From a virus (taxonomy: Duplodnaviria > Caudoviricetes): a DNA stretch of 64,000 nucleotides. The translations under genes and the position numbers were made by a program. Below, one piece after another: positions 1 through 64,000 of this stretch. Numbering within the stretch: the first letter of the stretch is position 1; each line of letters starts with the position of its first letter. The stretch lies in the IMG/VR virus record IMGVR_UViG_3300025840_004398; one strand, 5' to 3'. The notes under the pieces were generated by a model, which was not told the origin of the DNA, ran no database searches, and saw only the letters and a list, made by a program, of their open reading frames with translations.

Positions 1-32
1 TTTGGAATAATGGAAAATTTTTCGTATATTTG
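1..32 (+). promoter_or_regulatory. Bacteroidota-type sigma70 promoter (-33 TTTG / -7 TAnnTTTG)
   Basis: TTTG at 1-4, 20-nt spacer, TATATTTG at 25-32. Matches the established Bacteroidetes housekeeping consensus TTTG-N19-21-TAnnTTTG. Confidence 0.7.
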
Positions 33-89
33 TATGTAACCCATTTTATAATAAAAAATATTTTATACTTTTATAAAATTTAAAAATAA

Positions 90-121
90 TTTGGATAATT
101 AAAATATTATTCGTATCTTTG
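90..121 (+). promoter_or_regulatory. Bacteroidota-type sigma70 promoter upstream of primase
   Basis: TTTG at 90-93, 20-nt spacer, TATCTTTG at 114-121. Shares TTCGTATnTTTGTAT with the copy at 21-35 and ends 20 nt before the ATG at 141. Confidence 0.75.
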
Positions 122-140
122 TATCAAGTAAAAAGTAACC

Positions 141-1082
141 ATGCTTGCACATCACGATAAACAACAAGTTATAAACATCTTAGATGATGTCTTAGGACCA
201 GGTACATCCATGAAAGGGGATGAACAAGCACATTACTGTCCTTTCTGTCATCATCACAAGAAAAAGTTACAGATAAACATACAGACACAAAAGTGGCACT
301 GTTGGGTTTGTGATTCCAAAGGAAAACGAATCCAAAGTTTACTTAGAAGATTGCACGTTGATTCTCATAAGTTAAAAAAGATATACGAGATTTACGGTGA
401 TGATTATGTTGTATATAGTAATAATACCGAAGATGAAAAGGTAGAGTTAAGGTTACCTAACGAGTTTCGTTCACTATTAGAAGAACCAAAGGGATTAAAC
501 CCAACGTTCAGAAAGGTGAAAGAGTATGCACGAAAGAGAGGTATTACTCAAGGGGATATCAAACGTTATAACATTGGTTATTGCGATTCTGGTCATTATG
601 CCAATCGTATTATTATTCCAAGTTATGATAACGATAATCGACTCAATTACTTCATCGCACGTTCTGTATTCGATGAGGAAAAATTTAAGTATAAGAATCC
701 GCCAGTTTCGAAAAACGTTATCATGTTCGAAAACCAAATAAACTGGCAAGAACCTATTACCTTAGTAGAGGGAGTATTTGATGCAATGGCTGTGAAGAGA
801 AATGCAATCCCTCTACTTGGTAAATTTATTCCAAAAACTTTAAACGATACTATATATAAAAAGGAAGTTAAAAGTATCAACATCTTACTTGATGAGGATG
901 CACAAGACCAAGCGTTATATTACACTATGCAATTCCAAAATCAAGGAATCACTACAAGAAACATAAAACCATCAGATAAAGATGCTGGTGAAATGGGATT
1001 CTCCCAAGTTAATACAATTCTAAAAGAATCAAAACAAACAGGATTCGGTGATATTATATCACAAAAATTAAAAGGGTTATGA
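141..1082 (+). CDS. DNA primase (zinc-binding domain + TOPRIM)
   Basis: Zn finger CPFCHH...WHCWVC, IIIP motif, TOPRIM LVEGVFDAMAV and acidic LLDEDA. Confidence 0.85.
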   Translation: MLAHHDKQQVINILDDVLGPGTSMKGDEQAHYCPFCHHHKKKLQINIQTQKWHCWVCDSKGKRIQSLLRRLHVDSHKLKKIYEIYGDDYVVYSNNTEDEKVELRLPNEFRSLLEEPKGLNPTFRKVKEYARKRGITQGDIKRYNIGYCDSGHYANRIIIPSYDNDNRLNYFIARSVFDEEKFKYKNPPVSKNVIMFENQINWQEPITLVEGVFDAMAVKRNAIPLLGKFIPKTLNDTIYKKEVKSINILLDEDAQDQALYYTMQFQNQGITTRNIKPSDKDAGEMGFSQVNTILKESKQTGFGDIISQKLKGL

Positions 1083-1861
1083 ATAGATTAGTTGCGTATG
1101 GTTGCTCTTGGACAGAGGGAGAGGGTGCTGATGTTTCGATTGAATCAACTTTATCTGCAAATGAAAAAAGAAAGTTTAGAAATGAACATTCTTGGCCAAA
1201 ACTTCTTGCAGATAAGTTAGAAATACCTTTGATTATAAATAAAGGTATTAGTGGTAATTCTAACAGAAAAATGTTTAATGATATTATAAAAGATGTTGAG
1301 TCTGGTAATATCACATCTTCTGATTTTGTGTGTATAATGTTTTCATCTTCTCTACGAGATTATGTTCCATTTTTACCAGATGGAGAATGGATTTCTTGGT
1401 CAGTTAAACATTTATTACAAACACCTGATAGATTTTATCATAGTTATGATGAACATGGTGTTTCTCGTTCTTTTAATGAATTCTTATCAAATTATAAAAA
1501 ATATTTTGTTACTAATTTATTTTCACAAAACTACTATAACATAGTAAATCAAAATTATATAATTTTTTTACAACAAATGTTTTCTCATTATAAGATAAAG
1601 TATATTATGTCAGAGGGATTAGAGTTGATGGTGGATGGTGTAAATAAATTAGATGATAAGACTCACTTAATAAATTATAAAAACTATTTTGGTAATGGAA
1701 ATTTAACTTTTAGAACATTTCTAAATACTTTAAAAAGAAATGATATTTGGGAAAAATTAGAAAATTACCAAGAAATAGCAACACAACATCCAAATAAAGA
1801 AGGATATAGAATTATATCAGATGAATTATATAAGTTCATCAACAAAAATAATATTTTATGA
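1079..1861 (+). CDS. SGNH/GDSL-hydrolase-like protein
   Basis: Block I AYGCSWTEG, block II NKGISGNSN, C-terminal QHPNKEGY; ATGA overlaps on both sides. Confidence 0.6.
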   Translation: MNRLVAYGCSWTEGEGADVSIESTLSANEKRKFRNEHSWPKLLADKLEIPLIINKGISGNSNRKMFNDIIKDVESGNITSSDFVCIMFSSSLRDYVPFLPDGEWISWSVKHLLQTPDRFYHSYDEHGVSRSFNEFLSNYKKYFVTNLFSQNYYNIVNQNYIIFLQQMFSHYKIKYIMSEGLELMVDGVNKLDDKTHLINYKNYFGNGNLTFRTFLNTLKRNDIWEKLENYQEIATQHPNKEGYRIISDELYKFINKNNIL

Positions 1862-4800
1862 TAATAAACAAGATTTACCATCTTGCAGATTTACACATTC
1901 GAAATCTCCAAAGGCACAAAGAATATAGACTAGTATTCAAAAAGTTCCTCAAACAAGTTAAAGAAGATAAGATAGAAGATTCTATCATTTATATAGCGGG
2001 TGATATTGCTCATGCTAAAACAGAGATGTCACCAGAACTCGTACAAGAAATCTCTTGGTTTCTAACTGAGTGCTCTAAACTTAGAGAAACTGTGTTAATC
2101 ACAGGTAATCACGATTGTAACTTAAATAACTCACACAGATTAGATGTTCTTACACCGATTATTGACAACCTTAAAAATGATAGGATTCATTATCTTAGAG
2201 ATACTGGCACTTATCATATTCATAACCTTACTTTTGTTGTCTACTCCATTCTTGATGACAAAGAAAACTGGCCCAAGGGAAATGATATAGAAGGAGAAAA
2301 CAAAATTGTTTTATTCCATGGACCAGTAAACAAAGCACAGACCGATATTGGTTATACCGTATCATCCAACTCATTCCAAGTGGATATGTTTGATGGATTT
2401 GATATGGCCCTTTTAGGAGATATACACAAACGACAAACTTTTGGTGAAGGTTATGAGTGGGTTGCCTATGCGGGTTCAATGATTCAACAGAATCATGGAG
2501 AACTACTCGAAAATCATGGTTACTTATTATGGGATGTACCCACTCGCACCTTTACTGAACACCATATCCATAATGATTATGGATTTCTAACAGTTGATGT
2601 TGTTGATGGTGAAATACCACAATGGGTATATGATGAAGTTGGTACTAAACTTCCAAAGTTCCCTAGATTAAGGTTAAGGTTTACTAATACTGAAGCAAGT
2701 GATATGAAACGATGTATCACCGAACTTAAAAAGTTATTTAAAGTTGCAGAAGTTACGGTTACAAGAACAGATACCATAGGTCAATTAAAAACCAACACTA
2801 AGGTAAACAAAAACATCGTTGGTGATGTTAAAGATGAAACATTCCAAAACTCTTTAATTAGAGATTACTTAGAACGTCAGTATCTATTGGATTCAGATGA
2901 ATTGGATAAGATTGCAGAAATCAATAAAGAACTCAATACACAAATAGATACATCTGATATTGCTGGTAACATTTTATGGACACCCAAGACCTTTGAGTTC
3001 TCTAATATGTTTTCTTATGGTGAAGATAACCTAATCAGATTTGATAAAGCACAAGGAATCATGGGTATCTTTGCTCCCAATGCTTCAGGTAAATCCTCAA
3101 TGTGGGATGCACTCTCTTTCTGTATCTATGATAAAACTTCTCGTACTAATGTAGCAAAGAACGTTTTAAACAATCGTAAAGATAAGTTTTATTGTAAGTT
3201 TAATTTCGAGATAGATGGGGTAGATTATTTCATTGAAAGAACTGCTAAGTATGTTAGAAAGAAAACTGCAGTAAAGGTAGATGTAAACTTCTGGTCTGAA
3301 AGTGGTGGTATCATTACTTCACTCAATGGAGAACAAAGAAGAGATACAAACCAAAATATTGAAAAGTATTTAGGTAAGTTTGAAGATTTTGTTTTAACTG
3401 CACTATCTCTACAAGGAAACAATGCACTCTTTATTGATAAATCACAAAGTGAGAGAAAAGAGATACTCTCACAATTTATTGGAGTAGATATCTTTGATAA
3501 GTTGTATCAAAGAGCAAGTGATGAGAATAGGGATAATGCAACACTTATCAGAAAATTCAAGTCCGATGATTTTACGACAAAGTTAGCGGAAATCGACACA
3601 CAACTTAAAACCGACAAAAACGAATACAAACTTTTGGAGATGTCTCAAAAGGCTCTGAAAGAAGAAGATGATATCCTTAATAGACAGATTATTAAACTAA
3701 ACGAGAAAATCGTAAAGTTAAATGCGGATAGTGGTGTTTCGATAGATGAGTTAGAAAAAAGATTGAATAACCTCGAATCCAAAAAGGGAGAACTTGAAAC
3801 CACAAAACAATCTATACAAGAAAGAATCGAATATCGTGAGGAATTACAAATTACCCTTGATGAAATCCTTGACCAATTCGATGAAGAAGATTTAGAAGTT
3901 GGGATTAAAAATTTAAAAGATTCAAAAGATAGATTAAGAGATGTAGAATCAACGATAGATAAATTGCAAGTAAAGTTAGATTCTTTGTATGAAAGAAAAG
4001 AACATTTAGATTCTCACAAATATAATGAAGAATGTGATATCTGTATAGAAAACTCTCAAACAATATTAGAACAAAAAGAAAAGGTAGATTTTGATATAAA
4101 AGAATATGAATCTATATTACAAAAAGAAAATGAATCGAAATTACATTTTAATTTAGATATTGAAACTTTATCCAAATACGAAGAAGAATGGGAAAAATAT
4201 CAAGATGCTAAAGATAAAGAAGATAAACTCGATAGAGAGATTTCTCAACTTATTAACAAGTTATCAACAACAGAAACAGAAGAAATTCGTTTAGATACTC
4301 AAGTTACACAACAAAAACAACTAATTGATGAGTATTACAAGAACGAAGAACAAATAAAAACCAATAAAGAAATTCGAGAACAAATAACCGCAGTACGAGA
4401 AAAACAAAGTGGTGTTAAAGATGAATTAAAACGAATAAATTCAGATGTTCTAAAATTAAATGGTAAAGTATCTGCTCTTCAAAACCAAAAAGAAACAATA
4501 GAAGATAGAATCCAAGAAGTTAAGAATTTAGAAGAACAATCTAAGTTATTCGATTATTATCTAAACGCACTTGGTAAAGATGGTGTAAGTTACGAACTCA
4601 TCGAAAAATCACTACCAATGATTGAAGGTGAAGTAAATAACATCTTAGCACAAATCGTAGAGTTTGGAATGCAGTTAGAAATTGATGGTAAGAACATTAA
4701 TGCGTATTTAGTGTATGGAGACCAACGATGGAGTTTGGAAATGTGTAGTGGTATGGAGAGGTTTATTAGTGGTCTTGCAATCCGAGTTGCTTTAATCAAT

Positions 4801-5016
4801 GTATGTAATCTCCCCAGACCTAATTTCCTTGTGATAGATGAAGGTTTCGGTACTTTGGATAGTGAGAACCTACAATCCTTATTTATGTTGTTTACATACC
4901 TTAAAACTCAGTTTGATTTCGTAATGGTAATCTCACACATCGATTCGATGAGAGATGTTGTAGATGGTCTTATTGAAATTAAAAAAGTAAATGGATTTTC
5001 AAACGTTAAGTTCTAA
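1858..5016 (+). CDS. Fused Mre11/SbcD nuclease - Rad50/SbcC ATPase (T4 gp47-gp46-like)
   Basis: Phosphoesterase motifs ADLH, GDIAH, GNHD, FHG, GDIH. Then FSNMFSYG, Walker A APNASGKSS, coiled coil with CDIC zinc hook, signature CSGME, Walker B VIDEGFGTLD and SHID. Confidence 0.92.
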   Translation: MIINKIYHLADLHIRNLQRHKEYRLVFKKFLKQVKEDKIEDSIIYIAGDIAHAKTEMSPELVQEISWFLTECSKLRETVLITGNHDCNLNNSHRLDVLTPIIDNLKNDRIHYLRDTGTYHIHNLTFVVYSILDDKENWPKGNDIEGENKIVLFHGPVNKAQTDIGYTVSSNSFQVDMFDGFDMALLGDIHKRQTFGEGYEWVAYAGSMIQQNHGELLENHGYLLWDVPTRTFTEHHIHNDYGFLTVDVVDGEIPQWVYDEVGTKLPKFPRLRLRFTNTEASDMKRCITELKKLFKVAEVTVTRTDTIGQLKTNTKVNKNIVGDVKDETFQNSLIRDYLERQYLLDSDELDKIAEINKELNTQIDTSDIAGNILWTPKTFEFSNMFSYGEDNLIRFDKAQGIMGIFAPNASGKSSMWDALSFCIYDKTSRTNVAKNVLNNRKDKFYCKFNFEIDGVDYFIERTAKYVRKKTAVKVDVNFWSESGGIITSLNGEQRRDTNQNIEKYLGKFEDFVLTALSLQGNNALFIDKSQSERKEILSQFIGVDIFDKLYQRASDENRDNATLIRKFKSDDFTTKLAEIDTQLKTDKNEYKLLEMSQKALKEEDDILNRQIIKLNEKIVKLNADSGVSIDELEKRLNNLESKKGELETTKQSIQERIEYREELQITLDEILDQFDEEDLEVGIKNLKDSKDRLRDVESTIDKLQVKLDSLYERKEHLDSHKYNEECDICIENSQTILEQKEKVDFDIKEYESILQKENESKLHFNLDIETLSKYEEEWEKYQDAKDKEDKLDREISQLINKLSTTETEEIRLDTQVTQQKQLIDEYYKNEEQIKTNKEIREQITAVREKQSGVKDELKRINSDVLKLNGKVSALQNQKETIEDRIQEVKNLEEQSKLFDYYLNALGKDGVSYELIEKSLPMIEGEVNNILAQIVEFGMQLEIDGKNINAYLVYGDQRWSLEMCSGMERFISGLAIRVALINVCNLPRPNFLVIDEGFGTLDSENLQSLFMLFTYLKTQFDFVMVISHIDSMRDVVDGLIEIKKVNGFSNVKF

Positions 5017-5167
5017 CCTTTAATACATTATCAGGTTTAGGAGTACCTACCTTTTGTTTAATAAGAGTTTCAACCAACCCACTTAATTTATACCCATGTT
5101 CCTTGCAATAATCTTGTAAGAGTTCATGGGTTTCTTTTTTTATCTGAATTGTGGTATATTTTCTCAT
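5006..5167 (-). CDS. Ribbon-helix-helix (CopG/Arc/MetJ-like) DNA-binding protein, 53 aa
   Basis: Hand-translated: MRKYTTIQIKKETHELLQDYCKEHGYKLSGLVETLIKQKVGTPKPDNVLKVRT. Alternating beta-strand TTIQI, helix, G turn, helix SGLVETLI. Below the ORF-track cutoff; a TATTTATA motif lies upstream on the minus strand. Confidence 0.75.
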   Translation of the reverse strand: MRKYTTIQIKKETHELLQDYCKEHGYKLSGLVETLIKQKVGTPKPDNVLKVRT

Positions 5168-5193
5168 TCTATAACTTTCTATGTATTTCTATA

Positions 5194-5201
5194 TATAAAT
5201 A
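5194..5201 (-). promoter_or_regulatory. TATTTATA putative late-promoter motif for the RHH gene
   Basis: Plus strand reads TATAAATA (TATTTATA on minus), 26 nt upstream of the RHH ATG. Confidence 0.5.
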
Positions 5202-5223
5202 CTTTATAAGTTTTTTTTAAACA

Positions 5224-5231
5224 TATTTATA
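5224..5231 (+). promoter_or_regulatory. TATTTATA putative late-promoter motif
   Basis: Exact motif 20 nt before ATG 5252, followed by GGAG. The motif recurs before each structural block. Confidence 0.6.
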
Positions 5232-5251
5232 TAGGTAATTGGAGATAATTA

Positions 5252-8200
5252 ATGGCTATAATAAAATCTTTTGCTTCTTTTCAGAACTTATCAAACTATC
5301 AAGTATATGTTAATGATACAGAATCAAATTCTGAATATTTTAGAATTACCGAGTTTCAAGAAACGTTTACTGGTGGTAAAAATGGATTCTTAATTGAAGG
5401 TTCTGATTATTTAAAAGAAACAACAGAAGTTAAAATTGAAATATTAGATGTAGAGGGTAATCCTATATACTTCGAACCTGGTGATGGTATTCCTGAATAT
5501 TATGAAGGAAACTCTAAATTGGTTTCTGTTCATGTATATGATGATACTCCAATTGGTATTGGTAAAATTACTATTTTAGGAGAGCTTAAAGATTGGAACA
5601 ACAATGGACTTCGTTCACCAATACCTTCCGAATGGAGAGGTATATATAATGTCAAGTGGGAAAGACAATTTAATATTAATAAAAATCTTTCCAACGAAAC
5701 TATTGTAAGATTTTACAAAAGACCAATAGTTTCAATTACAGAATTGGTAAAACCAATTTTTTCAAAAACAATAGAAACTGTAACGGATAATTCGAGTACT
5801 GTTACAGGTGTTCCTCAAATTCCATCTCTTAATACTGATATATCTTCTTGGAGAGCTGGAACGAACTTTAAATTAATAAGAAGTAGTGGTTCTTGGGATA
5901 GAGATGTAGATGAAAATATAATAACAGTATCTTTGGATGATGGTACTACCTATACACCAAGAATTATTGAAGTTTTAAACGATAGAGAAGTTCTTGTAGA
6001 TGTTCCATATACTGAAGATTCGTTAGTCAAATCTTTTGTATCACAATCTTATTCTGTAACTTATACTGATTTTCAAAATGAAACTATTGGTGAAACATCA
6101 TTGACGGGTTCTTTTGCAAAAATAAACATGACTCAACTTAAAACATTCGTTGGAGATGTTGCAAGAGTAAAGGTGTTTAGAAAATCAAGAAATGCAGTAG
6201 GTGATTTTCAATTTGTACAGGAGTCTAAATTAGAATCAAGTGAATTACTTAGAGATGTAACTACAACGTCTAACACAGAATTGTCTTATGGTAGATTTGA
6301 TGAAACAAATTTATCTACATATTGGATATCATCATCTGCAGACCACCCAATATCAGTAGACTCATCAGTTTTATCTCAGGCGGTAAAAGTTGATTATAAT
6401 GATGATAGTGGAAGTGTACAAAAATTAATAACTTCTCAGTCTTTTGATATATCAAAAGATGTAGAATATACTCTTTCATTTAAAACTTTATTAAACGGAA
6501 CTCCCTCTACATCAAAAACTTTAAAGGCATATTTTAGTGGTTCGTTTTTAAATGGTGATGGTAATAATAGTTCCTTTACACAATCTTTTGTTGATATCGA
6601 GGGAACTTCAATATACAAAACAAGACAAAATATTTCTGAAAATTTATTGGCTGAACGAACCATTTCTGATGTAAAACTTGTATTTGAGTTTAAAGGAGAT
6701 GATTGGTATATTTCTAACGCTTCTTTAAAAAATGCACAAGATACATCTTTTTCACCTGATGAATTTACTTTAATACAAGATATACCAAGAAAAACTGCAT
6801 CTGAAACATTTGATTTTAGATTTGAGTTTTACGATATAAATAATAACTATATACCAGTCGATGTAACTGCGGTCGGTGTATTTGATGGTGGTAATGATTT
6901 CCCATCAAGTGGAAAATTACTAACCTTTGAATCGGATAGAAATGCGTTTAGATTCTCAAGTGGTTCTATTGCTAGTCCTATAAATCAAACTATTCAATTT
7001 AAAACAACACAAAATAATTTAACTGGTTCCATATTATTTACATCCCAAGCTTTTGACGTTGGTGGAAATTTAATTACATCTCAATCATATCATGATAGTG
7101 GTGCTTTAGTATATGGTTCAAATTGGACAGGTTCTTACCCTGGTTTATTAACCAATATAACATCAGCTGGTTCTTTGGTTACAATATCTAATTTTAGTGG
7201 TAGTTTAGATACTCAGAATGTTCCTTCTGAAAGTATAATTAGGGTAGGTTCTATTGTTTATACCGCTTCATTAGAAAATTTACAAGAGTTTGAAACGGTA
7301 TATCGTTTAGAAGATGGTGATAATGCACCTCAACTTATCGTAACTTCTAACGCAAACCAATTCATATATGAACCAACAACTCTTTCACCAAAACCAAGTG
7401 GACAAAGTATAACTGTAAGGGCACAAAGGAAAAACTTAGCTTCTTTGGTAACACCCCTCACTGTTAATAGTGGGAGTATTGCGCCTCTAACTTATGTGGA
7501 TACTGTAAATGGAATTGATACATATACCATTTCTGCATTACAATTTTCAGAATCATTTCACGCAAACTCATTTGATGAGGTAACTTATTCGTTTACTGGT
7601 TCTGATGTATTTGGTAATCAACAAACAGACGAGATTACACTTTCTAAGGTTATTAATTTTGATGGTGTGTCTATTGTTCTTTCAAATGAATCAACTGCCT
7701 TTCCCGCAAATTCAACGGGTGAAGTGGTTGGTGGATTTGATGCATCAAGTGGTTCGGTTCAAATGTATATTGGTGGAACTCAAATTCAACATGATGATGA
7801 AATTGGTGGAAGAACAAAAAATACATTTAATATAACATCATCAATTGGTACGAATGTAACACCAACAGATACTACACCAAATACTTCAGATTATTCTATT
7901 TCTGATTTTGAAACAACAAAAGATAGTGGTTCTTTATTACTTACTATTGATTATTTGGCCGGTGATAACTCAACAACTCAATCATTTCAAAAGGTTGTAT
8001 CTTATACAAAAGCCAAAAAAGCATCACCAACTGTTGCTGCTTTTCTTTCACCACAATCACAGACAATAGATTCTGGTTCTACTGTATCTCCTATAACACT
8101 AAGTGTTACTGAGGGAATATCTTCACTAACATCTGTTAATACAAATCCATCAAGTAATTCGTCATACTCGGCATCGATAGATAATTCAAATTGGAGTTGG

Positions 8201-10816
8201 AATTATTCAACAGAAACATTTACAAGAACAGGAAGTCCATCTTTGGGTGAAAGTGGTAGTGTTAATGTAACATATATAGATTCCGAAGGTCAGGGTAATA
8301 CAATTAATTTAGAATTTTCAGTTGGTGTTTCGAAACAAGGTCGAGATGGTGCTGGAGCCGCTAACATTGAATTTTTTCCACAAAGTCAACAACTTATAGT
8401 AGATATAGATGGAAATTATACACCAGACCCCCCTTCACCTGTAAGTATGTCTGTTATTCAAGGTGGAAGTGAGTACACATATGTTCCTTACGATGGTTCG
8501 TCTGTTACTTCTACTTTATCTAGCAATTCTACATATACAATTACAAATGTTCAAAATGGTCAGTATACATCAAACGGACATATACAACCTTCCTCTCCTA
8601 TTTCTAACTCACCTTATGTTACTTCATTTGGAGTAACGTATAAGGATAATGATGGGAGTATATCGGATACTATTACTAAAAAACATTACATAAACATCGT
8701 TGCTGATGGTTCAACGGGACCTGGTATCGTATTTACCGGTCCTTGGGTGAGTTCACGGGTTTATCAATATGATATATCAAATGGGAGACGAGATGCGGTG
8801 TTATATGGTGGTAGATATTATGCTACTTTACAATCTGGAGCTGGAAACACTCCGGCTCAAGGAGGAACTTCGTATTGGCAAGATTTGGGTACTGAAGATT
8901 TCTTTGTTGCCGCTAAAATTGGTATATTTGAAGAATCATTCATTCAAGAAACCTTAAATATAGGTTCAAACAATAGTGGTGCTTTATCTGCTGCAAATAT
9001 AACACTAAGGGGAGGTACTCAATATCCATATATGTCTATTGGACAGTCTGCAAACGTAGGCTCTCAAGGATATGCGGTGGGTGATGGTATTTTTATAGGA
9101 GCAGATACAGATGGTGCTTATAAAATGTCTATGGAAAATAGTGTTAGTGGAAACTATATAAAATGGACAGGAAGTGAACTAGATATAAGAGGAAAAATAA
9201 CAGCTACCTCCGGACAGATATTATCAGGTGTTACGATTGGTGGTACTGATGTGGATAATCTTCTTTTTGATGGTGATGCAGCTGCAGATGTTAATGCAAA
9301 TACCACAACCATAGAGGGTGATAAGATACGAACCGGTAATATTCAATCGAATTCTTATAGTGGTGTAACAAATGGTAGTGCATTTGCAACTAGTGGAACC
9401 AATATAAATTTAACAGATGGTACGTTTACATCACCTTCTTTTAGAATAGATTCGGTGGGTGATGCATATTTTGCAGGAAATATTTCTGCTGGAGCAAATA
9501 TTACGGGTGCTAGTATTAATGGTGGTACTGTAACAGGTACAACCTTTAGTGGTGCGACGGGTACATTTAGTGGAAACATTACTTCCGATACTGGTAATAT
9601 TGGAGGATGGACAATTGCAGGTAATCAAATTTATAGAACAAATGAAATTTATCTAAATGCAAACAGACCTGCTATTGAGGTTCATGATGGAACTACTATT
9701 CGTGTTGATATAAACTCTGCAGCAGCATTATCTCCAAGAGGTTCAACATCAGCGGGTAGTGTTACTGTAACAGAATCAGGTGGTACTGACCAATACACAG
9801 CATTACAAAGTTTTAGTAACCAATATACCTTTAGTGGAACATTAAATGAAACTTATGATGGAGGTACAATTAGTACATCAGGATTAAGTGGACAAACCTT
9901 AACATTTGCATATGGTGGAATCGATTCCCAAACAAGTACTTCTGATAGAAGTTTACAAGCTTGGTTAGATTTAAATAATATTGGAGGTAATACTTCTACT
10001 TATTACATAACTGTGGGTCAAGCTTATTTTGATGCATATGTAAAACTTGAGTTAGTAGATAGTGGTAATAACATAGCAGCATCTTTTACTCAATATATAT
10101 TTAATGGAACTTCAGCGGATTTGGTGGGTAGTACCCAAGGACAAACTAATGTACAACGAAATATGTATGCTACACCGAGTTCCCTTGGTCCTCAATCAAC
10201 AACTTTTACCGCAAATGGTGGAACTTATACTGTTAGAGCTAGAGTTTATTGTTCTTTTACTGTTGACCTTTATGCAAGTTCATTTAACCCAAGTGGGTAT
10301 ATAGCTGATTTAACAATTGATGTAAAAACGGCAGGATATTCGAACGCACGAGTTTTTAAAGAAGTATCTTATTCTGAATTGAATGGTGGGGGATTACAGG
10401 TTATTAGAACCACTACTGAATTTGTTAAGATGGATAGAACCTCAACTGGTACGATGTTGGAAGTTGGTGGTAATATAACTGCTACTGGTAACATTACCGC
10501 GTATTACTCATCTGATAAAAGATTAAAAGATAATTTAATTCCTATTCAAAATCCATTTGATAAAATAAACAAAATTGGTGGATATGAATTTGATTGGAAG
10601 CCGGAATATGAAGAAGTACATAACTCAAAAGGACATGATGTTGGTGTGATTGCACAAGAAATTGAAACATCAATGCCAGAATTAGTTGGTAAGATGCATG
10701 GTGGGTATATGGGTGTAAAATATGAAAAATTAACTGTATATCTTTTAGAAGCTGTAAAAAATCTAAATAATAGATTGATTGAACTTGAAGAAGAAAATAA
10801 AAAATTAAAAGGATAA
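5252..10816 (+). CDS. Large tail fibre/baseplate-associated protein with C-terminal peptidase S74 intramolecular chaperone
   Basis: 1854 aa, Ser/Thr/Gly-rich beta repeats and IGGWTI fibre motif. C-terminus YSSDKRLKDN...DVGVIAQE...VKYEKL...LEAVKNL plus coiled coil is the S74 autocleaving chaperone pattern. Confidence 0.8.
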   Translation: MAIIKSFASFQNLSNYQVYVNDTESNSEYFRITEFQETFTGGKNGFLIEGSDYLKETTEVKIEILDVEGNPIYFEPGDGIPEYYEGNSKLVSVHVYDDTPIGIGKITILGELKDWNNNGLRSPIPSEWRGIYNVKWERQFNINKNLSNETIVRFYKRPIVSITELVKPIFSKTIETVTDNSSTVTGVPQIPSLNTDISSWRAGTNFKLIRSSGSWDRDVDENIITVSLDDGTTYTPRIIEVLNDREVLVDVPYTEDSLVKSFVSQSYSVTYTDFQNETIGETSLTGSFAKINMTQLKTFVGDVARVKVFRKSRNAVGDFQFVQESKLESSELLRDVTTTSNTELSYGRFDETNLSTYWISSSADHPISVDSSVLSQAVKVDYNDDSGSVQKLITSQSFDISKDVEYTLSFKTLLNGTPSTSKTLKAYFSGSFLNGDGNNSSFTQSFVDIEGTSIYKTRQNISENLLAERTISDVKLVFEFKGDDWYISNASLKNAQDTSFSPDEFTLIQDIPRKTASETFDFRFEFYDINNNYIPVDVTAVGVFDGGNDFPSSGKLLTFESDRNAFRFSSGSIASPINQTIQFKTTQNNLTGSILFTSQAFDVGGNLITSQSYHDSGALVYGSNWTGSYPGLLTNITSAGSLVTISNFSGSLDTQNVPSESIIRVGSIVYTASLENLQEFETVYRLEDGDNAPQLIVTSNANQFIYEPTTLSPKPSGQSITVRAQRKNLASLVTPLTVNSGSIAPLTYVDTVNGIDTYTISALQFSESFHANSFDEVTYSFTGSDVFGNQQTDEITLSKVINFDGVSIVLSNESTAFPANSTGEVVGGFDASSGSVQMYIGGTQIQHDDEIGGRTKNTFNITSSIGTNVTPTDTTPNTSDYSISDFETTKDSGSLLLTIDYLAGDNSTTQSFQKVVSYTKAKKASPTVAAFLSPQSQTIDSGSTVSPITLSVTEGISSLTSVNTNPSSNSSYSASIDNSNWSWNYSTETFTRTGSPSLGESGSVNVTYIDSEGQGNTINLEFSVGVSKQGRDGAGAANIEFFPQSQQLIVDIDGNYTPDPPSPVSMSVIQGGSEYTYVPYDGSSVTSTLSSNSTYTITNVQNGQYTSNGHIQPSSPISNSPYVTSFGVTYKDNDGSISDTITKKHYINIVADGSTGPGIVFTGPWVSSRVYQYDISNGRRDAVLYGGRYYATLQSGAGNTPAQGGTSYWQDLGTEDFFVAAKIGIFEESFIQETLNIGSNNSGALSAANITLRGGTQYPYMSIGQSANVGSQGYAVGDGIFIGADTDGAYKMSMENSVSGNYIKWTGSELDIRGKITATSGQILSGVTIGGTDVDNLLFDGDAAADVNANTTTIEGDKIRTGNIQSNSYSGVTNGSAFATSGTNINLTDGTFTSPSFRIDSVGDAYFAGNISAGANITGASINGGTVTGTTFSGATGTFSGNITSDTGNIGGWTIAGNQIYRTNEIYLNANRPAIEVHDGTTIRVDINSAAALSPRGSTSAGSVTVTESGGTDQYTALQSFSNQYTFSGTLNETYDGGTISTSGLSGQTLTFAYGGIDSQTSTSDRSLQAWLDLNNIGGNTSTYYITVGQAYFDAYVKLELVDSGNNIAASFTQYIFNGTSADLVGSTQGQTNVQRNMYATPSSLGPQSTTFTANGGTYTVRARVYCSFTVDLYASSFNPSGYIADLTIDVKTAGYSNARVFKEVSYSELNGGGLQVIRTTTEFVKMDRTSTGTMLEVGGNITATGNITAYYSSDKRLKDNLIPIQNPFDKINKIGGYEFDWKPEYEEVHNSKGHDVGVIAQEIETSMPELVGKMHGGYMGVKYEKLTVYLLEAVKNLNNRLIELEEENKKLKG

Positions 10817-10819
10817 GAA

Positions 10820-13800
10820 ATGCCATTACCAAGCGAAGGTGAATTGAGTATAAAGGATTTACAACAAGAGGCAACCATACCAGATGGTAATACGAATACT
10901 TTTGTTGAAATGGCAGAAGTATATGATATTGATAACTTCAACGTAAATTCACCTCAGGATATTGTACTTGCCGATGATTTTTATGGAGAAGAAGTAAACC
11001 TAACCGCTACATCTATTACATTAAATCCAACTTTATTAACATTTCCTTCGTCTGGTGGTAATCTTACAACTAATTTGAGTTTAAATGGGTTTGCTTTAAT
11101 GGTTGGTAAACCAGGTTGGTTAACAACAGAAAAAACTTATCTTAAAACATCAGATGCGGGTTCAATACAATTTACGGCAACTGAAAATAGTTTTTTAGGT
11201 GCTTCTCCCAGAAGTAAATCCATTCAGTTTATAGGACAAAGTTCCAATGTTTATGGAACGTTAATTGTATCCCAAAGTGGAAATCCAGTTGAAATATCAT
11301 TAACTCCATCAAATTCACAAACAATTGCAGCCAACACAACAACATTTACTCAAGATGTTACAGTAACAAATCCTTTGGAGGTTTTTGGTTCTGTAACTGG
11401 TAGTGGGTTTACTTTATCTTCACCATCAGTAACTAATCTTGGAAGTACAAGTAGATATCGATTTACTTTAACTCAGAGTGTAAATACAGGTGGTGTTAGA
11501 CAAGCTGAATTAAATTTTGATATTACTGGTTCAAATTTTATACAACAAAGAAGTGTCACACACACCCAATCAGCATTTGCCGCAAATGTAAGTGTATCAC
11601 CTACATCATTTGATTTTAATATTAATGGAGAAACTAAATTATTTGTAGTAACCGCAAATACTGATTGGGAAGTTTTTACAAGTGGAGGTGATTCTACTGC
11701 ATTCGAAACATCCATTACATCAGTTAGTTCTGGATTTTCTACCACAACAAAAAATGGTACAGGTAATGGAACAAATCAAACTTATAATGTTTGGGTAAAG
11801 GTAGGTAATAATAGTGCGGGTGGTACAAATGATAGGAGTACTACATTAGTAGTAAGAGAAAGACCTTGGAGTGGTGGTGGTGCTTTTGGAAATGCATCAT
11901 TAACACAAGATGGAAATCCATTACCATCGTTTACATACGCCAATGCGCAGGTTAGTGGGTTTTCAGTTGCAACTAATGGTGCAGTAACTGCACCTACTTC
12001 TGCTAATGGAACTCCAATATCAGTTACATATAGTACTGGATATAGTAACGGAAGTTTTCCTGCTCCTGTGTCTAGTAATACAACAAGATATGCTTATGTA
12101 AATGCTACTGTTCCTTCTACTGGGTATTCAAATTCCGGTGGTACTGTATCAGGTACTGAATCAGCTACACAATTAGTTCCTCAAGAATTTATAACAATTG
12201 CATCAAGTACAGGTACAGGTGTGTCTGGTCAAGGAGAAAATTTTCAGATTACTGTTGATACTGAAGATTCTTTAAGTACTCAATGGACTGCAGAAATATC
12301 ATATGCAAATCCATCCAATAGTTCTAATTGGGTACAGCTCGCTGCAGGTGCACAGGGAACTGGAGATGGTTATTTTTTCGTAACGGTCTCTGGTAACTAT
12401 TCTGGTCAACCAGGATACAACGGTTCAACACGATATTTTGATATTAGAGTTTATAAGAATAATGATTATTATGGTCTTTTTGATTCTATATCCTTTAGCC
12501 AGTCTACTGGTACACCTCCTGTAGCGAAACCAACATTTTCAGTAACACCTTCTTCTGCTTCTTGGACATACTCTCAATCGGGTACAGGAGCTGCTAAAAT
12601 ATTTACTGCTGCGTATACAGGTGGAAACCCACCAACATCGGTTAGTTTTTATATATCTGGTACTTATTTTGCATTGAAACAATATGACCAAAATGTACCC
12701 TTAGCATTTACTGGACCGCCATGGGTTGCACAGGCAACAAACACAAGTGGTATTTCATCATACAGTGTTCAAGTCTACCCTGTAAATCAAAATAGTAATG
12801 TTGCTGATAATACTGAAAGTATGTCAGTTAGTATGGGTAATTCTGGTGGGAGTAATTCGGTATCGGTTCCTCTTACTCATTCAGGTCAAAGAACATGGAG
12901 TGTATCTCCAACATCAATAACTGTTGATTATTCAACTGGTAATTCTACTGTTACACTAACTACAAATTTAAGTTGGTCAGCTGTTTTAGACCCTGGAAGT
13001 TATTCATCATTTGCGTTGTCGGGTGGTAATAGTCAAACTGGTACAGGTAATAAATCTTTTTTGATTACAAGGGGAACTAATAATAGGTCAGCTGATGTAA
13101 CGGGTACACTAACACTAACCTCAACAACCTCAGGTACCAGCGAATCAACAACAATTAGTTTAACACAAAACCCTGAACCTCCTGATTTGCAGTTAGGAAT
13201 TAACACAAGTACTACTTCTACTACTGCTTTATATCAAATAACCCCCTCAACAAATGGCCAATCATATTCTTTATATGTAAAACACGACCCATCCCGTAGT
13301 GGAACTGTTACTTTTAGTATTACTTATGAAAATAGTCCTCATGTTGGATTGGCTACTTATTCAGCAACAACATCAGGAGCTGGGGGGAATGTGATTACCG
13401 CAACCGTTTCTGGAACGAATGTTATTCGATATCTTAACTTTGCTTCAAACCCAACTAATAGTACCCGAGAGGCGATTACACGAATATCATCTAATATAGC
13501 TTCAAATACAATTCAAATAAATTCATCATATGGTTCGGGTGGTGCTGAGTGTATATTAAAGGGAACAAAAGTAAAATTAGCAGATGGTAGTTTGATTAAC
13601 GTTGAAGAACTTAATATAGGTCAAATCTTATTTAGTAAGTTGGTTGATACGATGCCAATAAAAAATGAAGAGGATGCATTATCTTGGGTATCCGAAGATT
13701 TATCAATATCAGATGATGAAGTTTCTTTAGTTGGAATGACCCTTTATAAAGTTGAAAATATTTATAATTTTAATAGTGGGTTGATAAAAACAACACCCGA

Positions 13801-14023
13801 CCATTTACATTTTGTTAAAAAACAAAATTTATATCAAGTTGTAAAAGCTCAAAGTGTTTTCGTGGGAGATTACCTAATAAAAGAAGATGGTACAGAAGTT
13901 GAAATAATATCGAAAATATTAGAAACAGGATATTATACTGTTTATAAATTAGATGTAGAGGAAAATGATTTATTTATAGCTAATGGATTAATAACACATA
14001 ACGCTAAAGGAATAGAGGTGTAA
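10820..14023 (+). CDS. Virion adhesin-like protein with BACON/Ig-like repeats and C-terminal Hint domain
   Basis: N-terminus MPLPSEGELSIKDL. BACON-like units such as VSVSPTSFDF...VTANTDWEV and WSVSPTSITV...TTNLSWSAV. Hint: CILKGTKVKLADG...TTPDH...VYKLDVE..DLFIANGLITHN. Confidence 0.75.
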   Translation: MPLPSEGELSIKDLQQEATIPDGNTNTFVEMAEVYDIDNFNVNSPQDIVLADDFYGEEVNLTATSITLNPTLLTFPSSGGNLTTNLSLNGFALMVGKPGWLTTEKTYLKTSDAGSIQFTATENSFLGASPRSKSIQFIGQSSNVYGTLIVSQSGNPVEISLTPSNSQTIAANTTTFTQDVTVTNPLEVFGSVTGSGFTLSSPSVTNLGSTSRYRFTLTQSVNTGGVRQAELNFDITGSNFIQQRSVTHTQSAFAANVSVSPTSFDFNINGETKLFVVTANTDWEVFTSGGDSTAFETSITSVSSGFSTTTKNGTGNGTNQTYNVWVKVGNNSAGGTNDRSTTLVVRERPWSGGGAFGNASLTQDGNPLPSFTYANAQVSGFSVATNGAVTAPTSANGTPISVTYSTGYSNGSFPAPVSSNTTRYAYVNATVPSTGYSNSGGTVSGTESATQLVPQEFITIASSTGTGVSGQGENFQITVDTEDSLSTQWTAEISYANPSNSSNWVQLAAGAQGTGDGYFFVTVSGNYSGQPGYNGSTRYFDIRVYKNNDYYGLFDSISFSQSTGTPPVAKPTFSVTPSSASWTYSQSGTGAAKIFTAAYTGGNPPTSVSFYISGTYFALKQYDQNVPLAFTGPPWVAQATNTSGISSYSVQVYPVNQNSNVADNTESMSVSMGNSGGSNSVSVPLTHSGQRTWSVSPTSITVDYSTGNSTVTLTTNLSWSAVLDPGSYSSFALSGGNSQTGTGNKSFLITRGTNNRSADVTGTLTLTSTTSGTSESTTISLTQNPEPPDLQLGINTSTTSTTALYQITPSTNGQSYSLYVKHDPSRSGTVTFSITYENSPHVGLATYSATTSGAGGNVITATVSGTNVIRYLNFASNPTNSTREAITRISSNIASNTIQINSSYGSGGAECILKGTKVKLADGSLINVEELNIGQILFSKLVDTMPIKNEEDALSWVSEDLSISDDEVSLVGMTLYKVENIYNFNSGLIKTTPDHLHFVKKQNLYQVVKAQSVFVGDYLIKEDGTEVEIISKILETGYYTVYKLDVEENDLFIANGLITHNAKGIEV

Positions 14024-14039
14024 AATTTATAATAATATA

Positions 14040-14047
14040 TATTTATA
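14040..14047 (+). promoter_or_regulatory. TATTTATA putative late-promoter motif (head of tailoring cluster)
   Basis: Exact motif 14 nt before ATG 14062. Confidence 0.55.
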
Positions 14048-14061
14048 TAAAAGGTTGTGTA

Positions 14062-15111
14062 ATGGGAAAAGTAATACTAGTAACAACAGGATGTGGTAAT
14101 ACTGTTGTAGGTGGGGCAGATATATGGGTTAATAATTTTTTAAAAGAAGTGTGGACTAAACTTGATAATAAAAAAAATTATAAACTCCTTATAGATTCGA
14201 AAAGACCGAATTCTTTCGAAGAAAAAAGTTTACCAAAAGGAATTGACTTTAATTTTCATCATGAAAATCCTGAAAAAACGGATGAGTGGTGTAAGTCTGC
14301 TTCTTGGATTCACTTCCTACATCCACATTATCATCCACGACCTCACTTACTAAAGTATGAAGATAAATTTGGAATATGCTTTGTTCATGCATATCCAAGA
14401 GATATGAAATCCATTATAAACAATCTACCTGAAATAAGTAAATTACAACTATCTACAAGTGTAGATGAAAAATGGTATGATGAATTTCTTTTAACTTGCA
14501 AGAGAAGAATATGGATTGGGTTGAATTCCAAAACCACATTATTTAAAAATTTTCCAAATTATACATATCTTTTACCTAACTACTATGAGTTTAGAGGACC
14601 TGCATCTCTGACAACAAATGTTTCTAATGGTGCGGTTGGATATGCCGCTAGAATAGAAACAAGAAAGTGTTTTCATTGGATGCATGGAATAAATGAAGGA
14701 TTTGCCTTGACTAGCTCAAGGGATGTTGAAAATTTAAAATCAGTCACTAGATTTACATTTAAAACAACCGATGTTTATGAGTGGAATCCAAATATACACA
14801 AAGCTTTCATGACTAAAAATTGGGGAATTTTTCATGGAGCATATTTTAGAGAACCATTTGGTTATTCTATTTTTGAAGCAGTAGATTATGGAAAAATACC
14901 AATAATAAACACAGATTGGGCACCAGAAGTTGATTACAAATATCGAGCATCAACGAAAAACGAATTTGATAATTCTATTAAACAAATTTTAAAAGATTCT
15001 CAGCAAACTCGTGTAGAAGAAAGAAATAAGTTGATTCAATTTATGAAAAAATTCGATAACAAAAAAGAATGGGTTGACCAAATTCGTTCACAACTTTTAT
15101 CTTTTTATTAA
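14062..15111 (+). CDS. GT-B fold (GT4-like) glycosyltransferase
   Basis: N-terminal GGADIWV loop and C-terminal EPFGYSIFEAVDYGKIPII (ExFG...EA motif). Confidence 0.65.
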   Translation: MGKVILVTTGCGNTVVGGADIWVNNFLKEVWTKLDNKKNYKLLIDSKRPNSFEEKSLPKGIDFNFHHENPEKTDEWCKSASWIHFLHPHYHPRPHLLKYEDKFGICFVHAYPRDMKSIINNLPEISKLQLSTSVDEKWYDEFLLTCKRRIWIGLNSKTTLFKNFPNYTYLLPNYYEFRGPASLTTNVSNGAVGYAARIETRKCFHWMHGINEGFALTSSRDVENLKSVTRFTFKTTDVYEWNPNIHKAFMTKNWGIFHGAYFREPFGYSIFEAVDYGKIPIINTDWAPEVDYKYRASTKNEFDNSIKQILKDSQQTRVEERNKLIQFMKKFDNKKEWVDQIRSQLLSFY

Positions 15112-15139
15112 ATTTATTTACGTTTCATATATTTTTATA

Positions 15140-15147
15140 TATTTATA
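15140..15147 (+). promoter_or_regulatory. TATTTATA putative late-promoter motif
   Basis: Exact motif in the 15112-15191 intergenic region, upstream of a translationally coupled run of genes. Confidence 0.5.
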
Positions 15148-15191
15148 TACAAGGGGGTAGGGGGGTTAGTTATAAGCACTAAAAACAAAAA

Positions 15192-15971
15192 ATGAGTATT
15201 CTTAATAAAGATTTTATAAAAGACTTTATAACCCATAACTTAAGCACTAAGGTTGATTCGAATGGAAAGGAATATACCGAACACACTCCAATCAAGTATA
15301 GATGGACTCATGGTGCAACTGAATATAGTTTGGGTGATGGATTATTAGTTTATTCTGTAATCCACTATCTTCGTGCCAAAGTTTGTGTATGTCTTGGAAG
15401 TGGTGGGGGATTCATTCCAAGAATAATGACTCAATCGAGGTTTGACCTTTTTGATGCAAAAATATTTGAAGGGAACAATGATATAAATTGGGGAGATATA
15501 GGTTCAACTTATTTGGTAGATGCTGATAATGGTGTTGGTGGTTTTACTGATTGGACTGATGAAAATTCTTATTATAGAAAACACTTTGACCCAAGATTAC
15601 TTCTAACAACTACCGAAGAAGCATATTACAACTTTTTCGTAAAAGAAGATATTAAAATTGATTACCTTCACATAGATGCTGGACATACATACGAGGATGT
15701 AAAAAATGATTTTGAATTATATTCTCAATTACTTCAACCACATGGTATAATTTCAATTCACGATACTGATTCATCATTTGAAAAAGAACATATAGTAACC
15801 GCGGATATTAGAGATGGATATCACCAAGAATATGCCGAAGGACCTTCTAAACTAATTAAAGAATTAAAAGAAAATAAAGATTGGGAAGTATTTAACTTTT
15901 TCAATAATGGTATATTTAAAAGTAAACCAGCATCAACAGGTCTAACATTCGTTCAAAGATGCAAAATATAA
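15192..15971 (+). CDS. Class I SAM-dependent methyltransferase (Methyltransf_24-like)
   Basis: Motif I LGSGGG; IDYLHIDAGHTYEDVKNDF...GIISIHD. Confidence 0.8.
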   Translation: MSILNKDFIKDFITHNLSTKVDSNGKEYTEHTPIKYRWTHGATEYSLGDGLLVYSVIHYLRAKVCVCLGSGGGFIPRIMTQSRFDLFDAKIFEGNNDINWGDIGSTYLVDADNGVGGFTDWTDENSYYRKHFDPRLLLTTTEEAYYNFFVKEDIKIDYLHIDAGHTYEDVKNDFELYSQLLQPHGIISIHDTDSSFEKEHIVTADIRDGYHQEYAEGPSKLIKELKENKDWEVFNFFNNGIFKSKPASTGLTFVQRCKI

Positions 15972-16801
15972 ATTTGGTTACAGTTGTAGGACACAATACT
16001 ACACTTCTTCCCCATATGTTAAATCATTATAAAGATATCGTTGATGATATCTATGTTGTTGTTTACAGACAACACGAACTAGATGGTATTTTAGAAGATG
16101 TAATCAATCTTGGTATTGAACCTTACAAAGTAGTTACAGAACCAAAGTTTAATTGGGAACGAGTAACCGAATTATATAACGAAGTTAAACAAACCAAGCC
16201 CGATGAATGGTGGGTGGTTTCGGATGACGATGAGTTCCACATTTACCCCAAACCAATCAGAGAAATGATTAATGAGTGTGAGGAAAATGGTTGGGAGTTT
16301 ATTACAGGTGGATTCCTCGATAGGATAGGAGAGGGGGGAGAGTTTCCTTTAGTAGAAAAGGATACTAATATTTGGGAAAAGTTCCCACTTGCAGGATTTT
16401 TTAGATTTCCTATGAGTGGGGCAATGCCTAACAAATGTTGTATAATGAAAGGTTCAGTTGATGTAACACCAGGTCAACACTTTGCTGTGATTGGTGATAC
16501 CGATACTTGGAGAGAACGAGGATGGAATCATCCTAAAAGATATCCTATTGAAAACGGATTTGTTCAAGTTCACCACTTCAAGTGGGACTCAACTGTTTTA
16601 AAGAGGCTTAAAGAAGTTTCGGAAACAAAAGAAGATTATACATATTGGAAAGAATATCGTAAAATGTATAGAGGGATACAACTAAACGATTGGAAAATTG
16701 ATGTTGATAATCCTGAATTTAGGTTACAAAAAATGATTCGTAAGAATTATAGTGAGTATGGTGAATGGCAAGAACTCACTAATGTTATAATCAATATATG
16801 A
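15959..16801 (+). CDS. GT-A fold (GT2-like) glycosyltransferase
   Basis: WWVVSDDDEF DxD-type motif, GFLDR, NKCCI and late HHFKW, as in Glyco_tranf_2_4-like proteins. Confidence 0.6.
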   Translation: MQNINLVTVVGHNTTLLPHMLNHYKDIVDDIYVVVYRQHELDGILEDVINLGIEPYKVVTEPKFNWERVTELYNEVKQTKPDEWWVVSDDDEFHIYPKPIREMINECEENGWEFITGGFLDRIGEGGEFPLVEKDTNIWEKFPLAGFFRFPMSGAMPNKCCIMKGSVDVTPGQHFAVIGDTDTWRERGWNHPKRYPIENGFVQVHHFKWDSTVLKRLKEVSETKEDYTYWKEYRKMYRGIQLNDWKIDVDNPEFRLQKMIRKNYSEYGEWQELTNVIINI

Positions 16802-18267
16802 AAGATAAATTAGCAATCATACTTCCATTTAGAGATAGACAAGACCACTTGGATGTCTTTGTACCACATATGCACGAGTTCCTCAAAGATAAAGGAATAG
16901 ACTATACTATTTTTATTGCCGAACAAACCGATGATAGACCTTTCAATTATGGTAAACTATGTAATGTAGTTACCAAAGAAATTGGTGAGGAATATACTTA
17001 CTTTGCTTTTCATGATATTGATATGTTACCTATTTCAGATGATTGTGATTATTCGTATCCAGACGAACCAACTCATTTATCAACTAATGTAGAATCACAC
17101 GAGAATAAATTACCTTACCCACAATATTTCGGTGGTGTTGTTTTAATTAATCGAGAAGATTTTGAAAACGCAAATGGGTATTCAAATGAATATTGGGGTT
17201 ATGGTTTTGAAGATTTAGATTTATTGAGAAGATTAGAAAAAAGTGGTGCTTATCTCGAAAAATTTTATGATTCAAATCAAACATATAACGAATATGATGA
17301 GAATGATATTTTACCATATCGTATAGAAAATGTAAAAATTATAAATAAGAAAATAACAAATAAATTACACACAATACAGTTAAATAAAAATGATAGAATT
17401 TATTCGGTTCAAAATAAAAAAATGAAATCATTGACGTCTGGTAGTTTTACTATAACTTTATGGTTTAATGATATAGACAGTGAGCTTAGAGATAAAAATA
17501 TATTTTCATTTGAAGGATGTGATATGGGTGTGTTTTTATCTAATGGGAAGTATATTATATCACAGATTTGGGATAATAAAGAAAATAATTACGAAACATC
17601 TTTACCATATTACAAAGATAAATGGAATTTTATTATATTGTCATATGATAACAAAACAAAAAATCTTACATTATCGTTAAATAACAAATACATTAATACA
17701 TTGGATTTACCATCTAAATTTGAAATATTTGACTACTCCGATAAAAAAATTAAAATATCAGATTTAGAAACTGAAATTCAAATAGCGAATGTCATAATAT
17801 TTGACCAACTATTAGACGATACCATAAAAACTGAATTATACTATAATGGGGTTGAATCTCTATCTAATATAATTGATATTAAAAAAATAGAACCAACAAA
17901 CATAATATTATTTAAATCCACTTATGGTAAAAATTTTTTTATAGATAATGGTAAATATGGAAACCATTTACAGTTTTTTGGAAACCCATCATCCGATACT
18001 TATAGTATTTCACTAACAGATGAATTGTATTTGCCTTTTAGAATTGAAGGTAAATATAAATCACTTTCACACGACAATGACGATAACATTATAGATAGAT
18101 ACTATGAATATAATCCTGATGTTGAAGAAAATGCAGATATTTTCTTTCATGAAGTTTTAACTAATGAGTTGGATTATAAATCAATAGGATTGAATTCATT
18201 AAAATATGAATCAGTAAAAGAAAAAAACGAAGAATTAAATTATATTTCATTTAAAATTGTTACATAA
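16798..18267 (+). CDS. GT7 (beta-1,4-galactosyltransferase-like) glycosyltransferase with LamG/ConA-like insert
   Basis: AIILPFRDR, PFNYGKL, FHDIDMLP, YFGGV, SNEYWGYGFEDLDL; then an insert of about 250 aa; then GKYKSLSH...IGLNSLKY. Confidence 0.8.
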   Translation: MKDKLAIILPFRDRQDHLDVFVPHMHEFLKDKGIDYTIFIAEQTDDRPFNYGKLCNVVTKEIGEEYTYFAFHDIDMLPISDDCDYSYPDEPTHLSTNVESHENKLPYPQYFGGVVLINREDFENANGYSNEYWGYGFEDLDLLRRLEKSGAYLEKFYDSNQTYNEYDENDILPYRIENVKIINKKITNKLHTIQLNKNDRIYSVQNKKMKSLTSGSFTITLWFNDIDSELRDKNIFSFEGCDMGVFLSNGKYIISQIWDNKENNYETSLPYYKDKWNFIILSYDNKTKNLTLSLNNKYINTLDLPSKFEIFDYSDKKIKISDLETEIQIANVIIFDQLLDDTIKTELYYNGVESLSNIIDIKKIEPTNIILFKSTYGKNFFIDNGKYGNHLQFFGNPSSDTYSISLTDELYLPFRIEGKYKSLSHDNDDNIIDRYYEYNPDVEENADIFFHEVLTNELDYKSIGLNSLKYESVKEKNEELNYISFKIVT

Positions 18268-18268
18268 G

Positions 18269-18502
18269 ATGACAGAAGAACAATTCAAACAATTGATGGA
18301 GGTTCTAAACGATATACTCGAATCAACTCAGAATATTGAAGATGCAATCTACGATGCAAACTTCAAAGAACACAATGAGAAAGTAGAGTGGAATCTATGG
18401 GAAATCCATAACTTAGCAAAAATTAAATTTAAAGGTTCAGAAAATAGACCATCACGAGATGCAGAGAGAACGCAGGAATCGGAGGAAAGTTCAGAATCAT
18501 AA
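18269..18502 (+). CDS. Hypothetical acidic protein
   Basis: ORF-track frame 18257..18502; ATG 18269 directly follows the upstream stop. No recognisable motif. Confidence 0.45.
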   Translation: MTEEQFKQLMEVLNDILESTQNIEDAIYDANFKEHNEKVEWNLWEIHNLAKIKFKGSENRPSRDAERTQESEESSES

Positions 18503-19898
18503 ATTAGGTATTATAGTTCCATACAGAGATAGACCTCAACAACTAAAGAGGTTCGTCAAACATATGGGAGAATATCTAACTGATTTGGACTATCAAATAT
18601 TCATCATCGAACAATCAGATGGTAAGCCATTTAATCGTGGTAAACTTCTGAATATTGGATACAAATTCGCATGCGATAATGGATGTGATTATTTTGTATT
18701 TCATGATGTTGATATGTTACCTGAGGATGTAGATTATTCTTATTCAGATAAACCTTTACATTTAGCAACTCACTTACAAGAACACGATTACGAAACCACA
18801 TTCTTTGATTACTTTGGTGGAGTAACTATGTTCAACAAAGAAGATTTCGAATTGATAAACGGATTCTCCAACGAATATTGGGGTTGGGGATTCGAAGATG
18901 ATGACCTACTGATTAGATGTATTGAATCTGATTTAGAAATAGATAAAGAGTGTATTCAAAAAGAATATGATATTACTGAATATGAGTCTTTTAAATTCAA
19001 TGGTACAAGTTCATTTATAAAAATTAAATCGGATGATAGTAAATTATTAGAAGATAGTTTTACCTTATCTGTTCTCGTAAAACCAGAAAATATTTTACTC
19101 AATGAAAACAAAGAATATGATGAGTTTCCAATATTAGTAATACCTGGATATGACATTGGGTTCTTTTACGATTCATTTAGAAGATTTAGATGCCAGATTT
19201 ATGATAAAAATAAAAAACCATATTCTATAACATCAGATATTATAGGAGAATCTTGGTTACATTTAACGATGACGTATGAAGATAGAAAACTATCATTGTA
19301 TATTGACGGTAAACTATATAACACAATTATAACCGATGATGATTTAATAGAAATATCAAGTGATATTATTTTTGTAGGTACATCGAGTGATGTGAAAACA
19401 AATAATAATTTCTTTTATGGATTAATATCAAATGTTGAGGCTTACGAAATATCACTTGTAAAAGATGAGGTTTATGAAATATATAAAAATTCAAAATATC
19501 CTAAGATTAGAAATTTTGGAAAATTTTATGCATCTGAATACTTGGTAAATCATATTTTACCTGAAAATTCTAATGAAGAATATTGTATAGATTTATCTGG
19601 TAATGGTAAAGTAGAATTAAATGATGTTGGTATAATAAAATTAAAGAATAATCAAAAAACTTTTTTACCAAAGCCGTATCGTAGAAACTCAAGATTTAAA
19701 TCATTAGTTCATAAATCAAATTCTTCTGTTGGAAATAAATGGATTCATGGTGAAACACGAAAAAATCAATTAAAATATTACAACAAAATAAGACAACATG
19801 AAGTAGATTTTAGAATAGATGGACTGAATACATTGCGATATAAATTGGTAAAGGAAAAAGAAAATAAAAAAGTAAAACAAATATCAGTAGAGTTATGA
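18459..19898 (+). CDS. GT7 glycosyltransferase with LamG/ConA-like insert
   Basis: LGIIVPYRDR, PFNRGKLLN, FHDVDMLP, YFGGV, SNEYWGWGFEDDDL; LamG-like FTLSVLVKP...WLHLTMTY...LYIDG; then RFKSLVH...DGLNTLRY. Confidence 0.85.
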   Translation: MQRERRNRRKVQNHKLGIIVPYRDRPQQLKRFVKHMGEYLTDLDYQIFIIEQSDGKPFNRGKLLNIGYKFACDNGCDYFVFHDVDMLPEDVDYSYSDKPLHLATHLQEHDYETTFFDYFGGVTMFNKEDFELINGFSNEYWGWGFEDDDLLIRCIESDLEIDKECIQKEYDITEYESFKFNGTSSFIKIKSDDSKLLEDSFTLSVLVKPENILLNENKEYDEFPILVIPGYDIGFFYDSFRRFRCQIYDKNKKPYSITSDIIGESWLHLTMTYEDRKLSLYIDGKLYNTIITDDDLIEISSDIIFVGTSSDVKTNNNFFYGLISNVEAYEISLVKDEVYEIYKNSKYPKIRNFGKFYASEYLVNHILPENSNEEYCIDLSGNGKVELNDVGIIKLKNNQKTFLPKPYRRNSRFKSLVHKSNSSVGNKWIHGETRKNQLKYYNKIRQHEVDFRIDGLNTLRYKLVKEKENKKVKQISVEL

Positions 19899-20305
19899 GT
19901 GAAACACCAGAAATAGGAATAATTGCAGGTAACTTTGATGTTCTACATCCTGGTTATCTAAAGATGTTTCAAGAAATTGAAAATCATTGTGAAAAACTAT
20001 TTATATTATTACACGATGACCCAACCATTGAAAGACCACATAAGAAAAAACCAATTCTTTCGGTAAACGAAAGAAGAGAGATGTTAAAACAGTTTACATG
20101 GCACCACACTATACTTACTTATAATACAGAAGAAGAACTTCTGTTCTTAATTAAAAGTATAGACCCTGATATAAGATTCTTAGGAGATGATTATGTAGAT
20201 AAATCTTATACAGGTGATAATTTAGGAATACAAGTTCATTGGATAAATCGTTCACATGGTTGGAGTACCACAAAATTTAAACAAGCAATTGCAGATTCAA
20301 TATGA
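19895..20305 (+). CDS. Cytidylyltransferase (TagD/HldE-C-like HIGH family)
   Basis: GNFDVLHPGY, ERREML, GDDY, RSHGWSTTK. Confidence 0.8.
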   Translation: MSETPEIGIIAGNFDVLHPGYLKMFQEIENHCEKLFILLHDDPTIERPHKKKPILSVNERREMLKQFTWHHTILTYNTEEELLFLIKSIDPDIRFLGDDYVDKSYTGDNLGIQVHWINRSHGWSTTKFKQAIADSI

Positions 20306-21750
20306 AATTAGGAGTTTGTGTACCATATAGAAATAGAGAAGCACACTTAAAAGAGTTTGTACCAAGAGTTGGTAAATATCTTGAAGAACAAGGTATAGAA
20401 TATTGTATGTACTTTGGACATCAAGTTGATGACAAACTTTTTAACAGAGGAGCAATGAAAAACATTGCAGCTAAACACGCATTTGAAGATGGGTGTGATT
20501 ATATAGTTTGGCATGATATAGATATGATACCACAAAAAGATGGAGGTGCAGACTATTCATATCCAAAAGAAAATCCAATTCATATAGCTACAAACATTTC
20601 ACAAATGAATTACAAACTAAAGTATGAAGAATATTTTGGTGGTGCTGTTTTATTTACCAAGGAACAAGTTGAAAAAACCAATGGTTATTCTAATGATTAT
20701 TGGGATTGGGGAATGGAAGATGATGATTTGTTTTGGAGATGTGTATTGGAAGGATACGCCAACGATACTTACATGGATTTTACAGAAGAACCACAATCAT
20801 ATCTATCTTTCAATGGAACCAATTCGTATGTTCACATACCATGTACAAGACCATTAAGAAACTTAACTTCTCGTTCACACACCATTTCAGTTTTAGTTCG
20901 TGCTCACCAACAAGAAGAAAAAGTTCCAATTTGGTTAGTTGGTGACGAAGAAAGACAATTCTGTGAATATCCCATTCTTAGGAGACCTGGATTTGATTAC
21001 GGATTAAGTTATAATAATTCTAGAGCTTACACCTCCCAACTTTGGAACAACCAAAGAGAACATCTTTATCAATGGATGAAAAGATATGAAAATCAATGGA
21101 GTTGGGTAACACTTGTAGTAAACGACAATAATATTCATTTCTATATGAATGGTAAAGAATCAGACGCACGATGGGGTACTGGGACTCAATCACCTCTTCA
21201 TTTTGAAGGTTCTTTAAAAAGATATGGAAATGTTGACTATTATTTAGGAACAACAACATCTGTAAAGGAAGGAGATGTGTCAAAATGGTTCAAAGGAGAT
21301 ATTGCAGATGTTAGAATGTGGAATAGAGCTTTAACATCGGAAGAAGTTAAAGAAATTTCAAAAACCATTATAGACGATAGTTTAGTAATTCATTATGATT
21401 TTTCAGATGGAACCGCAAAGGATTTAAGTGGTAGAGAAAATCATGGAACTCAATATAATTGTGAAATTAATAGTGGAAGTATAAAATTACCACATACAAT
21501 CGTTCCCCATAGAAAACCCGGTAGATTAGAATGTTTAGACCATGAAGATGAGGGTTTGGTAGTTGACAAACAAGGTATTATGAAATGGGCTAAGGGTGAA
21601 ACTACTGCTAGAAACGAAAGAAGATTTGTTAAACAGATGCAGGCTGGTGAATGGGACTATAAGTCCGATGGAATAAATTCACTTAAATATAATTTAGTCA
21701 GTATAGAAGAAATAACAGATAAGGCTAAATTTATAAATGTTACTTTATGA
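20302..21750 (+). CDS. GT7 glycosyltransferase with LamG/ConA-like insert
   Basis: LGVCVPYRNR, FNRGAMKN, WHDIDMIP, YFGGAV, SNDYWDWGMEDDDL; LamG WSWVTLV...FYMNG...FKGDIADVRMWNRALT; then GRLECLDH...DGINSLKY. Confidence 0.85.
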   Translation: MKLGVCVPYRNREAHLKEFVPRVGKYLEEQGIEYCMYFGHQVDDKLFNRGAMKNIAAKHAFEDGCDYIVWHDIDMIPQKDGGADYSYPKENPIHIATNISQMNYKLKYEEYFGGAVLFTKEQVEKTNGYSNDYWDWGMEDDDLFWRCVLEGYANDTYMDFTEEPQSYLSFNGTNSYVHIPCTRPLRNLTSRSHTISVLVRAHQQEEKVPIWLVGDEERQFCEYPILRRPGFDYGLSYNNSRAYTSQLWNNQREHLYQWMKRYENQWSWVTLVVNDNNIHFYMNGKESDARWGTGTQSPLHFEGSLKRYGNVDYYLGTTTSVKEGDVSKWFKGDIADVRMWNRALTSEEVKEISKTIIDDSLVIHYDFSDGTAKDLSGRENHGTQYNCEINSGSIKLPHTIVPHRKPGRLECLDHEDEGLVVDKQGIMKWAKGETTARNERRFVKQMQAGEWDYKSDGINSLKYNLVSIEEITDKAKFINVTL

Positions 21751-23129
21751 GTACATTTCAAGATATAAAAAATAAACTTGATGGAGTTGGTTGTGGTTTT
21801 TGTTTAGCAAAATGGACACAAGTCACTATGCATTTACACAATGGATTAACACATTCCTGTCACCACCCATCACCTCATAAAATACCTTTAAGAGAGATAG
21901 AAAGAAATCCTACCGCCCTTCACAACACAAGATTTAAAAAATCAGCTAGAAGGGAAATGTTATCCAACGAAAGACCAAAGGAGTGTGATTATTGTTGGAA
22001 TGTGGAGGATAATTCGGAAAGATTTTCAGATAGGGTATTAAAATCTTCAGAACCCTGGTCAATTGTGGATTTTGAAAAAATTAAATCATCTTCTTTTAGA
22101 GACAACTTCAATCCAAGGTACGTTGAAGTTTCTTTTTCTAACACTTGTAATTTTAAGTGCTCATATTGTTCTCCTTTATTTTCATCAAAATGGATGGAAG
22201 AAGTAAAACAATTAGGACCATACCCCACAAGTGATAAATTCGGCAGACTTGATGTATTAAAAGAAGAAAACAAAATACCATATCTACAATCTGAACATAA
22301 CCCATATGTAGAAGCATTTTGGAAATGGTGGCCTAATTTATATCGTGATTTGCATACTTTTCGAATTACTGGTGGAGAACCACTTTTATCAAAAGACACT
22401 TGGAAAGTTTTGGATTATATTATAGAAGAACCAAATCCAAATAAAAAGTTAAATCTTTCAATAAATACCAACTTAGGAATACCTGATAATTTATTTAATA
22501 AATTTATAGAAAAAATAGATAAGATTATATCTGAAGATAGGGTAAATGAATTTATAGTTTATACTTCATGTGATACTTGGGGAGAACAGGCGGAATATAT
22601 ACGAAACGGATTGGAGTTTAATAGATTTTGGGATAATATAAACATAATATTAGAAAAACTTCCAAAAGTTACTGTTGTTATAATGAGTACATATAATATG
22701 TTTTCACCATTTGGGTATAATAAACTACTTGAGGAAGTATACAAATTAAAAAAAGAATATGCCAATGATGAAAGATATTGGAATCATTCCATAATTTTAG
22801 ATACCGCATATCTAAGATATCCAAAACATCAAACAGTACAACTTTTAGATGATACTCACAAAGAAATAATAAGAAGTAATGCTGAATACGCATATTACCA
22901 TTCCTCACCTGTATTTACAAAATCAGAATTGGGATTTACTGGAGTTGAAATAAATAAAATTAAAAGAATTTATGATTGGTCTATATCAGAAATAGATAAT
23001 GAAATTTTAAACAGAGAAAGAAACAACTTTGTAAAGTTTGTTGATGCTCATGATAAGAGAAGGGGAACTAATTTTTTAAAAACATTTCCTGAGTTGGAAG
23101 ATTTATACTATAAAATAAAAAACAAATGA
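21747..23129 (+). CDS. Radical SAM enzyme with N-terminal twitch-like Fe-S domain (subfamily A)
   Basis: FCLAKW...SCHHP...ECDYCW; CxxxCxxC NTCNFKCSYC; TGGEP; C-terminal RRGTNFLKTFPEL. Confidence 0.9.
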   Translation: MSTFQDIKNKLDGVGCGFCLAKWTQVTMHLHNGLTHSCHHPSPHKIPLREIERNPTALHNTRFKKSARREMLSNERPKECDYCWNVEDNSERFSDRVLKSSEPWSIVDFEKIKSSSFRDNFNPRYVEVSFSNTCNFKCSYCSPLFSSKWMEEVKQLGPYPTSDKFGRLDVLKEENKIPYLQSEHNPYVEAFWKWWPNLYRDLHTFRITGGEPLLSKDTWKVLDYIIEEPNPNKKLNLSINTNLGIPDNLFNKFIEKIDKIISEDRVNEFIVYTSCDTWGEQAEYIRNGLEFNRFWDNINIILEKLPKVTVVIMSTYNMFSPFGYNKLLEEVYKLKKEYANDERYWNHSIILDTAYLRYPKHQTVQLLDDTHKEIIRSNAEYAYYHSSPVFTKSELGFTGVEINKIKRIYDWSISEIDNEILNRERNNFVKFVDAHDKRRGTNFLKTFPELEDLYYKIKNK

Positions 23130-23809
23130 TTATAGAAAAAGAAAAACCATGGTTATTGTGGCCAAGTAAATCTTCTCATGGGATATCAAAAGGAGACATA
23201 CAAAATGTTTTAGAAGGTCATGATGACTTTACTTTTAGTATGAGAATAAAAGTATTATCTAAAGAACCAAATAAAAGAACGATATTTTCAAAGTTACCTA
23301 ATTATATGGGTATAGATGTTGAAAACGAAAATAATAATATTTTATTTATTTGTACAATAAGAAAAGGTGATGTAGTTGAACCAAAGTATATTTTTTTAAA
23401 TGACACCCTTGGTTGGGATTGGAATTTTATTTCTATAAAATATTCAAAAAAATATAATCTAATAGTTTTAGATGTAAATGGTTCTATTTTACATGAACTT
23501 CAATTAAAAGAAGATGAATCAATAGAATCTTTTGATGATTCTCATTTTATATTTGGAGCTGGTAATTTTCCTCACAATGGATTTAATTTAAATTATTCTG
23601 AGTTTGATGTTGATTTTTTATGTATATCAAAAGAATATTTAGAACAAGACGATATCGAAACATTATATAAGAGTGAATCAACAGATAATAAAAATGTAAT
23701 TGGTTTGTATAATTTTAGTAAAAAAACCGATTATCAAATTTTTGATTTAACAAACAATTATAATCTAATACACAGAATGTTAGATTCAACTTCATATTTA
23801 AAAGAATGA
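23126..23809 (+). CDS. Stand-alone LamG/ConA-like domain protein
   Basis: FTFSMRIK...WNFISIKY...LDVNG...FIFGAG pattern resembles the GT7 inserts; ATGA-coupled on both sides. Confidence 0.45.
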   Translation: MIIEKEKPWLLWPSKSSHGISKGDIQNVLEGHDDFTFSMRIKVLSKEPNKRTIFSKLPNYMGIDVENENNNILFICTIRKGDVVEPKYIFLNDTLGWDWNFISIKYSKKYNLIVLDVNGSILHELQLKEDESIESFDDSHFIFGAGNFPHNGFNLNYSEFDVDFLCISKEYLEQDDIETLYKSESTDNKNVIGLYNFSKKTDYQIFDLTNNYNLIHRMLDSTSYLKE

Positions 23810-25182
23810 AACACTACGAAAGTATAAAACATCAGTTAGATAGTGTATCTCCAAGTTTTTGTATAGCTAAGTGGGCTCAACTTACTTTGTATTTACAAAC
23901 GGGATACAACCATTCTTGTCACCACCCAACTCCACATAAAATTCCATTAGAAGAAGTTTTAGAAAATCCAAAGGCACTTCATAATACTCAGTTTAAAAAA
24001 GCTCAAATGAGAAAAATGTTGGAAGGTGAAAGACCTGCTGAATGTGAGTACTGTTGGAAAATAGAAGATTTGGGAAAAGGATATCTTAGTGATAGAGTCT
24101 ATAAATCAGCACATGAATTTTCACAAGAAAAGATAGAAGAAATTGTTACAAGAAAAACCGCTGATATTGAACCAAGTTATTTAGAAATTAGTTTTTCTAA
24201 CACCTGTAATCTTAAATGTGCGTATTGTTCACCTGATATATCTTCAACTTGGATGCAAGAAATAGAACAACATGGTGGTTATCCTACAACATCTAATTAT
24301 AATAATTTAGAGTGGTTTAAACAAAACCAAAAAATGCCATACAAACACTCGGAAGAAAATCCATATGTAGATGCCTTTTGGAAATGGTGGCCGGAACTAT
24401 CACCAAAATTACATACACTAAGGTTAACAGGTGGTGAACCACTTCTATCAAAAGATGTTTGGAAAATTATAGATAGTATTATAGAAAATCCAAATCCAAA
24501 GTTAGTTTTTTGTATAAACACAAACTTGTTAGTACCTGATAATTTAATTGATAAGTTAATTGAAAAATTAAATATACTTGATGGTAAATTAAAAGAGATA
24601 CAAATATTTTCTAGTGGTGAAGCAACAGGAAAATCAAATGAATACATTAGATTTGGAACTAATCATGAAAAGTGGAAGAAAAACTTTGAGAAAGTATTAT
24701 CTCAAACAAAAAATGTATTAGTTGCAAACATGACAACGGTAAACCTAACTAGTGTAAACACCTATTGTGATTTTATAAGGTATCTTTTAGATATGAGAAG
24801 TATTTATAACAAAGAAGTTACTTTTGATAAAGTACAATTTATGACCAACTATTTAAGATATCCTGAATTTTTGGCAATAACCTTATTAGATAATGAAACA
24901 AAAGATAAATTCAAATCAGACGTTGAAAAACTAATAGAAGAAAGAAAGTTTGGTAAATGGAAAGATACAGAATATGGGTATCTAACAAATGAACAAGTTG
25001 ACCAGTTGAATAGATTGATTGACCATATGTATAAAAATACATTTGAAGATGAAGAAAAGTTAAAAACTATTCGTAGAGATTTTTATTCATTTATTGTTGA
25101 ATACGACAAAAGAAGAAATACTAATTTTTTAGAAACTTTTCCTGAATTAGAAAAATTTTATAAGTTATGTCAAGAAGCTTAA
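23806..25182 (+). CDS. Radical SAM enzyme with N-terminal twitch-like domain (subfamily A)
   Basis: FCIAKW...SCHHP...ECEYCW; NTCNLKCAYC; TGGEP; RRNTNFLETFPEL. Confidence 0.9.
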   Translation: MKHYESIKHQLDSVSPSFCIAKWAQLTLYLQTGYNHSCHHPTPHKIPLEEVLENPKALHNTQFKKAQMRKMLEGERPAECEYCWKIEDLGKGYLSDRVYKSAHEFSQEKIEEIVTRKTADIEPSYLEISFSNTCNLKCAYCSPDISSTWMQEIEQHGGYPTTSNYNNLEWFKQNQKMPYKHSEENPYVDAFWKWWPELSPKLHTLRLTGGEPLLSKDVWKIIDSIIENPNPKLVFCINTNLLVPDNLIDKLIEKLNILDGKLKEIQIFSSGEATGKSNEYIRFGTNHEKWKKNFEKVLSQTKNVLVANMTTVNLTSVNTYCDFIRYLLDMRSIYNKEVTFDKVQFMTNYLRYPEFLAITLLDNETKDKFKSDVEKLIEERKFGKWKDTEYGYLTNEQVDQLNRLIDHMYKNTFEDEEKLKTIRRDFYSFIVEYDKRRNTNFLETFPELEKFYKLCQEA

Positions 25183-26507
25183 AAGAAACATCAGATATAA
25201 TAAATTCAATATCCCCATCCTTTTGTGCAGCAAAATGGTATAACGTATCCATATGGTTGGGTAATGGAAGAACCGCTTCTTGTCATCATCCACTTGCTCA
25301 TTATATTCCAAAAATGGAATTAGACAAAAACCCCTCAGCAGTTCATAATACTAAATTTAAAAAAGAAAGAAGAAAGGAAATGCTTGAGGGAGTTAGACCC
25401 GATGAGTGTTCTTATTGTTGGACTGCCGAAGATGCTGCAAAAAAGAATGGAGAAGAAATATTTTCGGATAGAGTATATCAATCAGATAGATACACAACAG
25501 AAGAGATACTTGCTATAAAAGATATACCATGGACACGAGATGTAATTCCGAAAACAGTCGAATTGGCATTTGATAACCTATGTAACTTGGCGTGTTCTTA
25601 TTGTAATGCAGAATTTTCATCAACATGGGCAAGAGATATTGGAACAAAAGGGCCATATGAAGGAATGATAACATCTGGTGGAAAAACTTTTGAAAATGAT
25701 GGTTCTCACGCAATGCCATTTGGGAATAAAAACGAAGGAAACACTTATGTTGAAAAATTCTTTGAATGGTTTCCTATGATTAGAAGGGGACTGCAAGAAT
25801 TAAGAGTATCTGGTGGTGAACCATCTCGTTCACCTTCATTTTGGAGACTATTGGACATTTGTGATAACGATAACTTCGATTTCGCAGTAAATTCAAATTT
25901 AATTATGGATGAAGTCAGACTACAAAAATTAATAGACTCATCCGATAAATTTAAATCATTCGATATATATACTTCTGCTGAATGTGGTGGTAAATTACAA
26001 GAATTTGTAAGAGATGGATTTGATTGGAAACTGTGGGAAGATAATATGTGGAAAGTTGCCAATTCTGGTAAAATAAATGGACTACATATTATGATGACCG
26101 TATCTGTTTTGAGTGTATGGACTATTCATGAATTCTTAAAAATGATTATAGAATGGAGAAAAAAAATAGGACATAAAGAAATATTTTATATGTCCGTTAA
26201 TATAGCTAGATTCCCATCATTTCAAAATGTTAATATAATCGAACAAAGTATAAAAAACGAATTGGCAGATAAAATAGAATCTGCTCTAAATGAATCGAGA
26301 GAGTGGATGCATGAATGGGAACAAAATCACTATGAAAGATTGATTGTATATTTAAGAAACGTAGTTCAGTCATATGAAGATAAAGATACAATGGAAAATA
26401 AAAGAAGTGATTTTAAAAACTTTATACAACAATATTCTAAAAGAAGAAACAAACCACTTGATGAATATTTACCAGAAGAAACATTAACTTGGTTAAATAA
26501 TATCTAA
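25167..26507 (+). CDS. Radical SAM enzyme with N-terminal twitch-like domain (subfamily A)
   Basis: FCAAKW...SCHHP...ECSYCW; NLCNLACSYC; SGGEP. Confidence 0.9.
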   Translation: MSRSLKETSDIINSISPSFCAAKWYNVSIWLGNGRTASCHHPLAHYIPKMELDKNPSAVHNTKFKKERRKEMLEGVRPDECSYCWTAEDAAKKNGEEIFSDRVYQSDRYTTEEILAIKDIPWTRDVIPKTVELAFDNLCNLACSYCNAEFSSTWARDIGTKGPYEGMITSGGKTFENDGSHAMPFGNKNEGNTYVEKFFEWFPMIRRGLQELRVSGGEPSRSPSFWRLLDICDNDNFDFAVNSNLIMDEVRLQKLIDSSDKFKSFDIYTSAECGGKLQEFVRDGFDWKLWEDNMWKVANSGKINGLHIMMTVSVLSVWTIHEFLKMIIEWRKKIGHKEIFYMSVNIARFPSFQNVNIIEQSIKNELADKIESALNESREWMHEWEQNHYERLIVYLRNVVQSYEDKDTMENKRSDFKNFIQQYSKRRNKPLDEYLPEETLTWLNNI

Positions 26508-26509
26508 CT

Positions 26510-27805
26510 ATGCAAAGAAAAGAAGAAAAACCTGGAGATAAAATATCACCTACATTTTGTATTTTACCTTGGATACATTTAAACACATGGCCCAATGGTA
26601 ACGTATATCCTTGTTGTCTTACTGATTGGAGAGAAGATATCGGCAACATGAAAGATAATACTCTTGAAGAGTTATGGAATGGTGATATCATGAAGGAAAT
26701 CCGAAGGTTTATGTTGGAAGGTAAAAAACATCATAGTTGTAGAAAATGTTTTCAACAAGAAGATTATGGATTGGATTCTACAAGAGAATCTTCCAATAGA
26801 CACTATGAACATCATATAGACACAATCACAAACAACACCACACCAGACGGATACAATAATGATTTTAAATTACTATATTGGGATTTCAGATTTTCTAATT
26901 TATGTAACTTTAAATGTAGAATGTGTGGTTCATTTCTTTCATCAAAATGGTATGAAGATGAAGTTAAAATATTCGGAGGGTCTGTATTACCTCAGGCAAT
27001 CATAAATGTTGATGATTATTCAAAAAAAGGAATTAAGTTTTACTTAGACAAGTTTATTGATGAGGTAGAAGAAATTTATTTTGCAGGAGGAGAACCTCTT
27101 TTGATGGATGAACATTATTATATTTTAGAAGAACTTACTAAAAAGAAAAATTTCGATGTAAGACTTAGATACAACACAAACTTAGGATTTTTAAAATTTA
27201 AAAAATGGGATAATTTAGAGCTTTGGAAACCATTTAAAGAAAGAAGTGATTTAAATGTAAATATTTTTGCATCAATTGATGCCTATGGACCAAGAGCGGA
27301 ATACTCAAGAAAAGGAACAAAATGGCCAACGATAGAAAATAATATAAAAAGATTAATTGAAGCCGGATTTAATTTTCATATTAGTTGTACTACAAATATA
27401 TTTAACGTATTTCATGTTCCTGATTTGGTAGATGAAATGATTCGAATTGGAGTTCCATATTATTCAATACAGTTAAATAATGTATTAACGAATCCAAATT
27501 ATTATCACATTAATATACTACCTAAAGAATTAAAAGATAAAGTTACTGAAAAATATAACAAACACTTGGATTCTATGGAATCTCATATTAGGGATGAATT
27601 TATTCCAAAATATGAAAGTATATTTAATTTTATGAATGAAGAGGTTGATGGTGATGTAGAAGAAATAAGAGTTGCTTTTAAAGAATTAACTGTAAAATTA
27701 GACAAGGGTAGAGAAGAAAACTTTGAAGAAGTTTTTCCAGAACTAAAAGAATGGTTTAATTCTATTAGAAAAGACGAAGATGAAACATGGAAAAAAATAT
27801 TATGA
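26510..27805 (+). CDS. Radical SAM enzyme with N-terminal twitch-like domain (subfamily B)
   Basis: CILPWIHL...PCC...SCRKC; NLCNFKCRMC; AGGEP; RYNTN; FPEL. Confidence 0.9.
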   Translation: MQRKEEKPGDKISPTFCILPWIHLNTWPNGNVYPCCLTDWREDIGNMKDNTLEELWNGDIMKEIRRFMLEGKKHHSCRKCFQQEDYGLDSTRESSNRHYEHHIDTITNNTTPDGYNNDFKLLYWDFRFSNLCNFKCRMCGSFLSSKWYEDEVKIFGGSVLPQAIINVDDYSKKGIKFYLDKFIDEVEEIYFAGGEPLLMDEHYYILEELTKKKNFDVRLRYNTNLGFLKFKKWDNLELWKPFKERSDLNVNIFASIDAYGPRAEYSRKGTKWPTIENNIKRLIEAGFNFHISCTTNIFNVFHVPDLVDEMIRIGVPYYSIQLNNVLTNPNYYHINILPKELKDKVTEKYNKHLDSMESHIRDEFIPKYESIFNFMNEEVDGDVEEIRVAFKELTVKLDKGREENFEEVFPELKEWFNSIRKDEDETWKKIL

Positions 27806-29028
27806 TAGAAAAAAAGTACATATGTGACTTTCCATGGACTCAGTTATATAACACACCATCTGGTACCGTAACTCCATGTTGTGTATTTGGAGAACCAATA
27901 AAAAAGGATGATGGGACTCCATTTCTTTTACAAAAAGACTCTATTCAAGAAATATTTCAAAGTAATTATTTAAAAAATTTAAGAGAGTCATTTAACAGGG
28001 GTGAAAAACCAAATCATTGTGATTTTTGTTGGAAACAAGAAAACTTGGGATATGAAAGTAGGAGAATACAAAACAATCAGTTTCATAAAGACATGAATAT
28101 TGAAATTGATTACAACACTCATCCTGAATATCCAATAGAATATGAAGTAATATTATCAAACTCATGTAATTTAAAATGCAGAAGTTGTAATTCAATTTTA
28201 AGTACACAGTGGTTAAAAGAACAGAAGAAATTTACAAAGGATGAGTTAGAAATATTAGACATGCCCCCAATAGATTTATCTAATATCCAAGTGGGATATA
28301 AAGATTCAAAGTATATGACAGATATTTCCGAATGGGCTCCTCATGTTCGTAAAATTCAAACACTTGGTGGTGAACCTTTATATGGGGATACATGGAAATA
28401 TGTAATTGATTATTTGATTGAAAATGGCCACTCTAAACAAATATCATTAAGTATATCAACCAACGGCACTTTGTATGATGAGGAGTTTATAAAAAGATTG
28501 TGTGATAACTTTGAAAGTATAACCATCGGACTTAGTATAGATGGTCAAGGTCAAATATTCGAATTTCTAAGAAAAAACGGAAAATGGAATGAAGTTGAAG
28601 AAAATATTATAAATTATCAAACAAAGTTTTCAGATTATAAAAATTATGAACACTATTTTAGATTTACTGTTTCATGGATTAACGCTTTATTTATGCCTGA
28701 CTTTGAAAAATGGGTAAAAAATACAAATAGATTTTCTCCAACAAATTATGGAATTTTGTTTGAACCACATCATATGGCTTTATGGAATATTCCTACATTT
28801 TTTAAACAAAAAATAAAAGAAAAATTGGAATCTACTGAGTTCAAAGGAAACGAAAATAATATAAAATCTTTAATAGAATATATGTTTAGTAAATCACCAA
28901 CCGATTCTAGTATAAAAAATAGTTTTATAAAATTTAAAATTATTGATAAGTATAGAAATGAGAGCACATTGGATATTATAAAAAATATTGATTCTGAATT
29001 ATATAATTTTTACACAAGGATTACTTAA
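27802..29028 (+). CDS. Radical SAM enzyme with N-terminal twitch-like domain (subfamily B)
   Basis: CDFPW...PCC...CDFCW; NSCNLKCRSC; LGGEP; STNG. Start placed at the ATGA overlap (track start 27787). Confidence 0.88.
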   Translation: MIEKKYICDFPWTQLYNTPSGTVTPCCVFGEPIKKDDGTPFLLQKDSIQEIFQSNYLKNLRESFNRGEKPNHCDFCWKQENLGYESRRIQNNQFHKDMNIEIDYNTHPEYPIEYEVILSNSCNLKCRSCNSILSTQWLKEQKKFTKDELEILDMPPIDLSNIQVGYKDSKYMTDISEWAPHVRKIQTLGGEPLYGDTWKYVIDYLIENGHSKQISLSISTNGTLYDEEFIKRLCDNFESITIGLSIDGQGQIFEFLRKNGKWNEVEENIINYQTKFSDYKNYEHYFRFTVSWINALFMPDFEKWVKNTNRFSPTNYGILFEPHHMALWNIPTFFKQKIKEKLESTEFKGNENNIKSLIEYMFSKSPTDSSIKNSFIKFKIIDKYRNESTLDIIKNIDSELYNFYTRIT

Positions 29029-30294
29029 ATGACACCAAAAAAAGAAAGATTTATATGTGATTTGCCATGGACACACCTAAGTGTTCATCCACATGGTAAT
29101 GCTTCTATTTGTTGTGTTGCTGACCACTCACACCCACAATCAACTGCTGCAGATAAAAACGAAAATGGTGAGTATGTTCATATTCATAAAATCACAAATG
29201 GAATTCCAAAAATTATAAATTCTGATACATATAAAGACATACGAAAGGCAATGATTGAAGGAGAACGACCTCCTGCTTGTTCTACTTGTTGGAAAGTTGA
29301 AGATGCTGGTGGTAGGTCTAAGAGAATTAGAGATTCGTATATTTTTCCCGATGTAGATAAAATAACAAAACCAGATGGTAGTATAGATGTAGACTTATCT
29401 AATATAGAAGTTCGTCTTGGTAACTATTGTAATTTAAAATGTAGAAGTTGTAATGCAGAATCATCAACAAGTTGGATTGATGATTACTATAAACTAAGAA
29501 ATAAAGTTCCATTACCAAGTGGATATGATAGACTTAAAAATTCAGAGCACGTTACATATGATTGGGTTGAAGATGAAAAGTTTTATGATGACTTAATAAA
29601 AAACTCACCAAACATTGAACAACTTCATATTAGTGGAGGGGAACCATTTTTAGTACCAAAACATTTTTATTTGTTAGACAAATTGATTGAAGATGGTTTG
29701 GCTGAAAATATAAAAATATTTTATATTACTAATGCTAATTATAACTTTGATAAACTAAGGCCAGCTTTGTATAAATTAACAAAATTCAAAGAGGTATATA
29801 TATCTTTTTCAGTAGATGATGTTGGGGATAGAAATACATACATAAGAAGTCTTAGTAATTGGAAATTAACAATAGATAATATTAAAAAGTTTGTAGATGA
29901 GTACCCCACATTTTGGTATACTGTTACTCAAACTTTAAATGCATTTAATTTTTTATATTTTGAGGAATTAACTCAATTTCTTGTAAAAGAAGGGTTGTAT
30001 AAATTTGATGGAAATGGCCATATAAAAAATATTATAACAAATCATGTTCATTCACCTGAATACCAAAATGCAACAGTACTTCCATTGGATGTAAGAAGAA
30101 GTAAAATAGACTCTGTAAAAGGATTAGTGGCTCCTCATTATTTTGAAGATATTCATGGAAGATATTATGATGCTAAGTCAAATAATCAAATGGAATTATT
30201 TAAGAAAGTTACAGATGAGGTAGATAAGGTAAGACGAGAATCCATATCCGAAATATTTCCAAAACTATATAAAGAAATTACAAATATATTATGA
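29029..30294 (+). CDS. Radical SAM enzyme with N-terminal twitch-like domain (subfamily B)
   Basis: CDLPWTHL...ICC...ACSTCW; NYCNLKCRSC; SGGEP. Confidence 0.9.
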   Translation: MTPKKERFICDLPWTHLSVHPHGNASICCVADHSHPQSTAADKNENGEYVHIHKITNGIPKIINSDTYKDIRKAMIEGERPPACSTCWKVEDAGGRSKRIRDSYIFPDVDKITKPDGSIDVDLSNIEVRLGNYCNLKCRSCNAESSTSWIDDYYKLRNKVPLPSGYDRLKNSEHVTYDWVEDEKFYDDLIKNSPNIEQLHISGGEPFLVPKHFYLLDKLIEDGLAENIKIFYITNANYNFDKLRPALYKLTKFKEVYISFSVDDVGDRNTYIRSLSNWKLTIDNIKKFVDEYPTFWYTVTQTLNAFNFLYFEELTQFLVKEGLYKFDGNGHIKNIITNHVHSPEYQNATVLPLDVRRSKIDSVKGLVAPHYFEDIHGRYYDAKSNNQMELFKKVTDEVDKVRRESISEIFPKLYKEITNIL

Positions 30295-31520
30295 AACCAA
30301 CTAAAAGCGTAAGTTGTGTCCATGCTAAAAATGGATTAAGAGTTACAAACGATGGTTTTGTAATGCCTTGTTGTTATTATGACTATAAACATAGATTTAA
30401 AGACCGAAACGGAGACTACATAAAAACCGATGTTCATAGTATTAAAGATATGATGGAATCTCCTGACAGAAGGGACTTAATTAATTCTTTAGAAAATGGA
30501 ATAAAACATGAAGGTTGTAAAAGATGTTGGGTTGATGAAGATGTAAAGGGAGATAGTAAAAGATTAAGAGACTTAGAAACATTGGGTATGTTTTCTAAAG
30601 ATAACAATCAAGCTAAGTTCATAGAATTAAATCTTGGTATTACTTGTAATTTGGCTTGTAGAATGTGTAATGTTGGTGCATCAATTAAATGGATGAATGA
30701 GCATAGATTAGTATATGACACACCTGACCACTGGAAAGATGATGATAATTATAAAAAAGAAGTAAAGACTTTTTATAAAAGTTATGAGTACGATTCTATT
30801 TTTTGGGAAGAACTGCCAAAAATATTACCAGATGTAAAAACAATAGATATGTATGGTGGAGAACCAATGTTAATGAAAAAACAATGGGAGGTTTTACAGA
30901 TAGCGGTTGAAAAAGGATATTCAGAAAACATATCATTGCATTTCAATACAAATGGAACCATATATAATGATGCATATGTTGAAATACTAAAGAATTTTGG
31001 CCATGTTACATTTAGTTTTAGTATAGATGGTATTGGTAAAAGATTTGAATATATTAGACATCACGGTTCATGGGATGATGTAGATACTAAAGTTAGAAAA
31101 TGGATATCTCTTACAAAAGAAAATAAAAATTTTGAAATAGATTTGGCATATACCGTAACTAATTTAAATATTGGATTTATAGATGAAGTTGCAACATGGT
31201 GTTTTGCTAATAATGTAAGAATGTATTTAATAAACGTATCTGAACCAGAGTATTATTCTCCATACAATTTGCCAGTTGGTGCAAAAAATATGATTACTGA
31301 AAAAATGAATAAGTTTATTTCAAACAATAGATTTTTATCAAAAGAATTAATAAATGACATAAACGGCTCGGTAAATTTAATGAATTCTCAAAACTATAAT
31401 TTAGAAGAGTGGAGTAAATTTATAAAAGCAACTCAAATATTAGACAAATCTAGAAATCAAGATTTTATGAAAGCTTTCCCTGAGTTGGGGAAATATATAA
31501 ACACAAATTTATTTTTATGA
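30291..31520 (+). CDS. Radical SAM enzyme with N-terminal twitch-like domain (subfamily B)
   Basis: SCVHA...PCC...GCKRCW; ITCNLACRMC; YGGEP; FNTNG; FPEL. Confidence 0.9.
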   Translation: MKPTKSVSCVHAKNGLRVTNDGFVMPCCYYDYKHRFKDRNGDYIKTDVHSIKDMMESPDRRDLINSLENGIKHEGCKRCWVDEDVKGDSKRLRDLETLGMFSKDNNQAKFIELNLGITCNLACRMCNVGASIKWMNEHRLVYDTPDHWKDDDNYKKEVKTFYKSYEYDSIFWEELPKILPDVKTIDMYGGEPMLMKKQWEVLQIAVEKGYSENISLHFNTNGTIYNDAYVEILKNFGHVTFSFSIDGIGKRFEYIRHHGSWDDVDTKVRKWISLTKENKNFEIDLAYTVTNLNIGFIDEVATWCFANNVRMYLINVSEPEYYSPYNLPVGAKNMITEKMNKFISNNRFLSKELINDINGSVNLMNSQNYNLEEWSKFIKATQILDKSRNQDFMKAFPELGKYINTNLFL

Positions 31521-32497
31521 ACAAAATACTCATTACAGGAGGAGCAGGTTACTTAGGTTCAATAATTACAGAAACACTTTTAGAAGGATGGAGAGAAGTT
31601 ACTGTATTAGATAACTTGATGCACAACCAAACATCAGTATCTATCTTTTCACATCAAAAAAACTTTAAGTTTGTTTATGGTGATGTAAGAGATAAAGAAT
31701 TACTAAAAGAATTAGTATTAGAACATGATGTGATTATTCCACTTGCAGCAATCGTTGGATTTCCTGCTTGTGAAAGAGATAAAGAATTAGCAACTCAGAT
31801 AAATTATGAGCACGTCAAGTTTGTATGTGAGTTAGCAAAAGAACATAATAAAAAGGTGGTTTATCCGAACACTAATAGTGGATACGGGATAGGAGAGAGT
31901 GGTGTTTGTACGGAGGAAAGTCCGCTAAACCCCATTTCCCATTATGGGAAAACCAAGGTAGAGGCAGAAAAAGAGGTACTTGGGATAGGAGGTATCTCTT
32001 TACGCCTTGCTACTGTGTTTGGAACATCACCAAGAATGAGAATGGACTTGTTAGTAAACGAATTTGTTTACAAAGCACTAACTGATAAGTACATTACACT
32101 TTTTGAGAGAAAGTTTGTACGAAACTTCATTCATATCAGAGATGTTGCATTGGTATTTAGAAAAATGATAAACCAATATGACCAATGGACTAATAATGGT
32201 AAATTTGGTAGAGTATTTAATGTAGGTTTATCTTCAGCAAATCTAACCAAACAAGAATTATGTGAAGCAATCAAAGAACAGATACCTTCATTTGAGATTT
32301 TCCACAATGATAATTACGAGGACCCTGATAAACGAGATTATGTAGTATCAAATGAGTTACTTGAAAGTTGTGGGTGGAAACCAAGATACACTTTAGAAGA
32401 AGGTATTGAAGAATTGATTAAATGTTACACAATTCTAATTAAAGATTTAAGTTCAAAGTATAGAAATGATTTTCCATTAGGTTATGGCATTAAATAG
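31517..32497 (+). CDS. NAD-dependent epimerase/dehydratase (extended SDR)
   Basis: ILITGGAGYLG, LAAIVG, intact catalytic YGKTK, LRLATVFG, DKRDY. Confidence 0.9.
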   Translation: MNKILITGGAGYLGSIITETLLEGWREVTVLDNLMHNQTSVSIFSHQKNFKFVYGDVRDKELLKELVLEHDVIIPLAAIVGFPACERDKELATQINYEHVKFVCELAKEHNKKVVYPNTNSGYGIGESGVCTEESPLNPISHYGKTKVEAEKEVLGIGGISLRLATVFGTSPRMRMDLLVNEFVYKALTDKYITLFERKFVRNFIHIRDVALVFRKMINQYDQWTNNGKFGRVFNVGLSSANLTKQELCEAIKEQIPSFEIFHNDNYEDPDKRDYVVSNELLESCGWKPRYTLEEGIEELIKCYTILIKDLSSKYRNDFPLGYGIK

Positions 32498-33068
32498 AAG
32501 TATATTTTACAAAGAACGAGATTGGAACGATTTCCATTATTACAATGGTTCGGTACTCAACGAGGTAAAGGTTGTACAACCATCTACTTACTATGAGTTC
32601 AGAGGTTCTATATCTACCACTTACCATTCAGATTACTACGATAGGTTACTACCTGCGAACGAACGTAACGAAGGTTTACAATTCAAACATGATAGGTACT
32701 CAAAATCAAAATATGGAGTTCTTAGAGGATTACATTATGATGAAAAAACTTGGAAGTTGGTAAGTTGTATTCATGGTAAAATTTATTTAGTAGTATTAGA
32801 TGTAAGACCTTACTCAACCACTTATGGTAAATGGGAATCTTTTATTCTTTCACCTGAAACAGGAACACAAGTTCTTATTCCACCAAACTTTGCAAATGGA
32901 CACTTTGTAATGGAAGATGATTCAATCTTCTTTTATAAGATGGCATATCAAGGTGAGTATAATGATGAGAACAAGCAAAAAACGATTGTATTTAACAATC
33001 CTAAGTTTAATATAGATTGGCCAGTACAATCACCAATCTTATCAAAACGAGATAGATATGAACATTAA
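32484..33068 (+). CDS. rmlC: dTDP-4-dehydrorhamnose 3,5-epimerase-like cupin
   Basis: EFRG, GVLRGLHY, KLVSCIHG, LDVR, IPPNFANGH, C-terminal IDWP...ILSKRD. Confidence 0.85.
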   Translation: MALNRSIFYKERDWNDFHYYNGSVLNEVKVVQPSTYYEFRGSISTTYHSDYYDRLLPANERNEGLQFKHDRYSKSKYGVLRGLHYDEKTWKLVSCIHGKIYLVVLDVRPYSTTYGKWESFILSPETGTQVLIPPNFANGHFVMEDDSIFFYKMAYQGEYNDENKQKTIVFNNPKFNIDWPVQSPILSKRDRYEH

Positions 33069-33696
33069 AAATTTAGATTACCACGAAGATAGATGGACTG
33101 AAGGTAATTGGTCTGTACAAGATTTAATAGATTTTGAAGATGATATCATAAAACATTGGGAAGGTGGAGAAATCACAGGACCAATTCACCTATCAAATGG
33201 TAACGAAAAAGAACTAATTAGAATATTCAATAAAATTGGTATTGACGATTGGGTATTCTCAACTTGGAGGTCTCATTATCACGCACTTTTACATGGTATG
33301 GAACCTTCGGTATTAAAACAAAAAATTTTAGATGGTAAATCCATAACAATTGTAGATAAAGATTCTAAGTTTTATGCTTCTGCAATCGTAACTGGTACTT
33401 TACCAATTGCATTAGGAGTTGCAAAAGCAATCAAACTCCAAAAATCAGATAATAAAGTTTGGGTATTCTTAGGAGATATGGCATTTGAAAGTGGAATCTT
33501 TTATGAAGTTCACAAATATGCAAGAAACTATGATTTACCTTTGTATTTCGTGGTAGAAGATAATGGTGTAAGTACAAATACACCTACATTAGATACATGG
33601 AATGGTATTCAAAGAGAAATACCAGAAGATGTGATATATTATAAGTATGAATCAAAATATCCCCACTATGGGACAGGAAAATGGGTAGTATTTTAG
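33058..33696 (+). CDS. ThDP-dependent enzyme, E1-alpha-like (diphosphate-binding) subunit
   Basis: GPIHLSNGNE, STWRSH, GDMAFESG...EDN ThDP motif; about 210 aa, shorter than a PDH E1 alpha. Confidence 0.8.
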   Translation: MNIKNLDYHEDRWTEGNWSVQDLIDFEDDIIKHWEGGEITGPIHLSNGNEKELIRIFNKIGIDDWVFSTWRSHYHALLHGMEPSVLKQKILDGKSITIVDKDSKFYASAIVTGTLPIALGVAKAIKLQKSDNKVWVFLGDMAFESGIFYEVHKYARNYDLPLYFVVEDNGVSTNTPTLDTWNGIQREIPEDVIYYKYESKYPHYGTGKWVVF

Positions 33697-34613
33697 TAAC
33701 AGGTTGTAGTGGTTTAGTAGGAACTCATTTAGTTCACAAATTATTAGAAAAAGATTATTATGTTGTGGGTGTAGATTTGTATAAATCAGACAATTTACCA
33801 ACACATGATAAGTTTACTTTTCATAATATTGATTTAAGAGACCCATACGATGTAAATGTATTATTTAGTCAACATCAATTTGGTGGTGTGGTAAATGCAT
33901 TTGGAATTAAAGGTTCGCCAATTAAAGCAAAGGAAAATCCTGTTGATTTTTTAGAACCATCAATTAAAGTAAATACAAATATTATAGATAATTGTGTAAA
34001 AAGAAAAATTTGGCTGGTTTTTATGAGTTCGGTAGGAGTTTATGAACCAGCAGAAGAATTTGTAGAAGATACAGTATGGAAAACACTTCCATCACCAAAC
34101 GATTGGTTTCCATCTTGGTCAAAAAGAATACCAGAGTTGTATTTAGAAGCTCACAAAGTTCAACATGGATACGATAAATGGACAATTGTAAGACCAGCAA
34201 ACATTTTTGGTGAATATGATAATTTCGGAGATGGTGCAACTGTAATCGGAGCAACTTGTAGAAAAGTTTACGAATCGGATGGTGAGATTGAAGCATGGGG
34301 AGATGGAACACCAACTCGTGATTTTATTTATGCAGGAGATGTTGCTGATGGTTGTATCAAATGTTTAGAAGATAAACTGCATATAACAACTAACTTAGGA
34401 AGTGGTGAAGAAATATCAATCAAACGAATGATTGAAACTGTTGCCAAAGTTAGTGGTAAAGAAATAAAAATTAATTGGGATACATCCAAACCCAATGGTG
34501 ATATGAGAAGAAGAATGAGTACTAAGATACAAGAACAATTCGGTCTATTACCAAAACTTGGATTTGAACAAGGAATAAAACGAACATACGAACATTATGA
34601 AAAAAACAGATAA
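33681..34613 (+). CDS. Extended SDR, GDP-L-fucose-synthase-like
   Basis: LVTGCSGLVG, RPANIFG, WGDGTPTRDF, PNGDMRR. The YxxxK position reads PSWSK. Confidence 0.75.
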   Translation: MGSILVTGCSGLVGTHLVHKLLEKDYYVVGVDLYKSDNLPTHDKFTFHNIDLRDPYDVNVLFSQHQFGGVVNAFGIKGSPIKAKENPVDFLEPSIKVNTNIIDNCVKRKIWLVFMSSVGVYEPAEEFVEDTVWKTLPSPNDWFPSWSKRIPELYLEAHKVQHGYDKWTIVRPANIFGEYDNFGDGATVIGATCRKVYESDGEIEAWGDGTPTRDFIYAGDVADGCIKCLEDKLHITTNLGSGEEISIKRMIETVAKVSGKEIKINWDTSKPNGDMRRRMSTKIQEQFGLLPKLGFEQGIKRTYEHYEKNR

Positions 34614-35589
34614 AATATTAGTTACAGGAGCAAGTGGATTTATAGGTTCACGATTAATCAAAATGTTATGGGAAAATGGTTATACCAATTTACGTTCCAC
34701 ATCGTGGAGTAGAGGTTTGCGAGAAGATTTCGAAGGGTGGTCAGAAGTAGAACATCTAAATGGAGATTTGAGAGATGCGGATTTCTGTCAAAGAGTTTCG
34801 GAGGGAGTTGATGTTGTATTCCACGCAGCAGCAAACACTTCGAATGCATTAGACACTAAAGTAAATCCACTACTCCATGTAACACCTAACGTAGAAATGA
34901 ATACAAACCTTATGGAACAAAGTTGGAGAAACAAAGTTCGTAAGTTTATGTTTATTTCTTCTAACACAACTTACCCTGATGTGGGTGATGAGTATTGTAC
35001 AGAAGAAATGGAAGTACAAACTCCAAATATTTATCCTGTCTACAAGGCAGTTGGTTGGATGAAGAGATATGGAGAAACTCTTTGTGAGTTTTTCTCTAAC
35101 CAAATCCATGACCCAATGCAATGTGTAATCATCAGACCTTCAAATGCATTTGGACCAAATGATAAATTCGATTATGAGAAGTGTCATGTAACACCCGCAA
35201 ACATTCGTAAGGTTGCAGACGGATTAAATCCAATTCCACTATGGGGAGATGGTACAGAAGTAAGAGATATTATCCATGTTGATGATATGGTAAGTGGATT
35301 TATCACAGTTGCAGAAAATGTGGATACCTATGATATCTATAACGTATGTTATGGTAAAGGACATACTGTAATGGAGGTATTAGAGTTGTTAAAAGAAATC
35401 GAAGGTAACGATAATCCTATCGAGTTTGTAAATAACAAAGCACCGATGATACCAAAGAGATTATTATCAAGTAAAAAATTAGAAAAACTTGGTTGGAAAC
35501 CAAAATACGATTTAAGAAGTGGATTAGAAGATGCACTTCGTTGGTATAAAGAAAACAAAGACCAGTTTGACCCAAATTCAAAACCATAA
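34597..35589 (+). CDS. Extended SDR, GDP-L-fucose-synthase-like
   Basis: ILVTGASGFIG, FHAAA, RPSNAFGP, HVTPA, WGDGTEVRD. The YxxxK position reads VGWMK. Confidence 0.8.
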   Translation: MKKTDKILVTGASGFIGSRLIKMLWENGYTNLRSTSWSRGLREDFEGWSEVEHLNGDLRDADFCQRVSEGVDVVFHAAANTSNALDTKVNPLLHVTPNVEMNTNLMEQSWRNKVRKFMFISSNTTYPDVGDEYCTEEMEVQTPNIYPVYKAVGWMKRYGETLCEFFSNQIHDPMQCVIIRPSNAFGPNDKFDYEKCHVTPANIRKVADGLNPIPLWGDGTEVRDIIHVDDMVSGFITVAENVDTYDIYNVCYGKGHTVMEVLELLKEIEGNDNPIEFVNNKAPMIPKRLLSSKKLEKLGWKPKYDLRSGLEDALRWYKENKDQFDPNSKP

Positions 35590-36137
35590 TGAGTAAACCA
35601 GAATTCACACCTTATGTAGATGCACTAACAGAGGCAATGAAATTGTGTATGGATGAACCATCTACAATTTTTATAGGACAACAAATTGTTTATTATGGAA
35701 ATCCAATGTCAAAGACAATTGAAGGTTTACCAAAGGAACGAATGATTGAAACTCCAGTCATGGAAGAAACTCAAATGGGAATGACTATGGGTCTTGCAAT
35801 GGCAGAACATCAAGTTGTTACTTTTTATCCTCGTTGGGATTTTCTAATTCTCGCGTGTAATCAGTTGGTAAATCACTTGGATAAGTTAGAAGCGATGTCT
35901 GATGGTGAGTGGAAACCAAACGTAATTGTAAGAGTTGGTAAAGGAAGTGATAAACCACTTGACCCAGGTCATCAACACAAAGCAGATTATACAGAACCAT
36001 TCAAACAAATTTTAACTAATGCAACTATACAAGAATTAAAGAAAGCTGAACAAATTTTACCCGCTTATCAGAGAGCTTTAGATATGGGAGGAATACATAT
36101 ACTTGTAGAATACCCAGAATTATATTATAACAATTAA
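35589..36137 (+). CDS. ThDP-dependent enzyme, E1-beta/transketolase pyrimidine-binding subunit (no C-terminal domain)
   Basis: FIGQ, ETPVMEETQMGMTMGLA, NQLVNH, GHQH; 182 aa. Confidence 0.8.
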   Translation: MSKPEFTPYVDALTEAMKLCMDEPSTIFIGQQIVYYGNPMSKTIEGLPKERMIETPVMEETQMGMTMGLAMAEHQVVTFYPRWDFLILACNQLVNHLDKLEAMSDGEWKPNVIVRVGKGSDKPLDPGHQHKADYTEPFKQILTNATIQELKKAEQILPAYQRALDMGGIHILVEYPELYYNN

Positions 36138-36139
36138 CT

Positions 36140-36271
36140 ATGAAAAAAATTTATAACTTTTTATTTGGAAGAATCACCCGTTGGAAAGAAAAAAAGAAAA
36201 TGGAAAAGATTTATAAAAAAAGATTAGAGGAATTGCGTAAAAGAGACCCCTTCATTTACAAAAATCACTAA
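36140..36271 (+). CDS. Small basic hypothetical protein, 43 aa
   Basis: Hand-translated: MKKIYNFLFGRITRWKEKKKMEKIYKKRLEELRKRDPFIYKNH. Starts 2 nt after the upstream stop; not in the ORF track. Confidence 0.6.
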   Translation: MKKIYNFLFGRITRWKEKKKMEKIYKKRLEELRKRDPFIYKNH

Positions 36272-36286
36272 ACTTTTAACAAATTA

Positions 36287-36294
36287 TATTTATA
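36287..36294 (+). promoter_or_regulatory. TATTTATA putative late-promoter motif
   Basis: Exact motif 21 nt before ATG 36316. Confidence 0.55.
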
Positions 36295-36315
36295 TACTGA
36301 TAAGGTATATTGAAT

Positions 36316-39300
36316 ATGAGTAAACTTTCACAATATCTCGTAGAGCAAATGCTCTTAGAGGATGTAAATCCTATTAAGAAGGTCGTAGTAATTTATGGAG
36401 GCAGATTTCAACCATTCCATAAAGGACACTATGGTACTTATCAACACCTTGTCAAAAAATTCGGTAAAGATAACGTTTTTATCAGTACTTCAAACAAAGT
36501 AGAAAAACCAAAATCACCTTTTAACTTCAAAGAAAAGGTTAAGATTATGACTACTATGTTCAATATACCTAAATCAAAAATAGTACAGGTAAAAAACAAC
36601 TATGCACCGAAAGAAATCCTCGATAAATACGATAAAGAAACAACCGCCTTCGTAACTGTTGTTGGTATGAAAGATAAAAGTAGATTAGGTGGAAAGTATT
36701 TTAGACCTTGGAAGGGTGAGGCAGAAGTTGGTTATGAAGAAGGTGGATATGTGTACGCTGCACCATCACAAACCAATTCAGTTAGTGGTACTGAAGTACG
36801 AAACGGAATGTCAATGGGTTCTGATGACCAAAAAGAAAACTTTTTTACAAATAGAGCATATGGAAAGTTTAATAAGACAATCTTTAAGATGATTACTGAT
36901 AAACTGAATGAAGGTATCGCGATTCCTAAAGAAATTATTGAAGAATGGCTCATCAATGAGAGTTCTAACTTAGGTGGAAATGGTGGAAGAGATATTGATG
37001 ATGGTCCAAACTTCTTTATACCAAATTACGATGTATTCCAACGAGTATCTGCAAAAAGAGCAGCTAAGATTGGATATGAAGTGGTAAATATGATTACTTC
37101 AAAAGAAATTGAAGATTATTATGACCACCCAACTTATCCTGATGGACCTGTTAAAGCAGTTTCCTTCTTCCCTGCAGGTGTTATCGGTAACTTATCATCA
37201 AACAACCAAGTTGATATCTATTCAAGTGGTGCATACTCACAATGGTTTAAACACGCAACTCGTAAAGCTGCTTTAGCAGGATATCAATTAGTAAATTCTC
37301 TTGCTTCCAAAGAAGATATTACCCAAGATAAAAAAGTTGCAGGTGATGGAGCAAAAGGTGATAAAGAATTAAAGGATGAATTCGAAAAATCAATAAACGA
37401 AGCAATTACCTTACCAGTATCAGTTGGTGATACTATCTTAACTGGTAGATTTAAGAATAAAAAGGTAGTTGTTAAATCAATTGGTAAAGATGAACATGGT
37501 ATGCCAACCATCAATGGTAAAAAAGTAGTAACTTTCAGATTAATGAAAGAAGGATTCGTTACTGAACTTGCTGGAACTGCAGTTAGATGTGAAAAATGTA
37601 ATCATTCTTGGGATATAGAAGAAGATGATGATGAAAAATATCTATGTCATTCTTGTGGATGGGATTCACAACAACAAGAGTACGATTATGATGCATTTGA
37701 TTCATGGGCAGAAAAAAGTGGATTGTTTGAATCAATAGAAGAAGAAATAGATGAAAGAGGTGGTAAACTAAGACCAGCAGATATCCTAAGAAGAAAAGCT
37801 GCAAGAGCTGGTAAGAGAGCACAAATAGCAAGAAGAAGAAAAAGAACAATGATGAGAAAAAAACCTCTTGCAAAACTTAAAAAGATTGCCTACAAGATGG
37901 CATACAGACAAGTTTATGATGAATTTGCCCAAGAATTGTTCCCAAATACACCTAAATCAGATTTAACTATTCAACAAACTAAAGTTATTCACAGAAATGT
38001 ACTTAGAAAGAAAAAAAGAGTACTAAAAAGAGCAAGATTTAGATTCTTACCTGCTTTACGAGATAAAGAGTCTGAAAAGTTTGGTGGAAAAACTAACATT
38101 TCATTTGATAAACCAAAAGAAACCAACGAACAACTTGCAAAAGGAATGAGTTTAAAGGATATTGCTGATAAACATGGAGTTTCGTTTGAAGAATTATCAA
38201 AAGAAGCTAAAAAAGGTGTTAAAGTTGAAATGGAACATACTTCAGATGTGAAACAAGCATATAATATTGCAAAAGACCACTTATTTGAGGACCCAAAATA
38301 CTACACCAAACTTGCAACCATAGAAGAACTTGCTCCGCATGGATATCCAGACCAAAAATGGATGGATAATCACGAAAAAGAACTCAAAAAGTTGAGAACC
38401 ACAATGGATAAACAACAAAAAGAGTTCTATAAAGAACATATAAACGAATCAAACCTCCTAATGGAAGGTGGTGCGTACGGACACATGAACCACCCATTCG
38501 ATACTGATATCAATTTAACCTTTGGACAACTAAAAGATATCGTAAACAGAGCACTAGAAGGTAACTTAGAGTTAGCAAGAGAGAAAACTGATGGTCAAGC
38601 TCTTGCAATTTCATGGAGAGATGGTAGATTAGTAGCAGCAAGAAACAAAGGACACCTAAAAAACAGAGGTGAGAACGCTTTAGACATCAAAGGAGTAGCT
38701 GATAAGTTCGCTGGTAGAGGTGAATTAGAAAAGGCTTATAACTTTGCAATGCAAGACCTTTCAAAAGCAATAAGTTCACTTACTGAAAAACAAAGAAACA
38801 AGATTTTTAGAGGTGGAAGTTGTTTTATGAACCTTGAAGTAATATATCCATCCAATGCAAACGTAATTCCTTATGGTCAAGCGTTACTTGTGTTCCATGG
38901 AACGATGGAATATAATGATGAGGGTGTTGCAATTGGTGAAAATCAAGAAGCAGCAACTATTTTAGCGGGTATGATTAAACAAGTTAATCAAAATGTACAA
39001 GACAATTATACTATACAAGGTCCTCCTGTAATAAAATTGCCAAAATCACAAAACCTTTCATCAAAAAAATCAATATATACATCTAAAATCTCTAAATTAC
39101 AAAAAGAATTTAAATTAAAGGACACCGATGGAGTTGGTAATTACCACCAATCATGGTGGGAACAGTGGGTAGACAAAAATTCACCTTCATCCTTAGATAA
39201 TAGAACAAAAATGGGTCTTGTTAAAAGATGGGCTTTCTATGATAAAGGATTTAGAATCGATAAAAATAACATAAAAGACGAAAAAACTTTAAATTGGGCA

Positions 39301-39669
39301 TTAAAAACGGATAAAGAGGACCAACAGAAGATTGCTAAGAAAAATTTGATGAAATTCGAAGATATTTTCTTAGGTTTAGGAGCAGAGGTATTACAATTTA
39401 CTTCATCAGTACTAACTGTGAACCCTGATAAGGCAGTTCGTGATATGAAGAAACGAATTGATAAGACAATAAAGGATGTTAGAAAATCAGGTGACCCAAA
39501 AAAGATAGAAAAACTTAAATTAGAACTTCAAAGATTAAAATCTATTGGTGGAAAGGACAAAATAGTACCTAATGAGGGTATTGTGTTTGTTTATAACGGA
39601 AGTACCTTTAAGTTAACAGGAACATTCGCTCCTGTTAATCAATTATTAGGTATTTTCATGAGAGGATAG
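36316..39669 (+). CDS. Multidomain protein: HIGH nucleotidyltransferase + Zn ribbon + DUF5661-like module + ligase-fold (KxDG) domain
   Basis: YGGRFQPFHKGH; CEKC...CHSC; KGVKVEMEH...IAKDHLFEDPKYYTKL; EGGAYGHMNHP...EKTDG...NEGIVF...FKLTG. Track start is TTG 36310. Confidence 0.7.
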   Translation: MSKLSQYLVEQMLLEDVNPIKKVVVIYGGRFQPFHKGHYGTYQHLVKKFGKDNVFISTSNKVEKPKSPFNFKEKVKIMTTMFNIPKSKIVQVKNNYAPKEILDKYDKETTAFVTVVGMKDKSRLGGKYFRPWKGEAEVGYEEGGYVYAAPSQTNSVSGTEVRNGMSMGSDDQKENFFTNRAYGKFNKTIFKMITDKLNEGIAIPKEIIEEWLINESSNLGGNGGRDIDDGPNFFIPNYDVFQRVSAKRAAKIGYEVVNMITSKEIEDYYDHPTYPDGPVKAVSFFPAGVIGNLSSNNQVDIYSSGAYSQWFKHATRKAALAGYQLVNSLASKEDITQDKKVAGDGAKGDKELKDEFEKSINEAITLPVSVGDTILTGRFKNKKVVVKSIGKDEHGMPTINGKKVVTFRLMKEGFVTELAGTAVRCEKCNHSWDIEEDDDEKYLCHSCGWDSQQQEYDYDAFDSWAEKSGLFESIEEEIDERGGKLRPADILRRKAARAGKRAQIARRRKRTMMRKKPLAKLKKIAYKMAYRQVYDEFAQELFPNTPKSDLTIQQTKVIHRNVLRKKKRVLKRARFRFLPALRDKESEKFGGKTNISFDKPKETNEQLAKGMSLKDIADKHGVSFEELSKEAKKGVKVEMEHTSDVKQAYNIAKDHLFEDPKYYTKLATIEELAPHGYPDQKWMDNHEKELKKLRTTMDKQQKEFYKEHINESNLLMEGGAYGHMNHPFDTDINLTFGQLKDIVNRALEGNLELAREKTDGQALAISWRDGRLVAARNKGHLKNRGENALDIKGVADKFAGRGELEKAYNFAMQDLSKAISSLTEKQRNKIFRGGSCFMNLEVIYPSNANVIPYGQALLVFHGTMEYNDEGVAIGENQEAATILAGMIKQVNQNVQDNYTIQGPPVIKLPKSQNLSSKKSIYTSKISKLQKEFKLKDTDGVGNYHQSWWEQWVDKNSPSSLDNRTKMGLVKRWAFYDKGFRIDKNNIKDEKTLNWALKTDKEDQQKIAKKNLMKFEDIFLGLGAEVLQFTSSVLTVNPDKAVRDMKKRIDKTIKDVRKSGDPKKIEKLKLELQRLKSIGGKDKIVPNEGIVFVYNGSTFKLTGTFAPVNQLLGIFMRG

Positions 39670-39688
39670 TGTTTTTCCAATTATTATA

Positions 39689-39696
39689 TATTTATA
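39689..39696 (+). promoter_or_regulatory. TATTTATA putative late-promoter motif
   Basis: Exact motif 27 nt before ATG 39724. Confidence 0.55.
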
Positions 39697-39723
39697 TATA
39701 AAATTATAACCTAATATATAACA

Positions 39724-40383
39724 ATGGGTAAAGAATTCAAAAAGAAATATATGCACCCAACTCGTAGAAAGTTGGTAGATATGGTTCATACTGGAAAGTA
39801 TGACAAAAATGCAACTATTGGGTACGAGGGTAAGAAAGAAACTCGTAAAGTAGGTGATGTGTGGGAAGATGAACACCACAGATACGAAAAGAAAGAAGGA
39901 TTCATTGTAAAGACAGGAAAAAACTCTGAAGAATTCCAAAAAATTAGAGAATATCTAAGACAAAAATCAGAATGTAAAAATTCTGATTGTAAAACCATAA
40001 AAATAACCAAAAAAGATAAACAATTTATCGAAAAAGGTGGTTATTGTATGAATTGTACAATTGATAGAGAACATATCATTAAAACATCCGGTCTTTGGAA
40101 AGAATATGAAACATATAAGGTAACTACTCGTATGATAATCTTCGGAAAGACGAAATTAGATGCATATAGACAATCACTTGATGATTTAAAAGAAGAATAC
40201 GAAATGGTTGGTTCCGAAGGAAAAGTTACAGAAACTTGGAAACTACCAAAACCTATTGAAGAAGTTCGTTCTGAGATAAACGAATTAATTTATAGTGGAA
40301 GTATAGAGATAGAGGTTTTAGAAAAAGACAGAACTCAAGCTTTCGAGAAGTTACGAGAAGCTAACATGGAGCATTATTTATGA
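39724..40383 (+). CDS. Hypothetical protein with possible Zn-binding Cys motifs
   Basis: CKNSDC and GYCMNC; clean ORF coupled to the next gene. Confidence 0.6.
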   Translation: MGKEFKKKYMHPTRRKLVDMVHTGKYDKNATIGYEGKKETRKVGDVWEDEHHRYEKKEGFIVKTGKNSEEFQKIREYLRQKSECKNSDCKTIKITKKDKQFIEKGGYCMNCTIDREHIIKTSGLWKEYETYKVTTRMIIFGKTKLDAYRQSLDDLKEEYEMVGSEGKVTETWKLPKPIEEVRSEINELIYSGSIEIEVLEKDRTQAFEKLREANMEHYL

Positions 40384-40754
40384 GTGGTACAAGATACACA
40401 AATGCGTTAATCGTTATCTGTATGACCTTTTTGGCATTCACCCTATTCAATGTCAGAGGTTTAAAAACAGATATTCAAGGTTTCAATGAAAGAATTGATA
40501 ACATTGGAGCTGAAATAGATTCTATCCAAACTATGAACAAGGAATTGGATGGTTTAATAGAATCGTTACACACAGAACTCGAACTAATCGATGGTGATAT
40601 AGATAGAGTACAAAACAACATTTTTACAATAAGGAGAAATACAGATGAGAAAAAGAATTCTGTTGATAATCTTACTATTAGTGAGCTTCAAGAGTTTTTC
40701 GCAAAACGATACGATAGTATCCTTACGAGAACCAGTAGCGAAACTAGTAATTAA
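40380..40754 (+). CDS. Membrane-anchored coiled-coil protein (i-spanin/Rz-like candidate)
   Basis: N-terminal hydrophobic ALIVICMTFLAFTLF followed by a heptad coiled coil. Confidence 0.5.
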   Translation: MSGTRYTNALIVICMTFLAFTLFNVRGLKTDIQGFNERIDNIGAEIDSIQTMNKELDGLIESLHTELELIDGDIDRVQNNIFTIRRNTDEKKNSVDNLTISELQEFFAKRYDSILTRTSSETSN

Positions 40755-41046
40755 AGATTTAATTGAAGGTGATGGTACTAAAGTAGAGTTAATCTCTACA
40801 TTGGAACTCTTAAAATTAGAACAAAAGAAAGTTGTTTTAAAAGATTCTGTTATTGGTACTCTAAACATCAAAGTTCTAAACTTAGAAGATATCATTGGTA
40901 AGAAAGATGAACAATTCAGTTTAGAAAGAGAGAAATCTGAACAATTAGAAAAAGAACTAAAAGGACAAAGAAGAAAAACCTTCTTGTATAAGGTAGGAAC
41001 CTACATTGGTGCAGGAGCACTTCTTGTTTTATTAGGAACAAACTAA
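40645..41046 (+). CDS. Exported coiled-coil protein with C-terminal TM segment (spanin-partner candidate)
   Basis: SD AAGGAG at 40631. Signal peptide MRKRILLIILLLVSFKSFS/Q, coiled coil, C-terminal VGTYIGAGALLVLLG. Overlaps the previous ORF by 110 nt in another frame. Confidence 0.5.
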   Translation: MRKRILLIILLLVSFKSFSQNDTIVSLREPVAKLVIKDLIEGDGTKVELISTLELLKLEQKKVVLKDSVIGTLNIKVLNLEDIIGKKDEQFSLEREKSEQLEKELKGQRRKTFLYKVGTYIGAGALLVLLGTN

Positions 41047-41047
41047 T

Positions 41048-42640
41048 ATGGCTAAACAAAGTTTAAAGGAAATAATAAAAATTGAGTACCAGAAGTGTGC
41101 ATCAGACCCAATATACTTCATGAAGAAGTATTGTATGATACAACATCCTGTTCGTGGTAAAATTCCTTTTCACTTATACCAATTCCAAGAAAGAACCCTT
41201 ACTCAATTTAAAGACCATCGATATAACATTATCCTCAAATCAAGACAGACGGGTATTTCAACTTTAACTGCTGGATTTTCATTATGGAAGATGTTATTTA
41301 ACCAAGATTTTAACGTATTGGTAATTGCAACTAAACAAGAGGTTGCGAAAAACTTGGTTACCAAGGTTCGAGTGATGAATCAGTATTTACCTTCTTGGTT
41401 AAAACAAACAACAGTAGAAGATAACAAACTATCCTTACGATACTCCAATGGTTCTCAGATTAAAGCAACATCTGCAGCAGGTGATGCTGGTCGTTCTGAA
41501 GCACTATCCTTATTGGTATTTGATGAGGCTGCATTCATCGATAAGATTGAAGAAATTTGGGTATCTGCACAATCTACCTTATCAACGGGTGGTAATGCAA
41601 TTATCTTATCTACTCCAAATGGGGTGGGTAACTTCTTCCACAAAACTTGGGTGGGTGCAGAAGATGGTACAAACACATTCAACACTATTCGTTTACATTG
41701 GTCAGTTCATCCAGAACGAGACCAAACATGGAGAGATGAACAAGAGGTACTATTAGGACCAAAAGGAGCAGCACAAGAATGTGATTGTGATTTCGTAAGT
41801 TCGGGTGATACTGTTATCGACCCACAACTTCTAATGTTCTACAAAGAATCATTCGTACAAGAACCGATGGAGAAAACAGGTTTCGATGGAAACCTTTGGA
41901 AATGGGAATACCCAAACTATCAGAAATCTTATATGGTCGTTGCCGATGTTGCTCGTGGAGATTCTGCCGATTTCTCGGCATGTCATGTAATCGATATAGA
42001 AGAATCCTCACAAGTTGCTGAATATAAAGGTAAGTTAGATACAAAAGATTTTGGAAACTTCCTTGTATCTCTTGCTACTGATTACAACAACGCTCTACTT
42101 GTAATTGAAAACGCGAATATTGGTTGGGCAGTAATCCAACAAGTAATTGATAGAGGGTATGGAAATCTTTTCTATATGAGTAAAGATTTAAAGTATGTAG
42201 ATGTAGAAAATCAGTTACATAACAAATACAATAGAGAAGAAAGAAACATGACAGCAGGTTTCTCTACAACTTCTAAAACACGACCCCTAATTATCTCAAA
42301 GTTGGAACAGTATGTTAGAGAAAAAGAAATTACCATTCGTTCTTCAAGAACCATAGATGAGTTATTTACATTTATATGGAATGGTAATCGTGCAGAGGCA
42401 ATGAGAGGATATAACGATGATTTAACGATGTCTTTAGCAATTTCACTATGGGTAAGGGATACTGCACTCAGATTAAGACAAGAGGGAGTTGATTTAACTA
42501 AACAAGCATTGGGTGGTATTGGAGCACACTCATTAGATGTTGCAGGAATGGGATTTGGTGGTAATTCAGCATTAGAAGAAAATCCTTGGAATATGAGAGT
42601 TGGTGATAGAAATGAAGATTTAACTTGGTTAATTAAATAA
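41048..42640 (+). CDS. terL: Terminase large subunit (T4 gp17-like)
   Basis: HPVRGKIPF, Walker A KSRQTGIST, Walker B LVFDEAAF, STPNG, nuclease ADVARG and DDLTMSLA. Confidence 0.95.
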   Translation: MAKQSLKEIIKIEYQKCASDPIYFMKKYCMIQHPVRGKIPFHLYQFQERTLTQFKDHRYNIILKSRQTGISTLTAGFSLWKMLFNQDFNVLVIATKQEVAKNLVTKVRVMNQYLPSWLKQTTVEDNKLSLRYSNGSQIKATSAAGDAGRSEALSLLVFDEAAFIDKIEEIWVSAQSTLSTGGNAIILSTPNGVGNFFHKTWVGAEDGTNTFNTIRLHWSVHPERDQTWRDEQEVLLGPKGAAQECDCDFVSSGDTVIDPQLLMFYKESFVQEPMEKTGFDGNLWKWEYPNYQKSYMVVADVARGDSADFSACHVIDIEESSQVAEYKGKLDTKDFGNFLVSLATDYNNALLVIENANIGWAVIQQVIDRGYGNLFYMSKDLKYVDVENQLHNKYNREERNMTAGFSTTSKTRPLIISKLEQYVREKEITIRSSRTIDELFTFIWNGNRAEAMRGYNDDLTMSLAISLWVRDTALRLRQEGVDLTKQALGGIGAHSLDVAGMGFGGNSALEENPWNMRVGDRNEDLTWLIK

Positions 42641-42645
42641 CTCTA

Positions 42646-42653
42646 TATTTATA
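42646..42653 (+). promoter_or_regulatory. TATTTATA putative late-promoter motif
   Basis: Exact motif, then SD AGGAG, then ATG 42670. Confidence 0.6.
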
Positions 42654-42669
42654 CATTAGGAGAATAAAT

Positions 42670-43059
42670 ATGATATCATTACAAGAATTACTTAACGAAG
42701 AAATACACACAGAAGAATATATCGTAGAAAATTATCACGATATTAAAGAATTCTGTGAATTTATGAAAGAATACAAAGATGATATGAATGAGGCAGAGTA
42801 TCAAGGTAGAACAGTAAAACTTGGTAAACCAATGAGAGGTGATGTCAAGAAATTCAAAGTATATGTTAAAAATCCCCAAGGAAACGTTGTAAAAGTAAAT
42901 TTTGGACATGGTGGAACTTCTGCAAAAAAGCAAGGAGAGAAAACAATGAAAATCAAAAAGTCCGACCCTGAAAGAAGAAAGGCATTCAGAGCAAGACACA
43001 ACTGTGATAATCCAGGTCCAAGACACAAAGCAAGATATTGGTCTTGTAGAGCATGGTAA
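42670..43059 (+). CDS. Putative internal head protein with basic RARH-C...RYWSC module
   Basis: N-terminus MISLQELLNE, acidic linker ending MNE, then basic KVNFG...RRKAFRARHNC...ARYWSCRAW. Confidence 0.6.
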   Translation: MISLQELLNEEIHTEEYIVENYHDIKEFCEFMKEYKDDMNEAEYQGRTVKLGKPMRGDVKKFKVYVKNPQGNVVKVNFGHGGTSAKKQGEKTMKIKKSDPERRKAFRARHNCDNPGPRHKARYWSCRAW

Positions 43060-43101
43060 AAACAAAATTAATAAAGGTTATAAATTAAAAAACAATAGAA
43101 A

Positions 43102-44832
43102 ATGGCAGATACTTCATTTTTTGGGAGATTAACAAAACTTTTTCGTTCTCAAGCGGTAGTTACTATCGATAAGGATGGAAAACGTAACGTCTTTGATGGT
43201 GATGAAAGACAACAAACTAACTTGTCATCACTTAGAGATAGATACACCAAATTACAAAAATCTTTCTATGAACAAGCAGGTGGTGCTCAATCAATGGCAT
43301 ACCAACAAGTTCGTAGAGAAGTTTTTCGTGATTACGATGCAATGGATAATGACCCTATCCTTGCTTCTGCACTTGATATCTACGCAGATGAATGTACATT
43401 AAAGAATGAATTTGGAGATGTGATGTTAATTCAGTCAGATAATCCAAAAGTTCAAGAAATTCTTAACAACTTATTCTACGATATTCTTAATGTAGAGTTC
43501 AACCTATGGCCTTGGACAAGAAACTTGGTAAAGTATGGAGATTTCTTCTTAGGTTTAGAAGTTGCAGAAGGTAAAGGTATCGTAAACGTTACTCCACATT
43601 CTGTTTACAATACAGAAAGATTAGAAAGAACAGACCCATCAAATCCAAATTCAGTAAAGTTTAAAATTACTGAGGACCCGAATGGTAAAGAAGAATATGA
43701 AAACTTTGAAATCGCTCACTTTAGATTGTTAGCGGATACTAACTGGTTACCTTATGGTAAATCCATGATTGAGAATGGAAGAAGATTGTGGAAACAATTA
43801 TCTCTAATGGAAGATGCTATGTTAATTCATAGAATCATGAGAGCACCAGAAAAAAGAGTTTTCAAAATTGATATTGGTAATATCCCACCAACAGAAGTGG
43901 ATAACTATATGCAAAGAATCATCAACAAGATGAAGAAAGTTCCTTTCATCGATAGAAATACTGGTGATTATAACTTAAAGTACAATATGCAAAACCTAAC
44001 AGAAGATTTCTATCTTCCTGTTCGTGGTGGTGATAGTGGTACATCTATTGATAATCTCGCAGGTTTGGAGTACGCAACAATCGAAGATATTGATTACTTA
44101 AAGAACAAAATGTTTGCAGCTCTTAAAATTCCAAAAGCATATTTAGGATATGAAGAAAATGTAAATGGTAAAGCAACTCTTGCTGCAGAAGATGTGAGAT
44201 TTGCAAGAACAATCGAAAGAATCCAAAGAACACTTATATCGGAGTTATCTAAAATCGCTATTGTTCACTTATACGCACAAGGTATTCAAGATGCAGAAAT
44301 GACAAACTTTGAATTAAAACTTGTAAACCCATCTACGATTTACGAACAAGAAAGAGTAAACCTTTGGTCAGAAAAAGTTAGATTGGCACAAGATATTGTT
44401 GGTTTAAATATGTTATCTAAAGATTGGGTATATGAAAACATCTTTAAAGTTGCTGAAGGTGAACAAGATGAAGAAAGAACTAAAATCCTTGATGATATTA
44501 AAGATAGATACAGATATCGTATGATTGAAGATGAAGGTAACGACCCTGCAATGGATGATGAAGATGATGTAGATGATATTGAAGAATCTTTAGAGTCACT
44601 AAAACAAGAAATCAAAGATAAGGGTGGTAGACCAAGAGAAGGAAATACATATGGTAAAGATAAACACCCATATGGTAGAGACCCTTTAGGTGATAAAGAA
44701 AGAACTTCTAAAAGAAGTAGAACTTCTGAAGAAAAGGCTATAAAAATTATTAATGGTATAGCGGCAAAACGTAAATATTTACATGAAATGAAAGATATGT
44801 TAGATGAGTCTAACATTCTTGATAACGACTAA
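43102..44832 (+). CDS. Portal protein (T4 gp20-like)
   Basis: PYGKSM...WKQLSLMEDAMLIHRIMRAPEKRVFKIDIGN, EDFYLPVRGG, ALKIPKAYL. Confidence 0.95.
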   Translation: MADTSFFGRLTKLFRSQAVVTIDKDGKRNVFDGDERQQTNLSSLRDRYTKLQKSFYEQAGGAQSMAYQQVRREVFRDYDAMDNDPILASALDIYADECTLKNEFGDVMLIQSDNPKVQEILNNLFYDILNVEFNLWPWTRNLVKYGDFFLGLEVAEGKGIVNVTPHSVYNTERLERTDPSNPNSVKFKITEDPNGKEEYENFEIAHFRLLADTNWLPYGKSMIENGRRLWKQLSLMEDAMLIHRIMRAPEKRVFKIDIGNIPPTEVDNYMQRIINKMKKVPFIDRNTGDYNLKYNMQNLTEDFYLPVRGGDSGTSIDNLAGLEYATIEDIDYLKNKMFAALKIPKAYLGYEENVNGKATLAAEDVRFARTIERIQRTLISELSKIAIVHLYAQGIQDAEMTNFELKLVNPSTIYEQERVNLWSEKVRLAQDIVGLNMLSKDWVYENIFKVAEGEQDEERTKILDDIKDRYRYRMIEDEGNDPAMDDEDDVDDIEESLESLKQEIKDKGGRPREGNTYGKDKHPYGRDPLGDKERTSKRSRTSEEKAIKIINGIAAKRKYLHEMKDMLDESNILDND

Positions 44833-44856
44833 ATTACCTTAACTTTTATAAATTTA

Positions 44857-44864
44857 TATTTATA
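44857..44864 (+). promoter_or_regulatory. TATTTATA putative late-promoter motif
   Basis: Exact motif in the portal-downstream intergenic gap. Confidence 0.5.
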
Positions 44865-44904
44865 ATAGAGTAATTTTATATATTTGTAATTGGAAATTAT
44901 TAAA

Positions 44905-45774
44905 ATGAGAAAAATTAGACATTCAAAATTTAAAAATACGGGTTTTCTGTTTGAAATACTAACCCGTCAGATTACACTCGAAGTCTTGAATGGTGGTGAC
45001 GAAAAAGCTAAAGAAATCGTAAGAGAATTCTTTGGTGGAAAAACTGAACTTGCCAAAGAACTTCGTTTGTTTAATCTATTAATTAACGAAAAATATAACT
45101 CAGAAACCAAAGCTGAAAAATTTATTGATGCTATATTAGAAGCACACACTAAAATCAATTACTCAAAACTTAAAAGAGAAAAATTCAATCTTGTTAAATC
45201 AATTAAAGAAACTTTTGAGATTGATAATCTTTTATCTTCACCTGTTACCAATTATAAAATACTTGCTTCTATTCATAAATTATTCGAAGGTAAAAAGAAC
45301 GATATTCTTGATGTAAAAGATATATTTGATTCTAAACTTACTATCGTTGAACATATTTCCAACTCAACTCCATCTCTTAAACAAAAAGAGGATAAACTTG
45401 TTGAAGATTACAAAAAACAAGAAAAAGATTTAAGATTACTCACTTACAAAATTCTTGTAGAAACTTTCAACAACAAATATACTAATTTAAATGATTCACA
45501 AAAATCATTATTAAGAGAGTATATTAACAACATTACTAATACATCGAAATTCGGTGAGTACTTTGAGAAAGAATTGATTAGTACAATCACAGAATTACAC
45601 GATTTGTATAAAGGAATGAAGGATAAGATTACAAAAATTAAATTGCGTGAAACTATTAATGTTTTGAAAAAACAAAAACTCGGTAAAAAAATTACTGATG
45701 AACAAGTTTCAGCTTTAATGATGTCTTATGAATTAGTAAAGGAGATAAAAAGTGTCAATGGAAAGATATCTTAA
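44905..45774 (+). CDS. Hypothetical helical protein in the head module
   Basis: Long ORF (track start TTG 44890; ATG at 44905, MRKIRHSKFKNTG) between portal and protease. Confidence 0.65.
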   Translation: MRKIRHSKFKNTGFLFEILTRQITLEVLNGGDEKAKEIVREFFGGKTELAKELRLFNLLINEKYNSETKAEKFIDAILEAHTKINYSKLKREKFNLVKSIKETFEIDNLLSSPVTNYKILASIHKLFEGKKNDILDVKDIFDSKLTIVEHISNSTPSLKQKEDKLVEDYKKQEKDLRLLTYKILVETFNNKYTNLNDSQKSLLREYINNITNTSKFGEYFEKELISTITELHDLYKGMKDKITKIKLRETINVLKKQKLGKKITDEQVSALMMSYELVKEIKSVNGKIS

Positions 45775-46462
45775 TGAACTTATCGATGAACTAATTCAAG
45801 AAATTGAACAAGAATTAGATGAAACAAATGCAACAGGCAATATTGCTGGGTATAATGTGCCTGGTGCTTTTTCTAATGGTGGTTCTAAAGATAAAAAAAG
45901 AAAGAAAAAAATCTCAACTCAATTTGGAATGAAAATTGTTGGTAAAATCGATGAAGATGGAATCAACGAAGCAATAACAAAAATCTCTTCTTCTAACTTT
46001 AAAAAACTTGAAGCAGGTATTAAGAAAATAAACCCAAGAATTAAAATTTCTTTAAACTCATCTGCACCTGGTGGATTTGAAATCCAAATACCAGATGATA
46101 GTAAATGGGAACTACATACTGATAAAGTTCAACAACTAACTACCAAAATTACAGGTGACCATAGAAATGGTAGAATCTTTTACGAAGGTATCAATGAAGC
46201 TAAAGTAAAAAGACCAGTAAATCGTTGGTTAGAATTAAAAAACGATGAAACCATGCATCCTCACAAGAAGATGGCAATGGGTTTAAAAGAATTAAAATAC
46301 CAATTACGAGAAGTAGAGAAGTTTTTCTCTTGGTACAATAAAATCAAAACCATGAACGAGTTGGACTCTCAGAACTATTGGAAAAGAACAAATAATCATA
46401 TTTATAAGATAAAGGAGAGGTTAATCAACATCGCCAAAACTATAAAGGAAATCGAAAAATGA
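45752..46462 (+). CDS. Putative internal head/prohead core protein
   Basis: GTG start with GGAG 7 nt upstream. Acidic leader ending ELDE, then TNATGNIAGYNVPGAF; two internal GINEA motifs. Confidence 0.6.
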   Translation: MSMERYLNELIDELIQEIEQELDETNATGNIAGYNVPGAFSNGGSKDKKRKKKISTQFGMKIVGKIDEDGINEAITKISSSNFKKLEAGIKKINPRIKISLNSSAPGGFEIQIPDDSKWELHTDKVQQLTTKITGDHRNGRIFYEGINEAKVKRPVNRWLELKNDETMHPHKKMAMGLKELKYQLREVEKFFSWYNKIKTMNELDSQNYWKRTNNHIYKIKERLINIAKTIKEIEK

Positions 46463-46779
46463 AAATATCAAGAGATAGATTAAAAGAAATCGTTAGAGAA
46501 GTGATGGTTGAAGAAACCGAATATCAAGCATTCTTCAAAAAAGCATTAGAAAAAGCTGGAAAATCAATTCCACAAATGTCTGATGAAGAAAAGAAGGCAT
46601 TCTTTAATAAAATCGATGCTACTTGGAAAGGTAGAGGAGAAAAGAACGAAAGATTTGGTAGAGGGCACGAAGGACCTACATTTGGTTCTGCAGATGAACA
46701 AGTATCTGAATTAACAGATGCTCAGAAAAAACTACCACCAGCACTTCAAAAGGCAATTGAGAAAAAAGAAAAAAAATAA
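46459..46779 (+). CDS. Putative internal head protein
   Basis: MKISRDRLKEIVREVMVEE leader; ends in ELTDAQKKLPPALQKAI. Confidence 0.6.
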   Translation: MKISRDRLKEIVREVMVEETEYQAFFKKALEKAGKSIPQMSDEEKKAFFNKIDATWKGRGEKNERFGRGHEGPTFGSADEQVSELTDAQKKLPPALQKAIEKKEKK

Positions 46780-46956
46780 ATGACAAAAAGACAATTGTAT
46801 GATATTATCAATGAAGAAATCGTTAATGTTAAAAAAGGCAAGATTAACGAGGAAATCACGAATGAAGATGAAAAACTCATTCGTGAATTGATACGTCAAG
46901 AGGTATCTGCAATTTTCTTTGATTTGTTTAAGAAACGTAAAATGTGGGGAGCATAA
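46780..46956 (+). CDS. Small hypothetical head-module protein, 58 aa
   Basis: Hand-translated: MTKRQLYDIINEEIVNVKKGKINEEITNEDEKLIRELIRQEVSAIFFDLFKKRKMWGA. Abuts the upstream TAA and overlaps the protease ATG (TAATG); not in the ORF track. Confidence 0.7.
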   Translation: MTKRQLYDIINEEIVNVKKGKINEEITNEDEKLIRELIRQEVSAIFFDLFKKRKMWGA

Positions 46957-47546
46957 TGAGTAACTTACTAATAGAAACCAGATTATTCGAAGGTAGAGTA
47001 AACGAAGATAGTAGTGGAAGAACTATTGTTAAGGGTATTTTACAAAGAGCTGGTGCAGAAAATCAAAATGGGAGAATCTATCCAAAGGATATTCTTGAAA
47101 GAGAAGCTCAAAAGTACGAAACTCTTATCAAAGAAAGACGTGCTCTTGGTGAATTAGACCATCCTGATTCTTCAGTCATCAACCTAAAGAACGTATCTCA
47201 CAATGTAAGAGAGATTCATTGGGATGGTGATGATTTAGTTGGTACAGTAGAGATATTACCTACACCAAGTGGAAACATCTTAAAAGAATTATTAAAAGCA
47301 GGTATCCTATTAGGTATATCATCTCGTGGTATGGGTTCAGTAGAACCACTATCAGGTGGTAAAGTACAAGTAGGAGAAGATTTTGAGTTAATAGGTTGGG
47401 ATTTTGTATCTAACCCATCAACTCATGGTGCTTTCATGACACCAATGAACGAATCGATTAATAAACAATTAAAAGAACAAGTTGTTTGTGGCGATTATTG
47501 TAAAGCACAAGATATGATGAGAGAAATTATAACTGAATTAAGTTAA
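46956..47546 (+). CDS. Prohead maturation protease (T4 gp21-like)
   Basis: NQNGRIYP, LGELDHPD, GISSRGMGS, WDFVSNPSTHGAFM. Track start 46944. Confidence 0.95.
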   Translation: MSNLLIETRLFEGRVNEDSSGRTIVKGILQRAGAENQNGRIYPKDILEREAQKYETLIKERRALGELDHPDSSVINLKNVSHNVREIHWDGDDLVGTVEILPTPSGNILKELLKAGILLGISSRGMGSVEPLSGGKVQVGEDFELIGWDFVSNPSTHGAFMTPMNESINKQLKEQVVCGDYCKAQDMMREIITELS

Positions 47547-47548
47547 TT

Positions 47549-47737
47549 ATGGCATTTTCAATACAAGACTATATGTCTAAAAATAAAATTAAGTTAGGAA
47601 CTGTTACCAAAGAAGTTGGTGATAATCCCTATAAAGGTTACAATGATATTCGTAAAACGAATTATGATGTAAAACTAACTGAAGATGGGAAGTTAGACCT
47701 TTACACACACAAAACTGAAACAAAAACATATAAATAG
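47549..47737 (+). CDS. Hypothetical protein, 62 aa
   Basis: Fills the gap 2 nt after the protease stop; contains a KLTE motif. Confidence 0.55.
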   Translation: MAFSIQDYMSKNKIKLGTVTKEVGDNPYKGYNDIRKTNYDVKLTEDGKLDLYTHKTETKTYK

Positions 47738-47745
47738 GAGTAAAT

Positions 47746-47889
47746 ATGTCAGATTTAACATTAGGTGGTTCAAAGACACATCAAGGAAATAACACAACAC
47801 ATACAGATTCATCTATTGGTGGAAGTAAGACACATAAGGGATATCAGGCATCTCATTCCCCTTCCACACTTGGTGGTTCAAAAAAGTAA
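47746..47889 (+). CDS. Small repeat peptide, 47 aa, (L/I)GGSK x3
   Basis: SD AGGAG, then MSDLTLGGSKTHQGNNTTHTDSSIGGSKTHKGYQASHSPSTLGGSKK (hand-translated; not in the ORF track). Confidence 0.7.
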   Translation: MSDLTLGGSKTHQGNNTTHTDSSIGGSKTHKGYQASHSPSTLGGSKK

Positions 47890-47908
47890 TTTTAAATAGG
47901 ATAGGATT

Positions 47909-48712
47909 ATGATTAAATTAGGTGGATTAGTAACGTTAAAACCAATCAATGAGGTAGAATATACCCACATTGGATATGGTAAATATAAAGAAAAGGGTAA
48001 AGAAAAAGACCCTCAAGCAGTAACCTATCAAAAAGATGATAATGGTAAATTCACACCTATTTCATCACACGCAGCGGCAGCGAAGGGAGGTGATTCCTCT
48101 GCCGGAAAAGATAAGCCTAAAGTGAATATCTTCGATAAACCTAAAAAAGATAAAGAAGAACCTAAGAAAGATGGTGGTGATGACATATCAACTCCTAATT
48201 CAGTAGCAGGAACTGGTCAAGCAGACCCTAATGTTAATAAGGCAGTTCGTAAAGCAGCTCAGAAAGCTGGAATTACTCCAGGAAAATTAGGTAAAGAAGA
48301 ATACGAAAAGAAAATGGCTCAAGCAGCATATGAAGCCCTAACTGATGCTAACTTCCATACTGAAGCAAGATGGTTGATTGCAGATTTAGAAGGTAAACCA
48401 GAGTTAAGAGAGAAGCCAGAATATCCATCCTTTGATGATAAAGATTATGATGAAAAAATAAAAGCAATTAGAGATAAGTACTATTCTCAATATGCAGATG
48501 ATGTTGATGAAGATGCATATGAATTAGGAGTTAAATCATCTCAAGAAGCTGGATGGGCTGGTGCTACTGCAATTGAAGGTTTGGTATTCGATTTGAAAAT
48601 GAATGGTTCACATAAATTAGCAAACACAATATTAAAATCTTTCAAAGATGCAAATTCATCTCGTAACGAAGGAAGATTAAAAATAGGAAACTTATTACCA
48701 GAGGTAAATTAA
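47909..48712 (+). CDS. Putative internal head protein
   Basis: Leader MIKLGGLVTLKPINE, Lys/Asp-rich linker and helical domain. Confidence 0.6.
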   Translation: MIKLGGLVTLKPINEVEYTHIGYGKYKEKGKEKDPQAVTYQKDDNGKFTPISSHAAAAKGGDSSAGKDKPKVNIFDKPKKDKEEPKKDGGDDISTPNSVAGTGQADPNVNKAVRKAAQKAGITPGKLGKEEYEKKMAQAAYEALTDANFHTEARWLIADLEGKPELREKPEYPSFDDKDYDEKIKAIRDKYYSQYADDVDEDAYELGVKSSQEAGWAGATAIEGLVFDLKMNGSHKLANTILKSFKDANSSRNEGRLKIGNLLPEVN

Positions 48713-48713
48713 A

Positions 48714-49100
48714 ATGATAAAATTAAAATCACTTATTCAAGAAGGAACTCATTCTCATGTTGGTATTATTGAACCAAATGGAAAGATTACTTCTGTTTAT
48801 ACTCATTACGATGGTTATCCTGAAAACATGAAACCTGCAATTAAACACCATTTTAAATCTGATAAAGATGTAAAAAATTATATCAAAAAAGGTGGTGCTA
48901 CTGGTATTTACAAAGACAAAGAAGTAGATAGATACTATGGAAGTGGGGGATTTGTTGCAAATGGAAGAGTAAATAATATTAGTGATTATATGCAACAAGC
49001 AGATGAAAAAGGTGGAGCCGATTGGATTTATCTTTATAATACTGCTAAAAAGAAATGGTTTTATGGTAAATATGGAAAACCACTAAAACCACTATACTAA
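48714..49100 (+). CDS. Putative internal head protein with YxHxDGYP domain
   Basis: Leader MIKLKSLIQE, then SVYTHYDGYP...WIYLY, a motif recurrent in phage hypothetical proteins. Confidence 0.6.
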   Translation: MIKLKSLIQEGTHSHVGIIEPNGKITSVYTHYDGYPENMKPAIKHHFKSDKDVKNYIKKGGATGIYKDKEVDRYYGSGGFVANGRVNNISDYMQQADEKGGADWIYLYNTAKKKWFYGKYGKPLKPLY

Positions 49101-49113
49101 AAGGAGAATAGAA

Positions 49114-49872
49114 ATGAAATTAACCCAACTCATAAAAGAAAATGAAGAAAGACCTTTATCTACTGAGGTAAAGAGACACTTCCTTGAAATCGTTTCTACT
49201 TACAACAAGTACCAAGAATCGATGGATAGAAAATCTGATATTATCAAAGTAGCAGAAACCCTTGGTGGTATTACTGAAGCTGCTAGAACACTTGCAATCA
49301 AAGAAGCAGGAGATTGGTTCGATAAACACACAGTTAAGAGAAACATGAGTGAATTGGATAAGTTGGGTAAACAATTCGATAAAGTTGCTCTTGAGGCTCG
49401 TGCACTTGACCAAAGAATGGCAGGATTGTACGAAGATATGGGACATATCCTTTCAAGATACTATAAGTTTGGTGAAATCACAGAGGACCAAATGAAACAA
49501 AGATTAGGTATCAAAGAATCTAAAGATGGTGGTTGTGGATGTGGATGTGGCTGTGGTGGTAACAAATCAGTAAACGAAGAAACAATCACAGAGCAACCAG
49601 TAATGATTTCTAAAAGAACAGAAAGTGGAAACATTGTAACTACTTTAAAAGAAGTATCTGATTTAAACGAAGAAGAAGTTAAACTTTATGAGTTTGGTTT
49701 AAAGGTTGAAAAAGTATTGATGAGTGAAAAATCTTGTCCAACTGATGCTTCTAAATGGTCTTACTACAAAGGACAAGCTAAAAAGAAATTCGATGTTTAT
49801 CCATCTGCATACGCTAATGGTTGGGCTGCAAAACAATACAAATCAGCTGGAGGTGGTTGGAAAAACTGTTAA
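49114..49872 (+). CDS. Putative internal head protein (coiled coil + basic C-terminal module)
   Basis: SD AAGGAG; leader MKLTQLIKE; internal GIKE, SVNE and LNE motifs; C-terminal KKKFDVYPSAYANGWAAKQYK..GGGW. Confidence 0.6.
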   Translation: MKLTQLIKENEERPLSTEVKRHFLEIVSTYNKYQESMDRKSDIIKVAETLGGITEAARTLAIKEAGDWFDKHTVKRNMSELDKLGKQFDKVALEARALDQRMAGLYEDMGHILSRYYKFGEITEDQMKQRLGIKESKDGGCGCGCGCGGNKSVNEETITEQPVMISKRTESGNIVTTLKEVSDLNEEEVKLYEFGLKVEKVLMSEKSCPTDASKWSYYKGQAKKKFDVYPSAYANGWAAKQYKSAGGGWKNC

Positions 49873-49882
49873 GGAGAGAACA

Positions 49883-51787
49883 ATGGCATCAGTAGTAGGT
49901 AAAACAATTTTTTCAGATGGTAAAGGTAAACTGTTCTTCGGTTATTACAAAACCGATGATGCTGTTGAATTTGTAGATTACAAAACTTGGAAGAAACTTT
50001 CTTTCAAAGATGTATCCAAAGGTGATACCAACAAAGAACGAGTAATCAAAGCAATCGTAAAGAACCAAAAACAATTCAATAAGAAAGTTGATTTCAATAT
50101 GTGGGCTAAGAAACAAAAAAGAAGTTTCGAGGACACTATGGATTGGTTTATCCAAAATGGTTGGATTAATAACGTTACCAAAAGAGGAATTAAAGAATCT
50201 GTTGATGTATTATCAATAAACGAAATATTAGTAATAGTAGATAAGTTTGATAAAAGAAAACAAGATTACGGTAAAATTTATTGGAAAGATGGTGGTAGAG
50301 GACCAGGTGATGGTGATATCAACAAGGCAAAAAAAGAATTTGCTAAATTGAGTAAGAAACACAAAGGTTTATCTCTCGTATCAGTTGGTAGAAATAGCAG
50401 GATGTATGATGTAATGGATGAATCAGTAAACGAAGCAATGAAACCATCACAAGTTCGTTCAGCAATTTCAAAAGTTAAAAAAGGACTAATGAGAAAGTGG
50501 AAACAAAAAGGTGGATACGAAAACTTTGGACAAAAAGAACTTTCTCAAATGAAAGATAAGTTTGATTACAATCCATATGGTTCACCTGATGAAAGACAGA
50601 TTTCAAAGATGTTAGATGGATTTGATGATTGGGCAATGAACTACGATGGTAATATGAGAGAAGGTAAAAAAAGATTCAAAAGACAAGATGGTATTGGTAA
50701 AGCAAAATACACTATCTCTTACCACGATGGAAAAAAGAAACACAAAGATGGTAGTGATTTCTTTGATATGAAAATCTTCAAAAACAAAAAAGATTTAAGT
50801 GATTTTGTTGGTTCACTTGTAAAACAAGGATATAAACTAACAAATGAATCAGTAAACGAAGTTAAATATGATACTGCTCTTGCTGACTTTAATAAAGAGT
50901 TAGAAAAAAACTCTGAAGTTAGAAAAGCAGCAAAACATTACAAAAAATCTACAAAAGATGTTGTAAAGGCATTGCAATCAAAAATTAAAGTAAATAGATA
51001 TAGTGATAAATCTATTAAACAAGTATCTATTGATTATAAAGAAGATGGGCCACTTTCAAGTAAAGTATCTATAAAATTATCTAAAGATTACAAACAAAAT
51101 GAATCAGTAAACGAAGATAGAAATTCTAATATGTTCTATGTTCTTTACCAAAAGAAAGGTGTCTTTGGTAAACCTGCAGCAGCTGGATATAAAGATAGAA
51201 AAGATGCTGAAAAATTTGCTAAGAGTTTAGGAAATAATCACAACACAATGATTCTTGATAAACAATCAATGAAGAATGTAAAAGGTGTTGATGTAAACGA
51301 ATCAGCAAGTAAAGAAGCAATGGGTATTGCAGCATTAACTGGTACTCGTGGTTCTGCGGTTCAAGATTTCATTGATAAAAATAGAATCAATAGTAAGAAA
51401 TTATTTAAAGCATTAAAATCAGCAAACCTACAAGGTAGAATTAACTTCGCTAATGGATTAGCTGGTAAACCTGGTAATCCAAACGCAAAACTTACAATCA
51501 AACTTTTTGGTGAATCAGTAAACGAAGCTAAATTTGGTTACAAAGACTCTAAAGCTTCATACATCAAGAAACACAAAGATGAGTATAAACAAGCAGAGAA
51601 AATGAATAATGGGAATGAAAAACGTTTCTACGATTTGTTACAACAAATGGAAGATAAAGTAGGACATCCTAAAACTATGTTATTTATCTCTAATGCACTT
51701 CGTGGTTATGGTGTTGATATGTACAAAGACCCAAAGATTAAAAATCCACAAGATGCACAAGAGGCTCTTTTCTTATTGAGTAAATAA
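49883..51787 (+). CDS. Modular polyprotein-like putative internal head protein (ESVNE-linked modules)
   Basis: SD AAGGAG before ATG 49883 (track start 49724 overlaps the previous gene). About eight small domains separated by ESVNE/INE/VNE/MRE motifs. Confidence 0.65.
   Translation: MASVVGKTIFSDGKGKLFFGYYKTDDAVEFVDYKTWKKLSFKDVSKGDTNKERVIKAIVKNQKQFNKKVDFNMWAKKQKRSFEDTMDWFIQNGWINNVTKRGIKESVDVLSINEILVIVDKFDKRKQDYGKIYWKDGGRGPGDGDINKAKKEFAKLSKKHKGLSLVSVGRNSRMYDVMDESVNEAMKPSQVRSAISKVKKGLMRKWKQKGGYENFGQKELSQMKDKFDYNPYGSPDERQISKMLDGFDDWAMNYDGNMREGKKRFKRQDGIGKAKYTISYHDGKKKHKDGSDFFDMKIFKNKKDLSDFVGSLVKQGYKLTNESVNEVKYDTALADFNKELEKNSEVRKAAKHYKKSTKDVVKALQSKIKVNRYSDKSIKQVSIDYKEDGPLSSKVSIKLSKDYKQNESVNEDRNSNMFYVLYQKKGVFGKPAAAGYKDRKDAEKFAKSLGNNHNTMILDKQSMKNVKGVDVNESASKEAMGIAALTGTRGSAVQDFIDKNRINSKKLFKALKSANLQGRINFANGLAGKPGNPNAKLTIKLFGESVNEAKFGYKDSKASYIKKHKDEYKQAEKMNNGNEKRFYDLLQQMEDKVGHPKTMLFISNALRGYGVDMYKDPKIKNPQDAQEALFLLSK
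50420..51526 (+). repeat. Four exact in-frame 15-nt repeats GAATCAGTAAACGAA (ESVNE)
   Basis: Copies start at 50420, 50846, 51101 and 51512; spacings 426, 255 and 411 nt. Confidence 0.85.
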
Positions 51788-52152
51788 TGAAACTCCAAGA
51801 ACTATTTACAGAAATTATCGAAGAAAACAGATGTATCCATTGTGGAAACATTGTTAACGAAGATTTAAAAAATTGGTTTAAATCTAAATGGGTAAACATT
51901 GGTAAAAAAGTTGGTGGAAAGCATCCACCTTGTGGAACAAGTGGTTCAAAGAGTGGATACGCTAAATGTGTTCCAGCTGCAAAAGCAAAAACTATGAGTA
52001 AGAAAGAAAAAGAATCTGCAACTCGTAGAAAAAGAGCAGCACAAAACAAGGCAGGAAGAGGTGGAGTAAATTCACCAGGTCAAGGTAAAAAACCAATAAA
52101 CGTTTCAACACATACTAAAGGAAGAAAATCAGGAACTGGTAAAGGTTCTTAA
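51787..52152 (+). CDS. Putative internal head protein, basic Cys-containing module
   Basis: MKLQELFTEIIEE, CIHC, IVNE, then DLKNWFKSKWVNIG...HPPCG...YAKCVP...RRKR. Confidence 0.6.
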   Translation: MKLQELFTEIIEENRCIHCGNIVNEDLKNWFKSKWVNIGKKVGGKHPPCGTSGSKSGYAKCVPAAKAKTMSKKEKESATRRKRAAQNKAGRGGVNSPGQGKKPINVSTHTKGRKSGTGKGS

Positions 52153-52167
52153 AAATAAATTTATATA

Positions 52168-52175
52168 TATTTATA
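52168..52175 (+). promoter_or_regulatory. TATTTATA putative late-promoter motif for bS21
   Basis: Exact motif 20 nt before ATG 52196. Confidence 0.6.
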
Positions 52176-52195
52176 GTTACACTAAATAAAGGAGA

Positions 52196-52522
52196 ATGGC
52201 AAAAAACAAAACATTGGTATCGGTCAAAGTAATAAAAGGAGATATCAACAGAGCACTTAAAAAATACAAAAGAAGAGTTAACGATAGTGGACATCTTCTT
52301 GAACTACGAGATAGAAAAACTTATACAAAACCCAAAACCATTCGTAGGAAAGCAAAACAACAAGCAATTAGAGAACAACAGAAAGAAACTATTCTTGGTA
52401 AAATTGCTGATGGTGATAATACTCTAAGGTTTTATACAAAAAAGAAAAAAACCAAACCAAATAAACCCAAAAATAACAATAATCAAGAAAAAACCATAGA
52501 AAACTATGGTTTAAAAATGTAA
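52196..52522 (+). CDS. rpsU: Phage-encoded ribosomal protein bS21 with C-terminal extension
   Basis: VSVKVIKGDINRALKKYKRRVNDSGHLLELRDRKTYTKPKTIRRKAKQQAIR fits the bS21 pattern (V...i.RALK.fKr....G...e.r.R..y.KP...Rr); about 45 extra Lys/Asn-rich residues. Confidence 0.88.
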   Translation: MAKNKTLVSVKVIKGDINRALKKYKRRVNDSGHLLELRDRKTYTKPKTIRRKAKQQAIREQQKETILGKIADGDNTLRFYTKKKKTKPNKPKNNNNQEKTIENYGLKM

Positions 52523-52528
52523 TTGATA

Positions 52529-52688
52529 TACTTATATACATAATAACCCACCTCTATGTGGGTTCTATTTTATTGGTTTATGAATATCCACGATTCTATG
52601 TAGGATGACCGAAACGACCAATTAGTTTAATTTATACATTGAAAATCCCTTAATATTTTCACGAATAATAACGAAAGGTAACTTTATT
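52529..52688 (+). promoter_or_regulatory. Variant motif TACTTATA plus structured 5' leader of the scaffold-capsid operon
   Basis: TACTTATA at 52529-52536; hairpins at 52545-52564, 52586-52607 and 52641-52662; outer pairing 52572-52577 with 52618-52623. Confidence 0.45.
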
Positions 52689-53879
52689 ATGGCAAATTCA
52701 AATTTGTTAAAAGAAGCCATCGCTGATGCTAAAGCTGTTAGAGAAACTGCTATTGCTAATGCAAAGATTGCACTTGAAGAAGCATTTACTCCAAGATTAC
52801 AATCTATCCTTTCTCAGAAACTTCAACAAGAAATGGAAGAAGAAGTAACTGAAGAAGTAGAAGATGTAAACGAGGAAGAAGTAACTGAAGAAGTTTCTGA
52901 AGAAGTAGTTAACGAAGAAGAGATTGAAGAATCTACTGAAGAAGTTAACGAAGAAGAAATCTCTGAAGAATCTGAAGAAGTAACTGAAGGTGAATACACT
53001 GCAGAAGGTGAAGAGCAAATCACTGCTGAATCAGAAGAAGTAACGGAATCGGAAGAAGTTGATGAAGCTTTATCTGTAACTGTTTCTGAAACTGAGGAAG
53101 AAGAAGAAGCTGATGTAAGCGAAGAGGCTGAAGAAGAAGGTGATGAAGTTGAAGAAACTTATCACGAAGAAGAAGAATCAGATGAAGATGAACTTGATTT
53201 AGAAGCTATCATCAGAGAACTTGAAGAAGAACTCGATGATGAAGAAGAAGAACAAGTTGCTGATATCGCTGATGACGCTGTTGCAGGTCATGAAGATGAT
53301 ATGCACGAAGAAGAAGAAGAAGAAGCTGGTGAAGAAGAAGCTGAAGAAGCTGAGGAAGAAGCTGGTGAAGAATCTGAAGAAGATTTAGATGAAGAAATCG
53401 ACCTTAACGAAATCCTAAGAGAAATGGGATACGGTGAGGAAGAAGAATCTGAAGAAGAAGTTTCTGAAGAAGTTGTAGAAGAAACTAACGAACTTGATGA
53501 GGTTAAAGCAGAATTGGAAGAAGCAATGTCTACTATCAAAGAACTTAAATCTACTATCAACGAAGTTAATTTGTTAAACGCAAAACTTCTTTACACTAAC
53601 AAACTATTCCGTTCTTATGACTTAACTAACGAACAAAAAATGAAAGTTGTTGAGACACTAGACAGAACTGGTAACGTAAGAGAAGTAAAATTGGTATTCA
53701 GTACATTAGCTGAATCATTCAAGTTTACTGGAACTACGAAAAAACAAAAACAAACTGCTAAAATCAACGAATCATTCGCATCTAAGCCCGTTGCTTCAAC
53801 TGCTCCTACTAAGGAAGTAATTACTGAGTCAACTAACACGATGGCTGAAAGATTTAAGAAATTGGCTAATATTAATTAA
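52689..53879 (+). CDS. Prohead core scaffolding protein (T4 gp22-like)
   Basis: MANSNLLKEAIADAKAVRETA...; very Glu-rich middle; C-terminal LNEVNLLNAKLLY-type coiled coil; immediately upstream of the capsid gene. Confidence 0.85.
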   Translation: MANSNLLKEAIADAKAVRETAIANAKIALEEAFTPRLQSILSQKLQQEMEEEVTEEVEDVNEEEVTEEVSEEVVNEEEIEESTEEVNEEEISEESEEVTEGEYTAEGEEQITAESEEVTESEEVDEALSVTVSETEEEEEADVSEEAEEEGDEVEETYHEEEESDEDELDLEAIIRELEEELDDEEEEQVADIADDAVAGHEDDMHEEEEEEAGEEEAEEAEEEAGEESEEDLDEEIDLNEILREMGYGEEEESEEEVSEEVVEETNELDEVKAELEEAMSTIKELKSTINEVNLLNAKLLYTNKLFRSYDLTNEQKMKVVETLDRTGNVREVKLVFSTLAESFKFTGTTKKQKQTAKINESFASKPVASTAPTKEVITESTNTMAERFKKLANIN

Positions 53880-53904
53880 CAAAATTTATTAAGGAGAGAT
53901 AAAA

Positions 53905-55515
53905 ATGGCAAATTTTGATTTATCTAAACTTATGGAAGGAAAGAACCCACAACAAGTAATGTTGTCTGAGACAAGAGAACTTAGAGGTAAATGGGAACAA
54001 ACTGGACTTCTAGAAGGTTTAAACGAGAGAGAACAGTCTCAAATTTCTGTTCTACTTGAAAACCAAGCAAAACAATTGCTTGATGAGTCAACAGCTACTG
54101 GTACTTCTGCAGGTTCAGAAGAGTGGTCAGGTGTTGCACTTCCTTTAGTAAGAAGAATCTTCGGTGAAATTGCATCGAAAGAATTCGTTTCGGTACAACC
54201 GATGAACTTACCTTCAGGACTTATATTTTATTTAGATTTCAAATACGGAACTGCAACAGGTGGTAAATCTACTGGTGCTGCTGGTTCTTTATTTGGTGGT
54301 ACTGGTGGAGCTACTCCAGCAGCTGGATTCGGTCAAACTCAAGCGGCTGAAAACGGTCTTTATGGTGACGGTGCTTACGGATACACAGTAAACGAAACAT
54401 CTGTAACTGGCAAATCAACTGTATCATGGGGTTCTGCTTCATTGGCTGATGTATCTTATGATTCTTCACTTTCTGCTTCAATTGCAGCTGGTGAAATAGC
54501 AAAAGTTACTATCGCACTTTCTGACTTAACTGGAAACGAAGATAGAGATGCAGTACGTTCATTTAGAATTGCTGATTCAGATATTTCTGATTACTATCCA
54601 GCACATACTTCAGAAGATGGAACAAACATTACTTTCATCGTTAAAGCTGATGGTGCTGCTGACCCAGGTACAATAGATACTATCTATTATTCACTACAAC
54701 CAACTGATATCACAAGAGGTGATTTTGAAGATGCTTCTCCATCTGAACCAGCAACTGATATCGGAATTCCAGAAGTTGACCTTGAATTGAAGTCTGAAGC
54801 AATTGTTGCTAAGACAAGAAAATTAAAGGCAGTATGGACTCCTGAACTTGCTCAAGACCTTAACGCTTACCACTCAATTGATGCAGAAGCTGAATTGACT
54901 TCAATGTTATCAGAGTACATCTCATTAGAGATTGACCTTGAAATCCTTGATATGTTAAAAGCTAACGCTCTTACAACTGAGTACTGGTCAGTAACTTTAG
55001 GTGAAGAGTATGATTCAATCGCAGGAACTTGGTCTAACTCAAGTTCAGCAGCTGCTTACACTAAGAACTCTTGGTTCCAAACTCTTGGTGCGAAACTTAA
55101 CAAAGTTTCTAACAAGATTCACCAATTGACTCTTAGAGGTGGTGCTAACTTCGTAGTTGCATCTCCTGATGTATGTACTATCTTAGAATCAATCCCAGGA
55201 TTTACAGTTTCTGCTGATAAAGATGCTTCATCTTTCGCAGCTGGTGTAACTACTGTTGGTTCTATTGCAAACAGATACACAGTTTACAAAAACCCTTACA
55301 TGACTTCAAACGAAATCTTGTTAGGATTTAAAGGAAGCAACTTCCTTGAAACTGGAGCTGTATATGCACCATATGTACCACTTATCATGACACCTTTAGT
55401 GTACGACCCAACTAACTTCACTCCAAGAAGAGGAGTTATGACTCGTTACGCTAAGAAAATGGTAAGACCAGAATTCTATGGTAAAATCTATGTTAAAGAT
55501 TTAGCTAACCTATAA
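53905..55515 (+). CDS. Major capsid protein (T4 gp23-like)
   Basis: KWEQTGLLEGL, LPLVRR, VSVQPMNLPSGLIF, AKTRKLKAVWTPELAQDLNAYHSIDAEAEL, GAVYAPYVPL, RYAKKM. Confidence 0.97.
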   Translation: MANFDLSKLMEGKNPQQVMLSETRELRGKWEQTGLLEGLNEREQSQISVLLENQAKQLLDESTATGTSAGSEEWSGVALPLVRRIFGEIASKEFVSVQPMNLPSGLIFYLDFKYGTATGGKSTGAAGSLFGGTGGATPAAGFGQTQAAENGLYGDGAYGYTVNETSVTGKSTVSWGSASLADVSYDSSLSASIAAGEIAKVTIALSDLTGNEDRDAVRSFRIADSDISDYYPAHTSEDGTNITFIVKADGAADPGTIDTIYYSLQPTDITRGDFEDASPSEPATDIGIPEVDLELKSEAIVAKTRKLKAVWTPELAQDLNAYHSIDAEAELTSMLSEYISLEIDLEILDMLKANALTTEYWSVTLGEEYDSIAGTWSNSSSAAAYTKNSWFQTLGAKLNKVSNKIHQLTLRGGANFVVASPDVCTILESIPGFTVSADKDASSFAAGVTTVGSIANRYTVYKNPYMTSNEILLGFKGSNFLETGAVYAPYVPLIMTPLVYDPTNFTPRRGVMTRYAKKMVRPEFYGKIYVKDLANL

Positions 55516-55537
55516 TCTTTAGTTTATCATAATTCTT

Positions 55538-55565
55538 AAAAAGGGGACTTCGGTCCCCTTTTTTT
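55538..55565 (+). terminator. Rho-independent terminator after the capsid gene (potentially bidirectional)
   Basis: AAAAA-GGGGAC-TTCG-GTCCCC-TTTTTTT, with a C(UUCG)G tetraloop. Confidence 0.92.
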
Positions 55566-55596
55566 ATTCTACACACTCTCCTTTTTAACTAACTTA

Positions 55597-55604
55597 TATT
55601 TATA
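55597..55604 (+). promoter_or_regulatory. TATTTATA putative late-promoter motif
   Basis: Exact motif just after the terminator, followed by SD AAGGAG and ATG 55639. Confidence 0.6.
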
Positions 55605-55638
55605 GTAGTATAATTGTATAAGTAAAGGAGAGAAATTT

Positions 55639-56790
55639 ATGTCTCAAGCAAGAATTTGGACAGGTTCAACAACATTCACTTCAGGTTCATCAACCCCATT
55701 TGGAATATATGATAGTGATTCATCTTTTCAATCAGACGCACCTAAAGTTGCTTCTTGGTGTGCTAAAAGATTGGGTTACCCAATTATTGATATAGAACTA
55801 CAAGGAGATAATTTCTTTGCTGTATTTGAAGAAGCAGTTTCAGAGTATTCTGCACAAGTAAATCAATTTAATATACGAAACAACCTTGGTTCTCTTGAAG
55901 GAAAACCAACAGGTACAAATTATACTCACCAATCAGTAAATGGTTCTGAATTAAACAATGTAATCACAATCAACGAAGGGTATGGTACTCTTGCAAACGT
56001 TGGTGGTAGAACTGATATTAAAAAAGGATATGTTACCGTAGGAACTGGTTCTCAAGAATATGATTTACAAACTCTTTGGGCAGATGTAAGTGAAAGTGGT
56101 GAAAGAATTGATGTAACCAAAGTATATTACGAAGCAACTCCTGCAATCAATAGATTCTTCGACCCTTATTCAGTAAGTGGACAAGGAACACTTAACTTAA
56201 TTGATGAGTTTGGGTTTGGTTCATTCTCACCAGCAGCACAATTTATATTGATGCCAATTTACGAGGATGCTTTAAGAATTCAACAGATAGAATTTAATGA
56301 CCAATTCAGAAAATCTGCACATACTTTTAATATTGTAAATAATAAAATACAAATTTTTCCAAAACCAACAAAATCATATAACTTATGGTTTGAATACATG
56401 GTTAAAAAAGATTTTAGAGAAAATTCTACTGTTGTATTGGATGGAGTAGTATCAGATTACTCAAACATTGGATATAACTTCGCTGAATACACTAATATCA
56501 ACGATGTTGGTAAACAATGGATTAGAAAATATACACTTGCACTTGCAAAAGAGATGTTAGGTGCAATTAGAGAAAAGTACAATACAGTACCAATTCCTGG
56601 TTCAGAAGTTTCTTTAGATGGTGCAGCTTTAAGAGCAGAAGCACAAACAGAAAAAGATTCTTTAATAGAACAATTGAGAGAAAACCTCAATGAAGTAAGT
56701 AAAAAACAAAGAATGGAGAACGAAGCTGCAATGGTTGACCAACAACAACAAATCATTCAGAAAGTTCCTCTAAACATTTATATAGGATAA
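55639..56790 (+). CDS. Neck/head-tail adaptor protein (T4 gp13-like)
   Basis: KRLGYPIIDIEL...; WIRKYTLALAKEMLG..REKY..VPIPGSEVSLDG..LRAEA. Position directly after the capsid gene. Confidence 0.8.
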   Translation: MSQARIWTGSTTFTSGSSTPFGIYDSDSSFQSDAPKVASWCAKRLGYPIIDIELQGDNFFAVFEEAVSEYSAQVNQFNIRNNLGSLEGKPTGTNYTHQSVNGSELNNVITINEGYGTLANVGGRTDIKKGYVTVGTGSQEYDLQTLWADVSESGERIDVTKVYYEATPAINRFFDPYSVSGQGTLNLIDEFGFGSFSPAAQFILMPIYEDALRIQQIEFNDQFRKSAHTFNIVNNKIQIFPKPTKSYNLWFEYMVKKDFRENSTVVLDGVVSDYSNIGYNFAEYTNINDVGKQWIRKYTLALAKEMLGAIREKYNTVPIPGSEVSLDGAALRAEAQTEKDSLIEQLRENLNEVSKKQRMENEAAMVDQQQQIIQKVPLNIYIG

Positions 56791-56794
56791 AACG

Positions 56795-57355
56795 ATGCCG
56801 AAGTTTTTCAACGCAAAAGATTTGGATTTCATCAAAACTATCTCCGAAGAGATAGTGGATTATGTGGTAGAACAAGCAGTTGTTCTATTCAAGGTATCTG
56901 TTGGTGAAACTAAAACCAATTTATATGGTGAATCGTTGGGAAAAGTTTGGAGAGCCCCTTCTACTTTAATGTGTATTGTGGATAGAGAACCACAAAACAT
57001 TGTTTATGAAGGATTTGGAGCAGATAAAACTCAGACAGTAGAATTTAGGTTCAATATTCAGAGATTGAGAGATACATCTTATTCAGTACCAAAAGTTAGA
57101 GATATAAATGGAACTTTAATACCAACCGAAGCAATCCAAAACACCACAGTTGGTTATCCGGAGATTGGTGATGTTATATTATTTGATGAATCATATTACG
57201 AAGTAGGACATATAACCGCTAACGCATTAGTTGGTGGACAACCTGAGATATACGACCAAGAAAACTCTACATTTGAAGATGCAAGAGCAACTTTAATTTG
57301 TCAAGCAGTTATGGTTAGAAAATCTCAAGTACAAATAGAGGATAGGATTTACTAA
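56795..57355 (+). CDS. Head-closure/neck protein (T4 gp14-like)
   Basis: NLYGES, PEIGDVILF..SYYEV; follows the gp13-like gene. Confidence 0.6.
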   Translation: MPKFFNAKDLDFIKTISEEIVDYVVEQAVVLFKVSVGETKTNLYGESLGKVWRAPSTLMCIVDREPQNIVYEGFGADKTQTVEFRFNIQRLRDTSYSVPKVRDINGTLIPTEAIQNTTVGYPEIGDVILFDESYYEVGHITANALVGGQPEIYDQENSTFEDARATLICQAVMVRKSQVQIEDRIY

Positions 57356-58479
57356 TGGCAGTTGACCCGTTAAGAAAAGTACCCATCAATCGTGGGGAAG
57401 AAATTAAGAGAGAACCTATTGAAATAGGGAAGGGTGTAAAACTCTATGATGTTGATTTAGCAATAGCTGAACACATGATAGATACTGTTGTGCCTACTGT
57501 TGAGGTATTTAGAGAAAAGGTAAAGATACCTGTACTATATGGTAACCCAGAAAGATGGACTTCGGTACAAAAAGAAGGATATCTACGAGATAAGAAAGGT
57601 CAGTTACAGATTCCTTTGATTATGTTTAAAAGAAACTCGATTGCAAGAGATGATTCCTTTGCAAATACAATGAATCGTCATGTTTCTTATTCTAGTGTTT
57701 CTAAATTCTCAAAAAAACATAAATACGATAGATTTTCTCAAATGACTGGTACTCAAAGACCTGTTGAGATTTATGATGTAGTAATGCCCGACTATGTATC
57801 AATTACTTATGAGGTAATGATATGGACCGATTTTACAGAACACATGAATCAGATAGTAGAAGCATTTCAATATGCAACAGATGAGTATTGGGGAGATAAA
57901 AGTGGATTCAAATTTAGAACTCGTATAGATTCTTTCGATAATACTACCGAAGTTGGTGAAGGAACTCAAAGAATTGTTAGAACTTCATTCACAATGGTTG
58001 TAAATGCATACCTTCTACCAGAACAATTTGATAATCGTTCAACTCACAAAAAATCGCTTTCACCAAAGAAAGTTGTTTGGGGTATTGAAACAGATTTAAC
58101 TGGTCTTGGGGGTTCTTCTACAAATAGTATTTCAAAACAAAAAATGTATAATGAATATTCTGATATAATTGATTTTATGTCTATTCGTGGGTCTAAAGAA
58201 GCAACATTCATAGATGCAGACACAGTAAAATTAGAAAATGTAGAGTTACCAAAGTTACCACCGGAATTAAATGGTGTATTTGATACTAACGATTGGTTTA
58301 GAGTTTATATAAATGGAGTATATATTCCACCTACAAAATATACATACAATGGTTCTTATGTAGATAATGAAATTGTATTTAATTTTTCAACAGGTTCATC
58401 AGCAACCACAACCGATTTAGGTTATATACTTGAATCAACAGATGAGTTTGGTGTAACTGGTAAATTTATAGAATTATAA
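57355..58479 (+). CDS. Tail completion/terminator-like protein (T4 gp15-like) with C-terminal extension
   Basis: KIPVLYGNPERW, IPLIMFKR, MPDYVSITYEV, MNQIVEAF; neck-module synteny. Confidence 0.55.
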   Translation: MAVDPLRKVPINRGEEIKREPIEIGKGVKLYDVDLAIAEHMIDTVVPTVEVFREKVKIPVLYGNPERWTSVQKEGYLRDKKGQLQIPLIMFKRNSIARDDSFANTMNRHVSYSSVSKFSKKHKYDRFSQMTGTQRPVEIYDVVMPDYVSITYEVMIWTDFTEHMNQIVEAFQYATDEYWGDKSGFKFRTRIDSFDNTTEVGEGTQRIVRTSFTMVVNAYLLPEQFDNRSTHKKSLSPKKVVWGIETDLTGLGGSSTNSISKQKMYNEYSDIIDFMSIRGSKEATFIDADTVKLENVELPKLPPELNGVFDTNDWFRVYINGVYIPPTKYTYNGSYVDNEIVFNFSTGSSATTTDLGYILESTDEFGVTGKFIEL

Positions 58480-58814
58480 TGGCTATTAAAGATTTAAAAA
58501 AAATATTAGAACAAGTACATGAACCAAATGAATATCGTTTAGTTCCACATGATATGAATCATCCATTATATTGGATATGGAAACTCGAAAATGGTAAGAT
58601 GAAGGATTTGGATTCTTTTTTAATACCTTTTCGTAAGGAACACGCACGTTTTGATATATTTATAAATGGTCAGTATATTTTAGAAAGAGATTATATAACC
58701 GAACAAGTTGGTAAGGATTTTCATATTAAATTCATAAAAGCTAACTTTTTTGGAGCATATGATTTGGAAACTAGTGATGATATAAAGTTAGAAGGAGATA
58801 TAAATTTAGTATGA
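58479..58814 (+). CDS. Hypothetical virion protein
   Basis: Coupled ORF; FDIFINGQY resembles the VYINGVY segment of the preceding gene. Confidence 0.55.
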   Translation: MAIKDLKKILEQVHEPNEYRLVPHDMNHPLYWIWKLENGKMKDLDSFLIPFRKEHARFDIFINGQYILERDYITEQVGKDFHIKFIKANFFGAYDLETSDDIKLEGDINLV

Positions 58815-59176
58815 CAAAAGTTAAACCAAATATTGTAACTCCTTTTGATGATAAACAAAGATTTAAGAATTTGGTTCTTGAAGTAATAAGTGATACATCT
58901 ATTTTTACTCATATACCAGATTCAATTAGTTTGAGTGGTACTTTGTTTAGTTTAACTCTTTCTAATAAAAAGTTTGTGTATGAAGATATAAAAGTCGATA
59001 TTAATTCGGATTATGTAGATGTTTATTTACAAGGTATAAAAAAACCATCAGATACATACTCGGTTACGGATAATGGAACAGATATAATAATTAATTTTAC
59101 TGAAAATATCACATTAAGACCACAAGATATTGTGGTTACTGATTTTTCGGTTAAAGGTAAAATAGTGAGTAGATAA
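58811..59176 (+). CDS. Hypothetical virion protein
   Basis: Coupled ORF; VDVYLQG beta motif similar to its neighbours. Confidence 0.55.
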   Translation: MTKVKPNIVTPFDDKQRFKNLVLEVISDTSIFTHIPDSISLSGTLFSLTLSNKKFVYEDIKVDINSDYVDVYLQGIKKPSDTYSVTDNGTDIIINFTENITLRPQDIVVTDFSVKGKIVSR

Positions 59177-59178
59177 GA

Positions 59179-62100
59179 ATGGCAACATTAATTCAAAGTA
59201 AACAGATAGAGGGTATTGTAACCGCCTCGGTAATCGAAGGACAACTTTCGGTTTCTGGTTCCATTATTGCAACAGGTTCACAATCCGTATTTTCACAAAT
59301 AACAGCATCTGCTATCTCATCATCGGGTCCTATTTATGGAGTTCGTTATGATGATATAGATGGTACTCCCAACTTCATAGCAGGTACTGGTATTGTTATT
59401 ACCCAAGTTGGTGATAATATTACAATTACAAATACTGGTGGTGGAGGTGGTGGTGTATCCGGTTCCGCAGAATTAATATCTTCAGTTGCTCAACTAAACG
59501 CTTATACTGGTTCTAATGATATCATTATCTTAGGATTAAATCAATTTACTGCATCAATACAATCACAAGTTGATTCTTTAATCGCATCAACATCTTCATA
59601 CGAAACAACTGGTAGGGGAATCATATCAGGCTCATCACAATTAACATCATCTTTAGATTCAAGATATGCATTAAGTGGTAGTATTGGTGGTGGTTCTACT
59701 GATATTTCTTCCTTAAATACATTTACGAGTTCAATACAAACTCAAGTAGATGGATTATCGGCAGCAACTTCATCTTATATTACTGAAATACCACAAGGAA
59801 CAATTAGTGGTTCACAACAAATTTCTGATTTAGGATTTGTAACAAGTTCATCAACTTCTGTACCAGCAGGAACAATTAGTGGTTCTGCTCAAATTACTGC
59901 ATTAGGATTTACATCAGGTTCTCATACTGATATTCCAAGTGGAGTAATTAGTGGTTCAACGTTTACTGATTTTAGTTCTTCAGTTGCAACTGATATTTCT
60001 AATTTAGAATCTACTTTAACTACGAGAGTTGATGGAGTTGAACAGGTTGTTGTAAGTAGATTAGATAATATTGAAACGTTTACATCTTCTATTGATACAA
60101 GAGTAACTGCATTAGAAGGAGCAACTGATTTAACAGGTTCAGATACTCAAACACTTTCGATTAGCGGTGACCAACTTACAATATCAAGTGGAAATACTAT
60201 AACCATACCAACGGGTAGTAGTTCATCTATACCAGCAGGAACAATTAGTGGTTCTACTCAAATTACTAATATAATCACAGATTCTTATATTTCTGAATCA
60301 GCAGCTAGAAGTGGTTTCGGTTCAGGTGGTGGGGGTTCTACTGATATTACATTATTAAACTCATTTACTTCCTCTTATTATATAGATTCTGCTTCGTTTG
60401 ATTCAAGAATTGGTGATATTATAGAAACCGGTTCTGTTATTGCTCCTTTTGCATTTGCTAGAGTAGCTACAACTTCTAATGGTTCAGGTACAGATATTAG
60501 TTGGGCAAATTGGAACTTCTTAAATGGAACACTTGATTTTACATTTTCAACCCCTCAACCTGATACTAACTATATTGTTGTAACTGATGCTGAACTTAAT
60601 GATGATGGTCGTTTAGTTTCAATTCAAAATAAAACAGTTAATGGATTTGAGGCTTCATTCTACACCACTTCTGGAGTAACAACCCCATCGGGTGTAAATC
60701 CATTCACTATTATGGTTTATGGGTCAAACCCAACCCAAACAGTAAGAGTTAATGTAACTGGTGCACCTGCAGGAACAATTAGTGGTTCATCTCAAGTTGA
60801 TATTACACAAACAGATGGATATACTACTTTTAGTTCATCAATTCAATCAACTATTGATGCAATTCAACATACTCAAATTCCAAGTGGTACTGTTAGTGGT
60901 TCTACTCAAATTACTAATATAATTACAGATGAATATATTTCATCATCAGCAGCAGCAAGTGGATTTGGTAGTGGTGGTTCTACTGATATTTCTGCTCTTA
61001 ACTCATTCACAAGTTCTGCAGATACAAGAATTACTAATTTAGAAAACTTTAGTTCTTCATTAGATTCTACTTTCGCAACTGATAGTGAATTATCATCACT
61101 TTCATCTTCTATTGCAACAACAATAGATAATATTCAACATACTGATGTAACTAAATTAAATGAGTTTACTTCATCAATCCAATCTGAAGTTGATTCATTA
61201 ACTTCGGCTACTTCATCTTACTTAACTTCACTTCCAAGTGGATTAGTTAGTGGTTCAACCCAAATTACTGATGGTAGTAATATTGTTAGTGGTTCAGTAT
61301 TAAGAACTTTAGATGGAACTGGTGTAGTTAGTGGAAGTGTACTTAGAACTTTAGATGGAACAGGAGTAGTAAGTGGTTCTGTTTTAAGAACACTTGATGG
61401 TACTGGTGTAGTTAGTGGTTCGGTACTTAGAACTTTAGATGGTACAAATGTATTTAGTGGTTCAATTTTACCTGGAACAAACATTACAATAGATTCATCA
61501 AGTGGTGATTATGTAATCTCATCTACCGCAAGTGGTAGTGGTAGTGGTGATGTTTCCTTTGATGGAAATAGAGTAATATCAAATACTTTATTAGGAGATT
61601 TATATACAGATGGATTTAATGCCGGCACAAGTGGAAGTATTCAAGATTTCTTATCAGCTGTATTCTTCCCATCTTATGCACCAGTAGCTACATTTAGTAC
61701 TCAGACATCAAATTTGAATACAAACCTTGGTACTGAAAATGGAGTAATAGAAACGTTCACTTTAACTGATGAAGATAGTAATACACCATATTCAGCAACT
61801 ATAAGTGGTACAAATGCAAGTTCATTTAAGTTAGTACCACAAAATTCAAACTCATCATCGTGGGAAATACAATCAGCAACTGATTTATCTGCTGGCTCAT
61901 ACACCTACGATATAACTGTAACTGATTCTAATAATGATACAAGAACTTATAGTGGAAGAAGTGTAACAATTGCACAAGCAGAAACAGGTTCTCTTTCTAC
62001 AACAGGTACACTATACATTATAGAATCTGCAACTACTGGTCCAATTTATCTTGGAACAAATGGTAGAAGTGGAACTCAAGGTGGGGTAAGTGTTTCTTAC

Positions 62101-63846
62101 TCACCAAACTATGGTTCACAAGTTGCAACTAACTTCCAATCATCTAACCCTTTAATTTCAGTTAACTCATCAACTGGTGTATTATCAGTTGGTACTGCAA
62201 TTAGTGGTAGTGGTAATGTTAGTGGTGATTTAATAACAACTACTATTACTTATAATGACCAATATGGAAATAGTGGTTCTAAAGATATCAACATAAACGT
62301 AACTCAAAATAACGCACCTGATATCACATTTACAAATTCAAGTAGATTGAATACCAACCAAGCGGTAAGTGGTGGGGGAACATTGGTAACAATTTCTTTC
62401 AACGATACTGAAAGTGATTCAATCAACTACGATTCATTTGTATTCACAGATACAAGTGGACAATTAACTACAACTAAAAGTGGTGGTAATTATTTAGTAA
62501 CTGCAAACTCTGATTTGAGTGGTTCTACATCTTATTCAATATCAGCAACGATTGAAGATGTACATGGATTCCGTTCAAATACAGAATCACATTCATTTAC
62601 AATTACACAAGCAAGTAATGGTACTCTGACTGGTGATACTACAATGTATATTATAGAATCTGCATTAACGGGTGATTCATTCAGAGATGCAACCGGATTT
62701 GGTAATGGAAATGTAGCAGATGTAAATGTTACTTATTCACCATCAGCAGGTTCTCAAGTAGTACAATCATTCAACTCTACAAACCCTGCAATCTTAATCA
62801 ACTCAAGTGGTAATATGTCTCTTGGTGTAAATTTAAGTGGTTCATTAACTCAAAGTGGAGATACTATTTCAACTACTATTACATTCCAAGACCAATATGG
62901 AAACATTGGTAGTGGTTTAGTAACCGCAAACATCTTTGGTAATAATGCACCATCTGTATCATTCGTATCAGCATCAAGTTACGATACTGATACTGCAATA
63001 AATGGTTCAACCGCAGGTACAATTACAATTTCAGATACAGAATCAAACTCACCATATATCGTAACACTTGGTGGTACTGATGGAACTAAGTTTAACGCGG
63101 TTCCACAAAACGCAGCATCTTCATCTTGGTTAGTACAACCAACTGCAAGTATCTCAATTGCTAATACATTCTCAATTGATATAAGTGTAACAGATAATTA
63201 TGGTGAATCAACCTCACTAACCAATAAATCAATTATAGTAGATGAAGTTTCTTCTGGTGGTACAATTTATGTTTATACTTTACCAATTGATGGTTCATAC
63301 ACCAACGTAACTGGTATAACTGCAGCTGGTAGTGGAACACCCCCAACACCAAGTATCTCAAATGCTTATGGATTCTTTACTTCATTTGTAGATAACGATA
63401 CGTTAGGTGATTCAACAATTACAGTTGCTTATGGTTCTAACTTTACTGCAACTTTAAGAGGAAGTGCAAGTGGTAACAATGTAGATACTGTACTTAATGA
63501 TTTAGGAGCATTAACAATCGGTGGTTCTCCTGCATCTGAAAGAATATTTGTATTCATACCATTTGGTTCACCTATGAATGGAGTACCAACATCGTTAACA
63601 ATTTCAGACCCAGGTGGAAGTTCAACAAGTGGTGAATATGTAGTATTCGTATCACCTGATGGTACATACCAAGATTCAAGTGGTGGAGTGAGTAATGATA
63701 TTAAATCATCAAACATCCACAAATTAACTTTGGATACTGCAGTTGATGGATATACTGATTGGATAGTAATTGGTACAGAAGATAAATTTAATAATGCAAA
63801 TGCTTATGTAAGAATTGTTCCAAGTAGTGGTTCAGTTCCATCATAA
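59179..63846 (+). CDS. Large fibre-like virion protein (SGS repeats, coiled coils, cadherin/Ig-like domains)
   Basis: 1555 aa; many PxGT(I/V)SGSxQ(I/V) and LNxFTSS repeats; three cadherin-like units (APVATF, NAPDITF, NAPSVSF...I.DxE). Confidence 0.7.
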   Translation: MATLIQSKQIEGIVTASVIEGQLSVSGSIIATGSQSVFSQITASAISSSGPIYGVRYDDIDGTPNFIAGTGIVITQVGDNITITNTGGGGGGVSGSAELISSVAQLNAYTGSNDIIILGLNQFTASIQSQVDSLIASTSSYETTGRGIISGSSQLTSSLDSRYALSGSIGGGSTDISSLNTFTSSIQTQVDGLSAATSSYITEIPQGTISGSQQISDLGFVTSSSTSVPAGTISGSAQITALGFTSGSHTDIPSGVISGSTFTDFSSSVATDISNLESTLTTRVDGVEQVVVSRLDNIETFTSSIDTRVTALEGATDLTGSDTQTLSISGDQLTISSGNTITIPTGSSSSIPAGTISGSTQITNIITDSYISESAARSGFGSGGGGSTDITLLNSFTSSYYIDSASFDSRIGDIIETGSVIAPFAFARVATTSNGSGTDISWANWNFLNGTLDFTFSTPQPDTNYIVVTDAELNDDGRLVSIQNKTVNGFEASFYTTSGVTTPSGVNPFTIMVYGSNPTQTVRVNVTGAPAGTISGSSQVDITQTDGYTTFSSSIQSTIDAIQHTQIPSGTVSGSTQITNIITDEYISSSAAASGFGSGGSTDISALNSFTSSADTRITNLENFSSSLDSTFATDSELSSLSSSIATTIDNIQHTDVTKLNEFTSSIQSEVDSLTSATSSYLTSLPSGLVSGSTQITDGSNIVSGSVLRTLDGTGVVSGSVLRTLDGTGVVSGSVLRTLDGTGVVSGSVLRTLDGTNVFSGSILPGTNITIDSSSGDYVISSTASGSGSGDVSFDGNRVISNTLLGDLYTDGFNAGTSGSIQDFLSAVFFPSYAPVATFSTQTSNLNTNLGTENGVIETFTLTDEDSNTPYSATISGTNASSFKLVPQNSNSSSWEIQSATDLSAGSYTYDITVTDSNNDTRTYSGRSVTIAQAETGSLSTTGTLYIIESATTGPIYLGTNGRSGTQGGVSVSYSPNYGSQVATNFQSSNPLISVNSSTGVLSVGTAISGSGNVSGDLITTTITYNDQYGNSGSKDININVTQNNAPDITFTNSSRLNTNQAVSGGGTLVTISFNDTESDSINYDSFVFTDTSGQLTTTKSGGNYLVTANSDLSGSTSYSISATIEDVHGFRSNTESHSFTITQASNGTLTGDTTMYIIESALTGDSFRDATGFGNGNVADVNVTYSPSAGSQVVQSFNSTNPAILINSSGNMSLGVNLSGSLTQSGDTISTTITFQDQYGNIGSGLVTANIFGNNAPSVSFVSASSYDTDTAINGSTAGTITISDTESNSPYIVTLGGTDGTKFNAVPQNAASSSWLVQPTASISIANTFSIDISVTDNYGESTSLTNKSIIVDEVSSGGTIYVYTLPIDGSYTNVTGITAAGSGTPPTPSISNAYGFFTSFVDNDTLGDSTITVAYGSNFTATLRGSASGNNVDTVLNDLGALTIGGSPASERIFVFIPFGSPMNGVPTSLTISDPGGSSTSGEYVVFVSPDGTYQDSSGGVSNDIKSSNIHKLTLDTAVDGYTDWIVIGTEDKFNNANAYVRIVPSSGSVPS
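60250..60990 (+). repeat. Imperfect direct repeat (about 95 nt) flanking a small beta-domain module
   Basis: GGTTCTACTCAAATTACTAATATAAT...GGTTCTACTGATATT at about 60250-60348 and 60898-60990. Confidence 0.7.
61285..61452 (+). repeat. 4 x 42-bp tandem repeat encoding VSGSVLRTLDGT(G/N)V
   Basis: Units start at 61285, 61327, 61369 and 61411; protein nearly identical, codons synonymously diverged. Confidence 0.9.
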
Positions 63847-63851
63847 CATTA

Positions 63852-63859
63852 TATTTATA
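63852..63859 (+). promoter_or_regulatory. TATTTATA putative late-promoter motif
   Basis: Exact motif, then AAGGAG, then ATG 63878. Confidence 0.6.
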
Positions 63860-63877
63860 TAGTAAGGAGAATGTAAA

Positions 63878-64000
63878 ATGGCAATTTCGATTAATGATAA
63901 GTTAGTATTAAATCCGGCATACACTGGCTCGGTAGCCATTATGGACGCTGACCACATTCGTGGTGCTTTTAAAGTATATGATACTTACTCTGATATGACA
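63878..64000 (+). CDS. Partial CDS, probable virion structural protein (runs off the window)
   Basis: MAISINDKLVLNPAYTGSVAIMDADHIRGAFKVYDTYSDMT..., open to position 64000; promoter motif and SD upstream. Confidence 0.65.
   Translation, partial: MAISINDKLVLNPAYTGSVAIMDADHIRGAFKVYDTYSDMT

What the first reader, a model, noticed from the sequence alone, without database searches (positions are those of the whole stretch)
52168..52522. Phage bS21 plus SD-rich late genes in a largely SD-free host: ribosome reprogramming
Seen: rpsU with its own late motif directly upstream of scaffold and capsid genes. AAGGAG/AGGAG precedes many late starts (40645, 42670, 47746, 49114, 49883, 53905, 55639, 63878) but not the primase. 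Established: in Flavobacterium ribosomes bS21, bS18 and bS6 sequester the anti-SD, with a C-terminal bS21 Tyr contributing, and bS21-encoding Bacteroidota phages with late expression are described. Inference: by my recalled alignment this protein has Arg (QQAIR) at the Tyr position and a long basic tail, so it could free the anti-SD and favour phage late mRNAs. Its own GGAG is only 1 nt from the ATG, so its translation may not depend on SD pairing.
Basis: partly seen in the sequence, partly recalled or inferred. Interest (0 to 1): 0.7.

Follow-up and report, generated by a model that had tools for sequence, protein, structure and literature searches.

The report
Phage bS21 lacking the anti-SD tyrosine
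An uncultured freshwater phage of Bacteroidota carries its own ribosomal protein bS21 in which the tyrosine that these bacteria use to hide the ribosome's Shine-Dalgarno reader is replaced by arginine, and its head genes (but not its early genes) carry Shine-Dalgarno sites, which suggests, without proving, that the phage re-tunes host ribosomes towards its late messages.

Summary
ORF 52196-52522 is a bS21 gene (above the Pfam and TIGRFAM cut-offs). It has its own late motif (TATTTATA, 52168-52175) and terminator, and sits just upstream of the scaffold and Gp23-type capsid genes.

- **Residues:** Arg59 and Glu60 align with Tyr54 and Ile55 of F. johnsoniae bS21, its two contacts to the 16S 3' tail. 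Arg59 is invariant in 123 of 123 family representatives. A conserved 45-residue basic extension follows.
- **SD sites:** Sites occur at 13 of 25 head-module genes (mock window 2), at 0 of 3 early genes and at 0 of 23 genes of the late glycan operon.
- **Host:** The early promoter consensus was found only in Bacteroidota among 185,579 species genomes (20 of 20 hits).
- **Comparisons:** The cultured relative, Flavobacterium phage immuto, has the same late motif but no bS21 and no SD sites. A Tyr-type relative is SD-poor. The complete Arg-long relative has SD on late genes but not on early genes (p=0.006).
- **Leader:** In all 20 family loci, GGAG lies 1 nt from the rpsU ATG. Other genes have 4-11 nt.

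ASD liberation is my best reading (about 0.42) and remains unproven; published Y54A data support it. Against it: Chlorobia lack Tyr54 yet are SD-less, one Arg-type relative is SD-poor, and the independent contrasts are few. This scan reached the same reading earlier on other genomes (e1-5382164, e1-5339665).

The parts
52168..52175 (+). Late-class promoter motif TATTTATA of the rpsU unit
   Evidence: The same motif lies in the gaps before 5252, 14062, 15192, 36316, 39724, 42670, 44890, 55639 and 63878. It is conserved as TA(C/T)TTATA before rpsU in all 20 long-type loci, and Flavobacterium phage immuto has it before its late genes.
52188..52195 (+). SD-like AAAGGAGA that abuts the start codon (GGAG 52191-52194, 1 nt from the ATG)
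   Evidence: -8.8 kcal/mol. AGGAGA-ATG is invariant in 20 of 20 long-type loci. Every other GGAG-led gene in those loci has 4-11 nt spacing. The leader is unstructured.
52196..52522 (+). Phage rpsU: bS21, 108 aa
   Evidence: PF01165, TIGR00030 and phrog_21469. More than 270 metagenomic homologues of 100-112 aa. AF2 model with helices 14-41 and 51-71.
52370..52375 (+). Codons for Arg59-Glu60, at the columns of F. johnsoniae Tyr54-Ile55, the two bS21 contacts to the 16S 3' tail
   Evidence: Alignment. Contacts as listed by Jha et al. (PMC7797042). Arg59 in 123 of 123 and Glu60 in 120 of 123 family representatives.
52385..52519 (+). C-terminal extension (residues 64-108). It has a conserved block (ILGKI.DGD..LRFYTKKKK) and then a Lys/Asn-rich tail.
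   Evidence: L67, I70, G73, K83 invariant; F79 in 119 of 123; Y80 in 116 of 123. The C-terminal domain is 61 aa with net charge +11, against 22 aa and +3 in Tyr-type Bacteroidota bS21. The model shows it disordered.
52545..52574 (+). Terminator-like hairpin plus T-tract downstream of rpsU
52689..53879 (+). Acidic scaffold-like protein (weak SD, AAGG)
   Evidence: Syntenic with the gene upstream of the capsid gene in immuto.
53891..53896 (+). AAGGAG, 8 nt before the capsid gene start
   Evidence: -8.2 kcal/mol. TAAGGAG is conserved before the capsid gene in most long-type loci. The immuto capsid leader is an A-rich, SD-free stretch.
53905..55515 (+). Gp23-type major capsid protein
   Evidence: PF07068, E=4e-76. 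Its RNA contigs are 25-50 times deeper than the flanks in 4 metatranscriptomes.
40645..59176 (+). Head/neck module with SD-led genes (starts 40645, 42670, 45758, 46956, 47746, 48714, 49114, 49883, 52196, 53905, 55639, 57355, 58811)
   Evidence: 13 of 25 starts at -6 kcal/mol or better, against 2 of 25 in the mock window. Includes TerL at 41048 and portal at 43102.
1..121 (+). Two tandem host-type (Bacteroidota sigma-A) promoters at 1-32 and 90-121, ahead of the SD-less primase gene
   Evidence: The consensus has 31 sites in each of two complete relatives. It was found only in Bacteroidota genomes.
141..5016 (+). Early genes without SD: DnaG-like primase, an unknown ORF, and a fused Mre11/Rad50-like protein

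Best explanation
**Shown:**
- The gene encodes a phage bS21 of Bacteroidia ancestry.
- It is a monocistronic late unit inside the head-gene module.
- It has lost both residues through which host bS21 holds the 16S 3' tail (Tyr54 to Arg, Ile55 to Glu).
- It has gained a conserved 45-residue basic extension.

**Inferred mechanism:**
1. Late in infection the protein displaces the weakly bound host bS21 on 30S subunits of a Bacteroidota host, whose ribosomes normally ignore Shine-Dalgarno sites. The extra positive charge would help it compete.
2. Without the Tyr stack on A1534, the anti-SD is at least partly released, as in Y54A ribosomes.
3. The SD-led head mRNAs (capsid, protease-region genes, adaptor and others) then gain an initiation advantage over SD-less host and early phage mRNAs.

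**More speculative:** The phage rpsU leader is short and A-rich, with GGAG only 1 nt from the AUG. Unconverted ribosomes could therefore read it without SD pairing. Converted ribosomes that pair with its SD would sit over the start codon and shut synthesis off. This would be negative feedback, the mirror image of the host rpsU loop.
For: **Identity and ancestry**
- Family membership.
- The best cellular matches are Tyr-type bS21 of class Bacteroidia (41.1 and 40.4 bits).

**Lost contact residues and the extension**
- Arg59/Glu60 lie at the Tyr54/Ile55 columns.
- Arg59 is invariant in 123 of 123 representatives.
- The C-terminal domain is 61 aa with net charge +11, against 22 aa and +3 in Tyr-type cellular bS21.

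**Published experiment**
- F. johnsoniae Y54A ribosomes make 3-fold more protein from a strong-SD template. SD-less translation is unchanged (PMC9976891).

**SD distribution**
- Head module 13 of 25 against mock 2; early genes 0 of 3.
- In the complete relative G001, which has the same bS21 type, host-promoter genes score 10 of 151 (mock 11) and late genes 29 of 172 (mock 7). Fisher p=0.006.

**Host**
- The early promoter consensus matches the Bacteroidota -33/-7 elements (PMC6847099).
- It occurs 31 times in each of G001 and G002.
- Across 185,579 species genomes it hit only Bacteroidota, at chromosomal sites rather than phage sites.

**Comparative pattern**
- Immuto (Flavobacterium host) has the same late motif and no bS21. 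Its late-motif genes have 0 of 37 SD sites.
- The Tyr-type relative G007 scores 16 of 191 against mock 10.
- Arg-long loci score 109 of 220 against mock 7.
- On the capsid tree, the SD-rich Arg-long clade is nested among SD-poor outgroups.

**Leader and expression**
- AGGAGA-ATG is invariant in 20 of 20 loci, against 4-11 nt spacing for all other genes.
- rpsU is covered by RNA contigs in samples where capsid RNA is very abundant.
Against: - Nothing here shows incorporation into 30S subunits or release of the anti-SD.
- Chlorobia bS21 also lacks Tyr54, yet Chlorobia mRNAs are mostly SD-less (PMC9976891). Loss of Tyr alone therefore does not predict SD reading.
- The conserved Phe79-Tyr80 pair in the extension could restore an aromatic contact.
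- G002 has an Arg-type bS21 (shorter, not late, no SD of its own) and almost no SD enrichment (9 of 144 against 6). Locus L034 (Arg-type) has 0 of 18.
- Two loci without a nearby bS21 are SD-rich (L065, L081).
- Only 5-6 phylogenetically independent contrasts exist, and the sign test is not significant.
- The late glycan operon has no SD sites.
- The phage SDs are 6-7 nt long. In F. johnsoniae only an extended SD responded to bS21 loss (PMC9976891).
- The host class is inferred, not shown.
Confidence: 0.42

Rival explanations
1. The phage bS21 replaces or tops up host bS21 but leaves the anti-SD occluded, for example through the Phe-Tyr pair of the extension or the intact bS18/bS6 pocket. Its benefit would lie elsewhere: selecting mRNAs through the diverged N-terminal helix as Chen et al. 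proposed, keeping ribosomes complete and active during infection, or resisting a host shut-off. The SD-like sites on head genes would then work independently of it, for example through the natural bS21-free ribosome fraction or in mRNA stability.
For: - Chen et al. 2022 model (PMC9723584).
- Chlorobia lack Tyr54 yet are SD-less.
- Phe79-Tyr80 are conserved.
- G002 and L034 have Arg-type bS21 without SD enrichment.
- Some loci are SD-rich without a nearby bS21.
Against: - It gives no reason for the invariant replacement of both tail-contact residues in 123 of 123 proteins.
- It does not explain why the SD-rich leaders arose in the same clade as this bS21 type while outgroups and immuto are SD-free.
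- It does not explain the conserved non-functional SD spacing on rpsU itself.
- Y54A alone changes mRNA selectivity in vitro.
Confidence: 0.3
2. The host is not SD-blind. It would belong to a Bacteroidota class outside Bacteroidia (or another lineage) whose own bS21 carries Arg at this column and whose ribosomes read SD. The phage protein would simply mimic the host type, and SD on highly expressed late genes would be ordinary.
For: - Arg-type cellular bS21 with a similar A-V-R-E-Q helix exists in another class of the same GTDB phylum.
- The promoter scan also hit Kapaibacterium MAGs whose bS21 is Arg-type.
- The capsid lineage spans hosts of several phyla: Microcystis, Rhodothermus and Flavobacterium.
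Against: - Early genes behind host-type promoters show no SD enrichment (10 of 151 against mock 11 in G001; 0 of 3 here). That would be odd in an SD-reading host.
- The best cellular matches to the phage core are Tyr-type class-Bacteroidia proteins (41 bits). Arg-type proteins score 30-33 bits.
- The nearest cultured relative infects Flavobacterium and shares the late motif.
- The phage's 32% G+C suits Flavobacteriales.
Confidence: 0.15
3. The protein acts mainly off the ribosome. With its long Lys-rich tail, and its gene next to the internal-head-protein polyprotein and the scaffold gene, it could be a packaged virion or DNA-binding protein. If injected, it could act on ribosomes at the start of the next infection rather than late in this one.
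For: - Gene position between the head-cargo polyprotein (49883-51787) and the scaffold gene.
- Basic disordered tail.
- Chen et al. raise encapsidation as a possibility.
Against: - The bS21 core is under strong purifying selection across the family, including the rRNA-binding helices.
- There is no evidence of a capsid-targeting or cleavage signal.
- It does not explain the SD pattern.
Confidence: 0.08

Closest known systems
bS21-encoding freshwater Bacteroidetes myoviruses (Chen et al. 2022, ISME Commun, PMC9723584)
   Same: - A large aquatic phage whose bS21 gene lies within a few genes of the capsid, protease and portal genes.
- A late-type expression context.
- A Bacteroidota host is inferred.
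- Replacement of host bS21 is proposed.
   Different: - All 61 of their proteins keep Tyr or another aromatic residue at position 54, and the authors conclude that the phage protein works like the host's. Here Arg is invariant and Ile55 is Glu.
[quoted passage not shown] This one is co-oriented with the head genes and has its own late promoter and terminator.
- This family has a 45-residue conserved basic extension.
- They report no SD pattern. In my data, Tyr-type relatives are SD-poor.
F. johnsoniae bS21 and its anti-SD sequestration and rpsU autoregulation (Jha 2021 PMC7797042; McNutt 2023 PMC9976891)
   Same: - Same protein family, and the best cellular matches are of this class.
- Both rpsU genes carry an SD-like element.
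- The Y54A mutant provides the experimental precedent for the proposed effect.
   Different: - Host bS21 is about 64 aa, has Tyr54-Ile55 and a mildly basic tail.
- In the Flavobacteriales-like loci I fetched, the host rpsU has an extended SD (AAAGGAGGT) at functional spacing, 6-10 nt. That SD is read better by bS21-free ribosomes.
- The phage gene has a 7-nt SD only 1 nt from the AUG.
Flavobacterium phage vB_FspM_immuto (MW353175)
   Same: - Nearest cultured relative by capsid (52% aa).
- Same head-gene order.
- Same late motif (CTATTTATAA) before late genes.
   Different: - No bS21 anywhere in its 160 kb.
- No SD sites: late-motif genes 0 of 37, whole genome 8 of 218 against mock 20.
- It lacks the extended early-promoter consensus.
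Pelagibacter phage HTVC008M bS21 and other viral ribosomal proteins (Mizuno et al. 2019, PMC6375957)
   Same: A phage-encoded bS21. According to McNutt et al., the pelagiphage protein was shown to enter E. coli ribosomes.
   Different: - Its host is a proteobacterium that is not known to sequester the anti-SD.
- There is no close sequence relation: tblastn against 50,697 phage records found nothing better than E=2e-3.

Membership tests
Ribosomal protein bS21 (Pfam PF01165 / TIGR00030) | Profile match above the curated cut-off | tested here: met
   PF01165: 40.7 bits against a cut-off of 27. TIGR00030 equivalog: 34.9 against 28.95. PDB bS21 chains match at E=8e-7 to 1e-5.
Ribosomal protein bS21 (Pfam PF01165 / TIGR00030) | Two-helix fold with the KP(S/T) motif between the helices | tested here: met
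   AF2 model with helices 14-41 and 51-71, mean pLDDT 68.5. The motif is KPKT here and KPTT in the family consensus.
Ribosomal protein bS21 (Pfam PF01165 / TIGR00030) | Incorporation into the 30S subunit near the 16S 3' end | not testable with these tools
   Needs ribosome purification from cells that express the protein.
Bacteroidia-type, anti-SD-sequestering bS21 | Aromatic residue at position 54 that stacks on A1534 | tested here: not met
   Arg59 aligns with Tyr54. Arg in 123 of 123 family representatives. Class-Bacteroidia proteins fetched here have Tyr or His.
Bacteroidia-type, anti-SD-sequestering bS21 | Ile55 van der Waals contact to the 3' tail | tested here: not met
   Glu60 lies at that column. 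Glu in 120 of 123.
Bacteroidia-type, anti-SD-sequestering bS21 | Short, comparatively weakly basic C-terminal domain | tested here: not met
   Phage: 61 aa, net +11, pI 10.3. Sixteen Tyr/His-type Bacteroidota proteins: mean 22 aa, net +3, pI 9.6. The pI scale differs from the one used in the paper.
Chen et al. 2022 bS21-phage clades | bS21 within a few genes of capsid, protease, portal and TerL | tested here: met
   The capsid gene is 2 genes downstream. Portal and TerL lie 8-11 kb upstream.
Chen et al. 2022 bS21-phage clades | Gene on the reverse strand, aromatic residue 54 | tested here: not met
   Same strand as the head genes. Arg at the column.
Chen et al. 2022 bS21-phage clades | Transcribed together with structural genes in situ | tested here: inconclusive
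   RNA-library contigs cover rpsU in 3 of the 4 runs laid, where scaffold and capsid contigs are 25-50 times deeper than the flanks. Contigs cannot give levels or exclude DNA carry-over for rpsU itself.
Host-type rpsU autoregulatory leader (McNutt 2023) | Extended SD (pairing below about -13 kcal/mol) at functional spacing from the AUG | tested here: not met
   AAAGGAG, -8.8 kcal/mol with my 9-nt anti-SD, 1 nt from the AUG. Flavobacteriales-like host leaders fetched here have AAAGGAGGT 6-10 nt upstream.
Phage of a Bacteroidota host | Early promoters of the sigma-ABfr type (-33 TTTG / -7 TAHHTTTG) | tested here: met
   Two sites in the window. 31 sites in each of two complete relatives, against 0-2 on the reverse strand. 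The 32-nt consensus hit 20 places in 185,579 species genomes, all in Bacteroidota. Consensus from PMC6847099.

The most novel reading that the evidence does not exclude
A lineage of Bacteroidota phages carries a two-part translation switch.

- **Part 1:** A late bS21 variant has deliberately lost the anti-SD clamp (Tyr54-Ile55 to Arg-Glu) and gained a high-affinity basic extension. It converts SD-blind host ribosomes into SD-reading ones, so that only the phage's SD-led virion mRNAs are favoured.
- **Part 2:** The variant's own mRNA carries an SD jammed against the AUG. Converted ribosomes repress it. This would be negative feedback with the opposite sign to the host's rpsU loop.

The host loop would in turn over-produce host bS21 on the freed anti-SD, which sets up a direct competition for the same ribosomal site.
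Probability: 0.3. Interest if true: 0.88.

Novelty: new variant of a known kind. Interest (0 to 1): 0.72.

Why it matters
**Background.** Bacteroidia are the best-studied case of bacteria whose ribosomes carry an anti-SD but hide it. The only natural use known for the hidden anti-SD is autoregulation of bS21.

**If the reading is true.**
- A phage protein that unlocks the anti-SD would be a natural 'specialised ribosome' made by a virus.
- It would explain why bS21 is by far the commonest ribosomal protein in phages of these hosts.
- It would give a simple genetic handle for switching SD recognition on in Bacteroidia: one small protein, with a ready R59Y/E60I control.

**Testability.** The strains, reporters and cryo-EM pipeline already exist for F. 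johnsoniae.

**If the mechanism fails.** The comparative pattern still needs an explanation: SD-led head genes appear together with this bS21 type, and the SD that abuts the rpsU start codon is invariant.

Tried and rejected
- **Phage records:** tblastn of the whole protein against 50,697 phage records found nothing at E<=1e-3. The core alone gave only remote hits, including Methylophilales phage Melnitz, Salicola phage and huge uncultured phages, at E>=2e-3. No cultured phage with a known host carries this type.
- **Cellular relatives:** A scan of cellular genomes with the family alignment found no relative.
- **Cluster look-up:** It gave no organism names.
- **Cross-phylum comparison:** I meant to compare Bacteroidota with Proteobacteria bS21 using the 'Hyphomicrobiales' MAG as centre. 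That MAG drew the same phylum sample as Vicingus, so no cross-phylum comparison was obtained.
- **Independent contrasts:** The test on the capsid tree gave only 5-6 pairs and no significance.
- **Promoters in other bS21 clades:** The generic Bacteroidota promoter pattern was not enriched in the Leu, Ala or Tyr clades. Only G006 showed a repeated family of sites. I therefore cannot extend the host claim to those clades.
- **Immuto early promoters:** Immuto shows no TAnnTTTG enrichment either.
- **Host clue from sugar-nucleotide enzymes:** Dropped, because they are too diverged from cellular families.
- **Structure prediction:** It added only the expected two helices and a disordered tail. I ran no fold search.
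- **RNA contigs:** Gaps at 51867-52200 and shared contig starts at 52201 are at best a weak hint of a transcript start. Uncovered parts are not evidence.
- **Leaders of the short bS21 types:** My start-codon heuristic failed for about half of them.
- **Complex prediction:** Not attempted, because the partner is rRNA.
Full report
**What is there.** ORF 52196-52522 (+ strand, 108 aa) is a ribosomal protein bS21.
- It scores above the curated cut-offs of Pfam PF01165 (40.7 bits against 27) and of the TIGR00030 equivalog (34.9 against 28.95).
- It matches the PHROG 'ribosomal protein S21' and solved bS21 chains.
- TATTTATA lies at 52168-52175.
- A hairpin plus T-tract lies at 52545-52574, so the gene looks like a monocistronic unit.
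- Downstream are an acidic scaffold-like ORF and a Gp23-type capsid gene. Upstream are TerL, portal and a head-cargo polyprotein.
- The same TATTTATA motif sits in ten intergenic gaps of the window.

**The protein family.**
- More than 270 metagenomic proteins of 100-112 aa are 66-96% identical to it, and 24 IMG/VR contigs encode it.
- In 123 cluster representatives Arg59 is invariant and Glu60 is nearly so.
- The stretch after the bS21 core (I-L-G-K-I-x-D-G-D-x-x-L-R-F-Y-T-K-K-K-K) is as conserved as the core.
- A structure model gives the two bS21 helices (14-41 and 51-71) and a disordered tail.
- The domain after the KP(S/T) motif is 61 aa with net charge +11. In Tyr-type Bacteroidota bS21 it is about 22 aa with net charge +3.

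**The tyrosine position.**
- HMMER aligns Arg59 with Tyr54 of F. johnsoniae bS21 (7jil) and with the Tyr of a second Bacteroidia-type chain. E. coli has Lys at this position.
- Jha et al. list exactly two bS21 side chains that touch the sequestered 16S 3' tail. Tyr54 stacks on A1534, and Ile55 makes a van der Waals contact (PMC7797042). Both are replaced here, by Arg-Glu.
- The phage core is nevertheless closest to Tyr-type proteins of class Bacteroidia (41.1 and 40.4 bits, 43-46% identity).
- It is less close to an Arg-type bS21 that I found in another class of the same GTDB phylum (30-33 bits).
- McNutt et al. showed that F. johnsoniae Y54A ribosomes make 3-fold more protein from a strong-SD template, while SD-less translation is unchanged (PMC9976891).
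- Chen et al. found Tyr or another aromatic residue at this column in all 61 bS21 proteins of their Bacteroidetes phages. They concluded that these work like the host protein (PMC9723584).

**SD sites in the window.** I scored pairing of a 9-nt anti-SD with positions -20 to -1 of each start, and with a mock window at -40 to -21.
- Overall, 14 of 55 starts reach -6 kcal/mol, against 3 in the mock window.
- The sites are not spread over all late genes. The head/neck module (40645-59176) has 13 of 25 (mock 2).
- The late-motif glycan/radical-SAM operon (14062-36271) has 0 of 23.
- The three genes behind host-type promoters (primase, an unknown ORF, an Mre11/Rad50-like fusion) have 0 of 3.

**Host.**
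- The window starts with two copies of a 32-nt element, TTTGGA...TTCGTAT(A/C)TTTG.
- A matrix built from it finds 31 forward sites in each of two complete relatives (G001 276 kb, G002 253 kb) and 0-2 on the other strand.
- It fits the Bacteroidota primary-sigma promoter, -33 TTTG and -7 TAHHTTTG (PMC6847099).
- It could also be read as a fair sigma-70 promoter, so I scanned its consensus over one genome of each of 185,579 prokaryote species. There were 20 hits.
  - Nineteen are titled Bacteroidales, Prevotella, Bacteroides, Bacteroidota, Vicingus or Kapaibacterium.
  - The twentieth is titled Hyphomicrobiales but draws the same phylum sample as Vicingus.
- The hits are chromosomal sites, not phage fragments.
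- The host phylum is therefore well supported.
- Class Bacteroidia is likely but not shown. The grounds are the nearest cultured relative, the ancestry of the bS21 core, the 32% G+C and the SD-free early genes.

**Relatives.** The table gives SD counts at -6 kcal/mol or better against the mock window.

| Genome or group | bS21 type | SD-positive starts | Mock |
|---|---|---|---|
| Flavobacterium phage immuto (160 kb) | none | 8 of 218 overall; late-motif genes 0 of 37 | 20 of 218; late-motif genes 2 of 37 |
| G007 (complete, same clade as immuto) | Tyr | 16 of 191 | 10 |
| G001 (complete) | Arg-long, as here | host-promoter genes 10 of 151; late genes 29 of 172 | 11; 7 |
| G002 (complete) | Arg, shorter | late genes 9 of 144 | 6 |
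| G005 (complete) | Ala | 74 of 251 | 13 |
| Arg-long loci | Arg-long | 109 of 220 | 7 |
| Other Arg/Lys loci | short Arg/Lys | 77 of 307 | 16 |
| Aliphatic loci | Leu/Ala/Val | 89 of 222 | 10 |
| Aromatic loci | Tyr | 9 of 57 | 0 |
| Loci with no bS21 seen | none in locus | 69 of 379 | 7 |

- Immuto has a capsid 52% identical to this phage's, the same gene order and the same late motif. Its capsid leader is an A-rich run with no SD.
- In G001, the difference between late genes and host-promoter genes gives Fisher p=0.006.
- The G002 bS21 gene lies far from the capsid gene and has neither a late motif nor an SD.
- The locus groups come from 80 capsid-related loci. Thirty-seven of them have a bS21 gene 1.4-2.7 kb upstream of the capsid gene. 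The residue at the Tyr column is Arg/Lys, Leu/Ala/Val, or Tyr in four loci.
- On the capsid tree, the SD-rich Arg-long clade is nested among SD-poor outgroups (L032, L033, L034). The immuto clade (no bS21 or Tyr-type) is SD-poor.
- There are only 5-6 independent contrasts, and the sign test is not significant.
- Exceptions exist: L034 and L058 (Arg-type, SD-poor), and L065 and L081 (no bS21 seen, SD-rich).

**The rpsU leader.**
- In all 20 loci of the long type, the leader reads late motif, then GTTACA, then an A-rich run, then AGGAGA-ATG. GGAG is always 1 nt from the start codon, although the proteins are only 68-93% identical.
- In the same loci every other GGAG-led gene has 4-11 nt spacing. 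The five apparent exceptions are mis-called internal ATGs of the polyprotein gene.
- The leader is unstructured.
- It has A at -3, -6, -11 and -12. Baez et al. name A at -3, -6, -12 and -13 as SD-independent determinants, so three of their four positions are matched.
- Flavobacteriales-like host rpsU genes fetched here have AAAGGAGGT at 6-10 nt.
- My inference is that the phage message is read without SD pairing by unconverted ribosomes. A ribosome with a free anti-SD that pairs there would cover the AUG, which would give negative feedback. This step is speculative.

**Expression.**
- Four freshwater metatranscriptome runs hold 72-90% of the region.
- Their contigs over the scaffold and capsid genes are 25-50 times deeper than those over the flanking genes, so this is RNA and not carried-over DNA.
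- Contigs also cover rpsU in three of the four runs (depth 8-121). In one run a contig bridges rpsU and the scaffold start.
- Contigs cannot give levels or ends. This shows only that the region is transcribed where late genes are highly expressed.

**Weighing.**
- The ASD-liberation reading explains five things together: the invariant loss of both clamp residues, the extra basic extension, the co-appearance of SD-led head genes, their absence from early genes, and the odd rpsU leader. It also has an experimental precedent.
- It is not shown. Chlorobia lack Tyr54 but are SD-less. Phe79-Tyr80 might substitute for the lost stack. The phage SDs are shorter than the extended SD that responded in F. 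johnsoniae. The comparative signal has few independent events.
- I put ASD liberation at about 0.42.
- A non-liberating ribosomal role is at about 0.30, an SD-reading host at about 0.15, and an off-ribosome or packaged role at about 0.08.

**Novelty.**
- Phage bS21, its place beside head genes and its late expression are known.
- A Bacteroidota-phage bS21 family without the aromatic clamp, tied to SD-led virion genes and to an SD abutting its own start codon, is not described in any paper I could find.
- Other agents of this scan reached the same reading on two other genomes (e1-5382164, e1-5339665). That is not independent support.

Noticed in passing
window 51787-52152: A 121-aa basic protein with a CxxC pair (weak DUF5872 match, phrog_23735 at 1.7e-15) ends just before the rpsU late motif. 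Its 3' end (…ggtaaaggttcttaa) is conserved upstream of rpsU in most long-type loci, so it travels with the bS21 gene. Its function is unknown.
   Followed up: partly
window 63864-63880: The SD of the gene that starts at 63878 is part of AAGGAGAATGTAA. This is the same AGGAGAATG nonamer as at rpsU, here forming a start-stop mini-ORF (ATG-TAA) 4 nt before the real start.
   Followed up: no
L170, L174, L178, L179, L186-L189 (genomes G073, G193, G165, G081, G097, G101, G133, G205): A class of GTDB Bacteroidota other than Bacteroidia has a cellular bS21 with Arg at the Tyr54 column (…KKAVREQRRRQRENY). Its rpsU gene has an extended SD-like leader, GAAAGGAAGTGAG. The class could not be named with these tools.
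   Followed up: partly
L151 (CAZIIZ010000008.1, titled uncultured Hyphomicrobiales MAG; G010): A phylum-level search centred on this genome drew the same genome sample as one centred on Vicingus serpentipes. The MAG is therefore placed in Bacteroidota by GTDB and is probably mislabelled in its title.
   Followed up: partly
window 14062-36271: The 22-kb glycan/radical-SAM operon starts with the late motif, but none of its 23 genes has an SD. Most of its genes overlap or abut, which suggests translational coupling. SD use therefore marks the head module, not late transcription as such.
   Followed up: partly
window 52441-52714: In four metatranscriptome runs, contig depth jumps from about 10 to more than 140 inside the 3' end of rpsU (near 52441-52480). 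That is upstream of the terminator-like hairpin at 52545-52564 and of the hairpins another reader flagged at 52529-52688. This may mark a strong scaffold/capsid transcript start or a processing site.
   Followed up: no
window 1858-5016: A single 1052-aa ORF joins an Mre11-like phosphoesterase domain (residues 5-191) and a Rad50/SMC-like ATPase domain (residues 380-618). These are usually two genes (gp47 and gp46) in T4-like phages.
   Followed up: no
G005 (IMGVR_UViG_3300009104_001210, 216 kb; locus L050): A complete relative whose bS21 has Ala at the Tyr column uses SD at 29% of all genes (74 of 251, mock 13). That is more than the Arg-long phages. It showed no enrichment of the Bacteroidota promoter pattern, so its host is open.
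   Followed up: partly
G006 (locus L067), 814-7727: Five near-identical sites, TTTGATCTTT…AATGCCTTATATTTG (19-nt spacer), within 7 kb. This is a different, phage-specific version of the Bacteroidota-type promoter, in a clade with a short Arg-type bS21.
   Followed up: no
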